Origin: a virus | DNA: 64,000 bases | Virus record (IMG/VR): IMGVR_UViG_3300031485_000046 | Reading direction: 5' to 3' (one strand) | Shown: piece by piece, positions 1 to 64,000 of the stretch | Position numbering within the stretch: position 1 is the stretch's first letter | Layout: every line of letters starts with the position of its first letter | Position numbers and translations under genes: made by a program | The notes under the pieces: model-generated | Databases searched by the model: none | The model's input: the letters and a program-made list of their open reading frames with translations, nothing else | Told to the model about the DNA's origin: nothing

Positions 1-250
1 GCTGATATACTCAATATCATCTTTCTGCATACCTTTCTTTATCTTCTCCGTGAATATGCCTTCAATATCACGGAACGGAGCTTTATTATATTTCTTGAAG
101 TAATCCACACACCAACTGGATAATAATTTAGCCGTAGATGCTTCCATGTAATGGATTGACCATATCGGAGCGATAGCACGAATAAAATCATCGGACACGA
201 TTAAGCCAATAAGGATTTTTCGTTCTATGAATTTATCTGGCTTTTCCATT
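1..250 (-). CDS. Partial CDS (N-terminal 83 codons; continues beyond window start); possible DnaB-like replicative helicase N-terminal region
   Basis: ATG at 248-250 preceded by AGGAGGG RBS; open to position 1; sits directly downstream of the DnaC-like loader gene; weak resemblance to DnaB N-terminal domain. Confidence 0.5.
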
Positions 251-259
251 TAGGCCCTC

Positions 260-910
260 CTACTCGTTATTGTAATGGTACTTTATGATTTGTGAGCACA
301 TCCGTCCAATTCTAGATGGTATCCTAGCATCATCCATCATTTCAGACAATCCTTCAATGGACACGTTGCTAGTAAATATGGTTGGGCGCAAATATTCATA
401 TCGGGTATTTATCAACTTGTATATTTTCTCATAATTAGCTGGATTGAATATTCCCTTTTCCACTCCAAAATCATCTAATACTAATAATGGAATTTGAGAT
501 GCAACCTCTATGGGAGTGGCTAAAGCCCAGTCACGGTGATTGTGCTTACTTTCTTTGTCCAGCAAATCTGCCATAGAAGTGAAAATAAAATTCCTAGATG
601 TATTCTGGATATATGCTCTTTTCATTATTTCCACATATATGAACATGGCTAGTACAGTTTTGCCTGACCTGGGTTGATTATGCCATATGTATATCCCGCT
701 ACCTTCAGTAGCTGTCATGGCATCCGCAATCTTACTAACCTTTTGCTTGATAGATTTGGATGAATACGTTTCCAATTCTTTGAGCATTCTAGGAGTAAAA
801 TGCCCTCGCAAATGCATTTCAATAGGATGATTGTCCCATACATTTTCCCTTGCACAAAACTCGCATACTGTAAACTTATATTCTCTTCCGCATTTGTTGC
901 ACATACTCAT
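260..910 (-). CDS. DnaC/IstB-like helicase loader ATPase with N-terminal CxxC zinc ribbon
   Basis: Walker A GSGIYIWHNQPRSGKT, Walker B LLVLDDFG, sensor TSN; RBS AAGGAGGG 6 nt upstream of ATG. Confidence 0.85.
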   Translation of the reverse strand: MSMCNKCGREYKFTVCEFCARENVWDNHPIEMHLRGHFTPRMLKELETYSSKSIKQKVSKIADAMTATEGSGIYIWHNQPRSGKTVLAMFIYVEIMKRAYIQNTSRNFIFTSMADLLDKESKHNHRDWALATPIEVASQIPLLVLDDFGVEKGIFNPANYEKIYKLINTRYEYLRPTIFTSNVSIEGLSEMMDDARIPSRIGRMCSQIIKYHYNNE

Positions 911-930
911 AGGTATCCCTCCTTACAGGA

Positions 931-2346
931 TTATTCTGACTGAATCACATTACCCAACGCATCATAAAACACTATCTTTTCATCCACATGGAGTTTATTC
1001 TTTCCATTATGTCTTCGTATCCTGCTACGGAAATCTTCTATCATCCGATATTTTTTTACGAATTCTTCCATATCTCGTACTACGGGCATATAATCCATAG
1101 TTTTGTTATGAATATGCCATGACAGCAAAGTAGATAAATTGGCGGGCGGAACCTCCTCAGACATACTGAATCGGTACAAAGAATTTGCCCATTTCAGTAT
1201 TGGCGGATTCTTGGTTTTCAATGATTCTGCTAATTCTCTAGCCATTTCGACGAACGCCGGAGGCGTATTGTCGAGGGCTAATGAATAATAAAACCAGCTG
1301 AAAGCTGTTTTAGTACCTTCTTTATCTCTGGATGCAAACTCATTCCAAAGTAGGTTTGGAAGAGATACTTTTCCGGTTTCTTTAGATTTATTCCTACTTG
1401 TAACTGCTGTAAGCAGGAGATTCTTAATCTCTTCCGTTGTCCATTGTTTTCTCAGGTAAACCTGGTCGATCTTAAAGGTTTGGAAGAACTCTCGTAATTC
1501 TTTTCTTGGTTGATTGTTCTTCATGCTGACTATCGGTATTCCCTGCAACAATGCTGAAAGCATCTTGCAGGCGGATTGTATCGTTTTACTCTTTGGATCA
1601 AGGTTATGCTTTGTCACATTTGGAAGAGTATTCCAATAAGAAATTATTTCTGAATTAATATCAGATAAAACACTGGCGGACACGCATGTGTCCGATAAAG
1701 TTTTTATTCTTGTATCTTCTTTAGAAGATACAGGAAGAATAACTTTAGTTATTCTTTTGTATTTGTTTATATGTTTATTAGGTTTATATTGTGCCTCGGT
1801 GTTAGGCGTAATGTTAGCATTGATGTTAGGAGTAATGCTGTGAGTGTCATTTTCGATACTCTGGGCGAAAGCTGTTCGTACAACTGAATCGGTACGTTCA
1901 TTGACCTTTTCTACGGGTTCTGTAGAAGGTGTAAATAGTTCTATCAGCTTCAACGGGTTTATTTTGTACCATTCTTTTGCAGGTAAACCTCTGAATTCCG
2001 ATTGCATTACACCTTTTTGAATAAGGATCTTTTTTGCGTATATCACAAATTGTCCAGAAAGGTGCCCTTTTTCATACAGGTCCTTCTTGGTATAGTAAAA
2101 CCATCCTTTATGATTAGGGTACTTCTGCATGTTATACATACACATTTCAATATACATGGATACAAGTCCAGCAAACATCCATCCGTACTTTTTGACCAAT
2201 TCTTTGTTAACGGTATAATAGCTGATTTTACATACCAGGCGATTCATTATTTCGCATTCCTGTTCGTAAGTCAATTCTTTACATTTACCATATTTCTTTT
2301 GTAAAGATTCAATGGTTATTTTTTTATCTTTTTTTATTTTTTCCAT
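931..2346 (-). CDS. Hypothetical protein; possible replication initiation/replisome organiser (by position upstream of loader)
   Basis: Long ORF; start taken at MEKIKK (ATG 2344-2346); function inferred only from context. Confidence 0.65.
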   Translation of the reverse strand: MEKIKKDKKITIESLQKKYGKCKELTYEQECEIMNRLVCKISYYTVNKELVKKYGWMFAGLVSMYIEMCMYNMQKYPNHKGWFYYTKKDLYEKGHLSGQFVIYAKKILIQKGVMQSEFRGLPAKEWYKINPLKLIELFTPSTEPVEKVNERTDSVVRTAFAQSIENDTHSITPNINANITPNTEAQYKPNKHINKYKRITKVILPVSSKEDTRIKTLSDTCVSASVLSDINSEIISYWNTLPNVTKHNLDPKSKTIQSACKMLSALLQGIPIVSMKNNQPRKELREFFQTFKIDQVYLRKQWTTEEIKNLLLTAVTSRNKSKETGKVSLPNLLWNEFASRDKEGTKTAFSWFYYSLALDNTPPAFVEMARELAESLKTKNPPILKWANSLYRFSMSEEVPPANLSTLLSWHIHNKTMDYMPVVRDMEEFVKKYRMIEDFRSRIRRHNGKNKLHVDEKIVFYDALGNVIQSE

Positions 2347-2855
2347 GGCAATACATCTCTCGCTTTCCATGCACAATAATACAACATACTTGTACAAGAT
2401 GCCGCAGGAATATAATACCATGTAACAGATTTTTTGAATCGTTTTTCCTTTTCAATCTTGATAAAGTTAATGGATTGTAGAAATTTAATAACCTCCCGTA
2501 TCTTTTTAAGCGGGAATAGCGTTCTCTCTTGCATTTTTCGTAAAGGGTACGTAAACCAGATATTTCCTTGTTTATCTTCATGGTACTTATCTATCTCATC
2601 TAATTTTCGTTCTGCTGGATATAAATAGTAATGATCATACCCGGAATTTCCGTATGTGTCTTCCGCTATTTGTTTGGCTTCTATCATTAGTGAAATGATT
2701 ACTGCCGTTTCAGTACCCATTATTTTAAGGATATTTGAGTCAATCATAATCCTATCCATCCCACATAGATTCCATGCTACTTTTTCACGAATATCGGAAG
2801 TTATTTCCTTTCCATATACTTTCATAAATGTTTCCATATTCGGTAAACTTTCCAT
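2334..2855 (-). CDS. Hypothetical protein
   Basis: 173-codon ORF with RBS GGAGGTAC upstream of ATG. Confidence 0.7.
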   Translation of the reverse strand: MESLPNMETFMKVYGKEITSDIREKVAWNLCGMDRIMIDSNILKIMGTETAVIISLMIEAKQIAEDTYGNSGYDHYYLYPAERKLDEIDKYHEDKQGNIWFTYPLRKMQERTLFPLKKIREVIKFLQSINFIKIEKEKRFKKSVTWYYIPAASCTSMLYYCAWKARDVLPWKK

Positions 2856-2880
2856 TTATGTACCTCCTTCCGAAAAACCT

Positions 2881-3398
2881 TCAGGCCCTCCATTGTTAAA
2901 AAAGAGCGGAGGTTTTCAAAATTTGGCAACCTCCGCCCTTCCCACGCCCCTAATTCGTGTTTTTGTTTTTTGGAACAATGATGGTGAAACTTTTGCTTTA
3001 TTTACTCGAAACCTTTGTTGCAAGAATGACTGTTTCTGCTTGTCAGGAAATGAAAATCGTCATCATTTTCACATCCAAACTAGGATGATTACAATTATAA
3101 AATAGAATGCTGTTGTGCCGCACCTAGATCGGCCTAAGATTTTTGGTGAGTACATTCTATTTTATTTTTGTAAAATCCAAGCAGGCGTGTTCACTCTTTT
3201 GGAGCAAAACTACAGCCTCCTTTCATGTGTTTCAAGATATGGAGCTAATCTCGCTTCGTGCGAGAATGCATATTATCATACAATAGAAATTTGTCCTAGT
3301 AAAGTTGTCGAAATATTGATAGCAACGGCAGAGAAACGTATAGCGCCTTGCGTTGCATACGCATGGCGGAGAAACGGTCGGCGGAGAAACGGAGAAAC
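2881..3398. repeat. Non-coding element A: conserved TCAGGCCCTCCATT box (2881-2894) and GGCGGAGAAAC direct repeats (3365-3375, 3380-3390, partial 3391-3398); homologous to element at 15169-15697
   Basis: Shared end motifs at near-identical spacing (about 485 bp) in two intergenic regions. Confidence 0.6.
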
Positions 3399-3567
3399 TC
3401 CGCTCCTAAATCTCTGCATGGATCTCCGGAGTGCCTTCTGGATTCCTGAAAACGGTAATACTGCTTACCTCAGAAGTTATACCTGTTCCAGAATCGTATA
3501 CCTTTAAGCGGTGCTGGAACAAAGGTATTGCCAAATTGAGAAGCCTTACCGCGTCTTCTAATTCCAT

Positions 3568-3822
3568 TTACTGTTCCACCTTTGTCATAATTGTGGTACC
3601 GCCCATTTCTACAAACAGGATTGTATATTTACCTTCTGTTTTTTTGGCATACTTGTCGAAAAAGGCCATAAACGTAACAAATTCCATACATATTGTCCGT
3701 ACTACCGTAGGAACGCCTTCTGGAGTAGTTGCCCATTCCACATTAATGCTGATAATACCGTCTGGTAACTGGATTCTATCTGTTTTAGTTATCAATTTAT
3801 AAATCTTAATCCTTTCGTCCAT
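3568..3822 (-). CDS. Hypothetical small protein
   Basis: 84-codon ORF with RBS AAAGGAGAAGG. Confidence 0.6.
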   Translation of the reverse strand: MDERIKIYKLITKTDRIQLPDGIISINVEWATTPEGVPTVVRTICMEFVTFMAFFDKYAKKTEGKYTILFVEMGGTTIMTKVEQ

Positions 3823-4108
3823 TTTTATACCTTCTCCTTTCTATTATGAAAAATAGACTGATAACCACACCTATTACTTCCACGGATTTCATGTTTCCTT
3901 GGTTGGTACGCTATAGCCTTTACTTTCAAGCTATAGTTTCATGTCTTTTTTGCTACCTAGTGATCCTGAGCGATTCTAGAGCCAAGGTTATACTTCTCGT
4001 TTACATCTATCCGATATATAATACACAGGTAATTCTTTTCCTTCAGATGATGGAAAGAAAAAAAGTAGAATATATTAATCAGCTATATTTTTCACAAACG
4101 AATATGGG

Positions 4109-4134
4109 TAAAAAGAAGGCAAGGTACTGCCTTC
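4109..4134 (-). terminator. Rho-independent terminator downstream of primase gene
   Basis: Stem GAAGGCA/TGCCTTC (4115-4121, 4128-4134), 6-nt loop, U-run on minus strand (A-run 4110-4114 on plus). Confidence 0.5.
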
Positions 4135-4137
4135 TTC

Positions 4138-5046
4138 CTAAATCCAACCTAGCAATTCTTTCTTCAAGGCATCCGCGTCAGTTTGTGCCATATCACCGGG
4201 GTCACCTTGTATTTTTATAGAATAGGCATCCACGCCTCTAAGTATAAGTTCCGCAGTCAATTTTTCCGATTGTTTTATTGCCTGCGGATCATCATCGAAT
4301 ACCACAAATACTTTCTTGAACCTTTTGCTTATTTCCCTTACCTGATATTTAGTGTATTTTATCCCAAAAGTAGCAATAGCACCGTACCCAAATCTCCATG
4401 CGTCTGTGACACCCTCCACACAAATGCAAGCATCATAATCCTTAATTGGTATCGCTTGGTAAAATACGTGCTTGTGTTTTACTATCTCTCGTTGTTCTGG
4501 ACACGTTATATAGCGGAGGGAATGCTTGGCAGTAATATCCCTCGTCTGAAAAGACACAATACGATTTTCCCAATAGATGGGAATAACTAATCTGTGGGAG
4601 AATGATATTCCATCCATAAGACTGATAGGACCTGTGCCTTGTACATCCCATATCTTTTCGATTACCTCTGGATTAAACTTTCTTTTGGTAAGGTATCTTT
4701 TATGACGATCGTTCATTGGTGCAGTAGAAGGAGGCAGTCTGAATTTTTTCTGACCGACTCTTACTGTTACAGTAGATTTTACATGACTCTTACCTCCGTA
4801 TTTCCTTGCTATTTCCTTTGCTTCTTTCTCTGATACGTGTATAAGTAGTGCTAGAGCTTTATGGGTCGCTTTCCAACCGCATCTCCAACAGACATAAAAA
4901 TCATCCGCCATATTGTATCCTAAATGCATTCCTGGATTACCAATGCAAAAAGGGCAGGTCGTATTGACCCACCCTTCCCGACAATGTTTATGCCCTTCCG
5001 TAGCAAATGGTACGTTAAAATCCTTGTACAATTGGATTATATTCAC
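4138..5046 (-). CDS. DNA primase (DnaG-like, CHC2 zinc finger plus TOPRIM)
   Basis: HKHCREGWVNTTCPFC zinc finger; TOPRIM motifs CVEGVTDAWRF, VFDDDPQA, GDPGDM; GTG start with AGGAGG RBS. Confidence 0.85.
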   Translation of the reverse strand: MNIIQLYKDFNVPFATEGHKHCREGWVNTTCPFCIGNPGMHLGYNMADDFYVCWRCGWKATHKALALLIHVSEKEAKEIARKYGGKSHVKSTVTVRVGQKKFRLPPSTAPMNDRHKRYLTKRKFNPEVIEKIWDVQGTGPISLMDGISFSHRLVIPIYWENRIVSFQTRDITAKHSLRYITCPEQREIVKHKHVFYQAIPIKDYDACICVEGVTDAWRFGYGAIATFGIKYTKYQVREISKRFKKVFVVFDDDPQAIKQSEKLTAELILRGVDAYSIKIQGDPGDMAQTDADALKKELLGWI

Positions 5047-5551
5047 GGCAATCCTCCTGCATTAGGGCTTTCAGTTCGTTTATCGTATCCCAAATTCTTT
5101 CGTGTGTCCAACCTTTCTCTCTGAGGATGTGGCGCAATTTCCCACGAACTGCTCTACCGCTCATGCTACCATATTCTTCTTGTGCCTCTATAATCATATC
5201 ATATACGATTTTGGCAGAAGGACTCATACGATCCATCTTTTCTTCCCATTCTTCTTTAGCATCTACCGATTCAGGTGATGGTATAGTATATTCCATTTCT
5301 TCATCGAAAAAAGTACATGGAACCTTTTTCTGATGATACAGGTAATTGTTCAGTTTGGATTTTACGCACAAGGCAATCCAATTTATCAATGGTACGTTTT
5401 TATCCGCTTTGTATGTATTCAAGGCAACTGTATAGCCAACTGTAGCCTCAGAAAAAAGTTCCTCAAAATCTACTCCAGAGGTTTTATTGTACGACCAAGC
5501 TAATTTCCTTAGAAAGTTCTGGTACTTTTTATAGGTAGCGGTATCAGTCAC
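5015..5551 (-). CDS. Sigma-70 family-like transcription factor (regions 2 and 4)
   Basis: DFEELFSEATVGYTVALNTYKADKNVPLINWIALCVKSKL resembles sigma region 2; C-terminal HTH-like segment; start placed at GTG 5549-5551 with AGGAGGA RBS. Confidence 0.55.
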   Translation of the reverse strand: MTDTATYKKYQNFLRKLAWSYNKTSGVDFEELFSEATVGYTVALNTYKADKNVPLINWIALCVKSKLNNYLYHQKKVPCTFFDEEMEYTIPSPESVDAKEEWEEKMDRMSPSAKIVYDMIIEAQEEYGSMSGRAVRGKLRHILREKGWTHERIWDTINELKALMQEDCREYNPIVQGF

Positions 5552-5565
5552 AATATATTCCTCCT

Positions 5566-5784
5566 TTAGGATTTTCTGCTGTACTTGTGATGGTGTGGGC
5601 AGTAACAACGCCTATCAGAACGTAACACCAACCAATCCGCTTTTTTAGCACGGAAGACGCATTCTTCAAACGTATCACCAACAAATATCGCCTTGCGTTT
5701 ATACTTGTGGGAAGAGCAATATCTACAATCACATACCATTTCCATGTAGACTCTATCTCCCCACGTCACTCCCACAATAATCAT
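5566..5784 (-). CDS. Small Cys/His-rich protein
   Basis: 72-codon ORF immediately downstream of SNF2 gene; stop inside RBS of next gene. Confidence 0.45.
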   Translation of the reverse strand: MIIVGVTWGDRVYMEMVCDCRYCSSHKYKRKAIFVGDTFEECVFRAKKADWLVLRSDRRCYCPHHHKYSRKS

Positions 5785-5789
5785 AATAC

Positions 5790-7817
5790 CTACTCCGCAT
5801 AGGAATTCAGCATCGCGGTAAGCATAGAGCCTTCAGGAACATCTTCCCCATCCAGTACCGCAGTAATCACCTTTCTCTTTTCATCTATCATTTCTGCCAA
5901 CCTTTCTTCAATTGTGCCTCTGGGAAGAAGATACCAAATGTTGACAGCATTTTTTTGTCCAATACGATTGCACCTGTCCTCCGCCTGATCTAGGAGCCCA
6001 GGTGTCCAAGGCAGTTCAAGGAAAGCTACGTTGTGGGAAGCGGTAAGTGTGATACCTACTCCAGCCGCCTTAATATTACCTACGAACAATCTTACGGAAG
6101 GGTCATTCTGAAATCTATCCACTATCTCTGCTCGTTTTTGGGCAGATACAGACCCGTCTATTTTTACCGCAATCCCTGTATTGAATTCATCCATAATGGC
6201 TGATATGATTTCCTTGTGGACAGCAAACACTACAAGTTTATGGGAAGTATCGTTCAGGAAATCTTTAATCCATTCAATCGCACCCTTTAATGCACCCTTA
6301 GCCGCCATAAACCTAAGAGCAGAAATCTGGGCAAGTGCTTCCGCATTAGAAGCCTTAGCCGCTGCCAACGCACCTTTATTTTCAGTAACCCAACCAATAA
6401 AATCTCTTTCTACCTTTCGATATTCCTTCTCATTAGACAAGGCTACAGGGATGACTGCTCTCTGCTTAGGTGGCAATTCTGTCAGGACTTCTTCTTTCCT
6501 TCTACGGATCATAACTCCCTGAAGTTTTTCGTACAATTCTTCGAGATTAGAAGCACCATTGTAATCCCAACCGAATCCATTGTGCTTGGCATCGCAGTAC
6601 CGATTGGCAAAGTGCATGAAATTAGGAAAGAGATTAGGTTCTACCATGCGGATAGCATTGTATATCTCCTTAGGCCGATTGATTACGGGTGTTCCTGACA
6701 TAGGAATAATATGAGGGATCCTTTTTGCCAATGCTTTCACGGCTTTGGTTCGGATAGTAGCATTGTTCATTATTGCCTGACATTCATCCAGTACCAGCAC
6801 CTTAGGACTAAGGCTTGCAAGGTATTCTTGCCATCCTGCCACTATATCATAATTAAGGATGATTATGTCAGGGTTATCAAGTTGGTATGCCTTTTTTCCT
6901 TCAAGTACAACTGCCTTTCTATCATCAGAAAGGCATCCTTTCACTTCTTTCAGCCAATTATATTTTACCACTGCTGGTGAAATGACAATAGTAGGCTTCA
7001 GTTCAGGATGGGCATGAATGTAGGCAAGGGCTTGAATAGTTTTGCCTAGTCCCATATCATCTCCAATTATTGCTTTACCATTCCGATGTTCCAAAAAAGC
7101 TACTCCCTGTGCTTGGAAAGGGTACAGCTTTTTCTTCAAACCTTCTATATTCGCTTCCTTCATATCATGGACAGATTTCTCTATCCTTGATATGATGTTC
7201 ACCAGCCCTTCATCAATAGAGAAACCCCATTCTTTTACCTGTTTGATAGAGGCAGGCGAAGCAGAAGCAACCCAATACTTTTCGGTTTCCTTGCTGACAA
7301 ATGACCTGTTAGGAAGCGATTTTACCTTCCCAAGCAGATCACCTGTAGGCTCGAAGGTTAGTTTCATCATATCGCCAGCGACTAATGTGGCGATACTTTT
7401 CTGAGGTTCCCGATTACCATCGTAGGATTTGTGAGTAGAAGGCACCTGAACAGTTCCCGCGTCCTCGTAGGCTATGAGAACAGATTTAGGGAACCAAGAA
7501 TCAACAACCTTGCTTCTCGTAACACCTTTTGCCATCTCGATCTGTTCTGGCGTAAGGGATTCAAGAACAAGGTCACGCAAGCCCCAGTCCTTAAGACACT
7601 CAGGACCAATGCCAATGAGTTTAGAACCGGGATGGGTAAGTGCTCTTCCACATTTGGAACAACGAACTTCTGGATCAATCTCACCGTACCCGTATAGGTA
7701 AACTGCTCTTGCAGTTTCCCTAAGGATTGCGGCTTTGAAGTATATTGGTACACCTTTCTCTCTTGCTACTATGGGTCTGGTTCGATAGAACTTTGCAGGC
7801 AGCTCCATGAATGTCAT
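5790..7817 (-). CDS. SNF2/RAD54-family helicase
   Basis: DMGLGKTIQ (motif I), LVLDECQ (motif II), helicase C motifs LFVGNIKAAGVGITL and QAEDRCNRIGQ; RBS AAGGAGGG. Confidence 0.9.
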   Translation of the reverse strand: MTFMELPAKFYRTRPIVAREKGVPIYFKAAILRETARAVYLYGYGEIDPEVRCSKCGRALTHPGSKLIGIGPECLKDWGLRDLVLESLTPEQIEMAKGVTRSKVVDSWFPKSVLIAYEDAGTVQVPSTHKSYDGNREPQKSIATLVAGDMMKLTFEPTGDLLGKVKSLPNRSFVSKETEKYWVASASPASIKQVKEWGFSIDEGLVNIISRIEKSVHDMKEANIEGLKKKLYPFQAQGVAFLEHRNGKAIIGDDMGLGKTIQALAYIHAHPELKPTIVISPAVVKYNWLKEVKGCLSDDRKAVVLEGKKAYQLDNPDIIILNYDIVAGWQEYLASLSPKVLVLDECQAIMNNATIRTKAVKALAKRIPHIIPMSGTPVINRPKEIYNAIRMVEPNLFPNFMHFANRYCDAKHNGFGWDYNGASNLEELYEKLQGVMIRRRKEEVLTELPPKQRAVIPVALSNEKEYRKVERDFIGWVTENKGALAAAKASNAEALAQISALRFMAAKGALKGAIEWIKDFLNDTSHKLVVFAVHKEIISAIMDEFNTGIAVKIDGSVSAQKRAEIVDRFQNDPSVRLFVGNIKAAGVGITLTASHNVAFLELPWTPGLLDQAEDRCNRIGQKNAVNIWYLLPRGTIEERLAEMIDEKRKVITAVLDGEDVPEGSMLTAMLNSYAE

Positions 7818-7840
7818 GGTTTAATGCCCTCCTTTGGATT

Positions 7841-8152
7841 TTAGATGAGTTTCTGGTTCCTATTTAGCATTCCCTTCAGTTCATACTCCTTTTTTAACTT
7901 GTGGTAATACAAGTGCCAATCTGGAAGGGGATTCATGTGCAATTTCCCATCCCCCGATTCTGAAATGAACCATACTGCAAATCCTAACTTTCCTGAATAC
8001 CGAACGAGGAACTGGTCCCCGTTCTCGTTCATCCGCACCGCGTAACTCCAGCGGATGGTTTCTCCGCGGGCCTTCATATTCCGCATGGAAAAATGCTGAT
8101 CGCCTTGTGATATAAAGGCCCTACGAAGTTCGTTTACCGTATACTTTTTCAC
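7841..8152 (-). CDS. Hypothetical protein
   Basis: GTG start 8 nt after AAGGAGG; follows upstream stop directly. Confidence 0.6.
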   Translation of the reverse strand: MKKYTVNELRRAFISQGDQHFSMRNMKARGETIRWSYAVRMNENGDQFLVRYSGKLGFAVWFISESGDGKLHMNPLPDWHLYYHKLKKEYELKGMLNRNQKLI

Positions 8153-8455
8153 CTACATACCCTCCTTTATTCCGTATCTTTTTACTACCTCAAGTCTGCC
8201 ACAAGGTATACCCCCTATTTCAAATTCTACATAATCCTCTTCCTTTACCATAAATGTGATATTGGACAATCTTACGGTAGGTTTCAACAGGTATTTCTTT
8301 ATAACCTTTTTAAGTAGTTTATCCGTAGTCCATGTTTCCTCGTCCATTGTTAAAGGGGAATCGTGTTTCCATTGATCATTGACTTCATATCCCTCTTTTT
8401 TGTTGCCCCATACATCATACAGCCATATCTGAACATCCATATACTTTTGTTCCAT
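8153..8455 (-). CDS. Hypothetical protein
   Basis: Start placed at internal ATG (8453-8455) preceded by AAGGGGGG RBS. Confidence 0.55.
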   Translation of the reverse strand: MEQKYMDVQIWLYDVWGNKKEGYEVNDQWKHDSPLTMDEETWTTDKLLKKVIKKYLLKPTVRLSNITFMVKEEDYVEFEIGGIPCGRLEVVKRYGIKEGM

Positions 8456-8548
8456 CTTTAGTCCCCCCTTCATATTGATAAGGTACAAGAGCAAGGTATG
8501 ATACTATTTTATTTCATAGTGTAATAATATCATACCTTTTTTGTTATG

Positions 8549-9316
8549 TCAAACGCCAGTTGTGTCTGGCTTCATTATTTCATCAGCAATATACATACCA
8601 TTTCTGGAAAACACTTCGCCTAATTTCACAAGCCCTTCAATAATTTCCTTTTCATCCGTTAGCTCCTCGTAAAAATCCCTAAGTTTTAGAAAGGTATACC
8701 TAGAAAGCATTTTTATATAATGAGTTAGCCGTTCCTCTAGCAAGGAAATATTTCTCTGAATAGTATCCATTACCTCATCAGATACAGGTACAAGAATCCC
8801 CTCACCAATATCCGTTGAAGGAAATAGGGTGTTTTCATGGCAGTATATATTAGTGGAGCCGGAAATATAAATATCTAACTTTCCTAGATATTCAACCTTA
8901 GTATATTCCACATTAGGGAAGGGGTGTTCTACATACGAAAGTATCCTATAAACCAAATCTGGATATGTTTGTTCAAGATGGTGCCAGAATGATCCAAACC
9001 CTCGAAAGGTACGGCAATCTTTCTCTACCGTTTTTTCAAACCATTCTTCATGCCAGCTACCAACTGCTTGAGGAATATCTGTATCCTTGAGGACACAAGT
9101 AATTCTAGCACCATCATTCTTACAAGGATACGTAAAATCAGAATGTTCAAAGCCAATAAATGTTATCCCTTGCAATTTAAGAAACAACCGTACCTCTGCA
9201 TAAAAATGCTCGTCCCATTCCTCGGGAAGCTCTACCTTATATTCCGCAAGTGCCTTTCTCTGGATATTGGCGTCCAATTCATTATATCCGTACACTCGTA
9301 TTTTCCTGATTTTCAT
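8549..9316 (-). CDS. Hypothetical protein
   Basis: 255-codon ORF, coupled to upstream small ORF. Confidence 0.7.
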   Translation of the reverse strand: MKIRKIRVYGYNELDANIQRKALAEYKVELPEEWDEHFYAEVRLFLKLQGITFIGFEHSDFTYPCKNDGARITCVLKDTDIPQAVGSWHEEWFEKTVEKDCRTFRGFGSFWHHLEQTYPDLVYRILSYVEHPFPNVEYTKVEYLGKLDIYISGSTNIYCHENTLFPSTDIGEGILVPVSDEVMDTIQRNISLLEERLTHYIKMLSRYTFLKLRDFYEELTDEKEIIEGLVKLGEVFSRNGMYIADEIMKPDTTGV

Positions 9317-9468
9317 ATCCTACACCCTCCTATTCTGATATGGTGTAGGTTAATATTTTCTTTACCTGCATGTTCTTTTTCCTCCTTTGCTTTCTGGATA
9401 GCCTTTATAACCTCGTCAATGTCCTTATACAGGTATACCACATTATTTATGGTTATTTTGTGTATCAT
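9313..9468 (-). CDS. Small ORF (51 aa), not in the supplied ORF track
   Basis: ATG at 9466-9468 with AGGAGG RBS; stop TGA overlaps ATG of next gene (ATATGA). Confidence 0.4.
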   Translation of the reverse strand: MIHKITINNVVYLYKDIDEVIKAIQKAKEEKEHAGKENINLHHIRIGGCRI

Positions 9469-9479
9469 ACCTTTTCCTC

Positions 9480-9782
9480 CTATCCTTTGCAAAAAGAGTA
9501 AAATACCTTAGCGCATTCTCCATCCTTACTAAGGTGGATAAGGTTTGCCGTAAACATCGAAGAACAGGCAACGGCGTGTATTTCCATTCCGCATAGTGCC
9601 GATTCTTCCTTGAACCCATTTGGGCTTGTGGTAAATTCATCAAGCCAGATTCTCTGATTCCTGTATCTAACATAGGGAGAAGATACATCCATATTACCAT
9701 GCTCTTTGTTTACCGCATATTTGATTTCCTGCCAATGGTTACTGCCGAAGATCACCATTTTAGCATTTTCCCAATGTTTCAT
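9480..9782 (-). CDS. Hypothetical protein
   Basis: ORF with 4-nt overlap to upstream gene. Confidence 0.55.
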   Translation of the reverse strand: MKHWENAKMVIFGSNHWQEIKYAVNKEHGNMDVSSPYVRYRNQRIWLDEFTTSPNGFKEESALCGMEIHAVACSSMFTANLIHLSKDGECAKVFYSFCKG

Positions 9783-10072
9783 ACCTGCACCATCCTTTCT
9801 AGGATAGAAAACTCCTTCTCCAATACCTTTAGGGCCGTGTAAATATGGTCATCATTGTAATCCTTACTGTAAAACAAACTGGATATAGCAAAATCATTTT
9901 TCCTGTTTACAAAACCAAATATATCGAATAGTATTCTTCTCCTAAAATCTTTGTAGTCACCCCGTTCCTTTATCCATTTGGCATACCCAATGGCTTCTTC
10001 TTCTGGCGTAGTAGCAAGAAATTTAGCCATTTCCTCTTTCAGGTACTGGTAGTCTTCAGGCGTGATTTTCAT
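9779..10072 (-). CDS. Hypothetical protein
   Basis: 97-codon ORF in operon context. Confidence 0.6.
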   Translation of the reverse strand: MKITPEDYQYLKEEMAKFLATTPEEEAIGYAKWIKERGDYKDFRRRILFDIFGFVNRKNDFAISSLFYSKDYNDDHIYTALKVLEKEFSILERMVQV

Positions 10073-10324
10073 TTACCTTTCCTCCTGAGGATTATACGTA
10101 TGATCGAAAATGGTGCAATGGTCCGCATTGTAAACCCTTATCCTAAGAGTCCCATCTTCCTGAGGAATGCAAGATATACGAAGTATCTTATTTGGCTCAC
10201 CATTTTCCTTTACGAAAAGATCCGTGGCCATTTCCCCTGTTTTACTTCTGGGACCACCTGCAAGCAAAGTTTCCCTACCTTCAATTTCTGACCTGATCCA
10301 AAAATTTCTGATAGTCATACCCAA
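10073..10324 (-). CDS. Hypothetical protein
   Basis: 83-codon ORF in operon context. Confidence 0.55.
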   Translation of the reverse strand: MGMTIRNFWIRSEIEGRETLLAGGPRSKTGEMATDLFVKENGEPNKILRISCIPQEDGTLRIRVYNADHCTIFDHTYNPQEER

Positions 10325-10698
10325 AGCTCTCCTTCGTCATTATCCACCTTGAGGTTTCCGTCTTCTTCAAGAATCCATTTCACGGGATGGTATTGAGGAT
10401 TGATGTCCTTCATCATTACCATCCTTGTATCAGTAATCATGGCAACATATCCGCTTACTAGCTTCTGTCCTTTGGCGTTGCATAGGAAGAGTGTAGTGTT
10501 TCCTGCCGATCCTACGCCTAGTCCGAGGTAAATTGCGTCCTCATTTTCGTTGAATCCAACGAAAATGGGTGTAGGGGAGTGTGTGACTCCCCCCTCCGTG
10601 TCTACTTCTGGCTTCTGCAAACGGGTGACCTGAATATCATCACCCTCTGCCGTAATGCGGTACCGGTTTCCATCTATATTTACTATTTTCTTTGCCAT
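10315..10698 (-). CDS. Hypothetical protein
   Basis: Start at internal ATG (10696-10698) with AGAGGAGG RBS. Confidence 0.6.
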   Translation of the reverse strand: MAKKIVNIDGNRYRITAEGDDIQVTRLQKPEVDTEGGVTHSPTPIFVGFNENEDAIYLGLGVGSAGNTTLFLCNAKGQKLVSGYVAMITDTRMVMMKDINPQYHPVKWILEEDGNLKVDNDEGELWV

Positions 10699-10699
10699 T

Positions 10700-11092
10700 T
10701 TAGTTATCCTCCTCTTCAAAGTTTACCAACTCAGGCAGATACTTCCTGAGTGCGGGCAGACTGTAGAAAAACCTTGACGGTTTTCCTGTACCTGTTCTTG
10801 CCCTGAGGCATCCACCGCCTTCAGGGTAGAGGCTCATGGAGATCATGCGCCCGTTGGTGAAAGTGCCCTTCCAGGTAAGAGTTACCCTTCCAAAAATGTC
10901 TTCCTTAACTTCGATGTCAGGGTTGGGTTCCTCCCCTCTGACCTTTTCAAGTACCTCTACCCCTATTGAAAGGGGCCCGTAGGTGGTGATTTCTTTGCTG
11001 GGAGTGCCCCAGCAGTGGAGCATCCACCTGGCAAACTCGTGATATACCCTTTCTGCCTCCCTCGGGTCTTTTATGGTACGCCTTTCATCCAT
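10700..11092 (-). CDS. Hypothetical protein
   Basis: 130-codon ORF with AAAGGAGG RBS. Confidence 0.65.
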   Translation of the reverse strand: MDERRTIKDPREAERVYHEFARWMLHCWGTPSKEITTYGPLSIGVEVLEKVRGEEPNPDIEVKEDIFGRVTLTWKGTFTNGRMISMSLYPEGGGCLRARTGTGKPSRFFYSLPALRKYLPELVNFEEEDN

Positions 11093-11093
11093 G

Positions 11094-11348
11094 TTAGTTA
11101 TCCTCCTTTGCGGCTTTTCTGAAAACCGCCTTCAGCAGCTCGTGTCCTTCTTTTGAGATGCCTTTAATGTACTCTACCTTACCGCCGGGCTTCCTGGTAT
11201 TTCTAGGGGCATCATGTATAATGAAGAGCCCTGCCCTTCCGTACATTAGCCTAGTTTCTTTGCGCGGATCATCCTCGCTTCTTTTCGAGGCGAGGATGAT
11301 TTCAACTACCTGTTCGAGATGGTTTCTTACTGTCCTCATGGTACACAT
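11094..11348 (-). CDS. Hypothetical protein (first gene of leftward operon; start may be the ATG at 11337-11339)
   Basis: ORF with AAAGGAGG RBS; upstream is a divergent promoter region. Confidence 0.6.
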   Translation of the reverse strand: MCTMRTVRNHLEQVVEIILASKRSEDDPRKETRLMYGRAGLFIIHDAPRNTRKPGGKVEYIKGISKEGHELLKAVFRKAAKEDN

Positions 11349-11486
11349 TCCTCCTTTGGTTTTCTGTACTAAGGATTAGGTTGTCAAGGGTCACGGGTTT
11401 GTGCTCACTTCGCTGTCTGATGCTATTCTCTCATACCATATTTGATATGTCAAATGTCCAGTTTGTCAAACAATAGAGTCTTTTTA

Positions 11487-11515
11487 TTGACAGGATACGG
11501 TTAAGGATATATACT
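11487..11515 (+). promoter_or_regulatory. Sigma-70-type promoter for terminase operon
   Basis: TTGACA (11487-11492), 17-nt spacer, TATACT (11510-11515). Confidence 0.55.
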
Positions 11516-11595
11516 ATTTCAATCTACCTGTAATATTTTCATCTCGAAAAAATGTATATAATAGAAGCCAATTTTGAAAGGAGTGTTTCATACAC

Positions 11596-12162
11596 ATGGC
11601 ATATCGAAAATCAGGGAGACCTTTAGCAGTAGCAGAACCGTGGAATGAATCAATCCCAGAAAGGGCGTATGATCTTTGCCTTCTAGGATTGCGTGATGCC
11701 GATTTAGCCACGGCATTCGGAGTTTCTATATATACCATTGATAAATGGAAACAGACTCATCCAGAGTTTAGAGAAGCACTATCCAGAGGTAAAGAACAAG
11801 CTGACGCTAAAGTGGCAGACGCACTTTACCATAAGGCAGTAGGCTATGCCCATAAAGCTGTGGACATCAGAATAGTTGACGGCGAGGTAGTGAAAATACC
11901 ATACACTAAAATCTATCCACCAGATACTACTGCCTGCATATTCTGGTTGAAGAATAGGCAAAGACAGTACTGGACGGATACCAAGCAAAATGTTCATACT
12001 GGTACAGTGGGTGTGGAACATACTATGAGACGTCAACTTGACCTTTCTGATTTCTCCAAAGAAGAACTTGCCCTAGCAGAAAAACTAGCCTCTAGGATGC
12101 TTCAGGAGGGTACTCAGGATGCAGAGTTTACAGAAGAGGGGGAGAATGACGGGGATGAGTAA
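11596..12162 (+). CDS. terS: Terminase small subunit
   Basis: Immediately upstream of and overlapping terL; RBS AAAGGAG; family assignment is recalled resemblance to HTH-type small terminases. Confidence 0.7.
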   Translation: MAYRKSGRPLAVAEPWNESIPERAYDLCLLGLRDADLATAFGVSIYTIDKWKQTHPEFREALSRGKEQADAKVADALYHKAVGYAHKAVDIRIVDGEVVKIPYTKIYPPDTTACIFWLKNRQRQYWTDTKQNVHTGTVGVEHTMRRQLDLSDFSKEELALAEKLASRMLQEGTQDAEFTEEGENDGDE

Positions 12163-13714
12163 ATATGAACGTAAGGACGCCTTAAAACGCCAAAGAGAAA
12201 ACATCATCCCAAAATCAGATAGGTTCCAAGCATTACTTTTGAACCCATTGCAGATAAAAGCAGAAAAATGCCGTAGGTCCCTATTTGAATTTATGAAAGA
12301 ATTCTGGCCAGAAGTATCCACAAGTGACCCTACATGGAATTGGCATCTAGAATACCTAGCTAACGAACTGGAAAGGATGATGTATAGAGTAGCAAACAGA
12401 CAACCAAAAGAATACGACCTCATAATAAACATAAGCCCCGGTACCACAAAGTCTACCCTATGTTCCATAATGCTGAATGCATGGGTGTGGGCTAAATGGC
12501 CTTGGCTCCGATTCATCAACGCATCCTATTCTGGAGCCCTATCTCTGGAACATTCAGAATTGTGTCGTGACCTTATACGGTCAGAACGATACAAAAGGTT
12601 ATTCCCGTATTTGGAAATAAAGCAAGACAAGGATACCAAAACTAACTTTAAAATTTTATATGATGAAGAGCGTCTGGATTCCATAACAGGCGAAGCATCT
12701 ACACTAAAAAAGAGTGGTGGTAACAGATACTCCACCTCCGTAGGCGGCACCTTGACTGGATTCCATGCTGATGTACTGTTAGTAGACGATCCATTGGATC
12801 CGCAAAGAGCTGTATCCGACGTGGAAGTCCTTAAAGCCAACACATGGATAGATCAGACACTATCTACCAGAAAGGTAGATAAAGCGGTAACACCAACCAT
12901 AATCATAATGCAAAGGCTCCATCAGAATGACCCTACGGGTTATCTGCTATCCAAGAAGAATAAAAAGATAAAGCATATCTGCCTACCAGGTGAAATACGG
13001 AATTACAGGAAAAATTTGAAACCTAAAGCCCTAGCCAAGTATTATAAGGATGATCTGTTCGACCCTATAAGAATGCCATGGAAAGTCCTTGACGACCTAA
13101 GAGTAGACCTTGGTGAATTCGGGTATGCTTCCCAGATCGGCCAATCCGCAGTATCAGACAAGGGCAACTTATTCAAGGTAGAACACTTTCAAATCATCCA
13201 TAGTATGGTACCAGACCCAGACATAGTAAGATCCATACGATACTGGGACAAAGCCGGTACAGCTGGAGCTGGAGCATACACGGTGGGGGTACGAATGCTT
13301 GCATTGAATAATGGAAAATTCCTTATCACGGATGTTAAAAGAGGGCGGTGGTCCACAGAACAACGGGAAGCCATCATCAGACAGACTGCAGAAGCCGACG
13401 GTACAGACACAATAATCTGGCATGAACAAGAACCAGGTTCAGGCGGAAAAGAATCCGCAGAAGGCACTATAAGAAACCTAGCTGGATACACCACGTATGC
13501 AGATAGGGTAACTAGAAACAAGGAAATGAGAGCGGATCCATATTCAGTCCAAGTAAATAATGGTAACGTACTGTTACTATATGCTCCGTGGAACCAAGAC
13601 TTCATAGAAGAGCACAGATACTTCCCAAATTCAACATATAAGGATCAGGTAGACGCAGCCTCAGGAGCGTTCTCTAAGGCAGTACGGAAAAAGATAGCCG
13701 GTGCGATAGGATAA
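12155..13714 (+). CDS. terL: Terminase large subunit (ATPase plus RNase H-like nuclease)
   Basis: N-terminal ATPase region; C-terminal nuclease-domain pattern (IRYWDKAGTAGAGAY...DQVDAASGAF); start at ATG 12155 with RBS, overlapping terS stop. Confidence 0.9.
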   Translation: MSKYERKDALKRQRENIIPKSDRFQALLLNPLQIKAEKCRRSLFEFMKEFWPEVSTSDPTWNWHLEYLANELERMMYRVANRQPKEYDLIINISPGTTKSTLCSIMLNAWVWAKWPWLRFINASYSGALSLEHSELCRDLIRSERYKRLFPYLEIKQDKDTKTNFKILYDEERLDSITGEASTLKKSGGNRYSTSVGGTLTGFHADVLLVDDPLDPQRAVSDVEVLKANTWIDQTLSTRKVDKAVTPTIIIMQRLHQNDPTGYLLSKKNKKIKHICLPGEIRNYRKNLKPKALAKYYKDDLFDPIRMPWKVLDDLRVDLGEFGYASQIGQSAVSDKGNLFKVEHFQIIHSMVPDPDIVRSIRYWDKAGTAGAGAYTVGVRMLALNNGKFLITDVKRGRWSTEQREAIIRQTAEADGTDTIIWHEQEPGSGGKESAEGTIRNLAGYTTYADRVTRNKEMRADPYSVQVNNGNVLLLYAPWNQDFIEEHRYFPNSTYKDQVDAASGAFSKAVRKKIAGAIG

Positions 13715-13772
13715 ACATATAAAGGTAACCAAACAGATAACCCGTTTAGCCGTAGGCTATAGGGATAAATAA

Positions 13773-13817
13773 TGATACAGATAGATATGGATTCACCTAT
13801 CTGTATCATTTTTTTAT
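13773..13817 (+). terminator. Rho-independent terminator after terL
   Basis: Perfect 12-bp stem TGATACAGATAG/CTATCTGTATCA, 12-nt loop, T-run 13809-13817. Confidence 0.6.
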
Positions 13818-14325
13818 GGTAAAATACTCATACCGTAAGGTAAGCTATGATATAGTAAAAATTGGGTAGTTTGGTAGTTATAGAGGTAGTCAGATAGAAT
13901 AGGAAAAAAACTATCCATAAAAATAACATAGATAGGTAGACTAATATGGTATAATCTATAGAAACCTATATATCAATACAATCCATACTTTTACTATCCA
14001 AATAAGCTAATAATCCAATATAATCCAGATAATCCTAAACAGGTACATATAGTCAATTATAATAAGATACAGAAGAGGCAATCCCAAATCATACTAAGAT
14101 GGTATACCAATATATCTGATACACCATATAACCTATCTCATGTAACCATACGAATATGCATATGGATAAACAGTAAGAACGACATAATACAAATATACAC
14201 CAATTCAATCAAGCTAATAGGAACATACGCAATAAGCTAATATCCGATAAGCCTAAACAGGTACATAGTCAATATCAATATCTAGTCAATAGTAAACTAA
14301 CATGCGAGCCTCCCTAAGGTAGGTC

Positions 14326-14370
14326 CCATAAATTGGTACCATAAATTGGTACCATATCCTGGTTTACCAG
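14326..14370. repeat. Tandem repeat ATAAATTGGTACC (about 2.5 copies)
   Basis: Direct read of sequence. Confidence 0.6.
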
Positions 14371-14688
14371 CATGTGGTAACCTTACCTCCATCCTTACCA
14401 TCACCTATACCACCATTCATCTGGATCTAATCTGCCTATACCCATATTTAATCTATGGTATTTAATAAATGGACACCATATTTCATAAATGGATAGCCAA
14501 AACCATACAAGCCATATCCTATTCCGTATTCCAATCCAATATATAGATACCTATACCTCCACTTCACCATGTACTGGGAAACCCAGTAATTGGTATAAAA
14601 AAATGGGACCTAAGTGTGGTAACCTAGATTTATCTATGTATGATCGTTTATATAGTGAAACCGAGATTTATACCTATTATTTTGTCCT

Positions 14689-15080
14689 CCACTATACCAA
14701 TACGGTGGTATGCTGGATTGTAATCAGGAAATTCAAATACGGAGTAGACCTCGATGTTTTACTATGTATATATAGAACGTATCTTTATAACAGTACCTAC
14801 CAACTATCCACTACGGTGGTGTGTTGGATTGTACTTATAAATATGTGGAAAATAGAAAATGGGAGGTATTTCGATGTTTTACTATGTAGAACCGACGGTC
14901 TGTTTTTGTCAGGAATCTTCCAACTATCCACTACGGTGGTATATTGGGAGATACTTACCGAAACGTGTATGATATGAAATGGGAGGTATTTCGATGTTTT
15001 ACTATGCATATATAGAGATATTGATTGGTTCCCATTTACCCTATATCTTACCCAGTATCCACTACGGTGGTATGTTGGGT
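14689..15080. repeat. Four direct repeats, period about 120-130 bp, with conserved cores CCACTACGGTGGT and GGGAGGTATTTCGATGTTTTACTATG
   Basis: Core copies at about 14689, 14801, 14921, 15051; second core at 14751, 14871, 14991. Confidence 0.7.
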
Positions 15081-15168
15081 AGTATTAATCCGTAGTATGG
15101 GTAGGTACTGTCTAGATTGTTTATCTATATATAGAGAATGAATAAGGTGTGTCCATTCCCAAAATACC

Positions 15169-15697
15169 TCAGGCCCTCCATTATCTAGAATTTTCCCCAA
15201 TTATAAAAATTTGTCAACCTCTGGCAGCTAAATGGAGTATAAGTATCCTACGGATACATGTATAAAAATGAAATCTTGGACACGTATCCAACGGATTATT
15301 TTATAAAAATGGGATTGGATTATTTTTATTTATACAGGTTCAATTTGAGAAAATGCACCTGTTTGAGTTTTCGATGGGTAATTGGTATAACAATAGTTGG
15401 ATTATATAAAAACGGTATGGGATAATACCAGACCCGTTTTGAAGGCATAAATTGCATAAATCAGTTCCGTTTATTTTTTTATTTCCTATGGATGGTACCG
15501 AATATTTCGAGGAGAAAAGGAATCCATAAAAATCATACGAGGTTTTTCATGCTACCTAATCCAAAATACGTGGCGAATTTTCGGCTCCGTAATCGTTTTT
15601 CTAGAGGTGAGCGGTGAATTCATACCGGTAGAAAATGAGCGCCTTCTAGCGCACCGCTGGCGGAGAAACTCATTGGCGGAGAAACTGGCGGAGAAAA
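15169..15697. repeat. Non-coding element B: TCAGGCCCTCCATT box (15169-15182) and three GGCGGAGAAA(C/A) repeats (15659-15669, 15675-15685, 15687-15697)
   Basis: Homologous end motifs and spacing to element A (2881-3398). Confidence 0.6.
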
Positions 15698-15748
15698 TGG
15701 ATGGATTTTTCTGTTTTTCTGTTTTTCTGATTGTTGTACATCGTTTCT

Positions 15749-15797
15749 ACATTCTACATTCTACATTCTACATTCTACATTCTACATTCTGCATTTC
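15749..15797. repeat. Heptanucleotide tandem repeat ATTCTAC, about 7 copies
   Basis: Direct read of sequence. Confidence 0.75.
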
Positions 15798-16019
15798 AGA
15801 AGAATGCATGTGGTACTTTATAAGATGCATGTATGCAATGTCATATGCATCCTTAATTGTCTCCTGATTACTATACAATTATACACTATTCCTATTCCTG
15901 TTTCAATCGTAACAGATATTTTACTATTATATAATAATCTATAGTATTGTGTCATATTGTAGAATATTCTTATATTCATGAATATCAGACAAGCATAATG
16001 CAGAATGCATATTATACAA

Positions 16020-16213
16020 TGCATTATTCAGCTATATTTTTCACAAGCATTTTTTAGTAGTACAATGCATAATGCAGAATGCATCATGCATTATTCAATG
16101 AAACATTTCACAAGTGTTCATACAGTGCATACAATACATTCTGCATCATGCATCATGCATTATTCAGCTATATTTTTCACAAGCATTTTTTAGTAGTACA
16201 ATACATTCTGCAA
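16020..16213. repeat. Two copies of a 50-bp direct repeat (16021-16070, 16157-16206) plus three copies of TTCAATGAAAYATTTCACAAG
   Basis: Direct read of sequence; repeats about 136 bp apart. Confidence 0.6.
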
Positions 16214-16439
16214 TATGCATTGTATAGCATGTATTATTCAATGAAACATTTCACAAGTGTTACTGTATCCGAAGAGTATACAATGCATTTTTCAATGAAA
16301 TATTTCACAAGCGATACTGTGATCGAATTGTATCTGAATGACTATACAATTCACTATTATTTTATAAAACTCTATAGTATTGCAGAATACAGTAGAATTC
16401 AGTAGAATTATATTAAGTGTATAGTCTTTTCATGCATAG

Positions 16440-16467
16440 TTGACATTCTATCGTAGAGTGCTATACT
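16440..16467 (+). promoter_or_regulatory. Sigma-70-type promoter for three-gene cassette
   Basis: TTGACA (16440-16445), 16-nt spacer, TATACT (16462-16467). Confidence 0.5.
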
Positions 16468-16584
16468 GTACTCGTAGCAAGCGAGCGAGCAAGTTCTTTG
16501 ACAACTGAAGAAGCAAGCTCATAACAGAGTAACACTTCTTCAGAACATACGCGCACAACGTTGCGCAGAAAGAGAGTGTGTAGC

Positions 16585-16923
16585 ATGACAACGAGCAGCA
16601 AGAAGAACGTAAACAGTAAGAAAGCTGAAATAGTCGAACAGAAAGCAGTTGAAGTAAAGAAAGAAGAAGTAAGAGAAGCAAAGAAGATTAGCAATACTCA
16701 GAAGTGTGCTGATATGATCATGCAACTTGCGAAAGACGCTAAGTATACTCGCAGTGAAATTTGTAATGCTGTTTCAGATGCACTAACAGCATTAAGCATA
16801 GTCACAGTAAAGACTATGCTTTCAGACTTGCAGAACAGCAAGTATGCAAGACGTTATAGCACTCATACTATCGCAGTAAACAAAGAAACAAAGATTGTAA
16901 CAGTAGCAAGTGAGATAAAATGA
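16585..16923 (+). CDS. Hypothetical lysine-rich protein (cassette gene 1)
   Basis: ATG at 16585 downstream of promoter; 5' leader contains 9-bp inverted repeat CTGAAGAAG/CTTCTTCAG (16503-16545). Confidence 0.55.
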   Translation: MTTSSKKNVNSKKAEIVEQKAVEVKKEEVREAKKISNTQKCADMIMQLAKDAKYTRSEICNAVSDALTALSIVTVKTMLSDLQNSKYARRYSTHTIAVNKETKIVTVASEIK

Positions 16924-17132
16924 AGTATCAGCATGTTGAACGTTCGCAAGCTCTCGCAGTAAGTGACGTTGAAACTTTGCAGAATATTGCAAAAAGACGT
17001 CTGATCGATTTGAAACAGCTTGCAAGAGAAGCAGACTCTTTACTTGTCTTTTCAGTAATAAGAAATACATGTATTCAAATCGATCGAAGCATCGATGATG
17101 CACTTGAAAACGCAAGAAAATTACTGAAGTAG
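16920..17132 (+). CDS. Hypothetical protein (cassette gene 2)
   Basis: ATGA overlap with upstream stop. Confidence 0.5.
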   Translation: MKYQHVERSQALAVSDVETLQNIAKRRLIDLKQLAREADSLLVFSVIRNTCIQIDRSIDDALENARKLLK

Positions 17133-17141
17133 TACAAAAAA

Positions 17142-17185
17142 AGATAGTCAAGTATCTACAATTCGATACTTGACTATCTTTTTAT
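17142..17185 (+). terminator. Rho-independent terminator
   Basis: Perfect 15-bp stem AGATAGTCAAGTATC/GATACTTGACTATCT, 8-nt loop, T-rich tail. Confidence 0.6.
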
Positions 17186-17208
17186 CTCATTTGAAAGAGA
17201 GTGATACT

Positions 17209-17532
17209 ATGTTAGATAATCAGTATGAATTACATCAAAAGATACAAAAAATAGAACACAAGCATATCAGATTACATGCAAGCAATTGTATGTACAAATT
17301 GATGAATATTCAATTGTTACTTGAAGAACAGATTAATCTACTCATTTCTGATATTGTAGCAAATGATGCTTCTGTTAGTGAAATATTGCTAACAGAACGT
17401 CAAAGTACATTTGATAATGAACTTTTTGCGATAACGACAAAAGAAGATAGAAAAGCAATAGCAATACTGCATAATACTATAATCGATAGTATGAATGCAG
17501 TAAGAAAGACAATCATCTATACAGACGAATAA
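17209..17532 (+). CDS. Hypothetical protein (cassette gene 3)
   Basis: ATG at 17209 (MLDNQYELHQ) after weak RBS; ORF track start at 17170 lies inside the terminator. Confidence 0.5.
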   Translation: MLDNQYELHQKIQKIEHKHIRLHASNCMYKLMNIQLLLEEQINLLISDIVANDASVSEILLTERQSTFDNELFAITTKEDRKAIAILHNTIIDSMNAVRKTIIYTDE

Positions 17533-17574
17533 AATTACACAATAGAGCATAATTGATAGCAATTGAATAGAAAA

Positions 17575-17612
17575 GAGTAGTCAATACTAGACTACTCTTT
17601 TCTTTTTTATTC
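17575..17612 (+). terminator. Rho-independent terminator
   Basis: Stem AGAGTAGTC/GACTACTCT, 7-nt loop, T-run. Confidence 0.6.
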
Positions 17613-17750
17613 ATGCATACAATGCATGATGCATCCTGCACTATGCATAGTATAAGCGTTCATAGTAGCATTTGATAACATAACACTACACTATTTATTA
17701 CAATTAGACAATATACTACAATATGATAGTGTAGTGTGTATTGTCTATTC

Positions 17751-17794
17751 TATACACTACAATATAGACAAGTATACACTACAATATAGACAAG
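17751..17794. repeat. Tandem 22-bp direct repeat TATACACTACAATATAGACAAG (2 copies), flanked by inverted repeat ACACTACACTAT/ATAGTGTAGTGT
   Basis: Direct read of sequence. Confidence 0.6.
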
Positions 17795-17998
17795 TATAGA
17801 ATAGAGTATAATAATCTATAGTATGCTACACTATATAGCAATATAATATAATAATATATAATTGTATAGTAAAGCAGATACAATTCAATACAATGACTGC
17901 GCTAGTATACAATGCATGATGCATGATGCATCGTACACAATGCATAATGTAAAATCGATTTTACACGTTGCAGAATGCATGCTGGCTCCTGGCCCCCT

Positions 17999-18152
17999 CT
18001 AAAATTGTGACAAATTTTTCTGGATATTAAAATGGGTAATCCATTATTTTCTAAAGCATATTCATTATTTATTCTACGTATCTTTCACACACCCCTCGTA
18101 AAATTGCTACTGATTTTTCCCAATACTAAAGTGGGTAATCCATTATTTTCGA
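17999..18152. repeat. Two copies of about 55-bp element ending in TGGGTAATCCATTATTTTC (promoter-like)
   Basis: Copies at about 17999-18052 and 18094-18150; degenerate third at about 18340-18375. Confidence 0.55.
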
Positions 18153-18414
18153 TATATCTATTCTGTATGACTGTATAGATAGTATAAGATGCAGTATCCA
18201 ATTTTAACTAATGGATTAATATACCCAATTTACTCATACTATACGTATCTTCATGGATCCGTTTTCTTTCGTCTTTATTTTTACCATACCCCGTCATTCT
18301 GTATGAATTTATCCAAAAATAACCGCATAAATATTTTGTAAAAATTTATATGGGAGTTAAAATGGGTTGATTAGATCAGTAGAGAGGTTAGATCACACTA
18401 GGGAGTTAGATACG

Positions 18415-18452
18415 ATGCATCCTAGCCCGGATCCTGATAGGCTAGGATGCAT
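18415..18452. other. Perfect 13-bp inverted repeat (stem-loop) ATGCATCCTAGCC / GGCTAGGATGCAT with 12-nt loop
   Basis: Direct read of sequence; no T-run follows. Confidence 0.5.
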
Positions 18453-18674
18453 ATAGAAACTATGTTTGTCGTAATATATCTTGAAAACGCATCAGATTCG
18501 TTTCATACTGTGCGATTTCCTTGCTTATGGAAGCTGTTCGTTCTGTTTCAGACGTTGTTTCTATCGTCTAGAGTGAAAAAGATCGAATACCGTGCAAGGA
18601 TTTAACGTGTCATGCCATCCCATTCGGTTGTTCCCTCCGTCCTTGCGACTTTCCTATAAGGGATGGAAACCGGG

Positions 18675-18893
18675 TCATTTCGCCCGCTCCTCCCAGAACC
18701 GTCTGCGTCGCTCCTCCCTGTGACGCTTGATATTCTCCCGCACCCTCTGCGTGCGGGGCGGGAACGTGTTCAGATGGGTCAGCACCGGCTCCACGCTGAC
18801 AGCTCTGCCGAATTCCCTCTCCCATTCCTGGGCGTAGATTTCCTCGTAGGATAACATTTCGCGAAATCTGAGCCCCGTGCATCGTCCGCTCAT
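18675..18893 (-). CDS. Small basic, arginine-rich protein encoded in a GC-rich patch
   Basis: ATG overlaps stop of KdsB-like gene (ATGA); local composition visibly GC-richer than surroundings. Confidence 0.4.
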   Translation of the reverse strand: MSGRCTGLRFREMLSYEEIYAQEWEREFGRAVSVEPVLTHLNTFPPRTQRVRENIKRHREERRRRFWEERAK

Positions 18894-19684
18894 TCCTTAC
18901 CCTCCTTTTTTTCTATAATTTCATCATATTCATTTTCTTTACCAGAGTTTATTATACAACGAACAGCTTCCAAATCAGCAGGAGTATCTACACTAGGTCC
19001 AACTTTTTTTGCTCTTGTTATTTCTACTTTAATGGAAAAATCATGTTCTAATATTCTGAGCTGTTCCAGTGATTCTGCTGATGCCAAAGGTGTTTGTGGC
19101 ATTTTGGCATAATAATGGATTAAGAAACGTCTAGTAAATCCATAAATTCCTATATGTCGGTAGATGGGATATACTTCTTCCGGATCTCTAATAAAAGGGA
19201 TAGGAGACCTACTGAAATATAAAGCATCTCCATTTATTCTGAATGCCACTTTTACTACCGATGGATCATTGATAGTAGCGGTATCTGTAATAAGGGCACA
19301 TATCGTAGCAGATTCCGTAGCCCTATTTTCAGTTTTATAAAATAATGATATTACTTCATCAATCATACAAGGATTAAGTAATGGTTCATCCCCTTGTATG
19401 TTTATCACTATATTATTATTAGAGAATTTTTTAGCTATTTCCACAACTCTACTAGTTCCGTTTGTATGATTTGGAGAAGTTAGCATAGCTTCTCCACCGA
19501 AATTATTTACAGCCTGCACGATTCTTTCATCGTCAGTAGCTACAATCAACCGGTCAAGTAAAGTAGATCGTGAGGCTCGCTCGTACACTCTCTGGATCAT
19601 TGTTTTTCCGCATATATCAGCTAGAGGTTTACCGGGGAGCCTTGTAGAATTGTATCTAGCGGGGATAACTCCTAAAGTTATCAT
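18890..19684 (-). CDS. kdsB: CMP-Kdo synthetase-like cytidylyltransferase (3-deoxy-manno-octulosonate cytidylyltransferase family)
   Basis: IPARYNSTRLPGKPL, VATDDE, GGE, QGDEP, ALYFSR, HIGIYGF, LEQLR, VDTPADLE match KdsB signature blocks as recalled. Confidence 0.85.
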   Translation of the reverse strand: MITLGVIPARYNSTRLPGKPLADICGKTMIQRVYERASRSTLLDRLIVATDDERIVQAVNNFGGEAMLTSPNHTNGTSRVVEIAKKFSNNNIVINIQGDEPLLNPCMIDEVISLFYKTENRATESATICALITDTATINDPSVVKVAFRINGDALYFSRSPIPFIRDPEEVYPIYRHIGIYGFTRRFLIHYYAKMPQTPLASAESLEQLRILEHDFSIKVEITRAKKVGPSVDTPADLEAVRCIINSGKENEYDEIIEKKEGKE

Positions 19685-19703
19685 TATTTATCACTTCCAT
19701 TCA

Positions 19704-19850
19704 TTATTTAAGATTATGTGGTACTTTTTTGTCAAGTTCCAGTAATTTTGCATTAACTTTTTCTAGTTCAGCCATGAGAAATATTACCATATCGCATCTA
19801 TCAGGTAGTATTTTTTCTTTACCTGTTACTTTCCTCCATAATTCTACCAT
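19704..19850 (-). CDS. Short ORF (48 aa) paralogous to C-terminal half of the 20615-20914 protein; not in ORF track
   Basis: ELWRKVTGKEKILPDRCDMVIFLMAELEKVNAKL vs RLWRKTTGKDFIMPDRCDLVVYLMEELDKAKRRI; no clear RBS. Confidence 0.3.
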   Translation of the reverse strand: MVELWRKVTGKEKILPDRCDMVIFLMAELEKVNAKLLELDKKVPHNLK

Positions 19851-19906
19851 CGGGATTTGTCCAAAGTTTCTTGTTATTGTCGTATTTCTATCCAGTTCTA
19901 TAATAC

Positions 19907-20443
19907 TTATTCAGAAAGGTTGTCATGTTCACTTGCATTTTCCTCCTTTGTTGGAAGTGGTACCGGTAACTTTTCTTTTATGCAATTCATAAGGATTGTA
20001 TATTTCCTTTCTTGCATCATTTCTAATGCTTTTACCATCGTTTTTCCCCAACCATTACATGAATATTTTCCTAAGTCTTTAATGTAGGCAACGTATCCTT
20101 TCATTCCGTTTAGTTCTGTAGTCATTGGCTGAATTGTAATGGAATACGGAATTTTCATCAATTCATCTATAGTGGGATCCTCGTTTCTGTTTATATTTTG
20201 TGAAATTACCGACATATTTATCATGTCAAACCTATTAGACATACGGTCAGGTACGTTAATCGTAGCACCACATCCGGAGCATCGCAAAATTAAGGAATCT
20301 AATTCTGCAATCATTTTATATGGATTTGGATACGCATACTGTATTTGGTCAAGAGTGTCAATTGGTTTAGCGCAAAGTGGGCAAATTATTTGTCTACCGT
20401 CACAAAACAATACATAACGCCCTTGTCCTATAGAAAGACTCAT
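19907..20443 (-). CDS. Hypothetical protein with paired CxxC motifs
   Basis: 178-codon ORF with AAAGGAG RBS. Confidence 0.6.
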   Translation of the reverse strand: MSLSIGQGRYVLFCDGRQIICPLCAKPIDTLDQIQYAYPNPYKMIAELDSLILRCSGCGATINVPDRMSNRFDMINMSVISQNINRNEDPTIDELMKIPYSITIQPMTTELNGMKGYVAYIKDLGKYSCNGWGKTMVKALEMMQERKYTILMNCIKEKLPVPLPTKEENASEHDNLSE

Positions 20444-20637
20444 TCTTCCATCTCCTTTTTAAGCAAAGCCTTCTGCATTTTCCCCAAAGCCGCAAACAAC
20501 GTATCTTTACAACCCGTATAGATATACAGACTGCCCACAACTTTACCATCAACGAGTACAGTATATGTAGGAGATTTGATTGGCCCATGGTTCTCTTCGA
20601 GTATTATCACTATTTCATTCCCCCTTTTCCATTTCAC
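20440..20637 (-). CDS. Hypothetical small protein
   Basis: GTG start, no clear RBS, overlaps upstream gene by 23 nt. Confidence 0.35.
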   Translation of the reverse strand: MKWKRGNEIVIILEENHGPIKSPTYTVLVDGKVVGSLYIYTGCKDTLFAALGKMQKALLKKEMEE

Positions 20638-20914
20638 GTATTCTACGTTTAGCTTTATCCAATTCCTCCATCAGATATACTACTAAATCACATCTGTCTG
20701 GCATGATAAAATCTTTCCCTGTTGTTTTTCGCCATAGTCTTACCGCTCTCATATCCGCTTTCCATACAATATCGAACACATTCTGGAGTTGTTTAGCGTC
20801 TTCTTTCAAGGAATCCACGAGCATTTTCATATTTTCTAACCGTTTTTTCAAGGAATCTCTCTCTTTAACCAGCTTTTCTAGTTCTTGCATGAGCAATTTT
20901 CGATCACTTTCCAT
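20615..20914 (-). CDS. Hypothetical coiled-coil protein
   Basis: ATG 20912-20914 with AAGGAGGG RBS. Confidence 0.55.
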   Translation of the reverse strand: MESDRKLLMQELEKLVKERDSLKKRLENMKMLVDSLKEDAKQLQNVFDIVWKADMRAVRLWRKTTGKDFIMPDRCDLVVYLMEELDKAKRRIREMEKGE

Positions 20915-21044
20915 CAATGTCCCTCCTTATAAATTTGCGCTTCACTATATTATACAACACCATTTTTGCTCATTTATACATAGTTTTCCATGAAAATTGT
21001 GTTTAATTTGCAATTATAGTATACTGTATAGTTTTCTGTCATAG

Positions 21045-21073
21045 TAGACAAAATTGAATTATGGGTATATAAT
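21045..21073 (+). promoter_or_regulatory. Sigma-70-like promoter for morphogenesis operon
   Basis: TAGACA (21045-21050), 17-nt spacer, TATAAT (21068-21073). Confidence 0.5.
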
Positions 21074-21095
21074 GTATTTATAATACGGTAAGGAG

Positions 21096-22556
21096 GTGAG
21101 TAGGATAGAAAATATCAGTACCAACGAATTGGTTGGGCAATTACAGCGGATTACAGCTATGGCTGAACTGGCTACAAGAATGAATGTCGGTGCTAGGATG
21201 GGAATGCAGTATGACGGCCAACGGGATATTGCAAAAGCTCTTGGCTACCCACAAACAATACGGTACAACGACCTCCTTGCCGCATATACCCGTCAGGATA
21301 TGGCGAAAGCCATTATAGATCGTCCCGTAAAATCTACTTGGCGTGGAGATTTCAAGCTAGTAGAAACCCACAGGGACGATGATACGCAACTCGAAACAGC
21401 TTGGTCTACATTATATAGGAAATTGCACATAAAACAGAATTTCCTTAGAGTGGACAAGCTAGCCTGCCTCGGTAATTATGCTCTTCTTTTTCTTGGTTTC
21501 AATGATGTGAATAGTCCTGAAGAATTGATACGACCTGTTTCTGCTGGAGTAGGACGTGAATTGCTGTATTTGAAACCGTTTGGACAGAATGTCATTCAGA
21601 TCAAAGATTGGGAAGATGATACAAGTTCACCTGAATATGGAATGCCGCTTATTTATGAAGTAGACATTGGAGAAGCATCATCTAAAAAGAGCCGAACTGT
21701 CAGCATCCATCGGTCAAGGATTGTTCATGTAGCTTTCGACCTACTTGAATCAGAGTATGAAGGTGCTCCTGTTCTAGAAGTTGTTTTTAACCGTCTGAAA
21801 GACCTTGAAAAGCTAGTAGGCGGTTCTGCTGAAATGTTCTGGAGAGGTGCTAGACCTGGATATGCAGGTAAAATTGATCCAGAATACATGCTGACGAAAG
21901 ATACGGAAGAGGGATTGAAACGCCAGCTGGATGAGTTTGAAAATAATCTGCGAAGGATACTCATGCTTGAAGGTGTTACACTCGATAGCCTTGAGCCGCA
22001 GGTAGTTGACCCGTCTATGCACGTTGATATCCAGATTCAGATGATTTCTGCTATTACTGGTATTCCTAAGAGAATTCTTACAGGAAGTGAGCGAGGTGAT
22101 CTTGCTTCTACGCAAGACAAAGATAACTGGCTCGACCTTATCCAAATGCGACGGGAAGAATATGCTGAACCTAAGATCATTCGAGCAACCATTGACCGTT
22201 GTATTGAATTTGGTGTGCTTCCTAAGCCTGAAAAGGAAACATACAAAATAAAATGGCAGGATCTTTATGCACCGTCTGTTAAGGATCAAGCGGACATTGG
22301 GCAGATACGTTCGCTTGCCTTGAAACATTATACGTACAATCCTGAAGCAGAGCAGTTTATCCCGTTTGAAGCGTTCCTTACATTCTTCCTTGGTTTGGAA
22401 GATGAGGAAGTGGAGTATATCAAAAAGCTCCAGCAAACAAGTGAAAGGATATTGACGCCTGAATTAAAGGAACTTGCGAATGAAAATGCACCAACACGGA
22501 GAGAACGCCCTCCGCGGAGAGGAATACCTCGAGAGGATGAAGAACTAGAAAAGTGA
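21096..22556 (+). CDS. Portal protein
   Basis: Size and position (first gene of head module after terminase region); GTG start abuts RBS so true start may be downstream. Confidence 0.75.
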   Translation: MSRIENISTNELVGQLQRITAMAELATRMNVGARMGMQYDGQRDIAKALGYPQTIRYNDLLAAYTRQDMAKAIIDRPVKSTWRGDFKLVETHRDDDTQLETAWSTLYRKLHIKQNFLRVDKLACLGNYALLFLGFNDVNSPEELIRPVSAGVGRELLYLKPFGQNVIQIKDWEDDTSSPEYGMPLIYEVDIGEASSKKSRTVSIHRSRIVHVAFDLLESEYEGAPVLEVVFNRLKDLEKLVGGSAEMFWRGARPGYAGKIDPEYMLTKDTEEGLKRQLDEFENNLRRILMLEGVTLDSLEPQVVDPSMHVDIQIQMISAITGIPKRILTGSERGDLASTQDKDNWLDLIQMRREEYAEPKIIRATIDRCIEFGVLPKPEKETYKIKWQDLYAPSVKDQADIGQIRSLALKHYTYNPEAEQFIPFEAFLTFFLGLEDEEVEYIKKLQQTSERILTPELKELANENAPTRRERPPRRGIPREDEELEK

Positions 22557-22568
22557 GCAGGCTATTGG

Positions 22569-22629
22569 GGCAGACTAGGGAAATAACTACACTTACTTAT
22601 AATGGGCAGGTTTATTTGCCCTAGTCTGC
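22569..22629 (+). promoter_or_regulatory. Stem-loop between portal and scaffold genes
   Basis: GGCAGACTAGGG (22569-22580) pairs with CCCTAGTCTGC (22619-22629); internal GGGCA/TGCCC sub-hairpin. Confidence 0.4.
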
Positions 22630-22696
22630 TTCTCCTGCTCCAGCTATTCTTCATTCTCCTGATAATATAGATTGCAAAGGAGGTGGTGATTAAACA

Positions 22697-24121
22697 ATGA
22701 CAACCGCAGTAATCAGTATGTATCAGGTGCAGGCAAATAATTATGAAATTCGTATGGAAACGTACATGGGAAGAAAGCATTTGATCGTTCCTGTAGTGAT
22801 GATGGTAGAAGGTGTGCATTGTGGTAGTGCTGGCCCGTTGTTTCATTCAATAGAAGAGCTTGGTAAGTACCCTGATTCTTGGAATGGAATCCCTGTTTCT
22901 ATTCAGCATCCCGAGCAAGATGGGCAGTATATTTCCGCAAACAGTCCTGAAGTTCTTGAACGGCAGACTGTTGGGCAGGTTTTCAATACGTTTGTTGATG
23001 GAAATAAGCTAAAAGCAGAGTGCTGGATTGACATTGAACGTATTACCACTATTAGTCCAGAAGCATACGCATATCTCCAGAATAAACGACCTCTGGAAGT
23101 GAGTATTGGTGTGTTTTCAGATGATATTCCACAAGAAGGCGATTGGAACGGAGAACATTATATAGCTGTTGCCACCAATCATCGTCCTGATCATCTTGCT
23201 CTTCTTCCTGGTGGCAGAGGTGCGTGTTCCTGGGCAGATGGAGCAGGTATCAGAGCCAATTCTATGAAGAAAGGAGGAGAGCCGGTGGATATTACTGCAA
23301 CGATAAAGGATCTTGTGTGTAAAGGATATGGAGTTCTATCGTATCAGAGTAATGAAGGTTTTCGTTCCATTATGTCGCAGATACAGGATGTGCTCAATGG
23401 GTACGATACGGGTCTAAAACTGCATTATCTGTCGGAAGTATACGAGGATTTTTTCGTATATGAGGTGAATTCTCGTATCAATCCAGAAACCTACATTACA
23501 TCCGTAAAGTATTACAAACGTCCGTATTCTGTTAATGAAGATGGAAAAGTTACGCTGGGAGATGTAGCTACGGAAGTGATGCGCAAAATTGTGTATGATG
23601 AGGTTAAAACTAATTCCAAGTATCGAAGAAAGGATGATGTGAAAGTGGACAAAGCAAAAATGGATATTCTGGTCCAGAGCGGAGTGTTTTCCGAAGCTGA
23701 CCAGGAGTGGCTTACGGGACTCGATGCCGAGCGCCTTGATAAGCTGGTTACTGCTTGCACTAAGAAAGTGGAAACTCCGCAGGCGAATGAGGCGAAAGTG
23801 GATATTCCCACAGTCATTCAGGCACTGGCTGAACAGTTTAAGACTCCTGAGCAGTACATCCAGCTGATGCCGGAAGAAATGCGTGATCAGATGGAATCGG
23901 GACTGAAACTGCACAGGGAACAGCGTCAGGCAGTCATTGACAAGATCAAGGCGTTCAATGTATTTTCGGAAGAAGAGCTTCAGAAAAAATCTATGGATGA
24001 ACTGAACAAGATTTCTAAGCTGATTCCTGCGCCTAGGGATTATTCGCTTGCCGGAGCCAAATCTGTCAATACGAATACGGAAACTGAGGAAGTTCTGCTT
24101 CCTCTCGGGCTGAAAGCCTAA
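22697..24121 (+). CDS. Putative prohead protease/scaffolding protein
   Basis: Position after portal; N-terminal globular domain followed by acidic coiled-coil region; RBS AAAGGAGGTGGTG. Confidence 0.55.
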   Translation: MTTAVISMYQVQANNYEIRMETYMGRKHLIVPVVMMVEGVHCGSAGPLFHSIEELGKYPDSWNGIPVSIQHPEQDGQYISANSPEVLERQTVGQVFNTFVDGNKLKAECWIDIERITTISPEAYAYLQNKRPLEVSIGVFSDDIPQEGDWNGEHYIAVATNHRPDHLALLPGGRGACSWADGAGIRANSMKKGGEPVDITATIKDLVCKGYGVLSYQSNEGFRSIMSQIQDVLNGYDTGLKLHYLSEVYEDFFVYEVNSRINPETYITSVKYYKRPYSVNEDGKVTLGDVATEVMRKIVYDEVKTNSKYRRKDDVKVDKAKMDILVQSGVFSEADQEWLTGLDAERLDKLVTACTKKVETPQANEAKVDIPTVIQALAEQFKTPEQYIQLMPEEMRDQMESGLKLHREQRQAVIDKIKAFNVFSEEELQKKSMDELNKISKLIPAPRDYSLAGAKSVNTNTETEEVLLPLGLKA

Positions 24122-24142
24122 TAAAAAGGAGGGTAAAAGAAT

Positions 24143-24634
24143 ATGGCGTACAATACCATCAAAGTTAAGAAGTATTCGGATGTTATTGAGGAGAAAGTTG
24201 CCAGTGCGGCAATCACTCCGGGTATGCTTCTCATCATTGAAAGTGCAGGTACTGTGAAAGCGCACGATCAGGCGGATAAGGACGCATTTCCTATTTTCGC
24301 ACTTGAGGACGAACTTCAGGGCAAAGGGATTGATGATGCGTATGCAGCGAATGACCCTGTCCAGTGCTGGATTCCCTATCGCGGAGATATTGTGAATGCT
24401 ATTCTCGCTGACGGACAGAAGGTTGTTATTGGGGATCCTCTTACCAGTGATGGCTACGGTCGCCTGAAGAAGCATGTTACCGACGTTGGTGCGTCTGCGG
24501 CTGAACTTGTTTCCGTGTACCCGCTACAGATTGTTGGGTATGCCGCCGAAGCTCTTGACCTGTCTGGTTCTAGCGGAGCCGAAGTTTCAGGCCCTCTCGG
24601 CTATCACAAGCGCCTGCTCGTCAGGATTGCGTAA
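24143..24634 (+). CDS. Putative head decoration protein
   Basis: Small ORF immediately upstream of capsid gene (lambda D-E-like order); RBS AAGGAGGG. Confidence 0.45.
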   Translation: MAYNTIKVKKYSDVIEEKVASAAITPGMLLIIESAGTVKAHDQADKDAFPIFALEDELQGKGIDDAYAANDPVQCWIPYRGDIVNAILADGQKVVIGDPLTSDGYGRLKKHVTDVGASAAELVSVYPLQIVGYAAEALDLSGSSGAEVSGPLGYHKRLLVRIA

Positions 24635-24661
24635 TCACAAACATAAGGAGGAGTGCTGAAT

Positions 24662-25783
24662 ATGGAACCCAATGTCTATATGGATTTTCTTGCTAACGGA
24701 GCGGCTCAGGGAGAAGTTGCCCAGAACCTTCAGGTGAATGGTCGGCTTGATCCTGCTATGCTTCGTCCGTATATTGGAAGGGATGGAGCATCCTACATCA
24801 CCGTCTGCAAACACGGTGCTGATCCCAAGGATCCTAAGAGTTATCAGTCTATCCGCGTGAATTCTGGTGCAACTCTTCGCAGAGAAGAGTGGCAGTATCT
24901 GGACGAGGCTGTTCTCAATGTTTCTCGGTATCGTCTTGGCGGTATTGCTGACCTTGAGGCAAACGGACTTGTTTACAACCTCAACAATGCTATGGGAACC
25001 ACCGTTCTTGAGTACCATGATGTATCTGACGCTTTCGAGGCAGAACTTACGATGGATGGGGTTACTAGGAGCAAGGGAGACCGTGTGAATTTCGGTGCAA
25101 AGTACCTGCCCATTCCTATCATTCATGTGGACTACGAGATTAATGCTCGTGTTCTTGCCGCTTCTCGTAGCCTTGGTAATGCGCTCGATACGACTCAGGC
25201 AGAAGTTGCCGCTCGTAAGGTTATGGAGAAGCTAGAGAAAATGATGTTCACCAGCGAAACTTACTCGTTTGGTGGGGGAACAATCTATTCTCTTGTCAAT
25301 CATCCTCATCGTAATCCTGTTACTCTCACGGTGAATTGGGATGATAGTACGTCTACTTCTTCTGGTGATCCTGTCATTACAGGTGCAAAGATCATTCAGG
25401 ATGTTCTTGCTATGAAGCAGGCAAGCATTGATGCTTACCACTATGGTCCCTGGATGCTATACATTCCGACCGCATACGAAACAGTCCTTGACTCGGATTA
25501 TGATACCGTTACGCCTGGCACTACGATTCGGGAGAGGATTATGAAGATCGAAGGTATCAAAGGTATCAAGGTTATTGATGTACTCGCTTCCAATAACGTG
25601 CTCCTTGTGCAGATGACCCCCGATGTGGTTCGCCTTGTGAAGGGCATGGCTATTCAGAACGTGGAATGGCAGACTGAGGGACGCTTCATCAATAAGTACA
25701 AAGTTATGACGATCCAGGTTCCTCAGGTTCGTTCTGACTACAACCAGAAGAGCGGCATCGTTCATCTCGCTCCTGCACCCTAA
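24662..25783 (+). CDS. Major capsid protein
   Basis: Size and position; ATG 24662 with AAGGAGG RBS. Confidence 0.7.
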   Translation: MEPNVYMDFLANGAAQGEVAQNLQVNGRLDPAMLRPYIGRDGASYITVCKHGADPKDPKSYQSIRVNSGATLRREEWQYLDEAVLNVSRYRLGGIADLEANGLVYNLNNAMGTTVLEYHDVSDAFEAELTMDGVTRSKGDRVNFGAKYLPIPIIHVDYEINARVLAASRSLGNALDTTQAEVAARKVMEKLEKMMFTSETYSFGGGTIYSLVNHPHRNPVTLTVNWDDSTSTSSGDPVITGAKIIQDVLAMKQASIDAYHYGPWMLYIPTAYETVLDSDYDTVTPGTTIRERIMKIEGIKGIKVIDVLASNNVLLVQMTPDVVRLVKGMAIQNVEWQTEGRFINKYKVMTIQVPQVRSDYNQKSGIVHLAPAP

Positions 25784-25830
25784 AGGTTAATATCAGGCTA
25801 ATCACGCCTATATAAAGGAGGCATGTAAAA

Positions 25831-26259
25831 ATGGTTGAAAGTAAGGCAGTAAAGAAAAAGGTAGTAAAGAAAAAGGTTGTTGAAAAGAAAGAACCTGAAA
25901 TTACTACTTCCAAAACTGAGGTGATTACTCCTCAGATTGTTGTTACCCCTCCGGGAATGTGTACATGGAGGAAAAAGGAAGGTGCTACATTCAGGCTTGG
26001 TAATGGTAAGAAAGTAAAGCCGAATGAAGTATTCAAGGCGTATCCTCGTGAAATTCCGCCTGCATTTCGTGACCTGTTTGAATTGCTTGAAGGTGATGAG
26101 AATGCTGTGGAACGAGTGATTACCGCTCCTTCTAAGTTTGCTATTGGTGAACGTGAAGACGGTATGTTTGATGTAGTTGATCCTGATGGTAAGTGTATCA
26201 ATGATGTTCCGCTCGGTAAAGAGGATGCCGAAAAACTGCTTATAGCACTCTCTACTTGA
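25831..26259 (+). CDS. Hypothetical protein with lysine-rich N-terminus
   Basis: RBS AAGGAGG; 142 codons. Confidence 0.6.
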   Translation: MVESKAVKKKVVKKKVVEKKEPEITTSKTEVITPQIVVTPPGMCTWRKKEGATFRLGNGKKVKPNEVFKAYPREIPPAFRDLFELLEGDENAVERVITAPSKFAIGEREDGMFDVVDPDGKCINDVPLGKEDAEKLLIALST

Positions 26260-26263
26260 TACA

Positions 26264-26977
26264 ATGCGGGCGTGGAATACTCCGAGGATATGGGATAAAG
26301 GTGAATGTTGGATAATAGGAGGAGGACCTTCTATTATGCGACAGTTCCATATTCCTGAGAATGTGATTGAGGCGGTTAGAGAAAAAAGATTACCGCTTTC
26401 TGCATATTCTCCGTACATGGAAAGCATTCATTCTAAGCATATCATCGGAGTAAACATGGCATTCCAGCTAGGAAATTGGGTTGATTTTTGTTTCTTCGGA
26501 GACGATGGTTGGTTTCGGGACCATAGAAAAGAATTAGCCCAATTTACTGGTGTAAGGGTATCTTGCGCACCTATGTTCAGTAAAAATACGTACCATGCAG
26601 ATAATGGGGAACGTATTAAGTACCTAGCGCAGGATCCTAAAAAATCACACGGTATTAGTGAAGTACCTTACACCGTATGTTGGAATGCAAATAGCGGAGC
26701 GGCGGCAATCAGCCTAGCTTCTCATCTAGGTGCTAAAAAGATTGTTCTGTTAGGATTCGATATGCAGTTAGATCCTAATGGAAATAGTCATTGGCACAAA
26801 GAGTATCAAATGAATCCAGCAAAACGATCCGTGTTTCCTCGACACCTTAGAGGGTTTCCAATTATCGCCGCGGATGCTAAACGGATGGGCATCGAAATAC
26901 TAAATGCCTCACCTGAAAGCGTAATAGACGATTTTCCTAAAATGACAGTGGAGGCGATATTGAATGGTTCTCCATAA
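26264..26977 (+). CDS. Sialyltransferase-like (CMP-sugar-dependent) glycosyltransferase candidate 1
   Basis: Motifs CWIIGGGPS, SGAAAISLASHLGAKKIVLLGFD, HWHKE resemble GT42/GT29-type and Maf/DUF115-type transferases (recalled). Confidence 0.6.
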   Translation: MRAWNTPRIWDKGECWIIGGGPSIMRQFHIPENVIEAVREKRLPLSAYSPYMESIHSKHIIGVNMAFQLGNWVDFCFFGDDGWFRDHRKELAQFTGVRVSCAPMFSKNTYHADNGERIKYLAQDPKKSHGISEVPYTVCWNANSGAAAISLASHLGAKKIVLLGFDMQLDPNGNSHWHKEYQMNPAKRSVFPRHLRGFPIIAADAKRMGIEILNASPESVIDDFPKMTVEAILNGSP

Positions 26978-27578
26978 AAACAATATCGCGGTTATAGGAC
27001 ACGGTCCTAGCACTCGTGGAAGGAAACTAGGCAGTTTCATTAACCTTTGTGATACGGTCATTCGCATGATCGAATGTGATTGGCAGGATGCAGAAGATTA
27101 CGGTAGTAAATATACGATCGGTGTATATGCTACGGGAGGATCTGACGATTTTACAAAGGTGATTGAACGAAAGCCTTCTCTTTGCTGGTGGGTGTACGTT
27201 GCGGCTGGAACCCGTCCTTCTACGGCGATGAATGATGATACAGTAGATGCTCCAGGTGTTGCGGGTCGTCCGATACGGTGGTTACGAAGAACCGTATGGG
27301 ATTGGATCGGTGATAATAAAAAGTTCTCTAGAGGTACTGCTGCCGCGATTGCGTCTATGGCGATCCTAAAACCCACTACAGTTCATTTAGTTGGGTTTGA
27401 TGATGTTGCAAGGGGTGGAATGCTGAAAGGAGCATATCATCCTCCTGAGTTGCAACAGTACCTCAAAGAACAAGGAAAGACACTTGCCAGAAGTGAAACA
27501 GACCATGATTGGAATAATGAAGGCACCGTACTCCAACGTGCCGCAGACTATTACGGAGTTGAGGTGAATTTTCTATGA
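26964..27578 (+). CDS. Sialyltransferase-like glycosyltransferase candidate 2 (paralogue)
   Basis: Motifs IAVIGHGPS, RGTAAAIASMAILKPTTVHLVGFDD, HDWNNE; RBS GGAGGCG. Confidence 0.6.
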   Translation: MVLHKNNIAVIGHGPSTRGRKLGSFINLCDTVIRMIECDWQDAEDYGSKYTIGVYATGGSDDFTKVIERKPSLCWWVYVAAGTRPSTAMNDDTVDAPGVAGRPIRWLRRTVWDWIGDNKKFSRGTAAAIASMAILKPTTVHLVGFDDVARGGMLKGAYHPPELQQYLKEQGKTLARSETDHDWNNEGTVLQRAADYYGVEVNFL

Positions 27579-28813
27579 AGACAATATCAGAGGAATATAT
27601 TCGCCTTAATTCTGAGGTACACAACCAGCGGAGAGGGTACGGTAATTCAGCCAATCGGTTTGCTAAGGACATTGGGCTTGTTTTGCATCAGTTCCACACA
27701 ATGTCTTTTCTGGATTATGGATGCGGAAAAGAATCTTTGATCCGTTGTATTACGAAGGACTATCCGTATCTTGCCCAGAGAGCAAAGTATGGAGCATACG
27801 ATCCAGCTATACCGCACCGGTCCGTTAAGCCGGAAGAGCAGTATGATATGGTTATTTCTACAGATGTTCTTGAACACATTGAACCTGAATATCTGTCAGC
27901 CGTGCTGGAAGAGATCAAAGGATATGCTAAAAAAGGCGTCTATCTGAATATCTGTATGCGACCGTCAGGAGATATTCTACCTGATGGTCGAAATGCCCAT
28001 CTGATCGTTAAAGATGCCCCGTGGTGGCGTGAAACACTATCCAAAGCGTTTGAAGGATGGGCACTGGAAGAACGGGATGTACTTGACTCTTGGCGCAATT
28101 ATACAGTAGTATTGACACCACCTAAGATTCAAAAGCCATTAAATATCGTCTGTTTCTACTGGAAAGGTACGAGTAATCGGTACCCAGGATGGGACGATGT
28201 GGATTTGGCAAAGATTTATGTCAACAATCTGTATAATGGCGTCCGTCGAAATTTGAACAAGGATTACAAGTTCATCTTGTTTTCCAATGATATTGAAGAT
28301 GGGCTGGATCCACATGTAGAGATACGAAAGTTCCAGCCTATCTCGTGGACAGGGTGCAATCCTAAGTTGTATGTGCATAGCCCAGATGCAGGATTAGAGG
28401 GAAGGGTGCTTACGTTTGATATGGATACTATCATCGTAGGAGACCTTACTAATTTTGCAGAATACGATGGGGCTTTCACTACACGGATGGAACCTGACCG
28501 AAGAAGAGTAACAGCAGGAGACCTGCTAGGATTTGAAGCAGGTGAAACGTACCAGTTATGGGAGAATTATAAGAATATCTCCAAGTATGCTGAAAAGTAT
28601 CAAGGAGATGAAAGGGAGATCTACAAACTTCTTTGGAAACATTTGCTGTACTGGCAAGAAGAAATACCCGGGCAGTTGGTTTCTTATAAAGGTGATGTTC
28701 GTCCTAATCAGAACAGACTGCCTAGAAATGCAAGAATTGTAAGTGCGCACGGTAAGCCTCGTCCGCATGAGATCAATGCGGAATGGATTAAATCGTGTTG
28801 GTGGGGAAAATGA
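27575..28813 (+). CDS. Fusion protein: N-terminal class I SAM-dependent methyltransferase, C-terminal domain of unknown (possibly transferase) function
   Basis: FLDYGCGKESL (motif I-like) and MVISTDVLEHIEP (motif II-like); C-terminal FDMDTIIVGD. Confidence 0.6.
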   Translation: MKTISEEYIRLNSEVHNQRRGYGNSANRFAKDIGLVLHQFHTMSFLDYGCGKESLIRCITKDYPYLAQRAKYGAYDPAIPHRSVKPEEQYDMVISTDVLEHIEPEYLSAVLEEIKGYAKKGVYLNICMRPSGDILPDGRNAHLIVKDAPWWRETLSKAFEGWALEERDVLDSWRNYTVVLTPPKIQKPLNIVCFYWKGTSNRYPGWDDVDLAKIYVNNLYNGVRRNLNKDYKFILFSNDIEDGLDPHVEIRKFQPISWTGCNPKLYVHSPDAGLEGRVLTFDMDTIIVGDLTNFAEYDGAFTTRMEPDRRRVTAGDLLGFEAGETYQLWENYKNISKYAEKYQGDEREIYKLLWKHLLYWQEEIPGQLVSYKGDVRPNQNRLPRNARIVSAHGKPRPHEINAEWIKSCWWGK

Positions 28814-29526
28814 AACCGTATGTAGAATCTCCCATTATCATAACAGGTTGTCCACGAAGCGGAACTAGCATCATTTCTGGGATGTTAGAAATATGTGGTG
28901 CATTTGCAGGAACTATTCCACAGCCTACGAAACACGAAACAAGAGGCATGGGAGAGAATCGGGTTATATATGAGGATGTTGTTAAACCGTATATTCAGAG
29001 TTTGCAAGCGGATCCATCTGGACAATGGCCATTGATGGATTCTGAAAAACTGATGATTCCTATCGACTGGGAATCAATGATTTCAGACGCCTTGCACAAG
29101 GATGGCTATATGGGAGGCAAATGGCTATATAAGAGTAATACTGCGGCTCTTATGTGGAAAGTGTGGTCCTACGCCTATCCTAGCGCCAAATGGGTCCTAG
29201 TACGCAGGCGTACAGGTGACATAGTTTCTTCATGTTTGCAGACCTCGTATATGAAAGCATTCAAAAATCCTGCATATCGTAAGGAAATTGGAGCGGAAAC
29301 AGAATCAGAAGCATGGATCCATTGGGTACATAAGTATGAAGAAGCCTTTGTAGGGATGTTGACTGCGGGAGTTAATTGTAAGGTTGTCTGGCCGGAAAGA
29401 TTCGTAAGAAACGATTATCAACAGTTGTATGAAGTAATTGAATGGGTAGGGCTTGAATGGAAATCTTCTGTAGCAGATTATCTAGACCCAAAGCTATGGA
29501 AGAATGAACGGAAGGAGGAGTGCTGA
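28810..29526 (+). CDS. Sulfotransferase
   Basis: IIITGCPRSGTSIISGML (5'-PSB PAPS-binding motif) and VLVRRRTGDIVSS (3'-PB-like); ATG 28810 overlaps upstream stop (ATGA). Confidence 0.7.
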   Translation: MKPYVESPIIITGCPRSGTSIISGMLEICGAFAGTIPQPTKHETRGMGENRVIYEDVVKPYIQSLQADPSGQWPLMDSEKLMIPIDWESMISDALHKDGYMGGKWLYKSNTAALMWKVWSYAYPSAKWVLVRRRTGDIVSSCLQTSYMKAFKNPAYRKEIGAETESEAWIHWVHKYEEAFVGMLTAGVNCKVVWPERFVRNDYQQLYEVIEWVGLEWKSSVADYLDPKLWKNERKEEC

Positions 29527-29894
29527 TGGCTAGAGTAACTCCAGCGGAAGTAAAATTGATCCTTCCTGATTCTGAACTGACAGATCCTACGATCACTGCG
29601 TTTATCACCAGTGCGAATAATCTGGTAAATGCAGTGCTTACGGATTACTTGACGGAGCCGTTGCTTACCGAAGTAGAAAAATGGCTGACCGCGCACATGA
29701 TTGCTTCTACAGTTGAGAGAATGGCAACTAGGGAAGGTGCCGGCGGTGCAGAAATTTACTACACGGGTAAGTACGGACAGAATCTAACATCCACACCATA
29801 CGGCCAGATGGTGCTGTCGTTAGATCCATCAGGAAGAATGGCGGCTCTCGGTGGCAAGACTGTCACCATGATTGCCATTAAGAATTTTGATTGA
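29527..29894 (+). CDS. Putative head-tail connector/adaptor protein
   Basis: Position and size; ATG 29527 with AGGAGG RBS. Confidence 0.55.
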
Positions 29895-30277
29895 TGGTTA
29901 GCGGGCTTATCAAGTTCATAAAAAAAGTGTGTGTTCAGCCTGCCGTTTATTGGGGTGCTCCGAAGCCCGATGGATTTGGCGGAATGACATACGGCACTCC
30001 CGTAGAAATAAAATGTAGGTGGACAGATAAAGTGCAGGTAATAAAGTGGCAAAGTGCATACGTACCGACAAGTAATGAATTTATTTCTTATGCGGAAATA
30101 CTGTTGTATTATGATGTGGAGCTTCAAGGTGTGTTATGGCTTGGTTCTCTTACATCCTTGTCTACCACACAAAAAGCCGCTCCACTTACAATACCTGGCG
30201 CACGGGAAATAAAGACATTGGAACGGGTTCCTTTGTTCAGATCGTCTACGGAATTCGTAAAGAAGGTGTATCTGTAA
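29891..30277 (+). CDS. Hypothetical head-tail joining protein
   Basis: Operon position; 4-nt overlaps. Confidence 0.55.
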   Translation: MMVSGLIKFIKKVCVQPAVYWGAPKPDGFGGMTYGTPVEIKCRWTDKVQVIKWQSAYVPTSNEFISYAEILLYYDVELQGVLWLGSLTSLSTTQKAAPLTIPGAREIKTLERVPLFRSSTEFVKKVYL

Positions 30278-30771
30278 TGGCATACGCGGTATGGAATGGT
30301 TTGCCAAAAGTGATTCAAAATCTAAATGCACAGATAATGAAAATTCAGGGACGAACACTACTTGGATTGATACGTGGTGCATCAATTATCAAAGATACGA
30401 TGGATTCTATGCCTCCTGTTATACCTGTTGATACAGGAAATATGCGCCATAGTTGGTTTGTTGTCACGAACAATGGTGGTGTTCGAGCTGGAAAGAATCC
30501 TAGTTTTCTGCCGGGTCCGCATAATGATCGAGATGTTGCAAAGCTAAAGAGTGACCACGCTAAGGCGATTTCAGTATCCGCTTCTATGATTAAAGGCAAA
30601 GAACCGGCGGTAGCATTAGGTTTTTCTGCCTATTATACGATGTGGGTACATGAAAACGTAGGCGCACATTTTACAAAACCGGGTTCTGGTGCTAAGTTTT
30701 TTGAAGCAGGAATAAAAAATAGTACCAAACGAGTATTGATGGTGATACAATCGGAGGCGAAAATACGATGA
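30277..30771 (+). CDS. HK97 gp10-like neck/tail completion protein
   Basis: VDTGNMRHSW motif; ATG 30277 overlaps upstream stop (TAATG). Confidence 0.6.
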   Translation: MAYAVWNGLPKVIQNLNAQIMKIQGRTLLGLIRGASIIKDTMDSMPPVIPVDTGNMRHSWFVVTNNGGVRAGKNPSFLPGPHNDRDVAKLKSDHAKAISVSASMIKGKEPAVALGFSAYYTMWVHENVGAHFTKPGSGAKFFEAGIKNSTKRVLMVIQSEAKIR

Positions 30772-31205
30772 ATGCTCCTTCTATTGATATAAAGGATATT
30801 TTAGCGTATATTCCTCCTTCCGAATCATCTAGTGGATACGATCCTGTTAATGAGTTTGGATTAACATTCGGATCAAATTTATTTGTAGGACGAGAGCCTG
30901 CACAACCAGACGAAACAGTTACAATTTTCGACGTTGTAGGATGGGAGCCTCAGCTTACCTTTAACAAAGAAGAGATATATGAGTACCCGGCTGTTCAAGT
31001 AAGAGTTCGTTCCAGATCGTATGTCACTGGTTGGAATCTTCTTGAACAGATTGTACGGAGGTTGCACGGAATTGCTCAGGAAACATGGAATGGGACATTG
31101 TATAGTGTAGTGCGGTGTTCCAGAGCACCGATGCTCTTGGATTGGGATGAAAATGCAAGAGTGCGGTTAATTGCTAGTTTTGAAATTCAAAGGAGGAGTG
31201 CTTAA
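30768..31205 (+). CDS. Putative tail terminator/neck protein
   Basis: Position between neck genes and major tail protein. Confidence 0.55.
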   Translation: MNAPSIDIKDILAYIPPSESSSGYDPVNEFGLTFGSNLFVGREPAQPDETVTIFDVVGWEPQLTFNKEEIYEYPAVQVRVRSRSYVTGWNLLEQIVRRLHGIAQETWNGTLYSVVRCSRAPMLLDWDENARVRLIASFEIQRRSA

Positions 31206-31206
31206 T

Positions 31207-31641
31207 ATGGCAATTGCTGGTGTTGGAACAGTATTCAACCGTTGGGACCCTACAGCGGGATCGTCGGGCGGATGGAAAAGAATTGCGGAGATTAACAATA
31301 TCACTGGCCCGGGTATGTCGAGGGATACGATTGATACATCCACCCTTGATACTGAGGGCGGATATCGGACATTCATCACAGGATTCAGAAATGCAGGCAC
31401 CATGACCCTTGCGATGAATTTTACTCAGGCAACCTATCTTCAGATGAAGGCAGATTTTGAGAGTAATGATCCTGTTTCTTATCAGGTCATTCTTCCGGAT
31501 GATGAAGAAACTGTGATCGAATTCGATGGACTTGTTACTGAAATTCCGTTGACGATTCCTACGGATGACAAGATTACTGCGGATGTTACGATTCAGATCA
31601 GCGGCCCTGTTGATGTATTCAAGGGCAGTAGTGGAATGTAA
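31207..31641 (+). CDS. Major tail protein
   Basis: Position upstream of chaperone pair and tape measure; ATG 31207 with AAAGGAGG RBS. Confidence 0.7.
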   Translation: MAIAGVGTVFNRWDPTAGSSGGWKRIAEINNITGPGMSRDTIDTSTLDTEGGYRTFITGFRNAGTMTLAMNFTQATYLQMKADFESNDPVSYQVILPDDEETVIEFDGLVTEIPLTIPTDDKITADVTIQISGPVDVFKGSSGM

Positions 31642-31660
31642 TTAAGAGAGGAGCCTAATC

Positions 31661-32083
31661 ATGGCATTTTTGAACAGGGAAGAACTTCTGAAAAAAGCAC
31701 CGTTTAGGGTGGAACGAGTAGATTTTCCTAATGGGGATTTTGTGTTCGTTCGCCAAATGTCTTCTAAGATGAAAGATCAGCTAGAAAATTCGGTTCTTAG
31801 GCGTAGTATTGACAAGAACGGACAGGTACAGTTTGAACAGGATCTTTCAGGATTCAATGCAAAAGTAGCGGCACTTTCTCTTTGTGATGAAGAAGGTAAT
31901 CTGCTTCTTTCTTTGAAGGATGCAGACCTGCTTGCAGAGAACAAACCCGCAGAAATGATTGATACCATTTCTCTTAAAGCAGGTGAACTGAACGGCATTT
32001 CTGTCAATGCGAAAGAGGAAGCAGTAAAAAACTCCGAGAGCGGCACACCCGAAGATTCCTCTTCAGGTTGTGTCGAGAATTAG
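31661..32083 (+). CDS. Tail assembly chaperone (gpG-like)
   Basis: Acidic small protein directly upstream of tape measure, with overlapping -1 frame ORF. Confidence 0.7.
   Translation: MAFLNREELLKKAPFRVERVDFPNGDFVFVRQMSSKMKDQLENSVLRRSIDKNGQVQFEQDLSGFNAKVAALSLCDEEGNLLLSLKDADLLAENKPAEMIDTISLKAGELNGISVNAKEEAVKNSESGTPEDSSSGCVEN
32026..32032 (+). other. Candidate -1 programmed ribosomal frameshift slippery site A_AAA_AAC
   Basis: Heptamer in zero frame of chaperone ORF (codons GTA AAA AAC); -1 frame open from 31987 to 32433. Confidence 0.55.
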
Positions 32084-32433
32084 GATACACACACCCTAAC
32101 GATCTGCTGGAATGCCTCTCACTTGAGGAACTCCAAGAATGGGAGGCATTCGATTCCTTAGAGCCTGTGGGAAGATTAGAAGAACGAATGGAATATATGT
32201 TTGGGATGGTTTGCGCAGTTATCACAAACAATATTGCCGCCATATTCGGTAAGAAGGGTTCTAATCAGACTACAGTAACTCCAGCAGATTTCATGCCTAA
32301 ATGGGGTGTGTTCCCTGAAGAAGTAAAAAAGGAAAAACAGATACAATCTGTTGAGGAAATGAAACAAATACTGCTTTCTATGGCTAAAGTACAGAATACC
32401 AAACATCCTAGAGAAAGGAGGCGAAGAAAATAA
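32032..32433 (+). CDS. Frameshift extension of tail assembly chaperone (gpGT-like C-terminal part)
   Basis: -1 frame ORF ending at tape measure start; no independent RBS. Confidence 0.55.
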   Translation, partial: LRERHTRRFLFRLCRELGYTHPNDLLECLSLEELQEWEAFDSLEPVGRLEERMEYMFGMVCAVITNNIAAIFGKKGSNQTTVTPADFMPKWGVFPEEVKKEKQIQSVEEMKQILLSMAKVQNTKHPRERRRRK

Positions 32434-35067
32434 ATGGCGATAGGTGGTACTGCTAGTCTTGGAACACTTGTTACCACACTTGGTGTTAATTCAAAACCAC
32501 TGTTGACTGCGGAAAAGCAGGTAGCCACATTTGCTAATAGAACGAATACGTTGATGGCGTCTGTCCGTAGGACAATGATGACCGTATTCGCTACTGTTGG
32601 TGTGGGCCGTCTTGCTAAAGGATTTCTTGATGCCGCCGTATCTGTGGAAAATTACAAAGTATCTTTGAACGCCGTTATCAAGGACGCACAAAAAACGGAA
32701 GCTGTATTCCAAGACCTTTTCAAATGGGCGTCCATCAATCCTATTGATACGGATGATGCTATTAAATCATTTGTTCGTCTGAAAACAGCTGGTGTGGAAA
32801 ATACAAAAGCCGCTGTTGTCGCCGCGGCAGATGCGGCAACAGTTATGCAGAAACCTGTTGAATACGTAGCAAATGCGATGGTTTCTACGAATAATAAGAT
32901 GCTTCGGCAGATAGGTGTACAGCTTGACCGTACAGGTAAAACAGCTATTATCCGAAGTGGTAAAGTACGAATTGAAGTTGAAAAAGATATAGACAAGATC
33001 CGTCAAGGCATTATCGAGGTTCTTCAAAAGAATTTCGGTGGTGCGATGGATGCTTTCAAAAATACCTGGAGAGGTTCTCTGAATACCATGAAAGGTCTTT
33101 GGTGGACTTTCATGGCGGAAGTTATGGGAACAAACAATTCAGGAGGTCCTTATGAAACATTGGTCAAAGGGATAAACAGGGTTCGGGATGCTTGGATAGA
33201 ATGGAGAGAAACTACGGATTATACAGAATTTGTAGCAAATACCCAAGCAGTATTTTCAGCCATGATTGATGGGATGATAAAGGGTATTGAGATGTTAGTA
33301 AAAGGGTTTAAGTGGTTGCTTGATAATCTAGAGATGGTAAAAACAGCGATTATTGTACTTGCAAGTGCGAGAGTGATGGGGCTTCTTATCCGTTCCTTTG
33401 CTCTCCTTCGTACTGAATTAATTGCAGGAAGTGCAGCCACTTCGTTATTTATGAAGGCGATATATGCGCTCAGGCTTGCATTTCTTGAACTACGCACGGC
33501 AAATACAATTTTAGGAGGGCTAAAAGGGGCACTTGCCGCTTTGGGGCTAGGGCCGGGTGGTTTGTTAATCGGAGCAATCGGTGGTTTGGTACTCCTTGCG
33601 GAAAATTTGAAACCTCCGTTCCAAGTTGCGTATGATGAGATTCGCAGATTCAAGCAGGAATTACGCACCATCCCTGTAGACAAGATTAAGGAGATTGTTG
33701 ATCTTAGTTATTCCATGGGTGGGTTTGGGATGGGGGGAAATTATAAAGCCTCCATAGCGCAAGCAGTACAAAATGAAACAGGTAGAACATTGGCTGAAAT
33801 AAAAACACAAGCTGGTAAAATGAAAGCTATGTGGAATTACATGAAGCAAAAAGGGTATGGGGATAAGATATATGTAGAGCCAGAAACAACAGATCAACCT
33901 AGTATGGGCGGCGGTGAATCTAAGTATAAAAAACTCATCCAGCAAATGAAGGATGAGGCAAAATATCTTGGTGCAAACGTACAAGCCTTTCTTCCTATAC
34001 TGGATCAATGGGCATCTAAGATGAAACCTCTTTCTGAGGATTGGAAGCTGATTAAAGATTATGCTGTGGAAATAAGAACAGGAATGGCTAAAGAAGCTGG
34101 GAAAGAAGCCGCTGATACAATGAAACGGCTGGAAGAGCAAATAAAATTGCAAAAGGAAGCGAGAGAAGCGGCGGAACAAGGAGTAGAAAAGTTCTGGAGC
34201 ACCGCGGCTAATGGATTTTCGCAAGGACTTATTAAAGGTCAAGAGTATTTCCAGATGCTCACAAATGAATTTGAAAAATTGAAAGAAGCGGTAAATGCAG
34301 AAGCCGGTGGGTTTTTGAATATGGAAGATATATTCAATTGGACTGAACCGATGTGGACTATATTTTCTGAATTGCAGAGTGTGGGAGGACATCTTGCTAA
34401 TCTTGACCTTACTAGGCTCAACGAGCAGTTGGAAAAAGGGGTTCTTTCTCAAAAAGAGTGGAATGCGGCCGTACAGGAATTACTCGACAAATACTCCGCG
34501 CTTCCTTCTGTCGTGGAACAAGTAAACAACGCTCAGCAAAACACAAAGAAGACCTCCGACGAGTTCGGAATAAGCGCAAAACTCTGGGCGAACGACCTCT
34601 CACAAGGACTTGCACAAGCCATTGTCAACGCCGAAGACCTGGGTGACGCGCTGCGGAATATTGCCAAGTCCATAGCAGGGAGTTTTTTACAAAAGCTCAT
34701 CGGTGGATGGATCGGCGGTTTATTCGCCGACGGCGCGGCCTTTCAAGGCGGGAGCGTCATCCCGTTCGCAAAAGGTGGTATCGTGGGCCGCCCGACAATC
34801 TTCCCTATGGCTCGCGGCATGGGCTTGATGGGGGAAGCTGGCCCGGAGGCGGTCATGCCGTTGACACGGACAGCAGGGGGCGAGCTTGGCGTTAAGGCAG
34901 AGGGTAACGGCAGCGGCGAGATGAATATCACCATGAATATCAACGCCGTTGATAGCCGCTCCTTCGTGGAGATGATGCGGTCGAACAGGGCGAGCGTTGA
35001 AAGCATCGTTGTGGAAAATATTATGAAAAACGGGGCTGTTAGGAGTGCTATGAGGGGGATGGCGTAA
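32434..35067 (+). CDS. Tail tape measure protein
   Basis: 877 codons, hydrophobic segments, position after chaperone pair. Confidence 0.9.
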   Translation: MAIGGTASLGTLVTTLGVNSKPLLTAEKQVATFANRTNTLMASVRRTMMTVFATVGVGRLAKGFLDAAVSVENYKVSLNAVIKDAQKTEAVFQDLFKWASINPIDTDDAIKSFVRLKTAGVENTKAAVVAAADAATVMQKPVEYVANAMVSTNNKMLRQIGVQLDRTGKTAIIRSGKVRIEVEKDIDKIRQGIIEVLQKNFGGAMDAFKNTWRGSLNTMKGLWWTFMAEVMGTNNSGGPYETLVKGINRVRDAWIEWRETTDYTEFVANTQAVFSAMIDGMIKGIEMLVKGFKWLLDNLEMVKTAIIVLASARVMGLLIRSFALLRTELIAGSAATSLFMKAIYALRLAFLELRTANTILGGLKGALAALGLGPGGLLIGAIGGLVLLAENLKPPFQVAYDEIRRFKQELRTIPVDKIKEIVDLSYSMGGFGMGGNYKASIAQAVQNETGRTLAEIKTQAGKMKAMWNYMKQKGYGDKIYVEPETTDQPSMGGGESKYKKLIQQMKDEAKYLGANVQAFLPILDQWASKMKPLSEDWKLIKDYAVEIRTGMAKEAGKEAADTMKRLEEQIKLQKEAREAAEQGVEKFWSTAANGFSQGLIKGQEYFQMLTNEFEKLKEAVNAEAGGFLNMEDIFNWTEPMWTIFSELQSVGGHLANLDLTRLNEQLEKGVLSQKEWNAAVQELLDKYSALPSVVEQVNNAQQNTKKTSDEFGISAKLWANDLSQGLAQAIVNAEDLGDALRNIAKSIAGSFLQKLIGGWIGGLFADGAAFQGGSVIPFAKGGIVGRPTIFPMARGMGLMGEAGPEAVMPLTRTAGGELGVKAEGNGSGEMNITMNINAVDSRSFVEMMRSNRASVESIVVENIMKNGAVRSAMRGMA

Positions 35068-35399
35068 TGGCAGAGACATTTTCCTATTCGCCTCTCTATG
35101 CGTATCAAAGAGGATTAAATCATAATGTCCTGATAACGGAGTTTGAATCAGGAAAAGAGCAACGTAAGTATTTAGGAGTTCGTGCTAGGACGTGGACACT
35201 CGGATTCCGAGCCGACGTTGCTACCATCCAGGGAATCGAGGATTTCTACAATGCCCGTGGTGGTAATTACGAGGCGTTCAACTGGACACCTCCGGGAGGA
35301 AGCGCCATTTCCGTCCGGTTTGAGGAAGGGAGCCTGTCGGTCAGTTATTACGGCTCTCAGTACGGCGAATGTGAAGTCACATTGAGGGAGATATTATGA
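35067..35399 (+). CDS. Minor tail protein M-like (lambda gpM family)
   Basis: GGNYEAFNWTPP resembles lambda gpM GGWKSFLWTPP (recalled); TAATG coupling to tape measure. Confidence 0.75.
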   Translation: MAETFSYSPLYAYQRGLNHNVLITEFESGKEQRKYLGVRARTWTLGFRADVATIQGIEDFYNARGGNYEAFNWTPPGGSAISVRFEEGSLSVSYYGSQYGECEVTLREIL

Positions 35400-35938
35400 G
35401 CAGGGCAGGAGCGGCATATATAGCAGAATCGGCGAATGACGAACTGAAGCCTATCCTGCTGGTGCGTGCGCTGGATATTCCACAGGTGCTCAATCCTTCG
35501 GTCAAGGTCAGTCTGTATTTGACCAATGCGCAAACGGACATATCCTTTTTTGACGAGAATGATAACACCCAATTGTACACTGCATGCGCCCTGTCCTATG
35601 ACCAGGTGCAGGCGTCCACGGATAATGAGATCGGCACGGTAAACGTGCGGCTGGACAACGTATCAGGGACGTTTACCAGCCTTGCGAAGGACTACCTTTT
35701 ACGCGGCGTGAGAATGCATCTGCTGGAGGCGTTCCAGGATACGTTATTGTCTCCTGCCGGGGCGCGGTGGATATTCCAGGGACATCTCGAAAAAGCGATT
35801 ATAGGGATGTCAGCCATCGAGGTGATGGTCAAGGCGGATTTTTCTCTTTCGACGCGGGTTCCTCGCAGGCTCTACTGGGTGAAGGACTTCCCGCATCTCC
35901 CGTCTGCGAAAGACCCGCGGACGCTGGCGCTGAAATGA
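35396..35938 (+). CDS. Minor tail protein L-like
   Basis: Position in M-L-K-J order. Confidence 0.6.
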   Translation: MSRAGAAYIAESANDELKPILLVRALDIPQVLNPSVKVSLYLTNAQTDISFFDENDNTQLYTACALSYDQVQASTDNEIGTVNVRLDNVSGTFTSLAKDYLLRGVRMHLLEAFQDTLLSPAGARWIFQGHLEKAIIGMSAIEVMVKADFSLSTRVPRRLYWVKDFPHLPSAKDPRTLALK

Positions 35939-36321
35939 TCGGTATTCCGTGGAAGACGAAAGGGCGGGACCGGGACGGGATTGACTGCGTCGGTCTAGCC
36001 CTTCTCGCGCAAAAGGAGCTGTACGGGCGGGAGTATGACTTCCCATTTGACTACGACCCGGAGACGGGGGATGAGCGCGTTTTGCTCGACTGGCTGGAAG
36101 ACATAGCTGATGAAGTGGACATACCGCAGAATGGAGACCTGGTGATTTATCGGATGCCGGGAATTGACGGGATTGTAAAACATCACATCGGTACGGTCGT
36201 TGGCGAGGCATTGTTGCACATTTATCCGGGGAAGAGTTCTCGGAAGGTGAAAATCAGGATGAAACGGATCTACAAAATCTACCGGGCGAAGGAGGTGGAG
36301 ACATGCCGGGAGCGGCAATAG
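35935..36321 (+). CDS. Tail assembly protein K-like (NlpC/P60 peptidase fold)
   Basis: GIDCVGLALL (Cys) and HHIG (His) motifs; start at internal ATG 35935. Confidence 0.7.
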   Translation: MIGIPWKTKGRDRDGIDCVGLALLAQKELYGREYDFPFDYDPETGDERVLLDWLEDIADEVDIPQNGDLVIYRMPGIDGIVKHHIGTVVGEALLHIYPGKSSRKVKIRMKRIYKIYRAKEVETCRERQ

Positions 36322-39300
36322 GGGCGCTGTTAGGATTTGCCTTGTCAGGAACTGGGCTTGGGATAGGACTTGCAGGATTCCTTGGCGTTTCAGCCGGTAC
36401 CCTCTGGATGGTTGGGGCCTCCCTCGGTTCGTTGTTCGACGGACCGGATATCGACCTTGGAGGTTCGACGCCTAATTACACATTCGGACAGCTGTCGAAT
36501 ACGAAGAGCCAAATGCTCCCCATCCCCATCGTATACGGGCGGTGCAGGGTCGGCGGGAATGTGTTCATGCAGACGTTTTACGACGATACCTTGCAGAAAA
36601 TGGATATGCTGGTCGGTGTTTCCGAAGGGCCAATCCAGTCCATAAAATCCATTTACGCCAGCGACACGGAACTGACGGATGTAAACGGTGATATTACCCA
36701 CGAATTGGAAGAGGTGACGCTGAACGTCCACCTCGGTGAACCAGGCCAGGTTGCTGACAGCCGAGACCCCAGCGGGAGCACATATGCGAATGTGGCTTAT
36801 GTGGGGCTGACGCTGAAGGCGCAGGACGGGCTATCAGGCAACCCTACCATATCGTCCATAGTGGAAGGGCGGAAGATATGGACGCCTGCTGGTACGATGT
36901 TTTCAAGGAACCCAGCGTGGATCGTCTATGACTTCCTGACCAATACCCGCTACGGCGTCGGCATTCCAACAGACCTGATCGACCTCGACTCATTCATGGC
37001 GTCCGCCGACTATTGTGACGCTCTGGTTGAGGGTGAACCTCGTTTCACACTGGATTATATCATCGACACTCAGCGACCGGCGGTGGACCATCTGCAATCC
37101 ATGCTGGCTTGTTTTAGAGGGTATTTCCTCGCCCGGGACAAGATCGAATTGCACGTGGAGCAGGCCGGGAGTGTGTACAAGGCCCTTGGGCCGGATAATT
37201 TCGTGAAGGACAGCTTCACCTGGTGGCAGAAGAGCGGCGACGATTCACCGAACAGAATCACCCTGGAGTGGATCGACCCGGACAACCATTACGAGCAGTC
37301 CTCGGCTGTGTTTGAGTATCAGGAGGATATGCAGGCTCGTGGTGTTTTTGAAAAATCATTCTCCGTGCTCGGAGTAACCCGCTCGTCCCAGGTAGGTCGG
37401 TTGGGTAATTACCTGATGGAAACAGCAAAGCGGGTACAGAATTTCTGCTCGTTCCAGGTGGGACTCCAAGATGCCGACATCGAGGCAGGGGAAATCATAT
37501 CCCTGACATATCCCGATTTTACGGGGTGGGATTCGAAACCCTTCCGGGTTGTGGCGGTGCAGGACCACGGTGATTCGGGTTTAGTTACAATCACCTGTGC
37601 GGAATATGATGCGACGGTATACGGTGATGATGCGCTGCCTGTGCAGACACCCATAGTAGACCCGACGCCCGTTACCTATGACGATGTGTACTCCCTCGCT
37701 CTTGAGGATATGGGGCATATCGCCGATGACGGGACATGGTTCCCGGTAATTCGTGCTACGTGGCAGAACCCGTCCGACTACACGCCCGCTGCACTTAACA
37801 TCCGCTGGCGATATAGCGGCGATACGGTATGGAACCTGCATCTGAACACGTCCCGGCTGACCACGCAGACCAACATTACCGGGCTGACTACCGGAGAGGA
37901 TCTGGAAGTTTGGGTTAATTGCGTTAAGCCAAATAATGGCAGGGAGACAACCGGGGCGACGGCAACGCTGTCCGTAGGACGGGATGTTACCCCTCCGGCG
38001 GCCCCAACTTCCCTTACTGCAACGGGATGGTTTGGAAGCATTAATCTGGAATGGGTGAATCCTGCTGACAGGGACCTTAGTCATATCGAGGTATGGGAAA
38101 ATGCCATTGATAACAGGGCAACCGCAGTAAAAATTGCCGAGACAAAAGGGACATCATACCAGCGGTATGTAGGGTCGTTCATTACTCGTTACTACTGGGT
38201 GCGGGCGGTTGATTTCTCAGGCAACGTGGGCGCATGGAACGCTACGGCAGGCACGGCTGGCAACTCTGACCAGAAGAACCATCAGGATTTTGTAGATTTG
38301 GTGCTACAGGAAAATCCGTATCTCGCAGAAGTACAGACAGACCTCAACTCAGCGATAGTTTTAGGCGACACAAACATTAAGACAATTGACCTGCCTGGCT
38401 ATGAGCAGAGGATAGCCAACCGCATTGATGAGGTCAACGATGACATAATGACGCAGGTCAACACGTATGCTGACGGAACTATCGATGCGATGCTTGACGC
38501 TTCCGAAGCAATAAGTGCAGTAAGAGATGCGGGGATTATTACCGATCCTGTTACGGGATTGACAAGCATTTTCGCCCTTGATGCATACAAGACAGCAAAT
38601 GACGCAAGAGTATCAAACGTTGAGATTGACCTTGATGCAGTCGAATCCACTCTTACATCTAAGGTCACTCTGGCACAGGTGGACGAGCGGATCGCAGGGG
38701 CTGTCTTCGGCGATGCAGGGGAATTGCTCCTGTCCGGCGTGGATGCACGGGTGTCGCTGGTAGAGGAGACCCTTGACGGTGTTGAGGCCGAACTTCTCGA
38801 AAAGGCAACATACGTGGAGGTGAACGAACTCGGCGGGCGAATCGGCACAGCAGAGTCAAGGTTAGACGGTCATGATGCGGAGATTGCCATGCTTGCCACG
38901 TCACAGGAACTTGACGAGGTAGAGAGCCGTGTGACAACGGCAGAGCTTAATATCGATGCCCTTGAAGGATCAATTGTCAATAAGGTTGCCAGCACGGTAA
39001 CGATTACACAAGACCAAGAGGAGCTAATAGCACAGGGCCTGGTTGATGCGATGCTAAACGACCGTGAGGCACAGACCGATGCTAAGGCAAAAACGCAGAG
39101 TGCATTAGCAATAGCGGAGTCTGAACTGTACGCCCATGTCAATGATGAGATGGAAGCAGAGGCGGGGCAGAGATTGTTGTTGGCGGCGAAAGTTGACAAT
39201 AATCAAGCGACTATCCAGAGTGAGTCTGTCGCACGAGCAAATGCTGATTCCGCCATAGCCTCTAATGTATCAACATTGTCAACCACCGTAGGGAACAACA

Positions 39301-39773
39301 CATCAGCGATACAGACAATTGACAGTTCAGTAGACGGGATTCAATCAAAACACGCCGTTAAAATCGATACAAACGGATATGTCACAGGCTATGAACTTAT
39401 CGGCACAGGCGCATCAAGCTCCATGGTGTTCCACGTTGATAATTTCCTAGTCGGCAAGCCGGGTACAACCAACAAATATCCGTTTGTAATCGGCACGGTA
39501 GACGGTGTATCGCGGGTTTCTATGGACTCGGCGTTTATACAGGATGCGGCAATCGAGAATGTGAAGATTGCAAATGCAACAATAACAAGGTTAAAAATTG
39601 AAGGACACACTCTGACTGAGGTCGCATCGTATTACGTTGCAGCAGCGAAGGATATGTTAGAGGACGCAACGTGGACTTACTACACGGATATCGACCAAAT
39701 AACAATTACAACAGAAGCGGGTTATCCAGCACCGATAACGTGGACGGCAGTGCTCAATACAGGAGCAGGGTGA
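36303..39773 (+). CDS. Host specificity/tip attachment protein J-like, with glycine-rich hydrophobic N-terminal segment
   Basis: NPAWIVYDFLTNTRYGVGIP region resembles lambda gpJ NNMAWCLWDMLTHPRYGMG (recalled); 1156 codons; RBS AAGGAGGTGGAG. Confidence 0.85.
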   Translation: MPGAAIGALLGFALSGTGLGIGLAGFLGVSAGTLWMVGASLGSLFDGPDIDLGGSTPNYTFGQLSNTKSQMLPIPIVYGRCRVGGNVFMQTFYDDTLQKMDMLVGVSEGPIQSIKSIYASDTELTDVNGDITHELEEVTLNVHLGEPGQVADSRDPSGSTYANVAYVGLTLKAQDGLSGNPTISSIVEGRKIWTPAGTMFSRNPAWIVYDFLTNTRYGVGIPTDLIDLDSFMASADYCDALVEGEPRFTLDYIIDTQRPAVDHLQSMLACFRGYFLARDKIELHVEQAGSVYKALGPDNFVKDSFTWWQKSGDDSPNRITLEWIDPDNHYEQSSAVFEYQEDMQARGVFEKSFSVLGVTRSSQVGRLGNYLMETAKRVQNFCSFQVGLQDADIEAGEIISLTYPDFTGWDSKPFRVVAVQDHGDSGLVTITCAEYDATVYGDDALPVQTPIVDPTPVTYDDVYSLALEDMGHIADDGTWFPVIRATWQNPSDYTPAALNIRWRYSGDTVWNLHLNTSRLTTQTNITGLTTGEDLEVWVNCVKPNNGRETTGATATLSVGRDVTPPAAPTSLTATGWFGSINLEWVNPADRDLSHIEVWENAIDNRATAVKIAETKGTSYQRYVGSFITRYYWVRAVDFSGNVGAWNATAGTAGNSDQKNHQDFVDLVLQENPYLAEVQTDLNSAIVLGDTNIKTIDLPGYEQRIANRIDEVNDDIMTQVNTYADGTIDAMLDASEAISAVRDAGIITDPVTGLTSIFALDAYKTANDARVSNVEIDLDAVESTLTSKVTLAQVDERIAGAVFGDAGELLLSGVDARVSLVEETLDGVEAELLEKATYVEVNELGGRIGTAESRLDGHDAEIAMLATSQELDEVESRVTTAELNIDALEGSIVNKVASTVTITQDQEELIAQGLVDAMLNDREAQTDAKAKTQSALAIAESELYAHVNDEMEAEAGQRLLLAAKVDNNQATIQSESVARANADSAIASNVSTLSTTVGNNTSAIQTIDSSVDGIQSKHAVKIDTNGYVTGYELIGTGASSSMVFHVDNFLVGKPGTTNKYPFVIGTVDGVSRVSMDSAFIQDAAIENVKIANATITRLKIEGHTLTEVASYYVAAAKDMLEDATWTYYTDIDQITITTEAGYPAPITWTAVLNTGAG

Positions 39774-39794
39774 AACGTTACTTTCGGGGCAAGG

Positions 39795-40004
39795 TTGCTC
39801 CGTAACGGTGTAGTAATCAACACAAGGGACGCTTTTTATTACTCTTTATATCAAGGGATGTCTCCGGTTGTTTTTAGTTTTGTTGATACAGGGGCATCGA
39901 CAGGATCAACTACTTATAAGATACAGGTTAAGCGGGTTCGGTCTCTGGACTGTCATGTTTCGGCATCGGAGAGGACGATGGTGGTTCATTATGCCTACAG
40001 ATAG
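39795..40004 (+). CDS. Hypothetical small protein
   Basis: TTG start, weak RBS. Confidence 0.3.
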   Translation: MLRNGVVINTRDAFYYSLYQGMSPVVFSFVDTGASTGSTTYKIQVKRVRSLDCHVSASERTMVVHYAYR

Positions 40005-40350
40005 GGGAACATGGTTTACGTATTATTCTCAAAACGGGGAGATTTACGGGAGCTATTCAAATACACGCGAGAACATGCTGATTGACCTAGCTGACAAGTC
40101 ATACATCGAAGCACCCGACAATGACATTGACATCAGCAATAAATATGTAGACAACGGAGAAGTTAAAATCAGACCTAACATGAACCTTGCCATTATTGGA
40201 GGGGTAATCACGGGCATACCGCAGGGCGCAACGGTCACACTGGGCGAGCAGTCTTTTACTGTCGATGATGGGGAAGCTGACATCGAGGGATATACAGGGA
40301 TAGTTAAAATAACATGCTGGCCCTATCTTGATGCGGAGGTGACGCTATGA
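39991..40350 (+). CDS. Hypothetical protein
   Basis: Internal ATG 39991 overlapping upstream stop. Confidence 0.5.
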   Translation: MPTDRGTWFTYYSQNGEIYGSYSNTRENMLIDLADKSYIEAPDNDIDISNKYVDNGEVKIRPNMNLAIIGGVITGIPQGATVTLGEQSFTVDDGEADIEGYTGIVKITCWPYLDAEVTL

Positions 40351-40541
40351 AAATAAACTACAAGCCGACCTCTGCGGAGGTGCGGAAAAAACGCAAAGAG
40401 GACTATCTGCAACGCTTCCCGGTTGAACGGCAGTTGGAAGCCCTCACGGAAGCGGCATCGGGCAGACCGGAAAAACTGAATGAACTCATGCAGGGCCTCG
40501 CTGAAATACGCAGGGCCTTGCCATTTGCGAAGGAGGAATGA
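40347..40541 (+). CDS. Hypothetical small protein
   Basis: ATGA coupling. Confidence 0.5.
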   Translation: MKINYKPTSAEVRKKRKEDYLQRFPVERQLEALTEAASGRPEKLNELMQGLAEIRRALPFAKEE

Positions 40542-41947
40542 ATTTGAGCTGGTATAGAACAGGTACCGTAGCCGTAACAAACGGAAGTAAGACAGTCACA
40601 GGAGTAGGTACGTTGTGGACAACGGCAGTCAATGCTGGTGACGCTTTCGCCCTTGTTGACGCAAATCTAAACCCGACTGATGCATGGTATGAGGTGGAGT
40701 CCGTCACGAACAATACGACTCTGGTGCTGAAGCAGAGTTACGCCGGGACAACCGGGAGCAATAATCAATATTGTGTATTTAACATGGTCGGCAACATGAC
40801 CACGCCGTCATTTGCTCAGAGGTTGGCTACGTTCTTCGCATCCTTCCAGAGTTTGATCGACAAGCCGACGACCACACCTACGGCATCCAGCATCCCGGTT
40901 GCGGACTCCGGCGGGAAAATCGCCGACGGATGGGTTCCTGACACTATAGCACGTCTCGCCTCACCAGCACTCACTGGCTCCCCCACAGCCCCCACGCAGT
41001 CAGCGAGCGATGATAGCACGAAGATTGCCACGACTGCGTTTGTGAAGGATCAGGTGGCATCGGAGACTGTTGCCGGAATGGTTGAACTCGCCACGTCAGC
41101 AGAGGTTTTAGCAGGGGAGGATACAGAAAGGGCGGTAACACCTGCGGGCTTAAAAGCGGGATTAGAAGCATCTTACGCTATCTTTGACTCTGACCGCATT
41201 TATGATGGCGTGAACCTCGAAACCAAGTTTGCCGCTGAGATAGCGGGATATACAGATGTTTGGGCATGGATAAAGGCACGTATTGCAGCAGGAGATTACA
41301 GTGGTCTGCATGTCGGTGATTACGTCCAGTTTACGGTAGGGTCTGATACGGTTCAAGCTCAGATTGCAGGAATGGATACGTATTATAGGACTGGAGACTC
41401 CCCACTCGGTCACCACATTGATTTTATCTCTAGGGATTGCCTGACGGCAACATATCAATGGAATACAACAGGCAACAACAACGGCAACTCATCTAATCCA
41501 TCTCCGTGGATGGTGTCTGCACTCAAAGCAAGCCTTGACGGACTTGTAACAAGCCTCCCAGCGGGGTTGCAGTCTGTTGTGGTTACAAAACGAGCATTTA
41601 TTGAAACACGATATACAAGTGGGTCAACGTTGATTGACTCGACATCGTGGGCTTGGAACAACATGGGCAAGTTGTGGGTTCCGTCTGAGTTCGAGGTTTT
41701 TGGCACTATAGTTTGGGGGACACGTGGATACAGTAATAACGGCGGGGTGCAGTATCCTATTTTTGGGAACTCATGGAAAAACAGGATGAAAGGCGCAGGG
41801 CATAACGGGGAGCGCACCGTCTGGTGGTTGTCTTCCGTCTATAGTGGCAATTCTGAGTCATGTTGCAATGTCGGCAACGGCGGGATTATCGGCCGCAGTA
41901 ACGCATCCGACGCTTATAGGGTGCCGCTCTGCTTCCGAATATCGTAG
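40538..41947 (+). CDS. Side tail fibre protein
   Basis: SDDSTKIATTAFVKDQV motif typical of tail fibres; RBS AGGAGG. Confidence 0.8.
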   Translation: MNLSWYRTGTVAVTNGSKTVTGVGTLWTTAVNAGDAFALVDANLNPTDAWYEVESVTNNTTLVLKQSYAGTTGSNNQYCVFNMVGNMTTPSFAQRLATFFASFQSLIDKPTTTPTASSIPVADSGGKIADGWVPDTIARLASPALTGSPTAPTQSASDDSTKIATTAFVKDQVASETVAGMVELATSAEVLAGEDTERAVTPAGLKAGLEASYAIFDSDRIYDGVNLETKFAAEIAGYTDVWAWIKARIAAGDYSGLHVGDYVQFTVGSDTVQAQIAGMDTYYRTGDSPLGHHIDFISRDCLTATYQWNTTGNNNGNSSNPSPWMVSALKASLDGLVTSLPAGLQSVVVTKRAFIETRYTSGSTLIDSTSWAWNNMGKLWVPSEFEVFGTIVWGTRGYSNNGGVQYPIFGNSWKNRMKGAGHNGERTVWWLSSVYSGNSESCCNVGNGGIIGRSNASDAYRVPLCFRIS

Positions 41948-41953
41948 GAGGTG

Positions 41954-42478
41954 ATGGATATGAACGACATGGAGTACAACAATGCTGTACAGATACTGCG
42001 ACAAACGGATTATGTCGCGCTGAAGCTCGCAGAGGGCGCAGACCCTCTCGAATATGCCGAGGTCTTAAAACTCCGTCAATCGTGCCGAGATAAAATTAAC
42101 GATTGGAACGGAGAAGATTTCATCGCACCGACATTTGAGGATTTGAGAAACAGAAAATATCGGGAAATCTCACAGGCCCACAAGGAGCATGTGGCAGGAA
42201 GCATCATGACATCCCTCGGCTTCCCCATGCAGTTCGACATGAAGGACAATCTCATGGTGGAAGGAACCATAAAACTGGCACAGGCAAGCGGAGCAACTAC
42301 AATTTACCTGACTGACGCAGAGGATGTCACTCATTACGACATCCCTCTTGCAGACGCACAGGCCGTGTTGCTTGAGATGAGTACTGCATTTGCACAGGCT
42401 CATGCTAAAAAACAGACGCTTCGGGAGCGGACAGCAGAAGCACAGACCCAGAGCGATCTGGACAAGATAAGCTGGTAG
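41954..42478 (+). CDS. Tail fibre assembly protein (Tfa-like)
   Basis: Position immediately after tail fibre; RBS AGGAGGTG; start ambiguous (41954 or 41960). Confidence 0.6.
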   Translation: MDMNDMEYNNAVQILRQTDYVALKLAEGADPLEYAEVLKLRQSCRDKINDWNGEDFIAPTFEDLRNRKYREISQAHKEHVAGSIMTSLGFPMQFDMKDNLMVEGTIKLAQASGATTIYLTDAEDVTHYDIPLADAQAVLLEMSTAFAQAHAKKQTLRERTAEAQTQSDLDKISW

Positions 42479-42490
42479 GAGGGGGATCGT

Positions 42491-42577
42491 GTGGTAGTGA
42501 TTCAGTGTCAGGATTTCTGGCCGATTGTTCTTGGCGGTGCGATCATCTTTATATTGGTGATGATGCTAAGGAGGTGA
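42491..42577 (+). CDS. Very small hydrophobic ORF (28 aa) upstream of endolysin
   Basis: GTG 5 nt after GGAGGGGG; single predicted TM segment. Confidence 0.25.
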   Translation: MVVIQCQDFWPIVLGGAIIFILVMMLRR

Positions 42578-42581
42578 AAAA

Positions 42582-42968
42582 ATGGGAAATCTTTCCAAAA
42601 ACTTTTCTAGTTCAGAATTTGAATGTCCACATTGTCATCAATCTCCAATGGATCCGTTGCTGATTTCTATATTGCAGATAATTAGAAACTATGTGAAATT
42701 GCCTATTGTTGTAAATTCAGGGTATCGTTGCCCTGAACATAACAAAAGGGTGGGAGGTGTTGCCAACTCCCAACATATCTTTGGTAAAGCGGCGGATATT
42801 TATGTTGAAGGCTGGTCAAATAAACAGTTGTTAGATGTAATCCGCGCCCTGACTGTAGCGAAAAAGATTTATGTAGGGTATGCGTACATTATAAAAAACT
42901 CGAATCGTGCCGTACATATTGATGTTCGTATACCCGAATCCAATACAGTCAGGGGGTGGATGAAATAG
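42582..42968 (+). CDS. Endolysin, peptidase M15-type (zinc D-Ala-D-Ala carboxypeptidase-like)
   Basis: SGYRCPEHNKRVGGVANSQHIFGKAADI with His/Asp metal ligands; RBS AAGGAGGTG. Confidence 0.85.
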   Translation: MGNLSKNFSSSEFECPHCHQSPMDPLLISILQIIRNYVKLPIVVNSGYRCPEHNKRVGGVANSQHIFGKAADIYVEGWSNKQLLDVIRALTVAKKIYVGYAYIIKNSNRAVHIDVRIPESNTVRGWMK

Positions 42969-43345
42969 AGTCCCAGAACATAGAACTTCGTGAACTTCGG
43001 GACGATATAAAAGAGATCAAGGATACGATGAAAGAACTGGCAAAGGTAGCAAGTACCCAAGCCCTTCAAAATCAACGCCTTGACATGGTAGAAAGGGATA
43101 TGTCCAATATTAAAGATGATTTGCTTTCAATCCATCGAGAACTTGTTATTATTGATAAACGATGCCTTGAACGATCACCTGTTATAGAGTTTGGGAAAAA
43201 ACGAATGGATAGTCCGGATAAGTATATGTCTAATGATACGTGGTGGACAATGTTTATCGGTAGTGCAGTTCGGAATGGGGTATGGATCGTTTTAACGGGT
43301 TTGATTGTTCCGTTGATTCTTTATTTAACGGGGGTGAAAAAATGA
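42956..43345 (+). CDS. Lysis-associated membrane protein (coiled coil plus C-terminal TM)
   Basis: C-terminal hydrophobic segment; start uncertain. Confidence 0.5.
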   Translation: MDEIESQNIELRELRDDIKEIKDTMKELAKVASTQALQNQRLDMVERDMSNIKDDLLSIHRELVIIDKRCLERSPVIEFGKKRMDSPDKYMSNDTWWTMFIGSAVRNGVWIVLTGLIVPLILYLTGVKK

Positions 43346-43881
43346 ATCTCCTGGAAGTGGTACCTGCACTTGATTCAATTATTGGTAAGATCATTCAAGA
43401 TCCAAATCAAGCAGGGAATCTAAAACTGGAACTAGAAAAATTGGATGTTCAAAAAGATATTGAACGGTATAAAGTACAGCAGAGTTGGTTGAGCAATAAA
43501 TCCGTATACGTTGCGGGAGCAATCCCTACAATCCTATGGCTTCTGTCAGTAGTGGTAGCATTCAACCACATCATCGCTCCACTACTTATAGGAATGGGCA
43601 TGAATATTCCTGTTCTGGAACTACCTTCGTATTATACTGATCTTGCTGGTACGATTGTTCTTGGTTTGTTTGCGAAGAAGGCGTGGGATGGTAGCACTAT
43701 TGAGAAGTTAGGTAAAAAACCTAAAGAAGAAAAGGCTGTAGAAGTAAAGGTAGTAGAAAAAGTAAAAGTTCCTGTTGTGGACGAATCTGGAGAAGAGCCT
43801 GTTTCTGAAATACCGAAAGATGATCCAGACTATTACAATAAGCGGTATGAGGAACTTATCAAGAAATTTAACAAGACATAA
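43342..43881 (+). CDS. Putative holin-like membrane protein
   Basis: Multiple hydrophobic helices; ATGA coupling; last gene before terminator. Confidence 0.55.
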   Translation: MNLLEVVPALDSIIGKIIQDPNQAGNLKLELEKLDVQKDIERYKVQQSWLSNKSVYVAGAIPTILWLLSVVVAFNHIIAPLLIGMGMNIPVLELPSYYTDLAGTIVLGLFAKKAWDGSTIEKLGKKPKEEKAVEVKVVEKVKVPVVDESGEEPVSEIPKDDPDYYNKRYEELIKKFNKT

Positions 43882-43895
43882 AGTTAAAACAAAAA

Positions 43896-43928
43896 GGGAG
43901 GGTCAAACTTCGACCACTCCCTTTTTTT
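43896..43928. terminator. Bidirectional rho-independent terminator between convergent gene blocks
   Basis: Imperfect stem GGGAGGGTC/GACCACTCCC, A-run upstream, T-run 43922-43928. Confidence 0.6.
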
Positions 43929-43930
43929 GT

Positions 43931-44581
43931 TTATTCTGCTACAAGAATTTCTGCAAGAGATTCATCTAGTTTATATACCGCGTCCCATAACGCATTACAA
44001 AAATCATTGAATTCCTTCATAGCGGGAGGGTTCCCTCTAAGTTTGTAAATATGTCGCCATTCTCGCATATTACCTGTAACAAGCATTTTTGTTGGAGTAC
44101 ATTCAGGCAATAGGTATTTAGCTGTATCATTCCCGTGCTTTTCTTGAATCTTTTTTACAAGCTGGGTTCCTTTATACAACCAATCCAATACTTCTGCATC
44201 TTGTTCAATAGCTTCAGGAAGTATGAACCCAATAGGATTCTTAATGATGGATTTAAGTGACCATCGTGTGCTTTGTACGGAAAAGGAAAGCAACCTATGC
44301 CGTGCAAATTGCTGAAGAAGAGCCCTAGAGATGTTAGAAACTTCCACGACGAGGACAATGTGTTCTATCACACTTTCATGACCGTCTTTGATTCGTTTAA
44401 GGACATACTGTTTTGCTGTTTCCGTATCATACCCATCTTCTTTCCAGAATACAATTAGGTCTTCATACTCATCAGTTATTGCAGGAAAAGCCTCTTGATT
44501 CACACAAATCTTAGATCCATGTAAAGCGTTTTGCAAAACAGTGGCATCTAACACTTTTACAGTCACAGGAAACTCTCTCAT
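43931..44581 (-). CDS. thyX: Flavin-dependent thymidylate synthase ThyX
   Basis: RHRLLSFSVQS matches ThyX RHR(x7)S motif; start at ATG 44579-44581 with AGAGGAG RBS. Confidence 0.85.
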   Translation of the reverse strand: MREFPVTVKVLDATVLQNALHGSKICVNQEAFPAITDEYEDLIVFWKEDGYDTETAKQYVLKRIKDGHESVIEHIVLVVEVSNISRALLQQFARHRLLSFSVQSTRWSLKSIIKNPIGFILPEAIEQDAEVLDWLYKGTQLVKKIQEKHGNDTAKYLLPECTPTKMLVTGNMREWRHIYKLRGNPPAMKEFNDFCNALWDAVYKLDESLAEILVAE

Positions 44582-44749
44582 AAAATCATCACTCCTCTTA
44601 CGTAAATACATACGTATCCTTGGCGAATCCTTGCGTCAGGATCGCATTCTTTTAGAAAAGAGATATAGAATCATGTCTAAACTGTTTTTTATTGCAGGAA
44701 AGCGTATTATCCGTCAGAATGACGTGTGCCCATCCTGCGATGTTAAATC

Positions 44750-45265
44750 CTAATAAGCACCCGACGTAAAACAGGAAGAAGCTATGCATATCAAATCTCC
44801 TATTGTTCCAGAGTTTTCTATAATATGGTCAAAACAGAATCCATCTAATTCCGTTTCTGACGGATGATTCTTCTGTTCTTCTGTAAGACCATTATCATAG
44901 TTAGGACGTTCGATACGAACCGTAATCACTTTGTATCCATTCTTTTTTCCCCATTGTCGCATAATCTGGATCTCATTCAAATACCGGCAGTCTGTTATTG
45001 CTATTTGATTTGGATAACTGTTAGTCTCCAGCATGCGACAGACAAGATTCACCCAAGTATCTCGATTATATTCCCTTACGGTAGAAGCAAGATCCTGTAG
45101 AAATTTACGACCTCGTTCATCTTTGTGCCCATTCCAACCCAACTTGATAGCAAAATCCTTAAGCCGACCAGCAAAGGAATATTTATTGTACCCATCTAAT
45201 CCTAACGCAAATGTATCTTTACCGGCTCTAGCTTTACCAGATATAAGAATGATCGTTTTATTCAT
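44750..45265 (-). CDS. Deoxynucleoside monophosphate kinase (P-loop)
   Basis: ISGKARAGKDT P-loop; size and context. Confidence 0.75.
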   Translation of the reverse strand: MNKTIILISGKARAGKDTFALGLDGYNKYSFAGRLKDFAIKLGWNGHKDERGRKFLQDLASTVREYNRDTWVNLVCRMLETNSYPNQIAITDCRYLNEIQIMRQWGKKNGYKVITVRIERPNYDNGLTEEQKNHPSETELDGFCFDHIIENSGTIGDLICIASSCFTSGAY

Positions 45266-45407
45266 CCGAAGTATTACCTTTTTCTACAGAAGGTAAGGGT
45301 TCATTTGTTTGTGCTGGACTAAAACATTTAGCCAATGTGGGTAGTCCATCTTCTTCTGCTACTTGCCGCATAATTTCCCGCAATTTCTGAGGCATGATTC
45401 TTGCCAT
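45258..45407 (-). CDS. Small ORF (49 aa)
   Basis: ATG 45405-45407 with GTGAGGT RBS-like sequence. Confidence 0.35.
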   Translation of the reverse strand: MARIMPQKLREIMRQVAEEDGLPTLAKCFSPAQTNEPLPSVEKGNTSDE

Positions 45408-45412
45408 GCTGA

Positions 45413-45829
45413 TTACCTCACTTTCGTCAATAACATAGGAATATATACTTTTACTTTTCTTCTTCCCCACCGTAGTGCCTCTTGCCGAGTATGGAAACAA
45501 ATATCTATCTTGTTTCCAGTTATTCTTTTTCCTCTATCATCTACCCTGCGCCATCCAATGCCTTGCAAATGTACCCATGTACCAAATGGAATATATTTTG
45601 GTGCGGCAATTGTAACATCAGGTGTCGTTCGATTCCCGCTTGCTGTTACTGTAGGATCTCCAGAATAACACATACCTTTAATTGCTTTAGGATCTAATGG
45701 AGCGTATCCTGTGGCAACCATTTCAATTGTCTTAGATAAAGGATACGAAAAAACGGGATGTACTGAAAGTAACATCCCGAAACCAAACATCATACTACCG
45801 AGAAGGAGGATCTTCTTTATCGACATCAT
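45413..45829 (-). CDS. Secreted 3D-domain protein (putative cell-wall hydrolase)
   Basis: N-terminal signal peptide; 3D-domain pattern TASG...PFGT...DRG...GNKIDI. Confidence 0.7.
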   Translation of the reverse strand: MMSIKKILLLGSMMFGFGMLLSVHPVFSYPLSKTIEMVATGYAPLDPKAIKGMCYSGDPTVTASGNRTTPDVTIAAPKYIPFGTWVHLQGIGWRRVDDRGKRITGNKIDICFHTRQEALRWGRRKVKVYIPMLLTKVR

Positions 45830-45956
45830 TCCAAAACTGGGTCATTTTCTTACCTACCCAAATGTACATTACGATAAGAGCAATAATGTACAATCCGATA
45901 AGTGTGCCGATAACCGTCAACAACCAAAATATCCACATAGGTAGATATATTGTCAT
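45795..45956 (-). CDS. Small membrane protein
   Basis: Two hydrophobic helices; starts 1 nt after dUTPase stop. Confidence 0.4.
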   Translation of the reverse strand: MTIYLPMWIFWLLTVIGTLIGLYIIALIVMYIWVGKKMTQFWNDVDKEDPPSR

Positions 45957-45957
45957 A

Positions 45958-46428
45958 TCAGACACCTGTACTTCCAAAACCACCCGCACCTCTATCAGTA
46001 TCCGTGAGGGAATTTACATACTCATTAAGCGCATGAACTACTGGAACCACAACAGCTTGGGCGATTCTGTCACCATGCTCAATAATAATGTCTGGATCAG
46101 TTATCCACCCCGCATGTTCAATCAATACCTTTATTTCACCGCGGTAATCAGAATCAATAGTGCCTGGGGCGTTTGGAATCCTTAGTTTTGTAGTAAATGA
46201 CAGTCCTGATCTTGGGCGTATTTGCATTTCACAGCCTTCAGGTATTTCTACTGCAAGTCCTGTGGGAATAGCTTTAATCTGCCCAGGTTTTACCGTTATA
46301 TTCCCGTCAGGGTACAGGAAAGGATCTGCTAGACATGCTTTTAGATCCATCCCGCTTGCTCCTACAGACATATACTTAGGTGAAGTAGCTGCAGGGTCAA
46401 GCAGTTTCCACTTCAGGATAACAGTCAT
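45958..46428 (-). CDS. dut: dUTP diphosphatase
   Basis: Motifs RSGL, GTIDSDYRGE, GAGGFGSTG. Confidence 0.85.
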   Translation of the reverse strand: MTVILKWKLLDPAATSPKYMSVGASGMDLKACLADPFLYPDGNITVKPGQIKAIPTGLAVEIPEGCEMQIRPRSGLSFTTKLRIPNAPGTIDSDYRGEIKVLIEHAGWITDPDIIIEHGDRIAQAVVVPVVHALNEYVNSLTDTDRGAGGFGSTGV

Positions 46429-46439
46429 TATACTCCTCC

Positions 46440-47090
46440 TTATCTAATCTGGAATGTTTTTGTAAATCCGTTTCTACTTTTGCACCATCCTACTAGCCAA
46501 TAACAAAATGGTGTATCACTCAATGCGATCAATATTTTAACAACCCACTGGCTCATTATCATGGAAAATAAAACAGGCATGGGCATAATTCCATAAAATG
46601 CAATAACGATAAAGATTACCGTATCGAAAAACTGGCTAGATATGGTACCTACGTTATTTCTAAGCCACAAATGTTTTCCATGTGTTAAATCCTTTAGCTT
46701 ATGAAATACCCATACATCATTCAGCTGGCTGACAAGATAAGCAGTCAATGAAGCTCCAGTAATCCTACCAACTCTTCCAAAGAGTTCTGTAAAGAATTCC
46801 TGCCTCTCATAGAAAGGAGCGGCGGGAAGCATAACAGCGATAAACCCTAGTGACATAGCAAGCAGACTACAAAAGAATCCTGCCCATACAACCCTTGTAA
46901 CTACTTTCTTACCCCATACCTCTCCAATCACATCAGTCATAAGAAAAGTAATTGGGTATGCGATAACACCTGCTGGTAGAATGAAATCCCCAAACATAAA
47001 CAGTTTTGTTGCCAATACGTTTGCAGTTACCAACGATGTCACAAATACTGCAACCAGTGTGATGAATGTTCTTGGAATCTTGAGTTCCAT
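46440..47090 (-). CDS. YhhQ/VUT-family queuosine-precursor transporter
   Basis: Multi-pass membrane protein; YPITFLMTDVIGEVWG, LTAYLVSQLNDVWVFHKLK, FFDTVIFIVIAF align with recalled E. coli YhhQ blocks. Confidence 0.7.
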   Translation of the reverse strand: MELKIPRTFITLVAVFVTSLVTANVLATKLFMFGDFILPAGVIAYPITFLMTDVIGEVWGKKVVTRVVWAGFFCSLLAMSLGFIAVMLPAAPFYERQEFFTELFGRVGRITGASLTAYLVSQLNDVWVFHKLKDLTHGKHLWLRNNVGTISSQFFDTVIFIVIAFYGIMPMPVLFSMIMSQWVVKILIALSDTPFCYWLVGWCKSRNGFTKTFQIR

Positions 47091-47105
47091 GCTGATACTC
47101 CTCCC

Positions 47106-47714
47106 TTAGATTACGGTACTTCGTCTTTTTCTGTTCTGTATCTGAAATACTTTATCCGCCGATTCAATCAAAGCATCAGAATGGGTAATCATGATAATTT
47201 GTAATCCGAGTTTGTCTGATACCTGTTTTAGCATCTCACTTGCTTTAGGTAGCAATCCTTCAGAAAGATTCTTGAATGGTTCATCCAGTAACAGCACATT
47301 CCGAGTTTTTGGCCGTTGCATAGACCATGATGCAACCCTAAGCGCAAAACTAGCTACATCTACTGCACCACCTCCAGACGCTGATAAAGGATCTATCACC
47401 TGCTTTCCTCGTTGAAACATCAGATCACATTCAGTCTTACCTCTCCTTTGCACAAATTCTACCAACATACTGTATGGATCATCAAATACAGAATCAAGTG
47501 CCATCGAAACCGTATCTGCTATATGGTACTGCAACGATTGTTGTGTTTTCAATCCTACTTCCTTTACTACCGCTATCGCTTGTTCGTGCTTTCTTATTTC
47601 TCGGTGTGTTTCTGCTAATCCTTGTTTGGCAGTTTCTAATGACTGTTCAAGCTGTTCTTTCTGCCCTTTCAATCGTTCAAGCTGGATTCGCAATTGCCTT
47701 ATCTCATTTTTCAT
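47106..47714 (-). CDS. SbcC/Rad50-like ATPase, C-terminal half
   Basis: Signature-like LSASGGGAVD, Walker B LLLDEP, H-loop ITHS, preceded by coiled coil. Confidence 0.75.
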   Translation of the reverse strand: MKNEIRQLRIQLERLKGQKEQLEQSLETAKQGLAETHREIRKHEQAIAVVKEVGLKTQQSLQYHIADTVSMALDSVFDDPYSMLVEFVQRRGKTECDLMFQRGKQVIDPLSASGGGAVDVASFALRVASWSMQRPKTRNVLLLDEPFKNLSEGLLPKASEMLKQVSDKLGLQIIMITHSDALIESADKVFQIQNRKRRSTVI

Positions 47715-47982
47715 TGTCTGAATATGATTGCGCTATTTCTTCAAGAAGCGAATCCAGTTTAGAGGAAACAGTATCCAAATTACTCTGGATTTTTGCAAGA
47801 GTTTTTTCCGCTTCTTCTAAATCCTTACAACCCCATTTTTCCGCTAGTTCTTTCAACATATAGTCTTTCTTGCCTTTTAATTCAGCTATTTTTGCTTTAC
47901 CGTCTTCAATCTTCTTCTTTAGTACAAATAGTTCCTTTTCTGTCAGTTTAGAGGAGCGAATTGCCATCTTTATCACATCCAT
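47704..47982 (-). CDS. Coiled-coil protein
   Basis: 92-codon ORF overlapping the SbcC C-half by 11 nt. Confidence 0.5.
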   Translation of the reverse strand: MDVIKMAIRSSKLTEKELFVLKKKIEDGKAKIAELKGKKDYMLKELAEKWGCKDLEEAEKTLAKIQSNLDTVSSKLDSLLEEIAQSYSDNEK

Positions 47983-48271
47983 TCATATAGTTTTGGTACC
48001 GCCTACAATGGTCCTTTTTAACACAAGTATGGAAGCATATTTGAGCCGCAACCATACATTCTCTTGCAGTACACCACAAGAATTCTGTTTCATGCAAAGC
48101 AGCCAATTCCTCGAATCGTTTCATTCTGTTTCTGCTCAATACTTTAGGTTTTTCCCCGAATACCCACTGTCGAATCATAGGAGGATTAATTGTGCCGTTT
48201 ACGGGAACTTCAACAATTCCTTTAGGTTTTTTTAGGAATTTACGAGTTTTCTTCTTAGCATACTTTTTCAT
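47948..48271 (-). CDS. Small Cys-rich basic protein
   Basis: ATGA overlap with SbcD stop. Confidence 0.45.
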   Translation of the reverse strand: MKKYAKKKTRKFLKKPKGIVEVPVNGTINPPMIRQWVFGEKPKVLSRNRMKRFEELAALHETEFLWCTARECMVAAQICFHTCVKKDHCRRYQNYMNGCDKDGNSLL

Positions 48272-49170
48272 AGCACTTCACCATCCATCGCTTTATGGAT
48301 AAGTGATATAACTGATTTTCTTAGTTTATTGGTTGAAAGAAATTCCCTTAGATTGTCTTCGAATGACAATGACACATTCCAGTCCTCCTTCAGGCGTGAT
48401 ATAAATGCTTCCATCCGCATATCTCTTTCTGCCTTTACCTCAAGATGTTCCTTTGTAATCACATCTGTCTTTATTGGTAGATATTCTGCGGTTACACTAT
48501 TTGTTTCAGCAAACCATAAATATACCCTAGGTTTGTGTTCCGCCTGATCCGCAGTTTGTCTTGTGATAGATCCAGGATTTACTAGCAATCTATCTTTATA
48601 TTTTACCACAAAAGGTGTATGGTTGTCACCTGTCAATATTAATTTATACTTAGAAAATTTTCTAAGTATTTGCTCCGCAGTAGGATCTGTACATCCTAGC
48701 CATGGTTTATTGCCTGTATATGTAAACTTGTGCCATACAGCAACATTTTCAAATGCACTACCTGCTAGTAGTTCTGAAATAGCCTCATTGGGTTTTTCTT
48801 CCCCCCAATGCCCATTTCTTAAAACTGTAATGTTATGTGCTGTACTTAAAGTATACATCCCAGACCGTTGTGCAAGTTCCATATTATGTTGTGGCAAATC
48901 GTGATTCCCGTATACCGTTAAAAAAGCAGGACCATTTTTGAATTCAGAAAACTGGTTGAAAAATGATATTGATGCAGAGAGTAAATAGGGTGATGTTTTC
49001 CATGTATGGAATAAATCTCCAGCATGGATAACAGGGCAACCATACTTTCTTTGCAATTCCATAATATAGTTCGCTTTTATCCATTGGGATTCCCAAAAAT
49101 TATCAGTACGGCAGATTGGTTGTGTGTCTCTCAAATGCCAATCTGCCGTAAGAATTGCCGTAGGTTTCAT
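48268..49170 (-). CDS. SbcD/Mre11-like nuclease (calcineurin-like phosphoesterase)
   Basis: Motifs TADWHL, GDLFH, GNHD, GDNH. Confidence 0.85.
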   Translation of the reverse strand: MKPTAILTADWHLRDTQPICRTDNFWESQWIKANYIMELQRKYGCPVIHAGDLFHTWKTSPYLLSASISFFNQFSEFKNGPAFLTVYGNHDLPQHNMELAQRSGMYTLSTAHNITVLRNGHWGEEKPNEAISELLAGSAFENVAVWHKFTYTGNKPWLGCTDPTAEQILRKFSKYKLILTGDNHTPFVVKYKDRLLVNPGSITRQTADQAEHKPRVYLWFAETNSVTAEYLPIKTDVITKEHLEVKAERDMRMEAFISRLKEDWNVSLSFEDNLREFLSTNKLRKSVISLIHKAMDGEVL

Positions 49171-50219
49171 TTCTTACCTCCTTTTTTACTGCCGCATAAA
49201 GGACAAGTATCTGGAAATAGCGCATCAAACTTTTCCTGAAGTTTATTAGTTTCTTGCACTATATTATACATATCCTCGTCATTTTCCTTTATGTTTGTGA
49301 AAAGAAGGTATACATCTTTTTTATTATCGTAAAGTGTTCTTAGGTTTTGAAACAATTCAATAGCATTGTCTACTTGCGTTTCCTTAATAGGAAATGCTTC
49401 AAGTTTTTTTAATGCTTGTGATACTGCTTTTATTTCTGAAACAATGTCTGAAGCTCGAAGGAAAGTGTGTTCCAGTTGCGTTTTTTCTTCACGCAAAGTA
49501 AAATACTCCGTTACTTTTTTATCTATAGCAAAAAGAGGTTCAAATTCTTCCATTTGTAAATCAACCTCTTCTATGACATCAATAATCCTACTCAATTCCA
49601 TCAGGTCTTTGTCAAGTTTCTCTATCCTATTTTGAAGTTTCTCCGCACGGATAATTTTCTTTTCCATTTCAGAAATATGATTAAACTTAATAAGGGAATT
49701 TTCATATTCCTCTATTTTGCTTTCGTATACCCGTACATCCTGATTTAATTGCCTTTGCCACGATGCAAGTGTTTTCATTGTAGCATCAATAATGTCTAGG
49801 TGTGCGATCCTATTAAAATGAGCCGCTACCTCACCTGCACTAGAATCAAGTAAAAAGGGTCGGTCAAACTGCTGTTGCAGATTTACCTCGTCAATATTAA
49901 GGATTCGCACAACATCATCGGGAACATCTGTTTTGATAGCAGTCAGCTTGCTACCGTTTATTGTGTACCCATGTCCGCTATCATGTTTCCAACGGGTAAT
50001 CTCGTTATCAGGTACTTGAATAGTAACAGAAGTATCTCCGCCCCAGTCAGAACGAAAAGCATCTCCTAAGGGTCTATTCCAAATAACCCATCGTAATGCT
50101 CTTAGGATAGCAGTCTTGCCAGAGTCTGAGGGGCCAATGATAGCATTGACCCCTGCTTCAAACTCGAATTGGCTTTTCGTATGTGACTGGAAATTTCTTA
50201 GCTCCACTCGCTCAATCAT
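49167..50219 (-). CDS. SbcC/Rad50-like ATPase, N-terminal half with coiled coil and C-terminal CxxC hook
   Basis: Walker A GPSDSGKT; long coiled coil; CPLCG. Confidence 0.8.
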   Translation of the reverse strand: MIERVELRNFQSHTKSQFEFEAGVNAIIGPSDSGKTAILRALRWVIWNRPLGDAFRSDWGGDTSVTIQVPDNEITRWKHDSGHGYTINGSKLTAIKTDVPDDVVRILNIDEVNLQQQFDRPFLLDSSAGEVAAHFNRIAHLDIIDATMKTLASWQRQLNQDVRVYESKIEEYENSLIKFNHISEMEKKIIRAEKLQNRIEKLDKDLMELSRIIDVIEEVDLQMEEFEPLFAIDKKVTEYFTLREEKTQLEHTFLRASDIVSEIKAVSQALKKLEAFPIKETQVDNAIELFQNLRTLYDNKKDVYLLFTNIKENDEDMYNIVQETNKLQEKFDALFPDTCPLCGSKKGGKK

Positions 50220-50221
50220 AA

Positions 50222-50590
50222 TTATTTACCTTTGTTTTTCTGCAAAAGCTGAAAGAATACTTTTGCATCCATAATTACGATAGGATCTTTTCGACTTTTT
50301 TTCGCAAACAGCAACCATTCTGTTCCTGGAATGGTATTGGTTTGCGCTTGCTCTATCCAAGATGGGATAGACCAATTTTCCTGTGCTTTACACTCAACAG
50401 AGTATGGAAATTCTTTCAGCACTTTTGCTTCCATGCGAACATCTACGCCATTCTGCCCCATACCTCTAGATTCGATAGGGCAATCGTGGCCCCATTCATA
50501 CCCAGTTAGATTCGATATTTGTTCACAAACCCATTTCTGTAGCCTGCGACCTTTATCCTTAGCAGATGCAACAGATATCCGTTTTTTCAT
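50222..50590 (-). CDS. Putative PD-(D/E)xK nuclease (Holliday junction resolvase-like)
   Basis: GVDV...VECK arrangement; placed between recombinase and SbcCD. Confidence 0.5.
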   Translation of the reverse strand: MKKRISVASAKDKGRRLQKWVCEQISNLTGYEWGHDCPIESRGMGQNGVDVRMEAKVLKEFPYSVECKAQENWSIPSWIEQAQTNTIPGTEWLLFAKKSRKDPIVIMDAKVFFQLLQKNKGK

Positions 50591-51651
50591 ACCAATACCC
50601 TGCGTTTCCTATTGGAATCGAATTGTGATTCAACTTCTTCCCATAAATCAATTACAGCATCTTCCAATTTCTTTTCAAGCCCGTCTTCTTCAATCATCCG
50701 AATAGATTCTTCTAATGATTTGCCTAGTTTCGTATCTCCAAGCGCATAAACAGTATTACCGCTCATCTTCTTCAGGTATTGCAGATTCTCTCGAATATTA
50801 TCAATACCATAATCAAAGATTATAGTTAAAGGAGCAGAACGATACGGCTTCCATACAGAATTCTTGTATACTTCCACTTCTGTAGTTACGCCAATTACTC
50901 GTTCCACTTCCTTTTTGTTGATAGTTTTTACAACCTTTATCTTTTTAGGACTACTGAATTTCAGTCGAGTGGATGCATAAAATCCAATTGCAAATCCACC
51001 TGCGGCAGAAGTTTTTTCAGCATAAGGAGAAGAATCTCCTGAACTCCTTACCTGATTAGAACAGACCACAAGAAACTTCTTTTCCGTAATGACACGGCAG
51101 GTTTTTCGTAGCTGTTCCGAAAACTCCTTTGCCCTTCTCATTCCCATTTTGTCGCCTTCTTTTCCCTCTAATTCAAGGTTGGTAGAAAGAGCGGCTAGAG
51201 AATCCACAAATACTCCGTGCAAATTTCCTTCAGGTTCTGGTGCCCATTTACGAATAGGTTCAAACACTTCAGGTACAGTATCAGGGTGGTCTATCTCCAT
51301 TTCCTCTACATCAAGATCGAACATCGTAGCAAATTGCCTATTCAACCTTGCTTCGGGATCACGAAAGAAAATAGAACCACCCTGCCTTTGTATTGCACCT
51401 GCTATCTGACATAACACAACTGTCTTACCACTGCCTGATGGGCCAAATGCTTCTACGAGCACTCCACCCGGCAACCCACCACCTCTTACCCTTCCACCTG
51501 ATATAGCAAGGTCAAGCAACGTAGAACCCGTAGATACTTTGTGCGTAAAATCACCATCATACTCCTTTTTCTTTGCAGGTGGTTCACTCATTCTTTGCTT
51601 TATCTGGGTAGTTAATTTACTTGGCGTCAGCTTTTTCTTTCTTACCACCAT
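50587..51651 (-). CDS. RecA/UvsX-family recombinase
   Basis: Walker A GPSGSGKT preceded by STGSTLLDLAISGG; RBS AGGAGG. Confidence 0.8.
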   Translation of the reverse strand: MVVRKKKLTPSKLTTQIKQRMSEPPAKKKEYDGDFTHKVSTGSTLLDLAISGGRVRGGGLPGGVLVEAFGPSGSGKTVVLCQIAGAIQRQGGSIFFRDPEARLNRQFATMFDLDVEEMEIDHPDTVPEVFEPIRKWAPEPEGNLHGVFVDSLAALSTNLELEGKEGDKMGMRRAKEFSEQLRKTCRVITEKKFLVVCSNQVRSSGDSSPYAEKTSAAGGFAIGFYASTRLKFSSPKKIKVVKTINKKEVERVIGVTTEVEVYKNSVWKPYRSAPLTIIFDYGIDNIRENLQYLKKMSGNTVYALGDTKLGKSLEESIRMIEEDGLEKKLEDAVIDLWEEVESQFDSNRKRRVLV

Positions 51652-52027
51652 TCTCTATCTCCTCCATGCGTTTGATGATAGCTTCAATCTGGTCTACTGT
51701 AAGTTTCTTTTTATTCAGTAGACCACTGGCAGTAATCTTATACCGATCCATTGGTATATTATCAGCCTTAAGGAGTAAGAGCCGTTTTGCAATATCATTC
51801 ACCATTGTAGGCGTTGAAGGAGCTTCCTTGCTTAGTTCCTTCTCCACTAAATCACATATAACATGTGATCTGGACAGACCTTTGTACACCGTATATAGGC
51901 TAAACTTGTCGGCAAGGGCAGGGGGAAGATACCCCCCTGCCATCTTGTTCCGATCAAGAAGAGCCTTAGGCTTTTTTTCTACAGGAGCAATCACTTCAGC
52001 CTTTTTCTTCTTAATCGTCTTCGCCAT
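51617..52027 (-). CDS. Hypothetical protein
   Basis: RBS AAGGAGG; 136 codons. Confidence 0.6.
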   Translation of the reverse strand: MAKTIKKKKAEVIAPVEKKPKALLDRNKMAGGYLPPALADKFSLYTVYKGLSRSHVICDLVEKELSKEAPSTPTMVNDIAKRLLLLKADNIPMDRYKITASGLLNKKKLTVDQIEAIIKRMEEIENGGKKEKADAK

Positions 52028-52029
52028 AA

Positions 52030-53304
52030 TTAATCCTCCTTAGCATCCATACAATCGTCCCATTTCGCACAATCATCACATTCATCATATTCTTCACAAT
52101 CTTTTCCGAATACATGACCGTGCGGACACTTGTTCTTTCCAGCTTTCTTATTTACCTTTTCTTCTTTCTTTCCCTTTTTAGCAGGTTCTTCTTTCAGTTT
52201 CTTTCTACCAGTACCATCACAGGGATTGCATACGCCCCCTCTAGAATTCTTACCAGTACCCTTGCAAGCCACACATTTTTCCTTTTCCGGAATATCTTCC
52301 TCTTCTTCCTCTTCTTCTACTTCATCATCATCTTCATCATCGTCCGTATCCTCTTCATCCTCCTCTTCTTCATCTTCGTCATCCGTATCTTCATCCTCAT
52401 CTTCGTCAGAGATGTCGTCCTCGTCCTCGTCATCCTCGTCAGAAGAATCATCAGCATCGTCTTCATCCTCTTCGTCAGGATCAGCCTCTTTCTTTTTCTT
52501 GGATTTCATCATACTACGGACAGAAGTTCCATCTTCTTCTTCGTCATCCTCAGTTTCATACTCAAAGAATTTAGCTTCCAGCTCATTATACGTAAGCACC
52601 TGAAGAATCTCATCCAGATTAGGAACATCTTTCAGATCCTTTTCCTTATATGGCTTTTCACGTTCTTCAAAATCAATTCTGGAGGTAGCGGCGTACTTAT
52701 TCTTACCAAACTGTTCCTCGCTGAAACGAATCTTGAGAGTAAGCCCTTCATCAGGATCAGGGAATACAGCATTCGTATCATCTTCTTCAAGTTCCTCATT
52801 CAGCTTATCCTGAAAAAGATACTGCGAAATATCCCAAATATGAGGTTTCTTTTCGTGATCCTTTGAATTCAGAGGCACCACTACGTACAAGTTCCGAAGA
52901 GAAGGCTTGAGTGCCTTCAGTTCATCGTCTTCCGCATCTCCATCTTTCACTCGCTTAGCTCGATGTTCGCAGATAGGACATTTCTTACCGAAAGTTGTGA
53001 GGCAGACAAAGGTTTCCTTATTTGCCCCTATTCCGCGATGTACTTTATACGGCTTCTTATACCACTGCTCTCCAACAGTAGCAATACCAAGATCCACATT
53101 CTTATCCATATGCTTTGGGTCTGTAACAGTATATGGAAGAATGTCGAGTGATACTCTAGAACCCGGCTCTTCTTTGAATACTCGAATATTTTTAGGCAGA
53201 TTCAGATATCCGTATTTAGAACCTTGTGCTTTCTGCTGTTTCACATTACCAGCAACTGCCGCCCTGAATTTGCTGTTACTGCCCTTTTTTCCAAGTTTAG
53301 CCAT
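52030..53304 (-). CDS. Putative ssDNA-binding protein with long acidic D/E tract and Cys-rich C-terminus
   Basis: Position in replication module; zinc-ligand-like CPICEH; function inferred. Confidence 0.55.
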   Translation of the reverse strand: MAKLGKKGSNSKFRAAVAGNVKQQKAQGSKYGYLNLPKNIRVFKEEPGSRVSLDILPYTVTDPKHMDKNVDLGIATVGEQWYKKPYKVHRGIGANKETFVCLTTFGKKCPICEHRAKRVKDGDAEDDELKALKPSLRNLYVVVPLNSKDHEKKPHIWDISQYLFQDKLNEELEEDDTNAVFPDPDEGLTLKIRFSEEQFGKNKYAATSRIDFEEREKPYKEKDLKDVPNLDEILQVLTYNELEAKFFEYETEDDEEEDGTSVRSMMKSKKKKEADPDEEDEDDADDSSDEDDEDEDDISDEDEDEDTDDEDEEEEDEEDTDDDEDDDEVEEEEEEEDIPEKEKCVACKGTGKNSRGGVCNPCDGTGRKKLKEEPAKKGKKEEKVNKKAGKNKCPHGHVFGKDCEEYDECDDCAKWDDCMDAKED

Positions 53305-53306
53305 AT

Positions 53307-53459
53307 TTACTTTTCCTCCTTATGATTTATAATGTGAATTGGCCCTTCACAATCAGGATCCACACATTCTTTACAACCGATAGTTCGTCTTGCCTGCGTA
53401 ATATGCTCACAATGCACACAACCCTCTTCAGGGTAGTTTCTGCACTGGAACCAAGGCAT
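53307..53459 (-). CDS. Small zinc-ribbon ORF (50 aa), not in ORF track
   Basis: ATG 53457-53459 with AGGAGG RBS; CxxC...CxxC...C. Confidence 0.45.
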   Translation of the reverse strand: MPWFQCRNYPEEGCVHCEHITQARRTIGCKECVDPDCEGPIHIINHKEEK

Positions 53460-53623
53460 GTTTTATTCCTCCTCTTCTTCTTCGTTCTCTCCTGCTTTCT
53501 TTTTAAGAAAATCATCAAATGCATTTAGCCATGCAGTCATTTGAAGCCTGCTGAAAAGATATACAAAGAATGGTATGATAAATGCACAAAGGACGCTGAT
53601 AATAAGGATTTGGGTAAATGACA

Positions 53624-54118
53624 CTATGATTTCCTCGCTTTCTTTTTCTTCACCATAGAAGCGGCAACGGTTTCATTCACTTTCTCATTTTTCCGCGTCC
53701 TCTCTTCTGAAAGATTTCTAGGAATAGACGGCCCTGCAAAATACTGCATACCATGTAGCTTGATTAACCCATCAAGTGTATCTTTTCTGGAAGCGATCGC
53801 ATCGAATGCTGATTTAGCCATACCGTACCTATACTGTGCTTCGATTACTTCCTCCGCGGCTTTCTTGTAAGAATCTTGAAGGATGATTGTATCTGCTACA
53901 AGATTCTCGGTTATCTTGCCCAAACCAAATGCATCAGGATCTGCTCGTATCTCTTTACTCAACTCAGCCTTAACAGCGTCAAACTGTTCCTTCATATAGT
54001 CAAGTTCCTTCCTAGCTTCACTTACTACATCTCCGTATTTCTTCATCAGGATCGGCTGTTCAAGCAATTCTACATCAAGGGCAGTTTCGTCAATGTTTAC
54101 ATCAAGATTGTACTCCAT
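53624..54118 (-). CDS. Hypothetical protein
   Basis: 164-codon ORF in replication operon. Confidence 0.6.
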   Translation of the reverse strand: MEYNLDVNIDETALDVELLEQPILMKKYGDVVSEARKELDYMKEQFDAVKAELSKEIRADPDAFGLGKITENLVADTIILQDSYKKAAEEVIEAQYRYGMAKSAFDAIASRKDTLDGLIKLHGMQYFAGPSIPRNLSEERTRKNEKVNETVAASMVKKKKARKS

Positions 54119-54189
54119 TATAATTCTCCTTTCTTAATTTATTTTCGTTGCTACACTATATAATACAACCTGCTTTTATCCTATTTAGA

Positions 54190-55104
54190 TCAATTTTCTC
54201 CGCAAACAATAGAAAAACATGCAAACGTAAGTCCTGGAAATCCCGTATTGTAGAACGGTTCTATGAACTGTTCCATAACTAGCCCTGCTTGCATGTTCTC
54301 TCCCTTAAGGAGAATCGTGTTGCAGTAGCTAAGAACCAGCCTGCGAATTGACTCAGGATCTTGGTCTTTCAACTTAGTAAGAATTCCTGCCACTTTCTTC
54401 CAAGGTGCTTTTTGCATAAGAACACGGCATAATTCAATAGCATCTGATTGTACCTCAGCCGCTCTCTTTGCAACTTCTATCCGCATTTCAGCGGGCACAC
54501 CAAGCACCTGATCCAATATCTGCAACGCATTTCTTGGATGACCCTGACTATCCATAATAATCTGTTCATACACTTCTTTAGTCAATTTATGTCCTTCTGT
54601 TTTTACAACAGAACGAAGCAAGGTCATCATTTCTGAATCTGTTAACTGTTTCACCTGATACTGTGAACATCTTCCTTTTATCGTAGCAATCAATTTCTGT
54701 GGATCTGTCGTAGCCAATATATAGTAAACATGTGGTGGTGTATCTTCCAACGCTTTTAGTAGTGCGGACTGGGCATCATTGGTTAGTCGATGAACTTCAT
54801 CCAGTAACCACACTCTACATTTACCTGATAAAGGTTTATACTGCGATTGCCTGCGTATTTCCCTTACAGTTTCAATGCCTCGAAAATCAGCACTATCCAC
54901 TTCCTTAAAATCATCTTCTGAACAACCAAGTTCCGTAGCGATGATTCTACCAAGGGTAGTCTTACCACAACCGGTAGGGCCGTGCAGAAGATATGCATGA
55001 GGATGATCTTCTTTAGCCAGATCCGATTTGAGTGCCGCTACCACTTCTACGTTGCCAACAACCTCGTCAAAAGTAGCTGGACGATATTTATGATAAAGGG
55101 ACAT
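54190..55104 (-). CDS. Clamp loader subunit (AAA+; DNA polymerase III gamma/tau or RFC-like)
   Basis: KYRPATFDEVVGN, Walker A GPTGCGKTT, Walker B LLDEVH, GRCSQ sensor. Confidence 0.85.
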   Translation of the reverse strand: MSLYHKYRPATFDEVVGNVEVVAALKSDLAKEDHPHAYLLHGPTGCGKTTLGRIIATELGCSEDDFKEVDSADFRGIETVREIRRQSQYKPLSGKCRVWLLDEVHRLTNDAQSALLKALEDTPPHVYYILATTDPQKLIATIKGRCSQYQVKQLTDSEMMTLLRSVVKTEGHKLTKEVYEQIIMDSQGHPRNALQILDQVLGVPAEMRIEVAKRAAEVQSDAIELCRVLMQKAPWKKVAGILTKLKDQDPESIRRLVLSYCNTILLKGENMQAGLVMEQFIEPFYNTGFPGLTFACFSIVCGEN

Positions 55105-55109
55105 AGTAA

Positions 55110-55316
55110 TTACTCCCTAAACGGAATACACATTTGTCCTTTTGCAGGTGCACCAGATAGAGATACATTCGTACACATTCCGAGTACCTGTTTCATATCA
55201 TCCACAGCACATTCCTCGATCATTCCCACAATTTCTCCATCACGAATTCTAACCAGAAGATAATTGAACCCAATCTCGCTGAACTTACTAGGATACGCCA
55301 CTATTGTGAATTTCAT
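55110..55316 (-). CDS. Hypothetical small protein
   Basis: 68-codon ORF. Confidence 0.5.
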   Translation of the reverse strand: MKFTIVAYPSKFSEIGFNYLLVRIRDGEIVGMIEECAVDDMKQVLGMCTNVSLSGAPAKGQMCIPFRE

Positions 55317-55498
55317 AATTTACCCTCCTTCTCAATGCATTCAGTACACCTGACAGGTTTTCTGTTATGGCAGAACAACCTGATCCCATACATCAGACAA
55401 CCGTAGCATGTGTCCATATAATCATACGTAGTTGTGTCAAGGTACTCACATGATTCACAATACTTGTTCTTAGGCTTTGCTACTTTTATAATTGCCAA
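55313..55498 (-). CDS. Small Cys-rich zinc-finger protein
   Basis: Multiple CxxC pairs. Confidence 0.5.
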   Translation of the reverse strand: MAIIKVAKPKNKYCESCEYLDTTTYDYMDTCYGCLMYGIRLFCHNRKPVRCTECIEKEGKL

Positions 55499-55510
55499 TC
55501 CTACCCCTCC

Positions 55511-57328
55511 TTATTTGAAATGGTAATCTCCCTTCTCATTCCAAGAACAATCAACAGGACACACTTCTGCTTCTACTTCCAAGGGTACATTTATCCAGCT
55601 CCAGTGCTTAGGTAAATCTTCACAAGTAATCCTATGAACAGTAGACGCAACCATATCTAATTCGTCAGGATGCACATCCAACACCATTGCGTCATGTATC
55701 TGTCCGATCAATCTGGATTTCCAGTTCTGTTCTCTGGATATCTTGTCAACCTGAATGAACGACCATAACAGACAATGAAATGCACTTCCCTGAATAGGAA
55801 TATTTATGCATTCATTCCTACGCATGATACCAGAACATCTGAATCCTGTGTACATGCTCACATACCCGTTTTTTTGATACCCTTCCCACCACTTGTCTTT
55901 CCAACGATTATACACTTTGAATCGCCTATTCCAAAAATCATCTTCAATTTTCTTGATATGGTCCGTAAACTTATCGAAGGAATCTAGCTTGTTTGCAATC
56001 AAGTGGTCGGAAATATGACCTCCGTCATGCTCAATGCCTTCACCTTTCTTCCATTTGCCTTTAGATAATCCGCACCATTTACAAGCAATATTTTCGGCGC
56101 AGTTTACATAATAGTCACCATAGAACTGCGGAAATACAAATCCGTTCTTTGCCGCTTGCCTCATCATTTTATGCGATGGTATACTCTTGTCTAACTTATC
56201 AAGTACAAATATCTGACAAGCCATATCACCGTGCATATCCGATGAAGGATCTTCAATGTACTTTCTCATAACAGGGTCATGATGGTAACACTCGCTGATT
56301 CTTACTTCCACTCCTGAATAGTCTATTTCAAGTAGCTGGTGACCTGGCTTAGGAAATATCGCTTTGCGAGTAATCTCCATAGCCTCTTTATCTCGCTTGG
56401 GAATATTTTGGAAGTTTATCCGCTCCGATGAATTATGTACGCATATTTGGTTCACGATAAAATTATGATATTTTTCCACTTCAATATCGTACACATCTAC
56501 CGGCTCATCAAGGTACTCTATTGTGTGGTCTGTATGATTAGACAATACCTTATTAGAAAGACGTGTATCTGATAACGCCCTCGCTTGCACGTATGTTCCA
56601 TCTATTAGACGGATTTTGTGCTCAGGTGTCACATCTAAGTATCCTTTCCCACCTCCACCGTTTATAGAGTAATGGATTCGCACAACTTTCTTATGTCCTG
56701 TTTTGCCAGCCCATATAACTTTTTGAATAGAAGGGCGGAGTTTATCGTCAAAACAATACACATAATCACCCTTCTTTACATTTTCAATAGGGGTCCCTTC
56801 TGGTTGTGCTTCAAAATCTTTCATTACCAATACTTTAGATCCTTTAGCTACACAAGAGCGAAATGTCTTTACTGTATGCAAATTAAAGAAAGGATGCAAG
56901 TATCCGCCTACTTGTTCTCTTATGAAAGCATCCAGATACGTATCTCGCACCTTTTTCAATTTGCGCATTTCCAAAATCCACTTTATCTCAGGAATATCAA
57001 TCTGGGAAAGTGCTTCATCGTCTGTTGCACCCTTGCCAGATGGTGTCAACTTTGCAGGGGTGATTTTCCTAACATTGTACAAAAGGTGTGCTAACTGCCA
57101 ATTAGAATCAGGGTTAGCCTTAGCACCATACACCTTCGTCCAATGCATATAGAATTTAGTATCCCTGAGTTTTCTATCCAATCGTGCTATTTTTTTGTCA
57201 AGGTACTCTTTTTTCTTTAAGCAGTAATCAACATCAATCCGCATTCCTTCTTGTTCTGCCCTCGCAAAAGCAAGGATGCCATCTTGCAATAGCTGATATG
57301 CTTCAGGAAGATTAGGTGTCAGTTGCAT
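55511..57328 (-). CDS. DNA polymerase family A, polymerase subunit (intein-containing)
   Basis: NFQNIP, motif A DYSGVEVRI, motif B RQAAKNGFVFPQFYG, motif C QIHDAMV; start at ATG 57326-57328 with AAGGAGGG RBS. Confidence 0.9.
   Translation of the reverse strand: MQLTPNLPEAYQLLQDGILAFARAEQEGMRIDVDYCLKKKEYLDKKIARLDRKLRDTKFYMHWTKVYGAKANPDSNWQLAHLLYNVRKITPAKLTPSGKGATDDEALSQIDIPEIKWILEMRKLKKVRDTYLDAFIREQVGGYLHPFFNLHTVKTFRSCVAKGSKVLVMKDFEAQPEGTPIENVKKGDYVYCFDDKLRPSIQKVIWAGKTGHKKVVRIHYSINGGGGKGYLDVTPEHKIRLIDGTYVQARALSDTRLSNKVLSNHTDHTIEYLDEPVDVYDIEVEKYHNFIVNQICVHNSSERINFQNIPKRDKEAMEITRKAIFPKPGHQLLEIDYSGVEVRISECYHHDPVMRKYIEDPSSDMHGDMACQIFVLDKLDKSIPSHKMMRQAAKNGFVFPQFYGDYYVNCAENIACKWCGLSKGKWKKGEGIEHDGGHISDHLIANKLDSFDKFTDHIKKIEDDFWNRRFKVYNRWKDKWWEGYQKNGYVSMYTGFRCSGIMRRNECINIPIQGSAFHCLLWSFIQVDKISREQNWKSRLIGQIHDAMVLDVHPDELDMVASTVHRITCEDLPKHWSWINVPLEVEAEVCPVDCSWNEKGDYHFK
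56432..56854 (-). mobile_element. Mini-intein (141 aa) inserted in polymerase
   Basis: Begins Cys (CVAKGSKV), TPEH block B, ends YHNFIVNQICVHN followed by Ser; flanking exteins reconstitute HTVKTFRS-SERINFQNIP. Confidence 0.8.
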
Positions 57329-58590
57329 CCTATGTACCCTCCTTGCTGAATCCATCGCATTTGTTTAGATGCTAACCGGTAAGTGAACAAACTATCCATA
57401 CCACAGTATATCAATAGTTTATTCCAAATATCAGATCCTACAGGAACATCAAGCAATTTGTTCATGGAATTGCTATCTTTATCATCCGCCCCTTTAAGAT
57501 ATGGAGCGACCTCATCATCATACCCTGCTACACCAAAATTGATATAGGTTTGTATCTTCAATCCTGTGATGTCTGGTCTGTTATCAAGAATGTGTGTAGC
57601 CAACATAGTATCCCATATCCAGTTTTTTACTTCATACCCCAGAATATTTTGTGTCCATGTGTGTTCAAACTTCAGATTTTGGGCAATCTTTCCTATCTTG
57701 TCTGATTGCAAAATTTCCTTAAGCAGTCTATTTCCTTTCTTACTTTTAGGCATCCCAAAAACTATTGCATCTTCAGGATTACTACACATGGACATGCAGA
57801 TGATTTTGTGCTTGCTTGTATCATGCGGTTTAAGGCCCGTCGTTTCATAATCAATAGCAATAGAAAACGGAAACTTTCTAGAAAGAAACTCTTCAAAAAT
57901 TCCTACTAGCTCACTTTCTGATTTTACTATCTTGATAGCCGTCATTTCATCTGGATATGTTTGCATAGACATGTCCACTGTATTTAATGCCCTGTCAAGG
58001 TCCTGTTTCCATACTGTTCGATATTCCTGTGCATCTTGTTTTTCTACAAACTCTGGATGAAATATCGGGCAGATCCACGTATTGTATTTCCTATCTGGAA
58101 TAGTAAATCCTCTCCATTTATTCATTCCACCTAAATTCTTTGTCCAGATAGAACCTATCACGGAGTTTAATGCTAGTTCACCTACAAGAATTATCACTTT
58201 AGGTTTATACTGCTCAATAGTAGATAGCACTCTTCGTCGGCAACATTGAACTTCTTTTGTCCACGGATTGGTGGTTTCCTTGGACCCTGAAGCATAGCAA
58301 GACAAAGCAAAGAGATTCAGACAGTCTTTGAACAAATCAACGCCTCTACGTTCAAATTCTCGCCTAAGCGTTGTTCCAAATCTGTCTTGCCACGGTTTGC
58401 CTACTCGATCATCTCTACTGCTTGGCATATCACCAATGACCATTATTTTCTTTTCAAATTCCCCGAATGGTGCCATTCTAGGAGACGAAATATCTTTATA
58501 CAACCCACAAGAAGCGCAAGAGAAAGCCTTATTACCACTAGGCCTAGTTTTAGATTTAGTTTCTTCTACTGAAAAGAATCCACTAGCCAT
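57319..58590 (-). CDS. DNA polymerase A accessory subunit: UDG-like domain plus 3'-5' exonuclease domain
   Basis: N-terminal CASCG and IMVIGDMPS (family-4 UDG-like, variant motif); Exo I IDYETTGL; separate ORF overlapping pol subunit by 10 nt. Confidence 0.85.
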   Translation of the reverse strand: MASGFFSVEETKSKTRPSGNKAFSCASCGLYKDISSPRMAPFGEFEKKIMVIGDMPSSRDDRVGKPWQDRFGTTLRREFERRGVDLFKDCLNLFALSCYASGSKETTNPWTKEVQCCRRRVLSTIEQYKPKVIILVGELALNSVIGSIWTKNLGGMNKWRGFTIPDRKYNTWICPIFHPEFVEKQDAQEYRTVWKQDLDRALNTVDMSMQTYPDEMTAIKIVKSESELVGIFEEFLSRKFPFSIAIDYETTGLKPHDTSKHKIICMSMCSNPEDAIVFGMPKSKKGNRLLKEILQSDKIGKIAQNLKFEHTWTQNILGYEVKNWIWDTMLATHILDNRPDITGLKIQTYINFGVAGYDDEVAPYLKGADDKDSNSMNKLLDVPVGSDIWNKLLIYCGMDSLFTYRLASKQMRWIQQGGYIGCN

Positions 58591-58594
58591 CTTA

Positions 58595-59602
58595 CTAACC
58601 TTTCATTTCTAGAACGCCAACATACTCCCAATTATCTCCTATGAACTTGATAGCGTTTTCACCAAGAATGCATTTTTTAAGCATTTTACTTACATCCTTA
58701 AGAAGTTCAGGACGAATAGTAAATTTCTTTTCCTCACCTTTATATTTCAGATTCATCTCTTCTTCAAACCAGCCAACTTCAGACTGACCACGAATAATCA
58801 TGCGTTTGGGCTTGATAGTTATTGTTACAGCATTACTTTCTGCTTCACTGGAAAAGATAGACGCACGGTCTAACACCTCTTCAATAGCTCTAGGCAATTC
58901 AAAATCCGCACCCTGCACATCCATATATTTCGACACATCTGGAAATGTATCTCCGAAGAAAGTTCGGCAAGAATACTCCGTACCTTTCTCAGTCTTGAAA
59001 TGAATCCACCCGTGCCCTTCTGCAATATGTGTGGGTACACATCCATTCAATCTCTTTATAGTGCTTGCTGGCAAAAGAAACGTAGACACAGGCATCTTTT
59101 CAGTTAACTTGTACACCATTATTCTATAACTGTCAGACGCTTCAACGGAACCTTTTTCTGTCACATTTACACAAGTAATGATCGGACGGCTCATATCATT
59201 GGAACAAGCAAAGGAAACAAATTTAAGCGCCTTCATAAGACCTTCAGGTACTTTCTTCCATTTGCTTTTCTCACCAATCGCTTCTAGAGGCATCCGTATC
59301 TTTTCTTGAAGAGTAAGTCCTGCTTTAGCTTTACCTGCTTTCATGCGAACCTCAGAACCATTTGCCTCTATTTCTACATCATTGGTTTTCATTTTGCACA
59401 GCACCTGATAAAACTCGTCAGCCTTGATAGCACCCTCAAGCCCATCTAATCCTTCCACAGGATGGGACACACTTATTTCGTCATTGAATGTCATTACTTT
59501 CCCATCCTTAAAAGCAAAGCAGGTAGACTGTTCAATGTGCTCCTTAGACGCAAGACCGGGCTTCACTATTTCAAGAGCTTCCAGAATATCTTCCCTATTC
59601 AT
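58595..59602 (-). CDS. Putative sliding clamp (DnaN-like)
   Basis: Size and position between polymerase and other replication genes; weak pattern similarity. Confidence 0.5.
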   Translation of the reverse strand: MNREDILEALEIVKPGLASKEHIEQSTCFAFKDGKVMTFNDEISVSHPVEGLDGLEGAIKADEFYQVLCKMKTNDVEIEANGSEVRMKAGKAKAGLTLQEKIRMPLEAIGEKSKWKKVPEGLMKALKFVSFACSNDMSRPIITCVNVTEKGSVEASDSYRIMVYKLTEKMPVSTFLLPASTIKRLNGCVPTHIAEGHGWIHFKTEKGTEYSCRTFFGDTFPDVSKYMDVQGADFELPRAIEEVLDRASIFSSEAESNAVTITIKPKRMIIRGQSEVGWFEEEMNLKYKGEEKKFTIRPELLKDVSKMLKKCILGENAIKFIGDNWEYVGVLEMKG

Positions 59603-60189
59603 ATTATATCCACCCCTTTTGCCCTATTTCGTTTTACCTGCCGATGTATAAGAAATGCAAACTGTTTATACATGTTAATAAAATTATACCCAACATGCTT
59701 TAGTTTGCCTTTCTGTATTTCCCACGGAGTGCATATCCTATCTGCTTTCTCCCATCGCATGTCAAGTACATATTTATCAAAAGGAATAAAATCGTATCGT
59801 TCCGCCCAATAAGAAGACATAAGCCCATTATTCAGAACAAGTACACAAAAATGGATGTCGTATTTACTGCATTTATTATACAATTCCTCACAACTATGCA
59901 TTGTCTTGGGCAGATGCAGTCTAGGGTAATTACGAAGCTGGGAGTAAGACTGCCTTATCCAGAATTTTACTGGAATTGTTGTCTGTTCATTTTTTAGTCC
60001 TACATCCACAATTAAACCAATCCCTGAGAACATGTTTTGCGTCTTACCGGGTAATTCACACCGCAACGGACTCATAGGCATATTAACTAATTTTTCAACA
60101 TACCTGAGAACCATGCCGTTGTACTTATTTATATCTTCCTGCGGATTTCTTCCCTTAGTGTCTGATTCTACCTTGAACATCGGTTCCAT
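59599..60189 (-). CDS. Hypothetical protein adjacent to DpdA-like gene
   Basis: 196-codon ORF. Confidence 0.6.
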   Translation of the reverse strand: MEPMFKVESDTKGRNPQEDINKYNGMVLRYVEKLVNMPMSPLRCELPGKTQNMFSGIGLIVDVGLKNEQTTIPVKFWIRQSYSQLRNYPRLHLPKTMHSCEELYNKCSKYDIHFCVLVLNNGLMSSYWAERYDFIPFDKYVLDMRWEKADRICTPWEIQKGKLKHVGYNFINMYKQFAFLIHRQVKRNRAKGVDII

Positions 60190-60204
60190 ATTATGTTTCC
60201 CTCC

Positions 60205-61176
60205 TTATATAGTGAATAATCCTTTGCTTACTTGGAATTGAACTCCTTTGCGATATTCATTCACCCATTGCTCTAATCCTAGAATGTATCGGATGTTAAT
60301 TTCACAACGAACATCAAAGGATTGAATCTCATCATACGTGTACCCATCATCTTCAATCTGTTTTAATTTCCGAGGTGTAAGTACACCCATTCCTTTACTA
60401 GACCGTTGCTTCGATACACAAAACACCATCGGTTGCTTTGAATAATCAGGATTCTTGAATCCACCGATAGGGTACATGATAGAACCCCACGCGGCAACTA
60501 TTCTCCAAGTAGCGGCATCAGCACTAGTAAAAGGTAGCGTTTTCAGCACGGGCAACATCCATACTGCAAATCCGTGTGTTTTAACACGGATTCTATTTAT
60601 ATGGATGTAAGAAAATACTGACCGCATCCAAGATAGCCTAGATTGGACACTCATATCGTTTGCAGGTGACACTCCGATATAGTCAGTAAGTTCTACCATT
60701 TTGTGCAACCATTCCCAATCTTCTCCTTGATGGAAGACATGAATAGGAGTGATCCCTGCATCTTTCATCCTAAGAAGATTTTCGTATCCTTTCGCGGCCG
60801 CTGTATTGATAATTTTCTTATTCTCCGCAGTCTTCACTCGATTGAGATGTGTAGAAGTACCAGGAGAACCGGGGATCACATCGAGGTTGACTACCCTCAA
60901 CTTTTTATTATCATCCGCCGCTATTTGGATTGCCTCTTTAGCATAACTAATGTAGGCGTCAATGGGAATAGAATGACCTTTAGCCCATGCTGAAAACGCA
61001 CCTGAATCAAGAATGATGTTTCCATTTAATGTAGGAACTTGTCTGCACCATTCTTTAAGCTGTTTTGGATAGAGATAAGAAACCAGTCTGTTCGTAATCC
61101 GCCTGTTGAGTTCCTTACCGCGTTCTTCCTTAGGATTAAAAACAGGACCGGCAAAATACAAACGGACTGGCTTCAT
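60205..61176 (-). CDS. dpdA: DpdA-like tRNA-guanine transglycosylase-family protein (7-deazaguanine DNA transglycosylase candidate)
   Basis: ILDSGAF motif resembling TGT catalytic DSGGFQ; no zinc subdomain; adjacent to queF and queC. Confidence 0.65.
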   Translation of the reverse strand: MKPVRLYFAGPVFNPKEERGKELNRRITNRLVSYLYPKQLKEWCRQVPTLNGNIILDSGAFSAWAKGHSIPIDAYISYAKEAIQIAADDNKKLRVVNLDVIPGSPGTSTHLNRVKTAENKKIINTAAAKGYENLLRMKDAGITPIHVFHQGEDWEWLHKMVELTDYIGVSPANDMSVQSRLSWMRSVFSYIHINRIRVKTHGFAVWMLPVLKTLPFTSADAATWRIVAAWGSIMYPIGGFKNPDYSKQPMVFCVSKQRSSKGMGVLTPRKLKQIEDDGYTYDEIQSFDVRCEINIRYILGLEQWVNEYRKGVQFQVSKGLFTI

Positions 61177-61178
61177 TT

Positions 61179-61604
61179 TCAGTTACCTGTTCCGTCGTAC
61201 TCGGCAATCACCGAAATATCAGTACCACCTCTGCGATTGAAATTAGCCTCTATTCGCATGTGGTACGGTTTGCAAGCGTTCGACAGATCGTCCAGTATTT
61301 TGTTTGTAACAGACTCCATAAACGCTCCGTGCTGACGATATGCTCCCATGTATATCTTGAGTGCTTTCGTTTCCAAACAAAAATCCTTTGGAAAGTATCG
61401 AATCGTGATAGTGCCAAAATCAGGATTTCCTGTACGCGGACACAGACTGGAAAATTCCGTGAATACGAACTCCGTGGCGTATTGCCTGTCTTTGCACGGA
61501 TTATCAAATACTTCAAGAAGAGCTGGATCTGGATTATTGTACCTGTCGTACGGTACGACTGTTCCGAGGTTTTTCAGATGGTCTACATTCACTTTTCTAT
61601 CCAT
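61179..61604 (-). CDS. queF: NADPH-dependent 7-cyano-7-deazaguanine reductase QueF
   Basis: EFSSLCPRTGNPDFGT (catalytic Cys motif) and ETKALKIYM (QueF motif); start ATG 61602-61604 with GAGGAGGG RBS. Confidence 0.85.
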   Translation of the reverse strand: MDRKVNVDHLKNLGTVVPYDRYNNPDPALLEVFDNPCKDRQYATEFVFTEFSSLCPRTGNPDFGTITIRYFPKDFCLETKALKIYMGAYRQHGAFMESVTNKILDDLSNACKPYHMRIEANFNRRGGTDISVIAEYDGTGN

Positions 61605-62292
61605 TGTTTGCACCCTCCTCATAGAATACTGGGTCGATCAGATTGTTTTCTGCAAAGGCCTCAAGGCGTTCATAACAACTTCCACATTTTCCGCAAGGAT
61701 TCGGTTGGTTCTTGTAACAAGTTCTTGTAAGGTGATATGGTGCGTTATTTGCAATACCATACTGCACTATCTGACTTTTAGACATGTGAAGGAACGGTGC
61801 AAGTATATTCACATTTCTATCCGTACCAAGATAAATCGCTGTATCCATTGCTTTATGAAATTCTGGGCGACAATCAGGGTAAATAGCATGATCGCCTCTA
61901 TGAATTCCTATAGCAATATTCTCTATACCTTTTGACCACGCCATACCGGCTAGGATCGACAGGAACACTAGATTACGAGCAGGTACCACCGTCTGACTCA
62001 TATTCGATGATTCATAGTGTCCTTCCGGTATTTCTCCACCGCTTAGAAGCAGACTAGATTCCATTCCAGTAAATGCTCCGGACAGGTCTACAACTTCGTA
62101 GGTCAATTCGCAAGGAACGGCAGACACATAATATTTCAATACTGCGTCTGCCGCTCTTCGTTCGTACACATTGTGTTTGCTACCGTACTGGAAATTTACA
62201 CAATGGATTTTCTTGAATTCCTTGCGAATAAGCCAAGCAAGAACTGTTGCAGAATCCAGTCCTCCTGAGAAAGAAAGGACTGCGGAACGCAT
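61597..62292 (-). CDS. queC: 7-cyano-7-deazaguanine synthase QueC
   Basis: PP-loop SFSGGLDS; C-terminal CGKCGSC; start at ATG 62290-62292 (longer ORF-track N-terminus rejected). Confidence 0.85.
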   Translation of the reverse strand: MRSAVLSFSGGLDSATVLAWLIRKEFKKIHCVNFQYGSKHNVYERRAADAVLKYYVSAVPCELTYEVVDLSGAFTGMESSLLLSGGEIPEGHYESSNMSQTVVPARNLVFLSILAGMAWSKGIENIAIGIHRGDHAIYPDCRPEFHKAMDTAIYLGTDRNVNILAPFLHMSKSQIVQYGIANNAPYHLTRTCYKNQPNPCGKCGSCYERLEAFAENNLIDPVFYEEGANNG

Positions 62293-62293
62293 C

Positions 62294-63211
62294 TTACTTC
62301 TTCTTTCCAGCCTTCTTGCCAGCTTTCGCTTCCTTAGCCGGAGCGGTCTTTGCAGGCGCTTCCTTCTTTGCAGAAGCTTTCTTTTCCGCCATTTCTGCCT
62401 TCGCCTCCTTCTTTTTAGAAGATTTACTACCACCATCGTGCTTCACGATTTCCTTAGTGATCTTACTGCCTTTCTCACACTTGATATCCGTGAACTTCAC
62501 GATGTTGCCATCTTCCTTGTCAATGTAGATAAGCACAGGGAAGCGGCAATATTTAGGATTAGTCCCATCAGAAAGAATTGTAGAAAGAGCGGCGATGGTT
62601 GCGTCGGGGAACTGCTTTGCCGCAAGTTCGATCAGATCCTTTTTGCTGTACCGACCCTCATTGATAAGGTCGATAAAAAATTCGATCCTTTTGGCAGTCT
62701 TATTGCCACCAAATATCTCATCCTTCGTTTTCGTGGGCTTATCAGATTTTGCAGGCTTTTCTGCCTTCGGAGCCTTAGCAGGCTTTTCTTCCTTGGCTTT
62801 ACTCTTGCCCTTCTTAGGAATAGGAAGTACCTCTATTTCGTCTTCCTCTTCTTCCTCTACATCGTCACCGTCTTCGACATCTTCGTCCTCATCGCTTTCG
62901 TCCCCATCTTCCCCTTCCTCGTTGACCCCTTCATCGTCTTCGTCTTCATCGTCAGCTTCTTCGTCCCCTTCGACTTCTTCCTCATCCGCATCCTCCTCGT
63001 CGGCATCCTCTTCCTCTTCATCAGCATACTTAGCCTGAATCTGTGCAAGAATATCCATCGTTTCCTCGGAAAGTCCATCCTCTTCGCTTACAGCTTCAGA
63101 AGCCTCAAGCAGTTCAGCTTCCAGTTCGTCAGTACCGAGCTTTACATCAATGGGAGGCTCGATAATAGTATTAATCTCCTTAGCCGCCTTAACCAGTTCA
63201 CTTTTCTTCAT
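62294..63211 (-). CDS. Hypothetical protein with long acidic (D/E) and lysine-rich low-complexity tracts
   Basis: RBS TAGGAGGG; 305 codons. Confidence 0.6.
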   Translation of the reverse strand: MKKSELVKAAKEINTIIEPPIDVKLGTDELEAELLEASEAVSEEDGLSEETMDILAQIQAKYADEEEEDADEEDADEEEVEGDEEADDEDEDDEGVNEEGEDGDESDEDEDVEDGDDVEEEEEDEIEVLPIPKKGKSKAKEEKPAKAPKAEKPAKSDKPTKTKDEIFGGNKTAKRIEFFIDLINEGRYSKKDLIELAAKQFPDATIAALSTILSDGTNPKYCRFPVLIYIDKEDGNIVKFTDIKCEKGSKITKEIVKHDGGSKSSKKKEAKAEMAEKKASAKKEAPAKTAPAKEAKAGKKAGKKK

Positions 63212-63321
63212 AATCTTTGTTCCCTCCTAAATAGATTTTTGTGGATCGCTTGTTTTTTTGCTCTCTGACATATAATAACATATAATTCACGTCCAGTCAG
63301 ATTGTATATAAAACAGATTTA

Positions 63322-64000
63322 TTAAAAATAACTCCCGATAAAGGGTCGGCCTCGTTGCAAGCATTGAAGCACTTTCACTTGCCTTGTCCTGTCAAATTCT
63401 GATTCCCTTACAACTAATTCTCCTAAGCGCATAATACCGATTTTCTTTTCCTCGTCTGTTTGATTCAAACTATATGTAGCCGTTGTGTGGGCATACTTTC
63501 GTTTGTCTTCCGAGAAGTCTGACAAAGATAAGGTTTCCTTGTCATAACTTGACGCTGCCGCTTGTGTAGCCGTAATCAATAAACAATGTTTCTCCTGACT
63601 CAACTTTCGCATCCTTTGCCAAATCTTGTTTATCTGCCCCCTCCCGTCTAACCTGCTACAGTCATAATCTGGAGCAAGAATGTCCGCATAATCTATCAGA
63701 ACTACATCAGGTACGAACCCATCCTGTCGCTCCCACAACGTAAGCAGATTGCTAATTTCCTGCATGGTAAGAGTTTCATTTGGATATGTGGCTAACTTAA
63801 ATTTCTTATTATGTTTCTTCTGCCATGCTTTCATAATCTTGTATGCGTCCTTCCATGTAAGTGTTTTGACAGAAGGACTGTACTCTAGCCAAACAGCACC
63901 TCGTATTCTATCACAATTCCTACATGGTTTATACTCTGGATAATCTTGTTTTGCTTCCATCAGCATATCAAAGGTAATCTTCTTTTGTTCCATATCCGGA
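63322..64000 (-). CDS. Partial CDS (C-terminal region; N-terminus beyond window end): RecA-fold DnaB-like helicase
   Basis: VVLIDYADIL (Walker B-like) and CLLITATQ blocks spaced as in DnaB C-terminal domain; ORF open to window edge. Confidence 0.55.
   Translation of the reverse strand, partial: PDMEQKKITFDMLMEAKQDYPEYKPCRNCDRIRGAVWLEYSPSVKTLTWKDAYKIMKAWQKKHNKKFKLATYPNETLTMQEISNLLTLWERQDGFVPDVVLIDYADILAPDYDCSRLDGRGQINKIWQRMRKLSQEKHCLLITATQAAASSYDKETLSLSDFSEDKRKYAHTTATYSLNQTDEEKKIGIMRLGELVVRESEFDRTRQVKVLQCLQRGRPFIGSYF

What the first reader, a model, noticed from the sequence alone, without database searches (positions are those of the whole stretch)
26264..27578. Two paralogous sialyltransferase-like proteins with GxGPS, GFD and HxW motifs
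Both proteins share an N-terminal G-x-G-P-S box (CWIIGGGPS / IAVIGHGPS), a central small-residue helix followed by LGFD / LVGFDD, and a His-x-Trp box (HWHKE / HDWNNE). From memory this arrangement matches CMP-sugar-dependent sialyltransferases of the GT42/GT29 type (for example CstII with GNGPS, GIDFY and a catalytic His) and Maf/DUF115 proteins. Tandem paralogues suggest two sequential or alternative transfer steps.
Basis: partly seen in the sequence, partly recalled or inferred. Interest (0 to 1): 0.75.

Follow-up and report, generated by a model that had tools for sequence, protein, structure and literature searches.

The report
Phage head-module acidic-sugar glycosylation genes
Two adjacent phage genes encode small enzymes with the fold of sialic-acid-type sugar transferases. 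They sit in a variable sugar-modification gene block wedged between the capsid and head-tail connector genes, which suggests, but does not prove, that this phage coats its own particle with an acidic sugar.

Summary
The two ORFs exist exactly as described: A at 26264-26977 (237 aa) and B at 26964-27578 (204 aa). The GxGPS and GFD boxes are conserved family motifs. The third box (HWH in A, HDW in B) is not positionally equivalent.

The two proteins are not recent duplicates. They are remote relatives from two different families of the sialyltransferase-like fold.
- **B** is a minimal GT29-like sialyltransferase. Its family profile matches pig ST3Gal-I at E 2e-11, with the L, S and VS (H-x4-E) motifs aligned.

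The window is a phage genome. A and B lie in one chain of overlapping genes: major capsid, small protein, A, B, methyltransferase-GT fusion, sulfotransferase, head-tail adaptor. In about 15 distinct related metagenomic loci the block always starts with small protein plus A and ends with the sulfotransferase-like gene. Its interior holds varying GT, methyltransferase and sugar-modifying genes.

This phage also encodes KdsB (CMP-Kdo synthetase).

Best reading: a cytoplasmic cassette that uses a CMP-ulosonic acid, probably to glycosylate a virion protein. The fold and family assignments are solid. The donor sugar and the acceptor are inferred.

The parts
26264..26977 (+). Protein A (237 aa): a minimal Maf/MptE-like (DUF115) domain with the sialyltransferase-like fold. 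It is the conserved first enzyme of the cassette. Key conserved residues: G19-G-G-P-S23, N64, D80, S144-G145, G164-F-D166, H176-W-H178.
26964..27578 (+). Protein B (204 aa): a minimal GT29-like sialyltransferase domain with no membrane anchor and no L/S-motif cysteines. L-motif-like I8-M35 (IAVIGHGPS...VIRM), S-motif-like S122-R-G124...G144-F-D146, VS motif H181-D-W-N-N-E186 (H-x4-E).
   Evidence: ORF. PF00777 E 0.022, below cutoff. AF2 pLDDT 78.4. Foldseek top 45 hits are all sialyltransferases. Family profile versus ST3Gal-I 2wml E 2.2e-11 with motifs aligned. 50/89 relatives match PF00777.
25831..26259 (+). Small conserved protein (142 aa) with a Lys/Glu-rich variable N-terminus and two conserved segments. 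It always lies directly upstream of A. Role unknown; it could be an adaptor, an acceptor or a head accessory protein.
   Evidence: No Pfam hit and only phrog_36081 (unknown function). Found upstream of A in nearly all related loci. The protein at this position in the cassette-free relative MaInes shows no detectable similarity.
27575..28813 (+). Fusion protein (412 aa). N-terminal SAM methyltransferase (residues ~39-159). C-terminal glycosyltransferase-like domain (residues ~218-409) containing an F-D-M-D (DxD-like) motif.
   Evidence: PF13489 E 2.3e-7, above cutoff. phrog_24759 methyltransferase 2e-19 and phrog_1962 glycosyltransferase 4.5e-21. ATGA overlap with B's stop codon. No solved relative by sequence.
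28795..29526 (+). Sulfotransferase-family protein (ORF 243 aa; the likely start is the ATG at 28810, which overlaps the upstream stop as ATGA). It carries a PAPS-loop-like GCPRSGTS and an RRRTGDIVSS motif. It is the conserved last gene of the cassette.
   Evidence: PF13469 Sulfotransfer_3 E 2.5e-11, 44.7 bits against a cutoff of 27. A homologue lies immediately before the adaptor gene in every related locus that reaches that far.
18890..19684 (-). KdsB, 3-deoxy-manno-octulosonate cytidylyltransferase (CMP-Kdo synthetase). It is the candidate supplier of the CMP-activated donor. It is an accessory gene in the variable terminase-portal interval.
   Evidence: PF02348 E 1.5e-56. NCBIfam KdsB models score above their cutoffs: NF003952 287 bits against 193, and TIGR00466 212 against 155. 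57-64 % identical to the closest bacterial KdsB proteins; the top named hits are from Synergistota. Absent from the upstream region of the 94-98 % identical contig L014.
24143..25783 (+). Head decoration protein (24143-24634) and HK97-type major capsid protein (24653-25783). They form the upstream border of the cassette and are candidate glycan acceptors.
   Evidence: phrog_766 head decoration 5e-16. DUF6260 8.2e-23 and phrog_771 for the capsid protein.
29520..29894 (+). Head-tail adaptor. It forms the downstream border of the cassette, and its start overlaps the sulfotransferase stop codon.
   Evidence: 35 % identical (E 6e-14) to the gene that follows the capsid gene region in Brevundimonas phage MaInes. 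Conserved directly after the sulfotransferase-like gene in related loci.

Best explanation
A and B are two soluble, cytoplasmic glycosyltransferases of the sialyltransferase-like (GT-A variant 2) fold. Both are predicted to use a CMP-activated 2-keto-3-deoxy acid sugar as donor. A is a stripped-down Maf-type domain and B is a stripped-down GT29-type domain.

They belong to a late-expressed chain of overlapping genes: small protein, A, B, methyltransferase-GT fusion, sulfotransferase. This chain is inserted between the major capsid gene and the head-tail adaptor gene of an uncultured tailed phage.

Proposed mechanism:
1. A is the only catalytic gene that is conserved and fixed at the start of the block in all relatives. 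Like Maf on flagellin, it is proposed to attach the first acidic sugar to Ser/Thr of a virion protein (decoration protein, capsid protein or the small protein). The sugar is most likely Kdo, supplied as CMP-Kdo by the phage's own KdsB together with the host pool.
2. B adds a second ulosonic acid, or caps the glycan.
3. The GT-A-like domain adds a further, non-ulosonic sugar.
4. The methyltransferase and sulfotransferase decorate the glycan.

Status of each step:
- **Shown:** gene organisation, folds, family relationships, conserved motifs, conserved synteny with a variable interior, and the identity of KdsB.
- **Inferred:** CMP-sugar donor (from fold and family), Kdo as the sugar (from KdsB), the virion protein acceptor (from position and co-conservation with head genes), and the order of the steps.
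For: **Fold and family**
- A.
- B. The alignment to ST3Gal-I places B's H181-x4-E186 on the GT29 VS motif HDGDFE. From established knowledge this motif holds the catalytic His (Rao et al. 2009, recalled from memory). B's SRG...GFD aligns with motif S and B's IAVIGHGPS...D..V.RM with motif L.

**Operon structure**
- Overlaps of 14, 4, 4 and 1 nt run from A through to the adaptor.
- No excess of terminator-like sites in the region.

**Phage head context**
- Portal, protease/scaffold, decoration protein and capsid protein lie upstream; adaptor, tail terminator and tube protein lie downstream.

**Synteny across about 15 distinct, diverged loci**
- The order is always decoration, capsid, small protein, A, a variable interior, sulfotransferase-like gene, adaptor. 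The window's own interior is 1.8 kb; related loci range up to about 6.7 kb.
- The interior holds GT-D, GT2, GT11, Gly_transf_sug, FkbM-type methyltransferases, GDP-mannose-dehydratase-like epimerase and FdtA-like cupin genes.
- A's divergence (43-54 % identity) tracks that of the capsid protein (52-64 %) in most of the loci at that distance, as expected if A recognises a conserved virion protein.

**Relatives**
- The closest cultured relative by capsid protein, Brevundimonas phage MaInes, has the same head module without the block, so the block is an accessory insertion.
- A-like genes also sit between the capsid and adaptor genes in cultured Pseudomonas phages.

**Donor**
- KdsB is authentic and is rare in phages (7 of 50,697 records).
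- Maf enzymes have been shown to put Kdo and Neu5Ac on Ser/Thr of flagellin (bioRxiv 10.1101/2020.06.03.131540).
- Plant GT29-like proteins have been proposed as Kdo/Dha transferases (PMC3522684).

**Precedent**
- Virion glycosylation by phage-encoded GTs is documented for mycobacteriophages Che8 and Rita (cited in PMC11256854).
Against: - No biochemical or mass-spectrometric evidence exists, and no glycan acceptor is identified.
- KdsB is about 6.6 kb away on the opposite strand. It is missing from the equivalent region of the 94-98 % identical contig L014 and was not seen within 10 kb in any related locus. The Kdo link is therefore specific to this genome and circumstantial.
- A lacks the large N- and C-terminal domains of Maf (237 aa against 632 aa), which may contribute to acceptor recognition (my conjecture).
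- Neither A nor B passes the Pfam gathering threshold by itself.
- B's model has only moderate confidence (pLDDT 78).
- I could not superpose the models on ligand complexes, so active-site geometry is untested.
- Late expression is inferred from position only.
Confidence: 0.5

Rival explanations
1. The cassette remodels a host cell-surface glycan during infection rather than the virion. A and B would add Kdo-like sugars to LPS core, O-antigen, capsule or flagellin, for example to block superinfection or to stop progeny adsorbing to debris. KdsB would boost the donor pool.
For: KdsB is an LPS-core pathway enzyme. The variable interior (GT2, GT11, FkbM methyltransferases, GDP-sugar dehydratase, FdtA) resembles O-antigen or capsule loci. 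Bacterial GT29-like genes have been discussed in connection with LPS ulosonic acids (PMC5811610). Maf's natural substrate is a host-type protein, flagellin.
Against: The block is fixed inside the head-morphogenesis operon and overlaps the adaptor gene in every relative. From general knowledge, phage surface-conversion genes usually sit near lysogeny modules and include membrane proteins. No membrane-anchored protein, flippase or polymerase gene is in the block. The first and last genes co-diverge with head proteins.
Confidence: 0.2
2. Protein A is not a glycosyltransferase. It would be a (pyro)phosphokinase or nucleotide-binding enzyme of the MptE/thiamine-pyrophosphokinase type, and only B is a sugar transferase.
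Confidence: 0.1
3. The enzymes glycosylate a non-protein phage component, such as hypermodified DNA bases, before packaging.
For: Phage GTs that hypermodify DNA with diverse glycans are known (bioRxiv 10.1101/2023.12.21.572611, listed). The genome carries base-modification genes: QueC, QueF-like, ThyX and a dNMP kinase.
Against: I found no cytosine or thymidine hydroxymethylation enzymes among the ORFs scanned. The cassette lies in the head operon, not the nucleotide-metabolism arm. I know of no report of Maf/GT29-type CMP-sugar enzymes, sugar methyltransferases or sulfotransferases acting on DNA.
Confidence: 0.04

Closest known systems
Maf (motility-associated factor) flagellin nonulosonic-acid glycosyltransferases; Pfam PF01973 (MptE-like/DUF115); structure 5MU5
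   Different: A is only the ~230-aa catalytic core and lacks Maf's N- and C-terminal domains. Sequence identity is 14 %, and A scores below the Pfam cutoff. It is phage-encoded inside a head operon rather than a flagellar glycosylation island. Its acceptor is unknown.
CAZy GT29 sialyltransferases (Pfam PF00777), including the bacterial GT29-like sequences described by Petit et al. 2018 (PMC5811610)
   Same: Protein B's family profile aligns over its full length with ST3Gal-I (E 2e-11), with sialylmotifs L, S and VS (H-x4-E) in place. Like the bacterial GT29-like proteins, B lacks the transmembrane/stem region and the conserved L/S-motif cysteines.
   Different: B is much shorter (204 aa) and scores only 14.6 bits against PF00777 on its own. 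Motif III is not clearly recognisable. It is phage-encoded, and tblastn found no homologue in 50,697 GenBank phage records. Its donor may be Kdo rather than sialic acid.
CAZy GT42 Campylobacter Cst-I / CstII
   Different: No sequence-model match to GT42 for either protein. GT42 hits rank below Maf for A and alongside or below GT29 for B. Cst enzymes act on lipooligosaccharide.
Virion glycosylation of mycobacteriophages (Che8, Rita; Freeman et al. 2023)
   Same: Phage-encoded glycosyl- and methyltransferases are thought, or shown, to decorate capsid proteins in the cytoplasm before lysis.
   Different: In those phages the genes lie near the right end of the genome (PMC11256854), not inside the head operon. 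From memory, the enzymes are not sialyltransferase-fold. The hosts are mycobacteria. In the present case no glycan has been observed.

Membership tests
GT29 sialyltransferase (PF00777) - protein B | Score at or above Pfam's gathering threshold for PF00777 | tested here: not met
   B scores 14.6 bits (E 0.022) against a cutoff of 23. However, 50 of 89 relatives match at E<=0.01, best 3.5e-14.
GT29 sialyltransferase (PF00777) - protein B | Sialylmotifs L, S and VS (His-x4-Glu) in colinear order | tested here: met
   The HMM alignment of the B family to ST3Gal-I (2wml, E 2.2e-11) pairs vaivGhGps..G..ID..D.V.Rm with CAVVGNSGN..G..ID..D.V.RMN. It pairs SrG...GfD with STG...GFG, and HDwaaE with HDGDFE. 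H181 is invariant and E186 is at least 90 % conserved.
GT29 sialyltransferase (PF00777) - protein B | Sialylmotif III ((H/Y)-Y-(Y/W/F)-(E/D)) | tested here: inconclusive
   The region K155-G-A-Y-H159-P-P-E falls opposite HHYWE..NP in the alignment, but with gaps. H159 is invariant only among close relatives.
GT29 sialyltransferase (PF00777) - protein B | GT-A variant 2 fold | tested here: met
   The top 45 Foldseek PDB hits are all sialyltransferases, probability 1.0, TM (query) 0.5-0.59. The model pLDDT is only 78.
GT29 sialyltransferase (PF00777) - protein B | Type II membrane topology and the L/S-motif disulfide (eukaryotic members) | tested here: not met
   The sequence starts MVLHKNNIAVIGHGPS with no hydrophobic anchor, and there is no Cys at the L or S positions. 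The same holds for the bacterial GT29-like sequences (PMC5811610).
GT29 sialyltransferase (PF00777) - protein B | Transfer of sialic acid from CMP-Neu5Ac | not testable with these tools
   This needs an enzyme assay.
Maf / MptE-like (PF01973, DUF115) - protein A | Score at or above Pfam's gathering threshold for PF01973 | tested here: not met
   A scores 19.8 bits (E 7e-4) against a cutoff of 34.6, and only residues 143-168 match. 16 of 18 relatives match at E<=0.01, best 2.7e-8.
Maf / MptE-like (PF01973, DUF115) - protein A | Fold of the Maf central catalytic domain | tested here: met
Maf / MptE-like (PF01973, DUF115) - protein A | Catalytic acidic residues and the conserved Ser (E324 and D415 in M. 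magneticum Maf; D272, S334 and D357 in C. botulinum Maf) | tested here: inconclusive
   D80, S144 and D166 are invariant in the A family and occur in the same order. Residue equivalence could not be checked by superposition.
Maf / MptE-like (PF01973, DUF115) - protein A | Flanking N- and C-terminal Maf domains (a role in acceptor recognition is my conjecture) | tested here: not met
   A is 237 aa and consists of the core only, whereas Maf 5mu5 is 632 aa.
GT42 (Cst-I/CstII) - both proteins | Sequence-model match to the GT42 family | tested here: not met
   No GT42/Cst Pfam family was listed at E<=1 for A or B. The B-family profile reaches CstII only at E 0.01-0.02. Similarity is at fold level only.
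KdsB (CMP-Kdo synthetase) - ORF 18890-19684 | NCBIfam KdsB models scored above their curated cutoffs | tested here: met
   NF003952 287.3 bits against 193, NF003950 273 against 234, and TIGR00466 212.3 against 155.2. The PseF model scores only 46.5 against 205.7.
Phage virion glycosylation system | A glycan covalently attached to a virion protein, dependent on the phage GT genes | not testable with these tools
   Only position in the head operon and conserved synteny support this.

The most novel reading that the evidence does not exclude
A widespread lineage of uncultured tailed phages, probably infecting diderm bacteria, O-glycosylates its own capsid, decoration protein or an accessory head protein. 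The glycan would start with a Kdo-type ulosonic acid attached by a minimal Maf-like enzyme. It would be extended by a phage GT29-like enzyme and by a hypervariable, O-antigen-like set of GTs, then methylated and sulfated. This would be the first acidic-sugar virion glycosylation system in phages, and a possible viral reservoir of GT29-type sialyltransferases.
Probability: 0.3. Interest if true: 0.85.

Novelty: new variant of a known kind. Interest (0 to 1): 0.62.

Why it matters
**Virion glycosylation.** In the papers I could reach, virion glycosylation in phages is documented only for mycobacteriophages, where it shields the particle from antibodies. Here a conserved block with a variable interior sits inside the head operon of a broad environmental phage lineage. 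That would mean particle glycosylation is more common than thought, uses sialyltransferase-fold enzymes, and diversifies in the way bacterial surface antigens do. This bears on phage stability, adsorption, immune recognition and engineering.

**The enzymes.** A (237 aa) and B (204 aa) are among the smallest Maf-like and GT29-like domains. They are soluble and free of disulfides, which makes them attractive for structural work and for protein glyco-engineering with Kdo or sialic acids.

**GT29 origins.** Phage-borne GT29-like genes are relevant to the debated bacterial origin and lateral spread of eukaryotic sialyltransferases.

**Testability.** Cultured Pseudomonas phages carry a lone A-like gene at the same position, so the idea can be tested directly.

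Tried and rejected
- **Megablast** of 21000-32000 against GenBank phages: no match.
- **Single-sequence PDB searches** for A and B: only noise. The close-homologue profiles A1 and A2 gave only marginal hits. The 89-member profile was needed for B.
- **Diversified A profile:** it still did not reach Maf or CstII by sequence, only MptE at E 0.018. I therefore could not map residues of A onto Maf or CstII.
- **The search for related loci with the broad B alignment** failed because no conserved stretch was available. The narrow alignment returned only close relatives.
- **tblastn of B against 50,697 phage records:** nothing.
- **Rfam and tRNA scans of the window:** nothing.
- **Promoter and terminator scan of the head region:** not different from shuffled sequence.
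- **PDB sequence searches** with the GT-like C-terminal domain of the fusion protein and with the sulfotransferase: uninformative.
- **Freeman et al. 2023** could not be read, so the comparison with mycobacteriophages rests on a secondary citation.
- **Host assignment was rejected as unreliable.** Related contigs are binned into MAGs of many phyla, while the KdsB affinity points to Synergistota.
- **'Recent tandem duplication' was rejected.** BLASTP between A and B gives E 0.1.
- **A link between KdsB and the cassette as a conserved unit was rejected.** KdsB is absent in close relatives.
Full report
**1. Observation**

The finding's coordinates delimit two overlapping + strand ORFs. Protein A is 26264-26977 (237 aa). 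Protein B is 26964-27578 (204 aa), and its ATG lies 14 nt before A's stop codon.

The quoted peptides are present:
- A: CWIIGGGPS (15-23), LGFD (163-166), HWHKE (176-180).
- B: IAVIGHGPS (8-16), LVGFDD (142-147), HDWNNE (181-186).

G.GPS occurs three times in about 128,000 six-frame residues of the window, and two of those are in these neighbours. The full colinear pattern occurs only in these two ORFs.

The boxes are also the conserved cores of each protein's family.

Pairwise similarity is not significant (BLASTP E 0.1). The relationship appears only between family profiles (hhalign 62 %, then 93 %, then 94.6 % as the alignments were broadened; E 6.5e-8). It covers only the C-terminal 77 columns, from SGAAA...GFD to the last strand. 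In that alignment A's HWH pairs with B's AYH159, not with B's HDW. The third 'shared box' is therefore a coincidence of spelling.

**2. What the two proteins are**

*Protein A.* It matches PHROG 4603, annotated 'alpha-2,3-sialyltransferase' (3.7e-34). It weakly matches Pfam PF01973, MptE-like/DUF115 (19.8 bits, below cutoff), but 16 of 18 diverse relatives match PF01973. A large metagenomic family exists (365 hits).

Foldseek agrees (Maf 9e-6, CstII 1.6e-5).

Residues invariant from this phage to Caulobacter, Brevundimonas, Pseudomonas and P1-like phage homologues are G21, S23, N64, D80, S144, G145, G164, D166 and H178. An acid, a Ser and an Asp in this order are the residues shown to be required in Maf enzymes. 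I could not verify their equivalence by superposition.

*Protein B.* Alone it gives only a sub-threshold GT29 hit (E 0.022), and the word-indexed search found 14 close homologues. The exhaustive profile search found 451 cluster representatives.

A profile of 89 of these matches pig ST3Gal-I over its whole length (E 2.2e-11). It also matches ST6Gal1, ST8SiaIII and ST6GalNAc2 (about 1e-6) and CstII (0.01-0.02). 50 of the 89 match Pfam GT29.

The alignment places:
- B's N-terminal IAVIGHGPS...G..I...D.VIRM on sialylmotif L;
- S122-R-G...L-V-G-F-D on motif S;
- H181-D-W-N-N-E186 on the VS motif HDGDFE (H-x4-E).

From established knowledge of GT29 (recalled from memory), the VS motif carries the catalytic histidine.

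The AF2 model (pLDDT 78) has its 45 best Foldseek hits all on sialyltransferases. B has no membrane anchor and no L/S-motif cysteines, as reported for bacterial GT29-like proteins (PMC5811610). No homologue of B exists in 50,697 GenBank phage records.

Both have the GT-A variant 2 fold that GT42 also has. They are not tandem duplicates.

**3. Context**

The whole window is a tailed-phage genome. Its genes include:
- large terminase (12119-13714);
- family A DNA polymerase with an intein;
- RecA-like, clamp and clamp-loader-like proteins;
- ThyX, dUTPase and a dNMP kinase;
- QueC and QueF-like proteins;
- a tail module.

There are no tRNA genes and no Rfam hits.

The head module runs as follows:

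| Gene | Coordinates |
|---|---|
| Portal | 21096-22556 |
| Protease/scaffold | 22697-24121 |
| Decoration protein | 24143-24634 |
| HK97-type capsid protein | 24653-25783 |
| Small protein | 25831-26259 |
| Protein A | 26264-26977 |
| Protein B | 26964-27578 |
| Methyltransferase plus GT-like fusion | 27575-28813 |
| Sulfotransferase-family protein | 28795-29526 |
| Head-tail adaptor | 29520-29894 |

The junctions from A to the adaptor overlap by 14, 4, 4 and 1 nt.

On the other strand, between the terminase and portal genes, lies an authentic kdsB gene for CMP-Kdo synthetase. Its NCBIfam scores are above cutoff, and it is 57-64 % identical to the closest bacterial KdsB proteins, whose top named hits are from Synergistota. 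kdsB is rare in phages (7 of 50,697 records).

**4. Comparative evidence**

I examined about 25 related loci from metagenomes, IMG/VR and MAG bins. About 10 are near-identical copies of this phage, which leaves about 15 distinct loci. Capsid identity ranges from 98 % down to about 42 %. The order is always decoration protein, capsid protein, small protein, A, an interior, a sulfotransferase-like gene, adaptor.

The interior ranges up to about 6.7 kb (the window's own is 1.8 kb) and changes in content. Depending on the locus it holds:
- B plus the methyltransferase-GT fusion, as here;
- a second MptE-like gene plus GT-D, GT2 and several methyltransferases;
- GT11, Gly_transf_sug, a GDP-mannose-dehydratase-like epimerase and GT2;
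- an FdtA-like cupin.

B is present only in a subset, and where A was also detected B lies directly after it.

A (43-54 % identity) and the terminal sulfotransferase-like gene (33-47 %) are retained wherever the capsid protein is 52-64 % identical.

The closest cultured relative by capsid protein is Brevundimonas phage MaInes (34 %). It has the same head module but goes from the capsid gene, via an unrelated small ORF, straight to the adaptor gene. The block from the small protein to the sulfotransferase is therefore an accessory insertion.

A-like genes also occur:
- between the capsid and adaptor genes of cultured Pseudomonas phages;
- next to tail and GT genes in giant Caulobacter and Brevundimonas phages;
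- in P1-like phages.

None of those records gives a function other than the homology-based 'sialyltransferase' label.

KdsB is not part of the conserved unit. It is missing from the equivalent region of a 94-98 % identical contig and from all loci examined.

**5. Mechanism**

I read the block as a cytoplasmic glycan-building cassette expressed with the head genes.

- **A** is the fixed, co-diverging first enzyme with a Maf-like core. It is the best candidate for the priming step: direct O-linkage of a CMP-activated ulosonic acid to Ser/Thr of a virion protein. Maf enzymes are known to accept CMP-Kdo.
- **B**, a GT29-like enzyme, would add a second ulosonic acid or cap the chain.
- **The DxD-containing domain** would add a further, non-ulosonic sugar.
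- **The methyltransferase and sulfotransferase** would tailor the glycan.
- **Kdo** is favoured as the donor in this phage because it carries kdsB, and because any diderm host supplies CMP-Kdo.

The transferase fold, the family assignments, the operon structure and the synteny are shown. The donor, the acceptor and the order of steps are inferred.

Rivals:
- Remodelling of host LPS, capsule or flagellin (0.2).
- A acting as an MptE-like pyrophosphokinase (0.1).
- A non-protein target such as DNA (0.04).

**6. Comparison and novelty**

Maf, GT29 (including bacterial GT29-like proteins), GT42 and mycobacteriophage virion glycosylation are all known. The new elements are:
- a GT29-like enzyme family carried by phages;
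- minimal Maf-like and GT29-like cores side by side;
- their placement in a block with conserved ends and a variable interior inside the head operon of a widespread uncultured lineage;
- the association with a phage kdsB.

I found no paper describing this.

I rate it a new variant of a known kind. Its interest is moderate to high and depends on experimental proof of the acceptor.

Noticed in passing
window 18890-19684 (-): An authentic kdsB (CMP-Kdo synthetase) lies in the variable interval between the terminase and portal genes. It is 57-64 % identical to the closest bacterial KdsB proteins, whose top named hits are from Synergistota. It is absent from the same interval of a 94-98 % identical contig (L014), so it looks like a recently acquired accessory gene and a possible clue to the host.
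   Followed up: yes
window 55511-57355 (-) and 57319-58590 (-): The family A DNA polymerase carries an intein (Intein_splicing / HINT match at residues ~189-308). The upstream ORF fuses a uracil-DNA-glycosylase-family domain to the 3'-5' exonuclease domain.
   Followed up: no
window 61179-62436 (-) and 46440-47090 (-): QueC, a QueF-like protein and a Vut_1-family (PF02592, 'putative vitamin uptake transporter') protein are present. QueC and QueF-like suggest 7-deazaguanine metabolism and possibly DNA modification by this phage. From memory, Vut_1 includes the YhhQ queuosine-precursor transporters.
   Followed up: no
window ~14300-17800: An AT-rich (33-35 % GC), ORF-poor stretch contains several tandem repeat arrays: 120-bp x2.2 at 14751-15016, 67-69-bp x3 at 16019-16262, TTCTACA x7 at 15745-15795 and 22-bp x2.7 at 17751-17810. 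Function unknown; it could be a replication origin, a regulatory region or a packaging region.
   Followed up: partly
L014, L015 and L025 compared with window 26964-29526: In contigs whose flanking head genes are 96-98 % identical to the window, B is 94 % and the sulfotransferase-like protein only 87 % identical. The cassette genes diverge faster than their neighbours, or have been exchanged by recombination.
   Followed up: no
L001 (Pseudomonas phage vB_Pae_U7) 5842-6486; L022 (Escherichia phage vB_EcoM-673R5) 5001-5600: The A-like ORFs in cultured phages appear truncated or unannotated in GenBank. The U7 gene is annotated as 134 aa, but the open frame with the ASGPS motif extends about 215 aa upstream to downstream. 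The P1-like phage has the N-terminal half unannotated.
   Followed up: partly
L005 (GCA_900198705.1, 2.4-Mb contig) 5077-12330: A copy of the module from portal to the methyltransferase-GT fusion lies in a 2.4-Mb contig, but it breaks off inside the fusion gene and is followed by unrelated genes. It may be a decayed prophage or an assembly chimera. The organism was not identified.
   Followed up: no
L008 10692-11357: In one relative the position of B is occupied by a second MptE-like (A-type) protein instead of a GT29-like one. The two families therefore seem interchangeable at that slot.
   Followed up: partly
LR756500.1 (uncultured 462-kb phage) 130143-130814 and 212319-212894: This megaphage record carries both a KdsB homologue (45 % identity) and an A-family homologue (25 %). 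It is the only other record I noticed with both.
   Followed up: no
window 18610-18890 (-): A locally G+C-rich segment lies just downstream of kdsB. It contains only short Gly/Ala/Arg-rich ORFs, has no Rfam match, and is unexplained.
   Followed up: no

What the first reader, a model, noticed from the sequence alone, without database searches (positions are those of the whole stretch)
27575..28813. Methyltransferase fusion protein in the modification cluster
The N-terminal roughly 170 residues carry class I SAM-methyltransferase motifs (FLDYGCGKESL, MVISTDVLEHIEP). The C-terminal roughly 230 residues form a second domain with an FDMDTIIVGD segment that could be a DxD-type nucleotide-sugar transferase. 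A two-domain enzyme inside a capsid operon suggests sequential modification of one substrate.
Basis: partly seen in the sequence, partly recalled or inferred. Interest (0 to 1): 0.55.

Follow-up and report, generated by a model that had tools for sequence, protein, structure and literature searches.

The report
Phage methyltransferase-glycosyltransferase fusion in capsid operon
One phage gene between the capsid and head-tail connector genes encodes a protein with a methyl-adding half and a sugar-adding half. It belongs to a small sugar-decoration cassette that most likely coats the virus particle with a methylated, sulfated glycan. That idea is proven in mycobacteriophages and algal viruses, but the enzyme combination and the phage group here are new.

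Summary
ORF 27575-28813 (+, 412 aa) is real, carries all three quoted motifs and has homologues from 98% down to about 30% identity.

Residues 1-181 are a class I SAM methyltransferase (Pfam Methyltransf_23 above its cut-off, methyltransferase fold). Residues 189-412 are a GT-A glycosyltransferase with an invariant D282-x-D284 and a C-terminal H392-G-x-P-R-P-H398 motif. Its best fold matches are glycogenin-type GT8 enzymes. It has no Pfam family, but it is homologous to coliphage P1 PmgQ.

The gene is joined by ATGA overlaps to its neighbours. These are two Maf/CstII-like sialyltransferase-type genes upstream and a sulfotransferase downstream. A phage CMP-Kdo synthetase (KdsB) lies 8 kb upstream.

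In 26 related uncultured siphophage loci the same frame holds: MCP, p142, Maf-like enzyme, variable island, GT8-like enzyme, sulfotransferase, connector. The island is 0.5-4.9 kb. It carries other methyltransferases, extra sulfotransferases, APS kinase and sugar-nucleotide enzymes. In some relatives the two halves are separate adjacent genes, in either order.

Best reading: a bifunctional glycan-building and glycan-methylating enzyme of a late-expressed virion glycosylation cassette. The substrate is inferred, not shown. This is a new variant of a known kind.

The parts
27575..28813 (+). Fusion gene: SAM methyltransferase plus GT-A (GT8-like, PmgQ-family) glycosyltransferase, 412 aa
   Evidence: ORF; homologues; AlphaFold model pLDDT 93.2; Foldseek PDB and BFVD
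27575..28117 (+). Methyltransferase domain, aa 1-181. Motif I FLDYGCGKESL at 27707-27739; D76; MVISTDVLEHIEP at 27848-27886; LPDGRNAHL aa 135-143
   Evidence: Pfam PF13489 31.2 bits vs 27; phrog_24759 2e-19; invariant residues; fold matches 3mcz, 2r3s, TehB, DhpI
28139..28810 (+). GT-A glycosyltransferase domain, aa 189-412. D282-M-D284 within 28415-28444; H392-G-K-P-R-P-H398-E at 28748-28771
   Evidence: phrog_1962 4.5e-21; glycogenin/Gat1/GlyE/ABO fold matches; invariant columns; hhalign to P1 PmgQ prob 98.8; no Pfam family
26264..26977 (+). ST1: Maf/CstII-type (sialyltransferase-fold, DUF115-like) transferase, 237 aa. The most conserved enzyme of the cassette
   Evidence: phrog_4603 3.7e-34; AlphaFold pLDDT 92.9; Foldseek Maf 5mu5 6e-6, CstII 1ro8 1.4e-5, ST8SiaIII; hhalign to P1 PmgO prob 99.2
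26964..27578 (+). ST2: putative second sialyltransferase-type enzyme, 204 aa (weak assignment). Its stop overlaps the fusion gene's ATG (ATGA)
   Evidence: Shares the GxGPS and AAAI...L.GFD motifs with ST1; Glyco_transf_29 E 0.022; hhalign to ST1 profile only local; ATGA overlap
28810..29526 (+). PAPS-type sulfotransferase. Probable ATG at 28810 overlaps the fusion gene's stop (ATGA); the mechanical ORF starts at GTG 28795
   Evidence: Pfam Sulfotransfer_3 44.7 bits vs 27; GCPRSGTS and RRRTGDIVSS motifs in the translation; overlap; follows the GT8-like gene in 45 of 86 loci
25831..26259 (+). p142: conserved Lys-rich protein of unknown role between MCP and ST1
   Evidence: No family; homologue at the same position in 16 loci
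24653..25783 (+). Major capsid protein, the candidate acceptor. Lineage-specific Ser/Thr-rich insertion STSTSSGDPVIT at aa 232-243
   Evidence: DUF6260 8e-23, phrog_771; alignment of 26 MCPs; densest S/T window among the structural proteins
24143..24634 (+). Head decoration protein, an alternative candidate acceptor
   Evidence: phrog_766 5e-16
18890..19684 (-). KdsB, CMP-Kdo synthetase. A possible donor supply for the sialyltransferase-type enzymes
   Evidence: PF02348 1.5e-56; NCBIfam NF003952 287 bits vs 193 and TIGR00466 212 vs 155
29520..29894 (+). DUF4054 head-tail connector, the downstream boundary of the cassette
   Evidence: PF13262 24.2 bits vs 23.9; follows the sulfotransferase in 37 loci

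Best explanation
The gene encodes a soluble bifunctional enzyme. Its C-terminal GT-A domain is GT8-like and belongs to the family of coliphage P1 PmgQ. Using a metal held by D282-x-D284 and H392/H398, it would transfer a sugar from a nucleotide sugar onto a growing glycan. By analogy with GT8 this is probably a UDP-hexose transferred with retention, but that step is inferred. Its N-terminal class I SAM methyltransferase domain would then methylate that glycan. The enzyme is one step of a late, translationally coupled cassette: p142, a Maf/CstII-type transferase, a second such enzyme, this fusion, and a PAPS sulfotransferase. A phage CMP-Kdo synthetase lies nearby. The cassette is inserted between the major capsid protein and head-tail connector genes. 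It most likely builds a methylated and sulfated O-glycan on virion proteins (capsid or decoration protein) in the cytoplasm. Shown here: domain identities, conserved catalytic-type residues, gene order and its conservation, and the split or fused state of the two modules in relatives. Inferred: donor, acceptor, order of steps, and that the target is the virion.
For: Domain identities rest. The two modules appear to work together. They are fused in the window clade (P0001-P0011; L001, L002-4, L091). They are separate, overlapping adjacent genes as MT then GT in L050 and as GT then MT in L060. The methyltransferase domain is a habitual partner of glycan enzymes: among the 120 best homologues, 64 are fused to PF01973 (Maf/DUF115-like), 11 to the GT-D fold (PF08759), 3 to FkbM and 1 to GT2. 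Translational coupling is shown by ATGA overlaps at both ends, and the operon shows no excess of promoter or terminator sites. The frame MCP, p142, ST1, variable island, GT8-like, sulfotransferase, connector recurs in 26 loci whose MCPs are 37-87% identical by tblastn. The variable island carries Methyltransf_24 methyltransferases (17 loci), extra sulfotransferases, APS kinase, GT-D+MT fusions, GT2, a B12-radical SAM enzyme, a PseB-like dehydratase, a DegT aminotransferase and a sugar N-formyltransferase. That is a glycan pathway with its own PAPS and sugar-nucleotide supply. The related Brevundimonas phage MaInes lacks the cassette, with MCP followed directly by small structural genes, so the cassette is an insertion. 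None of the cassette enzymes has a transmembrane segment. Homologues in other phages also sit in late or structural modules: before the tail tube in L002, after a tail protein in CcrBL9, and in the P1 late operon LPpmgL. Two precedents exist. Mycobacteriophages Che8, Corndog and Myrna glycosylate capsid and tail-tube proteins with their own GTs (PMC12363180, PMC11256854), and Corndog carries an O-methyltransferase plus GTs between portal and protease. Chlorovirus A064R fuses GT domains to a methyltransferase that methylates the sugar just added to the capsid glycan (PMC9614988).
Against: No direct evidence shows that any virion protein is glycosylated, and the phage is uncultured. The C-domain has no Pfam or PDB sequence-level match, so donor and stereochemistry rest on fold analogy. 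GT8 enzymes and CstII also build LPS/LOS cores, and Kdo is an LPS sugar, so a host-envelope target fits the same enzyme set. Morons are also commonly inserted in structural modules, so position alone is not proof. P1 pmgO and pmgQ are dispensable for plaque formation, which neither supports nor excludes a virion role. The link between KdsB and the cassette is only co-residence in one genome; no KdsB relative was found in IMG/VR phage contigs. The methyltransferase could act on a non-sugar group.
Confidence: 0.6

Rival explanations
1. The cassette, including this fusion enzyme, remodels a host envelope glycan rather than the virion. The target would be the LPS/LOS core or a capsule precursor at the cytoplasmic face of the inner membrane. 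The purpose could be to mask the receptor on infected cells and debris, or to exclude other phages.
For: GT8 is the family of LPS-core transferases, and the best non-Maf match of ST1 is CstII, an LOS sialyltransferase. The phage carries KdsB, the enzyme that activates the LPS sugar Kdo, and its nearest named relatives are bacterial (Synergistota). The hypervariable content of the island resembles O-antigen loci. Morons often sit inside structural modules.
Against: The cassette occupies a fixed slot between MCP and connector in 26 loci and is translationally coupled to structural genes. The window shows no integrase or lysogeny functions and has a full replication module, so envelope remodelling late in a lytic cycle would bring little benefit. 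No flippase, polymerase, ligase or membrane-anchored component is present. ST1's top fold match is Maf, a protein O-glycosyltransferase. The experimentally proven precedent for MT+GT genes in a phage head module is virion glycosylation (PMC12363180).
Confidence: 0.2
2. The two domains do not act on one glycan. The methyltransferase methylates a protein side chain, for example on a capsid or tail protein, or a small molecule. Its fusion to the glycosyltransferase only ensures co-expression.
For: Class I methyltransferases of the Methyltransf_23/11/12 type are chemically promiscuous. The closest folds are small-molecule O-methyltransferases, TehB and DhpI. Methylation of phage tail proteins is known to matter, by a host enzyme in mycobacteriophages (PMC13445384, abstract seen).
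Against: This methyltransferase domain is fused to four different kinds of glycan enzyme in at least 79 of the 120 best homologues. It sits next to the GT8-like gene in either order when unfused. In relatives without it, a different methyltransferase (Methyltransf_24, TylF-like sugar O-methyltransferase type) occupies the cassette, as in Corndog. Methylation is thus a conserved function of the glycan cassette.
Confidence: 0.1
3. The cassette hypermodifies phage DNA, for example by glycosylating a modified base, rather than proteins.
For: The window also carries 7-deazaguanine pathway genes (QueC, a YhhQ/Vut_1-type transporter). Phage GTs that glycosylate DNA bases are known (10.1101/2023.12.21.572611, PMC13326640, listed).
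Against: DNA-modification genes cluster with replication genes. Here they lie on the opposite strand 15-35 kb away, while the cassette sits inside the head operon. Sulfotransferases, Maf-like transferases, APS kinase and sugar N-formyltransferases have no known role in DNA modification. No base-flipping or DNA-binding domain was detected.
Confidence: 0.04

Closest known systems
Chlorovirus PBCV-1 A064R (three-domain rhamnosyltransferase/rhamnosyltransferase/methyltransferase acting on the Vp54 capsid N-glycan)
   Same: A virus-encoded, soluble, multi-domain protein that joins a GT-A, DXD, Mn-dependent retaining glycosyltransferase domain to a class I SAM methyltransferase. The methyltransferase methylates the sugar the GT part has just added, and the product decorates the major capsid protein (PMC9614988).
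   Different: A064R is from a eukaryotic giant virus. Its domain order is GT-GT-MT, against MT-GT here, and it has three domains rather than two. Its GT-A domain is GT34-like rather than GT8/PmgQ-like, and its product is an N-glycan. Homology between the proteins was not tested, so the resemblance is functional and architectural.
Mycobacteriophage virion glycosylation genes (Che8 gp110, Corndog gp35-gp38, Myrna)
   Same: Phage-encoded GTs glycosylate capsid and tail-tube proteins (Freeman et al. 2023, as summarised in PMC12363180 and PMC11256854). In Corndog a TylF/Methyltransf_24 O-methyltransferase, a GT2-like and a GT25-like gene sit inside the head module between portal and protease.
   Different: The GT families differ: hhalign of the C-domain profile against Corndog gp38 finds nothing. 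There is no fusion, no sulfotransferase, no Maf-like enzyme and no KdsB. The hosts are Actinobacteria and the insertion slot differs.
Coliphage P1 PmgQ and PmgO (P7 HdmD), 'putative morphogenetic function'
   Same: PmgQ is a true homologue of the C-terminal domain (hhalign prob 98.8, E 1.4e-16, with DLD and HGKPRP conserved). PmgO is a homologue of the neighbouring ST1 (prob 99.2, E 9e-20). Both lie in a late operon next to tail and baseplate genes.
   Different: P1 has no methyltransferase domain on PmgQ and no adjacent sulfotransferase. The function in P1 is untested, and both genes are non-essential by CRISPRi (PMC10695390).
GT8 retaining glycosyltransferases (glycogenin, Skp1 alpha-galactosyltransferase Gat1, pneumococcal GlyE)
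   Same: GT-A fold with the best Foldseek matches (E 3e-8 to 4e-7, TM-score on the target 0.39-0.61). There is a DxD after the central strand and a C-terminal His-containing motif; P0025 and P0027 even read FHGEPKPW.
   Different: No sequence-level match to Pfam Glyco_transf_8 or to any PDB chain. The family signature VCFYW...YVNxLYxGV...SYK...HGxPRPHE is its own.
Caulobacter jumbo phage methyltransferases (CcrBL9 gp523 and relatives)
   Same: The closest cultured-phage relative of the N-terminal domain, at 42-44% identity over aa 2-160. It lies in a gene row that begins with an ST1-like 'sialyltransferase' after a tail protein.
   Different: It is a stand-alone methyltransferase not fused to a GT, and no GT8-like or sulfotransferase gene was recognised in that row.
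Maf flagellin glycosyltransferases / CstII sialyltransferase (for the neighbouring gene ST1)
   Same: They are the best fold matches of ST1, and ST1 has the conserved GGGPS and NSGAAA...LLGFD motifs. Maf transfers CMP-activated nonulosonic acids to Ser/Thr of a self-assembling structural protein.
   Different: ST1 is only 237 aa, the catalytic core alone. The Pfam MptE-like hit is below its cut-off, and donor and acceptor are unknown.

Membership tests
Class I SAM-dependent methyltransferase (Pfam Methyltransf_23, PF13489) | Profile score at or above the curated gathering cut-off | tested here: met
   31.2 bits vs 27, aa 39-129; phrog_24759 E 2e-19
Class I SAM-dependent methyltransferase (Pfam Methyltransf_23, PF13489) | Rossmann-like methyltransferase fold | tested here: met
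   AlphaFold model pLDDT 93.2; Foldseek hits 3mcz, 2r3s, TehB 2xvm, DhpI 3ou2, RPA2492-SAM 3e23, all prob 1.00
Class I SAM-dependent methyltransferase (Pfam Methyltransf_23, PF13489) | Glycine-rich motif I and an acidic residue after strand 2 for SAM binding | tested here: met
   L46-D47-Y-G49-C-G51 and D76 invariant in 24/24 homologues; D97/E100/H101 also invariant
Class I SAM-dependent methyltransferase (Pfam Methyltransf_23, PF13489) | SAM binding and methyl transfer | not testable with these tools
   Needs a purified-protein assay
CAZy GT8 / Pfam Glyco_transf_8 (PF01501) | Sequence-profile membership | tested here: not met
   No Pfam hit for the domain or for 16 homologues, even at E 10. 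The profile of 17 sequences finds no GT in PDB sequences
CAZy GT8 / Pfam Glyco_transf_8 (PF01501) | GT-A fold closest to GT8 structures | tested here: met
   Glycogenin 3v91 E 3.1e-8, Gat1 6mw5 TM-score on target 0.61, GlyE 5gvv, glycogenin-2 4ueg; BFVD 'Glycosyl transferase, family 8' TM-score on target 0.71
CAZy GT8 / Pfam Glyco_transf_8 (PF01501) | DxD metal/nucleotide-sugar motif | tested here: met
   D282-x-D284 in 32/32 sequences, also in P1 PmgQ
CAZy GT8 / Pfam Glyco_transf_8 (PF01501) | C-terminal His of the HxxGxxKPW-type motif completing the metal site | tested here: inconclusive
   H392-G-x-P-R-P-H398 is nearly invariant, and FHGEPKPW occurs in P0025/P0027. No residue-level structural superposition was available to confirm equivalence
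CAZy GT8 / Pfam Glyco_transf_8 (PF01501) | Retaining mechanism with a UDP-sugar donor | not testable with these tools
   Needs an enzymatic assay and product NMR
PHROG 1962 / P1 PmgQ family of phage glycosyltransferase-like proteins | Profile match over the whole domain | tested here: met
   phrog_1962 E 4.5e-21, aa 218-409 on profile positions 16-222 of 230; hhalign to PmgQ prob 98.8; tblastn hits to P1, P7 and SJ46
Phage virion-glycosylation systems (Che8/Corndog type) | Phage-encoded GT genes (with a methyltransferase) embedded in the structural/late module | tested here: met
   Corndog comparison
Phage virion-glycosylation systems (Che8/Corndog type) | Homology to the GTs shown to be required (Che8 gp110 / Corndog gp38) | tested here: not met
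   hhalign of the A2 profile against Corndog gp38: probability 0.06; the Pfam families differ (GT25/GT2-like)
Phage virion-glycosylation systems (Che8/Corndog type) | Glycans covalently attached to capsid or tail proteins | not testable with these tools
   Needs MS of virion or co-expressed proteins
A064R-type viral multi-domain GT-methyltransferase | GT-A DXD domain and class I methyltransferase in one polypeptide encoded by a virus | tested here: met
   A064R as described in PMC9614988
A064R-type viral multi-domain GT-methyltransferase | Sequence homology and the same domain order as A064R | not tested
The domain order described (GT-GT-MT) differs from MT-GT here

The most novel reading that the evidence does not exclude
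A large, environmentally widespread clade of uncultured siphophages wraps its capsid in a phage-made O-glycan, and more distantly P1-like and Caulobacter jumbo phages may do likewise. In this reading a Maf-like enzyme initiates the glycan with a CMP-activated ulosonic acid (here Kdo, supplied by the phage's own KdsB). The PmgQ-type GT extends it, and it is then methylated and sulfated. The 0.5-4.9 kb variable island between the conserved Maf-like and GT8-like genes would act as a serotype-like locus under diversifying selection. This would be the first sulfated or Kdo-containing glycan on any phage particle, and it would give the 'putative morphogenetic' P1 genes pmgO and pmgQ a function.
Probability: 0.3. 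Interest if true: 0.8.

Novelty: new variant of a known kind. Interest (0 to 1): 0.55.

Why it matters
Self-glycosylation of phage particles has been demonstrated only for a few mycobacteriophages, where it shields virions from antibodies, and for giant algal viruses. This locus indicates that the same strategy exists in phages outside the actinobacteriophages. It uses a different and richer chemistry: a sialyltransferase-fold enzyme, a GT8-like enzyme, methylation, sulfation, and in relatives a dedicated supply of PAPS and sugar nucleotides. It also has the conserved-frame, variable-content architecture typical of surface-antigen loci. The fusion protein is direct Rosetta-stone evidence that glycosyl transfer and methylation are coupled. 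Homologues of two core enzymes sit in the model phage P1 (PmgO, PmgQ), so the hypothesis can be tested in a standard laboratory system. Surface glycans would affect adsorption, mucus or particle adherence, immune recognition of therapeutic phages, and virion stability.

Tried and rejected
- **PDB sequence searches.** Searches with the whole protein, the 17-sequence C-domain profile, ST1 and the sulfotransferase gave only noise. Only fold comparison linked the C-domain to GT8.
- **Pfam and NCBIfam.** A Pfam scan of the C-domain and 16 homologues at E 10 found no glycosyltransferase family. NCBIfam gave only sub-threshold methyltransferase hits.
- **Locus search.** The search for related loci with the mixed alignment A1 failed because it has no conserved stretch. 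It worked with the C-domain alignment A2.
- **KdsB.** A search for KdsB relatives in IMG/VR found none, so I could not test whether KdsB travels with the cassette.
- **Host assignment.** KdsB's nearest named relatives are Synergistota. A contig with 98%-identical ST1 is binned in a Mariniphaga (Bacteroidota) MAG, and other bins are taxonomically scattered. The one long 'genomic' hit (L090, a 2.4 Mb contig) holds only a truncated copy of the head module.
- **Literature.** The primary paper on mycobacteriophage glycosylation (PMC10527164) is not held, so I relied on citing papers. Searches for phage sulfotransferase/capsid glycans and for phage KdsB found nothing relevant.
- **Corndog.** Corndog gp38 is not homologous to the C-domain.
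- **ST2.** ST2 could not be firmly tied to ST1 beyond two short motifs.
- **RNA genes.** No tRNA or Rfam element is present in the window.
- **Rejected readings.** A structural-protein role for the C-domain is rejected because all fold matches are enzymes. An inactive GT is rejected because the DxD and His motifs are invariant. A DNA methyltransferase is rejected because no such family or fold hit appears.
Full report
**1. The observation**

The window holds an ATG-initiated ORF at 27575-28813 on the + strand, 412 aa. A search of the 5.8-billion-protein collection found 1818 relatives at E <= 0.001. Full-length two-domain homologues occur at 98, 85, 85, 81, 75, 68, 65, 58, 52, 38 and 34% identity (P0001-P0011), with three more near 30%. 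This is a real, conserved gene.

The window as a whole is an uncultured siphophage genome:
- large terminase 12119-13714;
- portal 21096-22556;
- protease/scaffold 22697-24121;
- decoration protein 24143-24634;
- major capsid protein (MCP) 24653-25783;
- DUF4054 connector 29520-29894;
- tail terminator, tail tube, tape measure 32434-35067 and a J-like fibre 36303-39773;
- a replication module on the minus strand.

No cultured phage has a close MCP relative; the best is Brevundimonas phage MaInes at 34%. No cultured phage has the two-domain protein: none of 48 records covers 80% of the query.

**2. The two domains**

An AlphaFold2 model built on a 40-sequence alignment is confident (pLDDT 93.2, pTM 0.88). 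It shows two alpha/beta domains, 1-181 and 189-412.

*N-terminal domain.*
- It passes Pfam Methyltransf_23 (31.2 bits against a cut-off of 27) and matches phrog_24759 'methyltransferase' at 2e-19.
- Foldseek matches it to O-methyltransferases (3mcz, 2r3s), TehB, DhpI and a SAM-bound methyltransferase (3e23).
- L46-D47-x-G49-x-G51 (motif I), D76, D97/E100/H101 and D137-G138-x-N140 are invariant or nearly so in all 24 aligned methyltransferase domains.

*C-terminal domain.*
- It matches phrog_1962 'glycosyltransferase' (4.5e-21).
- It has no Pfam family, even at E 10, for itself or 16 homologues.
- It has no sequence-level match in the PDB.
- Its fold matches retaining, DxD-type GT-A enzymes: glycogenin (3v91, E 3.1e-8), the Skp1 alpha-galactosyltransferase 6mw5 (TM-score on the target 0.61), GlyE, glycogenin-2 and the ABO transferases. 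Among viral models it matches a 'Glycosyl transferase, family 8' of an uncultured phage (TM-score on the target 0.71).
A second signature, H392-G-x-P-R-P-H398, is nearly invariant. In two distant homologues it reads FHGEPKPW, the classical GT8 form.

I therefore call this domain GT8-like by fold and motifs, but not a sequence-level member of PF01501.

**3. Do the two halves work together?**

Three lines of evidence say yes.
- The same two modules occur as separate, overlapping neighbouring genes. In L050 the order is MT (181 aa) then GT (196 aa), between ST1 and the sulfotransferase. In L060 the order is ST1-like, GT, MT. Fused here and split elsewhere in both orders is the classical Rosetta-stone pattern.
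- This particular methyltransferase domain is a habitual partner of glycan enzymes. Among the best 120 homologues, 64 are fused to PF01973 (MptE/DUF115/Maf-like), 11 to the GT-D fold, 3 to FkbM-type methyltransferases and one to a GT2.
- In relatives that lack it, a different methyltransferase follows ST1. This is a Methyltransf_24 enzyme of the TylF sugar-O-methyltransferase type, found in 17 loci. Methylation is thus a conserved function of the cassette that is filled by non-orthologous enzymes.

**4. The neighbourhood in the window**

The fusion gene's ATG overlaps the stop of the upstream gene (ATGA at 27575-27578). Its own stop overlaps an ATG at 28810, which is the likely true start of the downstream gene. 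Promoter-like and terminator-like sites in the operon are no more frequent than in shuffled sequence.

*Upstream: ST1 (26264-26977).*
- It matches phrog_4603 'alpha-2,3-sialyltransferase' at 3.7e-34.
- Its AlphaFold model (pLDDT 92.9) matches the Maf flagellin glycosyltransferase best (5mu5, E 6e-6, TM-score on the query 0.57). Next come the sialyltransferase CstII (1.4e-5) and ST8SiaIII.

*Upstream: ST2 (26964-27578).* It shares only the GxGPS and AAAI...GFD motifs with ST1 and has a weak GT29 hit. This assignment is tentative.

*Downstream: the sulfotransferase.* It hits Pfam Sulfotransfer_3 (44.7 bits against 27). A PAPS 5'-phosphosulfate loop (GCPRSGTS) and a 3'-phosphate motif (RRRTGDIVSS) are visible in the translation.

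*p142 (25831-26259).* This Lys-rich protein of unknown function lies between the MCP gene and ST1.

None of these proteins has a membrane-spanning segment.

*KdsB (18890-19684, opposite strand).* Eight kilobases upstream the phage encodes a bona fide CMP-Kdo synthetase (PF02348 1.5e-56; NF003952 287 bits against 193; TIGR00466 212 against 155). CMP-activated ulosonic acids are the donors of Maf and sialyltransferase-type enzymes. This is a plausible donor supply, but the link is inferred from co-residence only.

**5. Relatives**

A scan of IMG/VR with the C-domain profile found 157 relatives, of which 80 loci were kept. Window proteins were compared with all 86 loci then held:
- 45 loci have the sulfotransferase directly after the GT8-like gene;
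- 37 have the connector after that;
- 39 have an ST1 homologue upstream;
- 26 have, in the same order, MCP (37-87% identity by tblastn), ST1, GT8-like gene and sulfotransferase.

In those 26 loci the distance from ST1 to the GT8-like gene varies from 506 to 4890 bp. Clustering and Pfam scans of the intervening ORFs show:
- a second tandem GT8-like paralogue in many loci;
- Methyltransf_24 methyltransferases, once fused to a sulfotransferase;
- extra Sulfotransfer_3 and Sulfotransfer_2 genes;
- APS kinase in three loci;
- GT-D + Methyltransf_23 fusions and GT2;
- a B12-binding radical SAM enzyme;
- a Polysacc_synt_2 (PseB/CapD-type) dehydratase;
- a DegT aminotransferase with a sugar N-formyltransferase.

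This is a glycan-biosynthesis island with a conserved frame and variable content, including its own PAPS and sugar-nucleotide supply. The window's version is a compact one. It holds no APS kinase, Methyltransf_24 or sugar-nucleotide genes. The methyltransferase is fused to the single GT8-like domain. L001 (81% identity), L091 and others have exactly the window's architecture.

The related phage MaInes has no cassette, and its MCP gene is followed directly by small structural genes. The cassette is therefore an insertion into an ancestral MCP-connector junction.

More distant homologues are also in late or structural modules:
- In L002-4 the fusion follows a GT29-like protein and directly precedes the tail-tube gene.
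- In Caulobacter phage CcrBL9 a 44%-identical methyltransferase lies in a row that starts with an ST1-like gene after a tail protein.
- In coliphage P1 the late operon pmgL-pmgV contains PmgO and PmgQ. PmgO is an ST1 homologue (hhalign prob 99.2, E 9e-20). PmgQ is a homologue of the C-domain (prob 98.8, E 1.4e-16, DLD and HGKPRP conserved).
- PmgO and PmgQ are still annotated 'putative morphogenetic function' and are non-essential by CRISPRi (PMC10695390).

**6. Mechanism**

*Shown here:* a soluble bifunctional protein with an intact SAM-methyltransferase site and an intact DxD/His GT-A site. It is co-translated with a Maf/CstII-fold transferase, a second putative one and a PAPS sulfotransferase, inside the head operon.

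*Inferred:*
- The Maf-like enzyme(s) attach a CMP-activated ulosonic acid, possibly Kdo from the phage KdsB, either to Ser/Thr of a virion protein (as Maf does on flagellin) or to a glycan.
- The GT8-like domain adds a hexose from a UDP-sugar with retention of configuration.
- The methyltransferase domain O-methylates the glycan, and the sulfotransferase sulfates it.
- The order of these steps is unknown.

The most likely acceptor is the MCP or the decoration protein. The MCPs of cassette-bearing phages share an NWD(D/A)-S(A/S)(K/T) loop, which MaInes lacks. In the window and L001 this loop carries an eight-residue insertion that creates STSTSSGDPVIT. That is the most Ser/Thr-dense 12-mer among the structural proteins examined. 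This is suggestive only.

**7. Rivals**

- *Host LPS/LOS or capsule remodelling.* This is the main rival. GT8 enzymes and CstII build LOS/LPS cores, and Kdo is an LPS sugar. Against it: the fixed structural slot, the translational coupling, the absence of lysogeny functions and of membrane components, and the experimentally proven precedent. I give it 0.2.
- *A methyltransferase acting on a non-glycan target:* 0.1.
- *DNA hypermodification:* 0.04. The phage does have 7-deazaguanine genes, but they lie elsewhere.

**8. Comparison with what is known**

- Functionally the closest proven case is chlorovirus A064R. It fuses a retaining DXD GT-A domain, a second GT and a class I methyltransferase that methylates O-2 of the rhamnose just added to the capsid N-glycan (PMC9614988).
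- Among phages, Che8, Corndog and Myrna glycosylate capsid and tail-tube proteins with their own GTs (PMC12363180, PMC11256854).
- I verified that Corndog carries a TylF/Methyltransf_24 O-methyltransferase, a GT2-like gene and a GT25-like gene between portal and protease. Its gp38 is not homologous to the domain studied here.

The kind of system (virus-encoded capsid glycosylation, with glycosyl transfer coupled to methylation) is therefore known. The new elements are:
- the enzyme families (PmgQ-type GT8-like domain, Maf-like transferase);
- this particular fusion;
- the sulfotransferase and PAPS arm;
- the possible Kdo donor;
- the hypervariable-island architecture;
- the phage group.

**9. 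Verdict**

The finding is a new variant of a known kind. Interest is moderate for the fusion protein alone. It is higher for the cassette it belongs to, chiefly because of the testable link to P1 PmgO/PmgQ. Overall score 0.55.

Noticed in passing
window 18890-19684 (-): The phage encodes KdsB (CMP-Kdo synthetase), above the NCBIfam equivalog and subfamily cut-offs. Its nearest named relatives (56-64% identity) are from Synergistota. It lies in a 7.4 kb stretch between terminase and portal that otherwise holds only small ORFs of unknown function on both strands.
   Followed up: partly
window 61597-62436 (-) and 46440-47090 (-): QueC (7-cyano-7-deazaguanine synthase, PF06508 1e-55) and a Vut_1/YhhQ-type queuosine-precursor transporter (1.7e-53). 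The phage probably carries 7-deazaguanine DNA modification.
   Followed up: no
L006, L008, L011, L012, L017, L027, L033, L035, L036, L038, L040 (between the ST1 and GT8-like genes): Related phages have a 0.5-4.9 kb hypervariable glycan island in the same slot. It carries APS kinase, extra sulfotransferases, a sulfotransferase-Methyltransf_24 fusion, GT-D+MT fusions, GT2, a B12-radical SAM enzyme, a PseB-like dehydratase, DegT and a sugar N-formyltransferase. Several protein families there have no annotation (259 aa and 301 aa).
   Followed up: partly
L108 (coliphage P1, NC_005856: pmgO 79592-80254, pmgQ 81449-82150): P1 'putative morphogenetic' proteins PmgO and PmgQ are clear homologues of the Maf-like ST1 and of the GT8-like domain. 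This suggests an untested glycosylation function in a model phage. Both are dispensable by CRISPRi.
   Followed up: partly
window 25831-26259 (+): p142 is a Lys-rich protein (KAVKKKVVKKKVVEKK at the N-terminus) with no family. It is conserved at the same position between MCP and ST1 in at least 16 related loci, and its role in the cassette or capsid is unknown.
   Followed up: no
window 24653-25783, MCP aa 232-243: A Ser/Thr-rich eight-residue insertion (STSTSSGDPVIT) is specific to the window and L001. It lies in a loop that reads NWDD-SAK/SAT in other cassette-bearing phages and is absent from the cassette-less Brevundimonas phage MaInes.
   Followed up: partly
window 55511-57355 (-) and 57319-58590 (-): The family A-type DNA polymerase (phrog_17) is split into two overlapping ORFs covering the N-terminal and C-terminal parts of the profile. 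This could be a split gene, a frameshift or a sequencing error.
   Followed up: no
window 14000-18000: A low-GC stretch (0.33-0.35, against 0.42-0.47 in the head module) with only short ORFs, no tRNA and no Rfam match.
   Followed up: partly
L090 (GCA_900198705.1 contig FZPS01000013.1, 708667-729371): A 2.4 Mb assembled contig carries portal, protease, decoration, MCP, a 159-aa protein, ST1 and a 210-aa protein of a related phage. It then breaks off into unrelated genes. This is either a decayed prophage fragment or a chimeric assembly; the organism was not identified.
   Followed up: no
window 28795-28813: The mechanical ORF for the sulfotransferase starts at GTG 28795. An ATG at 28810 forms an ATGA overlap with the stop of the fusion gene and is the more likely start.
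   Followed up: yes

What the first reader, a model, noticed from the sequence alone, without database searches (positions are those of the whole stretch)
28810..29526. Phage-encoded sulfotransferase next to the head-tail connector gene
IIITGCPRSGTSIISGML matches the 5'-phosphosulfate-binding (PSB) motif of PAPS-dependent sulfotransferases and VLVRRRTGDIVSS resembles the 3'-phosphate-binding motif. Sulfotransferases are uncommon in phage genomes, and this one is translationally coupled (ATGA) to the methyltransferase fusion. Sulfation of a glycan or protein on the virion, or of a host receptor, would be unusual.
Basis: partly seen in the sequence, partly recalled or inferred. Interest (0 to 1): 0.65.

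Follow-up and report, generated by a model that had tools for sequence, protein, structure and literature searches.

The report
Sulfotransferase in a phage capsid-glycosylation cassette
The gene is a genuine sulfotransferase-family enzyme, and it is the fixed last gene of a sugar-modification gene cluster inserted between the capsid and head-tail joining genes of hundreds of uncultivated phages, which suggests that these viruses coat their heads with a sulfated glycan, something never reported for a phage.

Summary
Window 28810-29526 (+) encodes a 238-aa protein whose start overlaps the stop of the methyltransferase-glycosyltransferase gene (ATGA) and whose stop overlaps the start of the head-tail adaptor gene (TGATG). 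It matches Pfam Sulfotransfer_3 end to end (44.8 bits, cut-off 27). Its confident AF2 model (pLDDT 90.8) is closest to human tyrosylprotein sulfotransferases, then to Stf1, Stf9 and CurM-ST. The PAPS-binding motifs and the putative catalytic Glu49 and Lys108 are invariant in 72 homologues, so the refuting outcome (a P-loop kinase with no sulfotransferase hits) did not occur.

The gene belongs to a cassette found in more than 400 IMG/VR contigs: capsid gene, small conserved protein, Maf/CstII-like CMP-sugar transferase (usually first), 0-10 variable sugar genes, sulfotransferase (always last), adaptor. Fusions of the sulfotransferase with a Maf-type domain lie in the head modules of unrelated SU10-like phages. 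A Maf-sulfotransferase gene pair lies in a prophage of the cultured bacterium Euryhalocaulis caribicus. The window phage also encodes CMP-Kdo synthetase.

The most likely function is PAPS-dependent sulfation of a capsid-linked acidic glycan. Direct protein sulfation is the main rival. The acceptor and the activity are untested. I rate it a new variant of a known kind.

The parts
28810..29526 (+). Sulfotransferase (238 aa), Sulfotransfer_3 family. 5'-PSB loop G13-C-P-R16-S-G-T-S20; putative catalytic base E49; K108; 3'-PB motif R133...S141.
   Evidence: Pfam 44.8 bits against a cut-off of 27. AF2 model pLDDT 90.8. Foldseek top hits are TPST1/2. Invariant residues.
27575..28813 (+). Fusion of a SAM-dependent methyltransferase (residues ~38-160) and a glycosyltransferase (residues ~218-409). 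Its stop overlaps the ST start (ATGA).
   Evidence: Pfam Methyltransf_23 E = 2.3e-7; phrog_24759 methyltransferase E = 2e-19; phrog_1962 glycosyltransferase E = 4.5e-21.
26964..27578 (+). Second, divergent sialyltransferase/Maf-like protein (204 aa) with the GxGPS (IGHGPS) and LVGFDD motifs.
   Evidence: Weak GT29 hit, E = 0.022. hhalign to the Maf1 profile matches over the G...LLGFD motif. Conserved only in close relatives.
26264..26977 (+). Maf/CstII-like CMP-ulosonic-acid transferase ('Maf1', 237 aa), the usual first enzyme of the cassette (absent from 2 of 38 complete loci).
   Evidence: phrog_4603 'alpha-2,3-sialyltransferase' E = 3.7e-34. AF2 model pLDDT 94.4. Foldseek top hits are the Maf flagellin glycosyltransferase 5mu5 and CstII 1ro8. 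Present in 36 of 38 complete loci.
25831..26259 (+). Small conserved protein (142 aa, 'small142') that always follows the capsid gene wherever the cassette is present. Function unknown.
   Evidence: Present in 38 of 38 complete loci. Not detected in the cassette-less Brevundimonas phage MaInes. No Pfam or NCBIfam hit.
24653..25783 (+). Major capsid protein (HK97-like, DUF6260), the likely acceptor of the modification.
   Evidence: Pfam DUF6260 E = 8e-23. Annotated MCP homologues in GenBank phages.
29526..29894 (+). Head-tail adaptor gene (DUF4054). Its start overlaps the ST stop (TGATG), and a GGAAGGAGGAG ribosome-binding site lies inside the ST 3' end.
   Evidence: Pfam DUF4054 24.2 bits against a cut-off of 23.9; phrog_302. 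Gene calls in L008-L010.
18890..19684 (-). KdsB, CMP-Kdo synthetase (3-deoxy-manno-octulosonate cytidylyltransferase), a candidate supplier of the CMP-sugar donor for the Maf-like transferases.
   Evidence: Pfam CTP_transf_3 E = 1.5e-56. NCBIfam TIGR00466 kdsB 212 bits against a cut-off of 155; NF003952 286.7 bits against 193.

Best explanation
The gene encodes a soluble, cytoplasmic, PAPS-dependent sulfotransferase. It is the last enzyme of a virion-modification cassette that is co-transcribed and translationally coupled with the head genes. During head assembly the Maf/CstII-like enzyme(s) transfer a CMP-activated acidic sugar onto a head protein, probably the major capsid protein. The donor is probably Kdo or a related ulosonic acid, because the phage carries its own CMP-Kdo synthetase. 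The methyltransferase-glycosyltransferase fusion elaborates that glycan, and the sulfotransferase then O-sulfates it using host PAPS. The result would be a strongly anionic, sulfated glycan coat on the capsid. The variable middle of the cassette, flanked by a Maf-like gene and the sulfotransferase gene, behaves like an exchangeable glycan-diversity locus. What is shown: family membership, fold, conserved catalytic and PAPS-binding residues, operon structure, synteny, gene fusions, and the identities of the neighbouring genes. What is inferred: the enzymatic activity, PAPS as donor, the virion as target, a glycan rather than a protein as acceptor, and the identity of the sugar.
For: Enzyme identity:
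- Pfam Sulfotransfer_3 matches end to end, above threshold.
- The AF2 model (pLDDT 90.8) has sulfotransferases as its best PDB matches.
- A family profile finds TPST1/2 as the best PDB sequences.
- R16-S-G-T-S20, E49, K108, R133 and S141 are invariant in 72 homologues. They are also kept in the paralogues and fusion proteins examined.
- R133 and S141 align with the 3'-PB Arg and Ser of TPST1. K108 lies 25 residues before R133, as Lys158 does before Arg183 in TPST2. The catalytic residues Arg78, Glu99 and Lys158 are taken from PMC10951654.

Virion context:
- Start and stop codons overlap from the Maf1 gene through to the adaptor gene.
- Of 38 loci captured from capsid gene to adaptor gene, 30 have the ST. 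In all 30 it is the last gene of at least 170 aa before the adaptor.
- The cassette interior encodes GDP-mannose dehydratase, epimerases, PseB-like, RmlD, GT2, GT9, methyltransferases and extra ST paralogues.
- The first gene is Maf/CstII-like by fold.

Functional link between the ST and the Maf-type transferase:
- 5 of 10 long homologues are Sulfotransfer_3 + MptE-like fusions.
- One fusion lies between the capsid and adaptor genes of an SU10-like phage, which has an unrelated capsid family. A second fusion lies just upstream of an SU10 adaptor gene.
- An overlapping Maf-like/ST gene pair follows the terminase and portal genes in a Euryhalocaulis caribicus prophage.

Donor supply and precedent:
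- kdsB is in the window, and KdsB-like genes occur in two other phages of the family, L135 and L024/L107.
- Mycobacteriophages glycosylate their capsid and tail-tube subunits (Freeman 2023, as cited in PMC11256854 and PMC12619734).
Against: - No biochemical evidence exists for activity, donor or acceptor.
- The ST is conserved at about 51% median identity while the glycan genes vary. That is odd for a glycan-specific enzyme, unless it acts on the conserved first sugar.
- One locus (L108) has the ST but no glycosyltransferase between the capsid and adaptor genes. Two of 38 loci lack Maf1.
- Eight loci have Maf1 without the ST, so the two enzymes are separable.
- The closest structures are protein-tyrosine sulfotransferases, not carbohydrate sulfotransferases.
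- kdsB lies 9 kb away on the other strand, and in cyanophages such genes are usually read as modifying the host envelope.
- The host is unknown, so PAPS availability is unverified. The only clue is that a contig carrying an 87%-identical ST was binned into a Mariniphaga MAG.
Confidence: 0.45

Rival explanations
1. The enzyme is a TPST-like protein sulfotransferase. It sulfates a hydroxyl (Tyr, or Ser/Thr) of a head protein directly, independently of the glycan made by the neighbouring genes.
For: - The top structural and sequence-profile neighbours are TPST1/2 and tick TPST.
- It has the Arg-type PSB loop (PRSGT) and the Glu/Lys catalytic arrangement of TPSTs.
- Its sequence is conserved regardless of cassette content.
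- Locus L108 has the ST with no glycosyltransferase. Loci with Maf1 only also exist, so each enzyme can work alone.
- Three long homologues are TPR-ST fusions, and TPR domains typically bind protein substrates.
- The capsid protein has an invariant acidic D-x-D-Y283 motif.
Against: - The similarity to TPST is modest: TM about 0.6, 16-20% identity, profile E about 0.01. Stf1, Stf9 and CurM-ST, which act on non-protein acceptors, score almost as well.
- 28 of 30 ST-bearing complete loci also carry Maf1.
- The fusions with MptE-like transferases argue for a shared pathway.
- The invariant capsid Tyr may simply be structural.
- The ST-only case is a single 17.8-kb contig, and its glycosyltransferases could lie elsewhere in the genome.
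Confidence: 0.25
2. The cassette, including the sulfotransferase and KdsB, remodels the host envelope (LPS core or capsule Kdo). This could serve superinfection exclusion or prevent progeny from re-adsorbing to lysed cells. The virion is not the target.
For: Kdo is an LPS and capsule sugar. Phage kdsA/kdsB and glycosyltransferase genes are conventionally interpreted as cell-surface modification genes (PMC12801897). Phage-encoded enzymes that modify host capsule sugars are documented (titles listed).
Against: - The genes sit between the capsid and adaptor genes with overlapping codons, so they are late and stoichiometrically tied to head proteins.
- ST genes lie inside head-gene modules in three phage lineages with different head genes: between capsid and adaptor genes in two, and downstream of the portal gene in the Euryhalocaulis prophage.
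- The phage appears lytic, with its own replisome and no integrase found among the ORFs scanned. Envelope remodelling late in a lytic cycle offers little benefit.
- Maf-type enzymes modify cytoplasmic proteins (flagellins), not lipid-linked glycans. This point rests on general knowledge and on the 5mu5 fold match.
Confidence: 0.12
3. The protein is not an active sulfotransferase. It would be a P-loop kinase-like or degenerate protein with a structural or chaperone role in head assembly.
For: The sulfotransferase and nucleotide-kinase folds are related. dTMP and adenylate kinases appear in the fold-search lists at E of 1e-3 to 1e-2.
Against: - The PSB loop lacks the kinase Walker-A GxxxxGK(S/T) motif.
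- The 3'-PB R-x7-S motif, specific to PAPS enzymes, is invariant.
- All the best fold hits are sulfotransferases.
- The Pfam hit lies above the curated cut-off.
- The catalytic Glu and Lys are invariant down to paralogues sharing about 30% identity.
Confidence: 0.04

Closest known systems
Tyrosylprotein sulfotransferases TPST1/TPST2 (human; tick TPST), PDB 5wrj, 3ap1-3, 8w5z
   Same: These are the best structural matches (Foldseek E = 4e-6, TMq about 0.6) and the best PDB sequence matches to the family profile (E about 0.012). They share the PRSGT 5'-PSB loop, the R-x7-S 3'-PB motif, an identical Lys-to-Arg spacing, and a Glu that can serve as catalytic base.
   Different: Identity is only 16-20%. 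The phage protein is about 100 residues shorter, has no membrane anchor or lumenal context, and has a 12-residue longer segment between the PSB loop and the Glu. The dimeric peptide-binding groove was not examined, and the acceptor is unknown.
Bacterial Sulfotransfer_3-type enzymes (mycobacterial Stf1 2zq5 and Stf9 2z6v; CurM/OLS sulfotransferase domains 4gbm and 4gox)
   Same: Same Pfam superfamily and fold. Foldseek E values run from 2.7e-5 to 3.4e-4. 2z6v shares the PSB-loop sequence. All are cytoplasmic, PAPS-dependent bacterial enzymes.
   Different: Those enzymes are larger (275-390 aa) and act on glycolipids or acyl-carrier-bound intermediates. None is viral or encoded in a virion module.
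Mycobacteriophage virion glycosylation (Che8, Rita and relatives; Freeman et al. 2023 as cited in PMC11256854 and PMC12619734)
   Same: Phage-encoded glycosyltransferases decorate the capsid (and tail-tube) subunits with a glycan shield. Virion modification is carried out in the cytoplasm by phage genes.
   Different: No sulfation is reported there. According to PMC11256854, phage Maravista carries its glycosyltransferase genes near the 3' end of the genome rather than between the capsid and adaptor genes. The hosts are Actinobacteria. Here the enzyme set is Maf/CstII-like plus a sulfotransferase, and nothing has been shown experimentally.
Maf-type flagellin O-glycosylation islands (Maf of Magnetospirillum 5mu5; Campylobacter and Aeromonas Maf; CstII sialyltransferase)
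   Same: The neighbouring gene product has the Maf/CstII fold with the GxGPS motif. A CMP-sugar synthetase is encoded by the phage. The logic is the same: cytoplasmic O-glycosylation of a self-assembling structural protein, using variable accessory sugar-modifying genes.
   Different: The acceptor would be a capsid protein, not a flagellin. The phage protein is a minimal 237-aa domain without the flanking domains of Maf. I know of no described flagellin island with a sulfotransferase fused to or paired with Maf; that rests on my own knowledge and on the negative paper searches.
Sulfotransferases annotated in other viruses (Synechococcus phage S-SCSM1 A0A6M2ZHD0; unnamed BFVD entry A0A516MBH1; Hokovirus and Marseillevirus sulfotransferases)
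   Same: Sulfotransferase fold encoded by viruses. A0A516MBH1 is a close structural match (TM 0.72, E = 8e-10, 237 aa).
   Different: Identity is at most 19%. They were undetectable by tblastn at E = 1e-3. None has a described function, and the S-SCSM1 paper does not mention the gene. Their genomic context was not examined.

Membership tests
PAPS-dependent sulfotransferase superfamily (Pfam Sulfotransfer_3, PF13469) | Profile-HMM score above the curated gathering threshold over the whole domain | tested here: met
   44.8 bits against a cut-off of 27; E = 2.3e-11; profile positions 1-215 of 216. Many homologues carry precomputed PF13469.
PAPS-dependent sulfotransferase superfamily (Pfam Sulfotransfer_3, PF13469) | 5'-phosphosulfate-binding (PSB) strand-loop-helix motif | tested here: met
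   I9...G13-C-P-R16-S17-G18-T19-S20 follows strand 9-13 and precedes helix 19-28. G13 and R16 through S20 are invariant in 72 sequences. The motif aligns with TPST 'GGVPRSGTT'.
PAPS-dependent sulfotransferase superfamily (Pfam Sulfotransfer_3, PF13469) | 3'-phosphate-binding motif (Arg ... Ser, strand followed by helix) | tested here: met
   V131-R-R133-R-T-G-D-I-V-S-S141. R133 and S141 are invariant or nearly so. They align with 'VRDGRASVHS' of TPST1. The motif lies on strand 127-131 and helix 135-144.
PAPS-dependent sulfotransferase superfamily (Pfam Sulfotransfer_3, PF13469) | Sulfotransferase alpha/beta fold | tested here: met
   AF2 model pLDDT 90.8, pTM 0.88. The 17 PDB matches with E <= 1e-3 are all sulfotransferases. 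Kinases appear only at weaker E values.
PAPS-dependent sulfotransferase superfamily (Pfam Sulfotransfer_3, PF13469) | Catalytic base and transition-state Lys | tested here: inconclusive
   E49 and K108 are invariant, including in paralogues and fusion proteins. The K108-R133 spacing equals the Lys158-Arg183 spacing of TPST2. No residue-level structural superposition could be run.
PAPS-dependent sulfotransferase superfamily (Pfam Sulfotransfer_3, PF13469) | PAPS-dependent sulfuryl transfer activity | not testable with these tools
   This needs an assay of purified protein.
Tyrosylprotein sulfotransferase (TPST) family | Significant sequence-level membership | tested here: inconclusive
   The family profile against PDB sequences gives E about 0.012-0.019 for TPST1/2. 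A single-sequence phmmer search finds no TPST.
Tyrosylprotein sulfotransferase (TPST) family | Protein tyrosine as acceptor; peptide-binding groove across a dimer | not testable with these tools
   No complex modelling was possible. TPSTs are the best fold matches, but the margin over Stf1, Stf9 and CurM-ST is small.
Phage virion glycosylation systems (mycobacteriophage type) | Phage-encoded glycosyltransferases genetically associated with virion genes | tested here: met
   The Maf-like, GT-fusion and variable sugar genes lie between the capsid and adaptor genes in all 38 complete loci.
Phage virion glycosylation systems (mycobacteriophage type) | Glycan covalently attached to capsid or tail subunits | not testable with these tools
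   This needs virion mass spectrometry or glycan staining.
Maf/CstII-like CMP-ulosonic-acid transferases (neighbouring gene 26264-26977) | MptE-like/GT42-like fold with the GxGPS nucleotide-sugar motif | tested here: met
   AF2 model pLDDT 94.4. Foldseek gives 5mu5 Maf at E = 1.3e-5 and CstII at E = 2.5e-5. GGGPS is invariant. The window protein itself is below the Pfam MptE-like threshold (19.8 bits against 34.6), but several homologues carry precomputed PF01973.
Maf/CstII-like CMP-ulosonic-acid transferases (neighbouring gene 26264-26977) | Availability of a CMP-activated ulosonic acid donor | tested here: met
   The phage encodes KdsB, scoring above the equivalog cut-off. Whether Kdo is the sugar actually transferred is inferred.

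The most novel reading that the evidence does not exclude
A large, uncultivated group of tailed phages builds a hypervariable, sulfated acidic glycan coat (a 'capsid glycocalyx') on the head. The coat is encoded by an exchangeable cassette, nearly always with a Maf-like protein-glycosyltransferase gene at one end and with a virus-specific sulfotransferase gene at the other end in about four loci in five. This would be the first case of sulfation of a bacterial-virus particle. In the most radical version the sulfotransferase is a prokaryotic-virus TPST analogue that sulfates the capsid protein itself.
Probability: 0.4. Interest if true: 0.85.

Novelty: new variant of a known kind. Interest (0 to 1): 0.68.

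Why it matters
Covalent modification of phage virions is barely explored. The only characterised phage case that my searches turned up is the glycan shield of some mycobacteriophages. If the reading here is right, it has four consequences.

- A head-module cassette present in more than 400 metagenomic phage contigs, plus related versions in SU10-like phages and in an alphaproteobacterial prophage, would show that virion glycosylation is widespread in phages of Gram-negative and anaerobic communities.
- The cassette uses flagellin-type (Maf) chemistry and includes sulfation, a modification otherwise associated with eukaryotic extracellular matrices, rhizobial Nod factors and mycobacterial lipids.
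- A sulfated, Kdo-like anionic coat could affect capsid recognition by host immune sensors, adhesion to mucus or polymers, colloidal stability, and antibody recognition.
- The cassette is variable inside with more conserved genes at its ends, which suggests diversifying selection on the capsid surface.

The compact 238-aa enzyme is also a candidate minimal sulfotransferase for biotechnology.

Tried and rejected
- tblastn of the ST against 50,697 GenBank phage records, and megablast of 22-34 kb of the window, gave no match.
- PHROGs and NCBIfam gave nothing for the ST.
- Single-sequence phmmer against PDB gave only a PSB-loop match to Stf9 at E = 0.56.
- hhalign of the Maf1 profile against the MptE-like half of fusion protein P0250 was weak (probability 3%), although it aligned the right motifs. 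Fold search settled that question instead.
I re-ran it with database homologues.
- The contexts of the TPR-ST fusions and of fusion P0250 were on contigs too short to be informative.
- Freeman et al. 2023 is not held in the library, so I cite it only through papers that quote it.
- The S-SCSM1 cyanophage paper does not mention its sulfotransferase.
- Paper searches for phage virion sulfation, sulfotransferase, or nonulosonic-acid capsid modification found nothing relevant.
- The promoter/terminator scan of 24-30.5 kb was at or below shuffle expectation.
- No tRNAs and no Rfam families were found.
- I considered small142 as the sulfate acceptor. It has no conserved Tyr, Ser or Thr column, so I dropped the idea. 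Its distance matrix does correlate best with that of the ST (rho 0.66), and that remains unexplained.
- I considered horizontal acquisition. The cassette GC content (0.44) matches the neighbouring structural genes, so a recent transfer is not indicated.
- No PAPS-synthesis genes (cysC, cysDN) were seen among the window ORFs scanned.
Full report
**1. The observation**

Window 28810-29526 (+) is an intact 238-aa ORF.
- Its ATG overlaps the TGA of the upstream 412-aa gene (ATGA), and a GGTGGGG purine run lies just before it.
- Its TGA (29524-29526) overlaps the ATG (29526) of the next gene (TGATG). That ATG is preceded by GGAAGGAGGAG inside the ST coding region.
- The ORF listing offers a slightly longer GTG start at 28795. 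The 99%-identical database protein P0001 and independent gene calls on four contigs use the ATG.

**2. Is it a sulfotransferase?**

Yes, as far as sequence and predicted structure can show.
- Pfam Sulfotransfer_3 matches over the whole domain: E = 2.3e-11, 44.8 bits against a curated cut-off of 27, profile positions 1-215 of 216.
- An alignment with 71 homologues (A1) shows invariant G13, R16, S17, G18, T19 and S20 (the 5'-PSB loop), E49, K108, R132 and R133, and near-invariant S141.
- AlphaFold2 run on this alignment gives a confident model: pLDDT 90.8, pTM 0.88.
- The best PDB matches of that model are human TPST1 and TPST2 (E = 4e-6 to 5e-5, TMq 0.55-0.61). Next come Stf1, tick TPST, Stf9 and the CurM and OLS sulfotransferase domains. 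P-loop kinases appear only beyond E = 1e-3.
- A profile of A1 against all PDB sequences also returns TPST1/2 first (E about 0.012). It aligns the family's PSB loop (consensus 'GcaRSGT'; GCPRSGT in the window) with 'GVPRSGT', and its 'fpnakWiivrrrtgdives' consensus (window AYPSAKWVLVRRRTGDIVSS) with 'FPNAKFLLMVRDGRASVHS'. This places R133 and S141 on the 3'-PB Arg and Ser.
- K108 lies 25 residues before R133, the same spacing as Lys158 and Arg183 in TPST2. Arg78, Glu99 and Lys158 are the catalytic residues of TPST2 according to PMC10951654.
- E49 is the only invariant acidic residue in the equivalent segment. Calling it the catalytic base is an inference.
- The same residue set is kept in mid-cassette paralogues and in fusion proteins that share only about 30% identity.

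**3. The neighbourhood in the window**

The window is a phage genome segment.
- Virion genes: terminase (12119-13714), portal (21096-22556), a DUF2213 protein, major capsid protein (24653-25783, DUF6260), then head-tail and tail genes up to a tape-measure protein and tail-tip proteins.
- A replication module lies on the other strand: PolA with an intein, a clamp-loader-like ATPase, RecA, SbcCD-like proteins, ThyX, QueC and a preQ transporter.

Five tightly packed genes sit between the capsid gene and the adaptor gene.
- **small142** (25831-26259): a 142-aa protein with no family hit.
- **Maf1** (26264-26977): matches phrog_4603 'alpha-2,3-sialyltransferase' at E = 3.7e-34. Its AF2 model (pLDDT 94.4) is closest to the Maf flagellin glycosyltransferase 5mu5 (E = 1.3e-5) and the CstII sialyltransferase (E = 2.5e-5). 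MptE and ST8SiaIII follow.
- **A second, divergent protein of the same kind** (26964-27578): it has the GxGPS and LVGFDD motifs.
- **A methyltransferase-glycosyltransferase fusion** (27575-28813).
- **The sulfotransferase.**

Maf and CstII-type enzymes use CMP-activated ulosonic acids. The phage encodes KdsB, CMP-Kdo synthetase, at 18890-19684 (-). It scores 212 bits on TIGR00466 against a cut-off of 155.

**4. Relatives elsewhere**

The ST has 272 homologues in the word-indexed protein database. Nearly all are 230-250 aa long and about 50% identical to the window protein. The 1.84-billion representative library holds 348 clusters at E <= 1e-30.

A scan of IMG/VR found 456 contigs encoding a relative. 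A scan with the capsid protein found 427.

*Synteny*
- In every one of the 42 ST-ascertained loci (plus the window) that also contain the capsid gene, the order is capsid, small142 homologue, Maf1 homologue, 2-12 further genes, ST, adaptor (one locus, L022, is rearranged).
- Of 38 capsid-ascertained loci that reach the adaptor gene, 28 have both ST and Maf1, 2 have ST only, 8 have Maf1 only, and none has neither.
- small142 is present in 38 of 38.
- The ST is the last gene of at least 170 aa before the adaptor in 30 of 30.
- Minimal forms exist: small142 + Maf1 (L112, L115, L156), small142 + ST (L108), and small142 + Maf1 fusion + ST (L144, L148).

*Cassette interior*
- The interior encodes GDP-mannose 4,6-dehydratase, NAD-dependent epimerases, PseB/CapD-like and RmlD-like enzymes, GT2, GT9, several methyltransferase families and transketolase-like and SDR enzymes. 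Four of the 79 proteins scanned are extra Sulfotransfer_3 paralogues.

*Conservation*
- Median pairwise identity is 51% for the ST, 50% for Maf1, 64% for the capsid protein and 35% for small142.
- Both end genes are therefore long-standing residents of this lineage, while the middle of the cassette turns over.

*Baseline without the cassette*
- The closest isolated relative by capsid protein is Brevundimonas phage MaInes (34% identity). It goes from the capsid gene through one unrelated small ORF to the adaptor gene, with no cassette.

**5. Independent links between the ST and the Maf-type enzyme, and to heads**

- Of ten unusually long family members, five are Sulfotransfer_3 + MptE-like fusions, three are TPR + ST, and one is ST + ST. 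The tenth has no identified partner domain.
- Fusion P0232 lies between an SU10-type capsid gene and an SU10 adaptor gene, which is a different capsid family in podovirus-like phages. Fusion P0268 lies just upstream of an SU10 adaptor gene.
- The only clear cultured-organism hit is in Euryhalocaulis caribicus JL2009. It is a prophage in which a Maf1-like gene and an ST gene (35% identity) overlap. They lie downstream of the terminase and portal genes.
- The other hits in the genome collection are mostly phage-type contigs binned into MAGs of various phyla. One contig carrying an 87%-identical ST was binned as Mariniphaga (Bacteroidota), which is only a weak host hint.

**6. Interpretation**

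*What is shown*
- The gene encodes a conserved, apparently catalytically intact member of the PAPS-sulfotransferase superfamily.
- It is embedded in the late head operon.
- It is genetically and evolutionarily tied to a Maf/CstII-like sugar transferase and to a variable set of sugar-nucleotide and glycosyltransferase genes.

*What is inferred*
- The cassette modifies a head protein during assembly in the cytoplasm. This is by analogy with Maf-dependent flagellin O-glycosylation and with the glycan shield of mycobacteriophages (Freeman 2023 via PMC11256854 and PMC12619734).
- The ST adds sulfate from host PAPS.

*My preferred acceptor*
- I favour the glycan, most plausibly the conserved acidic sugar installed by Maf1.
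- That reading reconciles a conserved ST with a variable cassette, and it explains the ST-MptE fusions.

*The main rival*
- The main rival is direct, TPST-like sulfation of a protein residue.
- It is favoured by the TPST-first fold ranking, by the ST-only locus L108, by the separability of ST and Maf1, by the TPR fusions, and by an invariant acidic D-x-D-Y283 motif in the capsid protein.
- The data cannot separate the two readings.

*Less likely readings*
- Host-envelope remodelling is less likely because of the operon position, which recurs in head modules of three unrelated phage lineages.
- A non-enzymatic or kinase role is unlikely given the motifs.

**7. Comparison with what is known, and novelty**

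- The enzyme is a new, virus-dominated clade of a known superfamily. It is not a demonstrable TPST family member, because sequence significance is marginal.
- The system resembles phage virion glycosylation and flagellin glycosylation islands. It differs from both by the paired sulfotransferase, by the insertion between the capsid and adaptor genes, and by the variable cassette interior.
- I found no paper describing sulfation of a phage particle or this cassette. The library does not cover all journals.
- I rate it a new variant of a known kind, with interest 0.68.
- Activity, donor, acceptor and host are all untested. The E. caribicus prophage and E. coli co-expression offer direct experimental routes.

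Noticed in passing
window 13800-18600: About 4.8 kb of AT-rich DNA (GC 0.33-0.35) lies between the terminase gene and kdsB. It has almost no credible ORFs but dense direct-repeat families: 120-nt periodic units, each with the palindrome CCACTACGGTGGT (14687-15089); ATGCAT-rich iterons (15746-16320 and 17605-17990); and a 99-nt repeat (17993-18150). There are no tRNA or Rfam hits. It could be a replication origin, an iteron array, a promoter array or unknown ncRNA genes.
   Followed up: partly
window 55511-57355 (-): The family-A DNA polymerase gene carries an intein (Intein_splicing E = 5.5e-9, PT-HINT) inserted between polymerase segments. A separate upstream ORF (57319-58590) combines a UDG domain with a 3'-5' exonuclease domain.
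   Followed up: no
window 61597-62436 (-) and 46440-47090 (-): QueC (E = 1e-55) and a YhhQ/Vut_1 queuosine-precursor transporter (TIGR00697, 164 bits) are present. This suggests that the phage DNA carries a 7-deazaguanine modification. ThyX and a dNMP kinase lie nearby (43931-45265).
   Followed up: no
L030, L043, L047, L058, L064, L075, L135, L137, L138, L178 (mid-cassette ORFs of 214-220 aa): Many related phages carry a second, shorter sulfotransferase paralogue inside the variable part of the cassette, usually flanked by glycosyltransferases of the MT-GT type. It keeps the catalytic residues but has lost the Trp-rich C-terminal signature of the terminal ST. This suggests two distinct sulfation steps.
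   Followed up: partly
L182 8001-9458 and L181 226-1752: Sulfotransferase-MptE-like fusion proteins are encoded in the head modules of SU10-like phages, a different capsid family. In L182 the fusion lies between the capsid and adaptor genes, next to a Methyltransf_23 gene. In L181 it lies just upstream of the adaptor gene.
   Followed up: partly
L097 (Euryhalocaulis caribicus JL2009, NZ_ASJA01000008.1) 4997-10612: A prophage in a cultured alphaproteobacterium carries an overlapping Maf-like/ST gene pair downstream of the terminase and portal genes. Its portal protein carries a C-terminal anti-CBASS Acb1 domain (E = 2e-34), which is an unusual fusion.
   Followed up: partly
L001 (GCA_900198705.1 FZPS01000165.1, 2.6-Mb record) 6507-13283: Here an ST identical to P0008 is preceded by NrdG/NrdD and dUTPase genes instead of the capsid gene and cassette, yet the normal adaptor and tail genes follow it. 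This is either a rearranged phage or an assembly or concatenation artefact.
   Followed up: no
window 25831-26259 and homologues: The small protein after the capsid gene is present in every cassette-bearing locus. Its sequence divergence tracks that of the ST better than that of the capsid protein (Spearman 0.66 against 0.24). It has no conserved hydroxyl residue and no detectable family. Its role (targeting subunit or head accessory protein) is unexplained.
   Followed up: partly
window 24653-25783 (MCP), residues 280-283: The motif D-x-D-Y, a Tyr in an acidic context, is invariant in 25 capsid homologues. It resembles TPST acceptor sites but may simply be structural.
   Followed up: no
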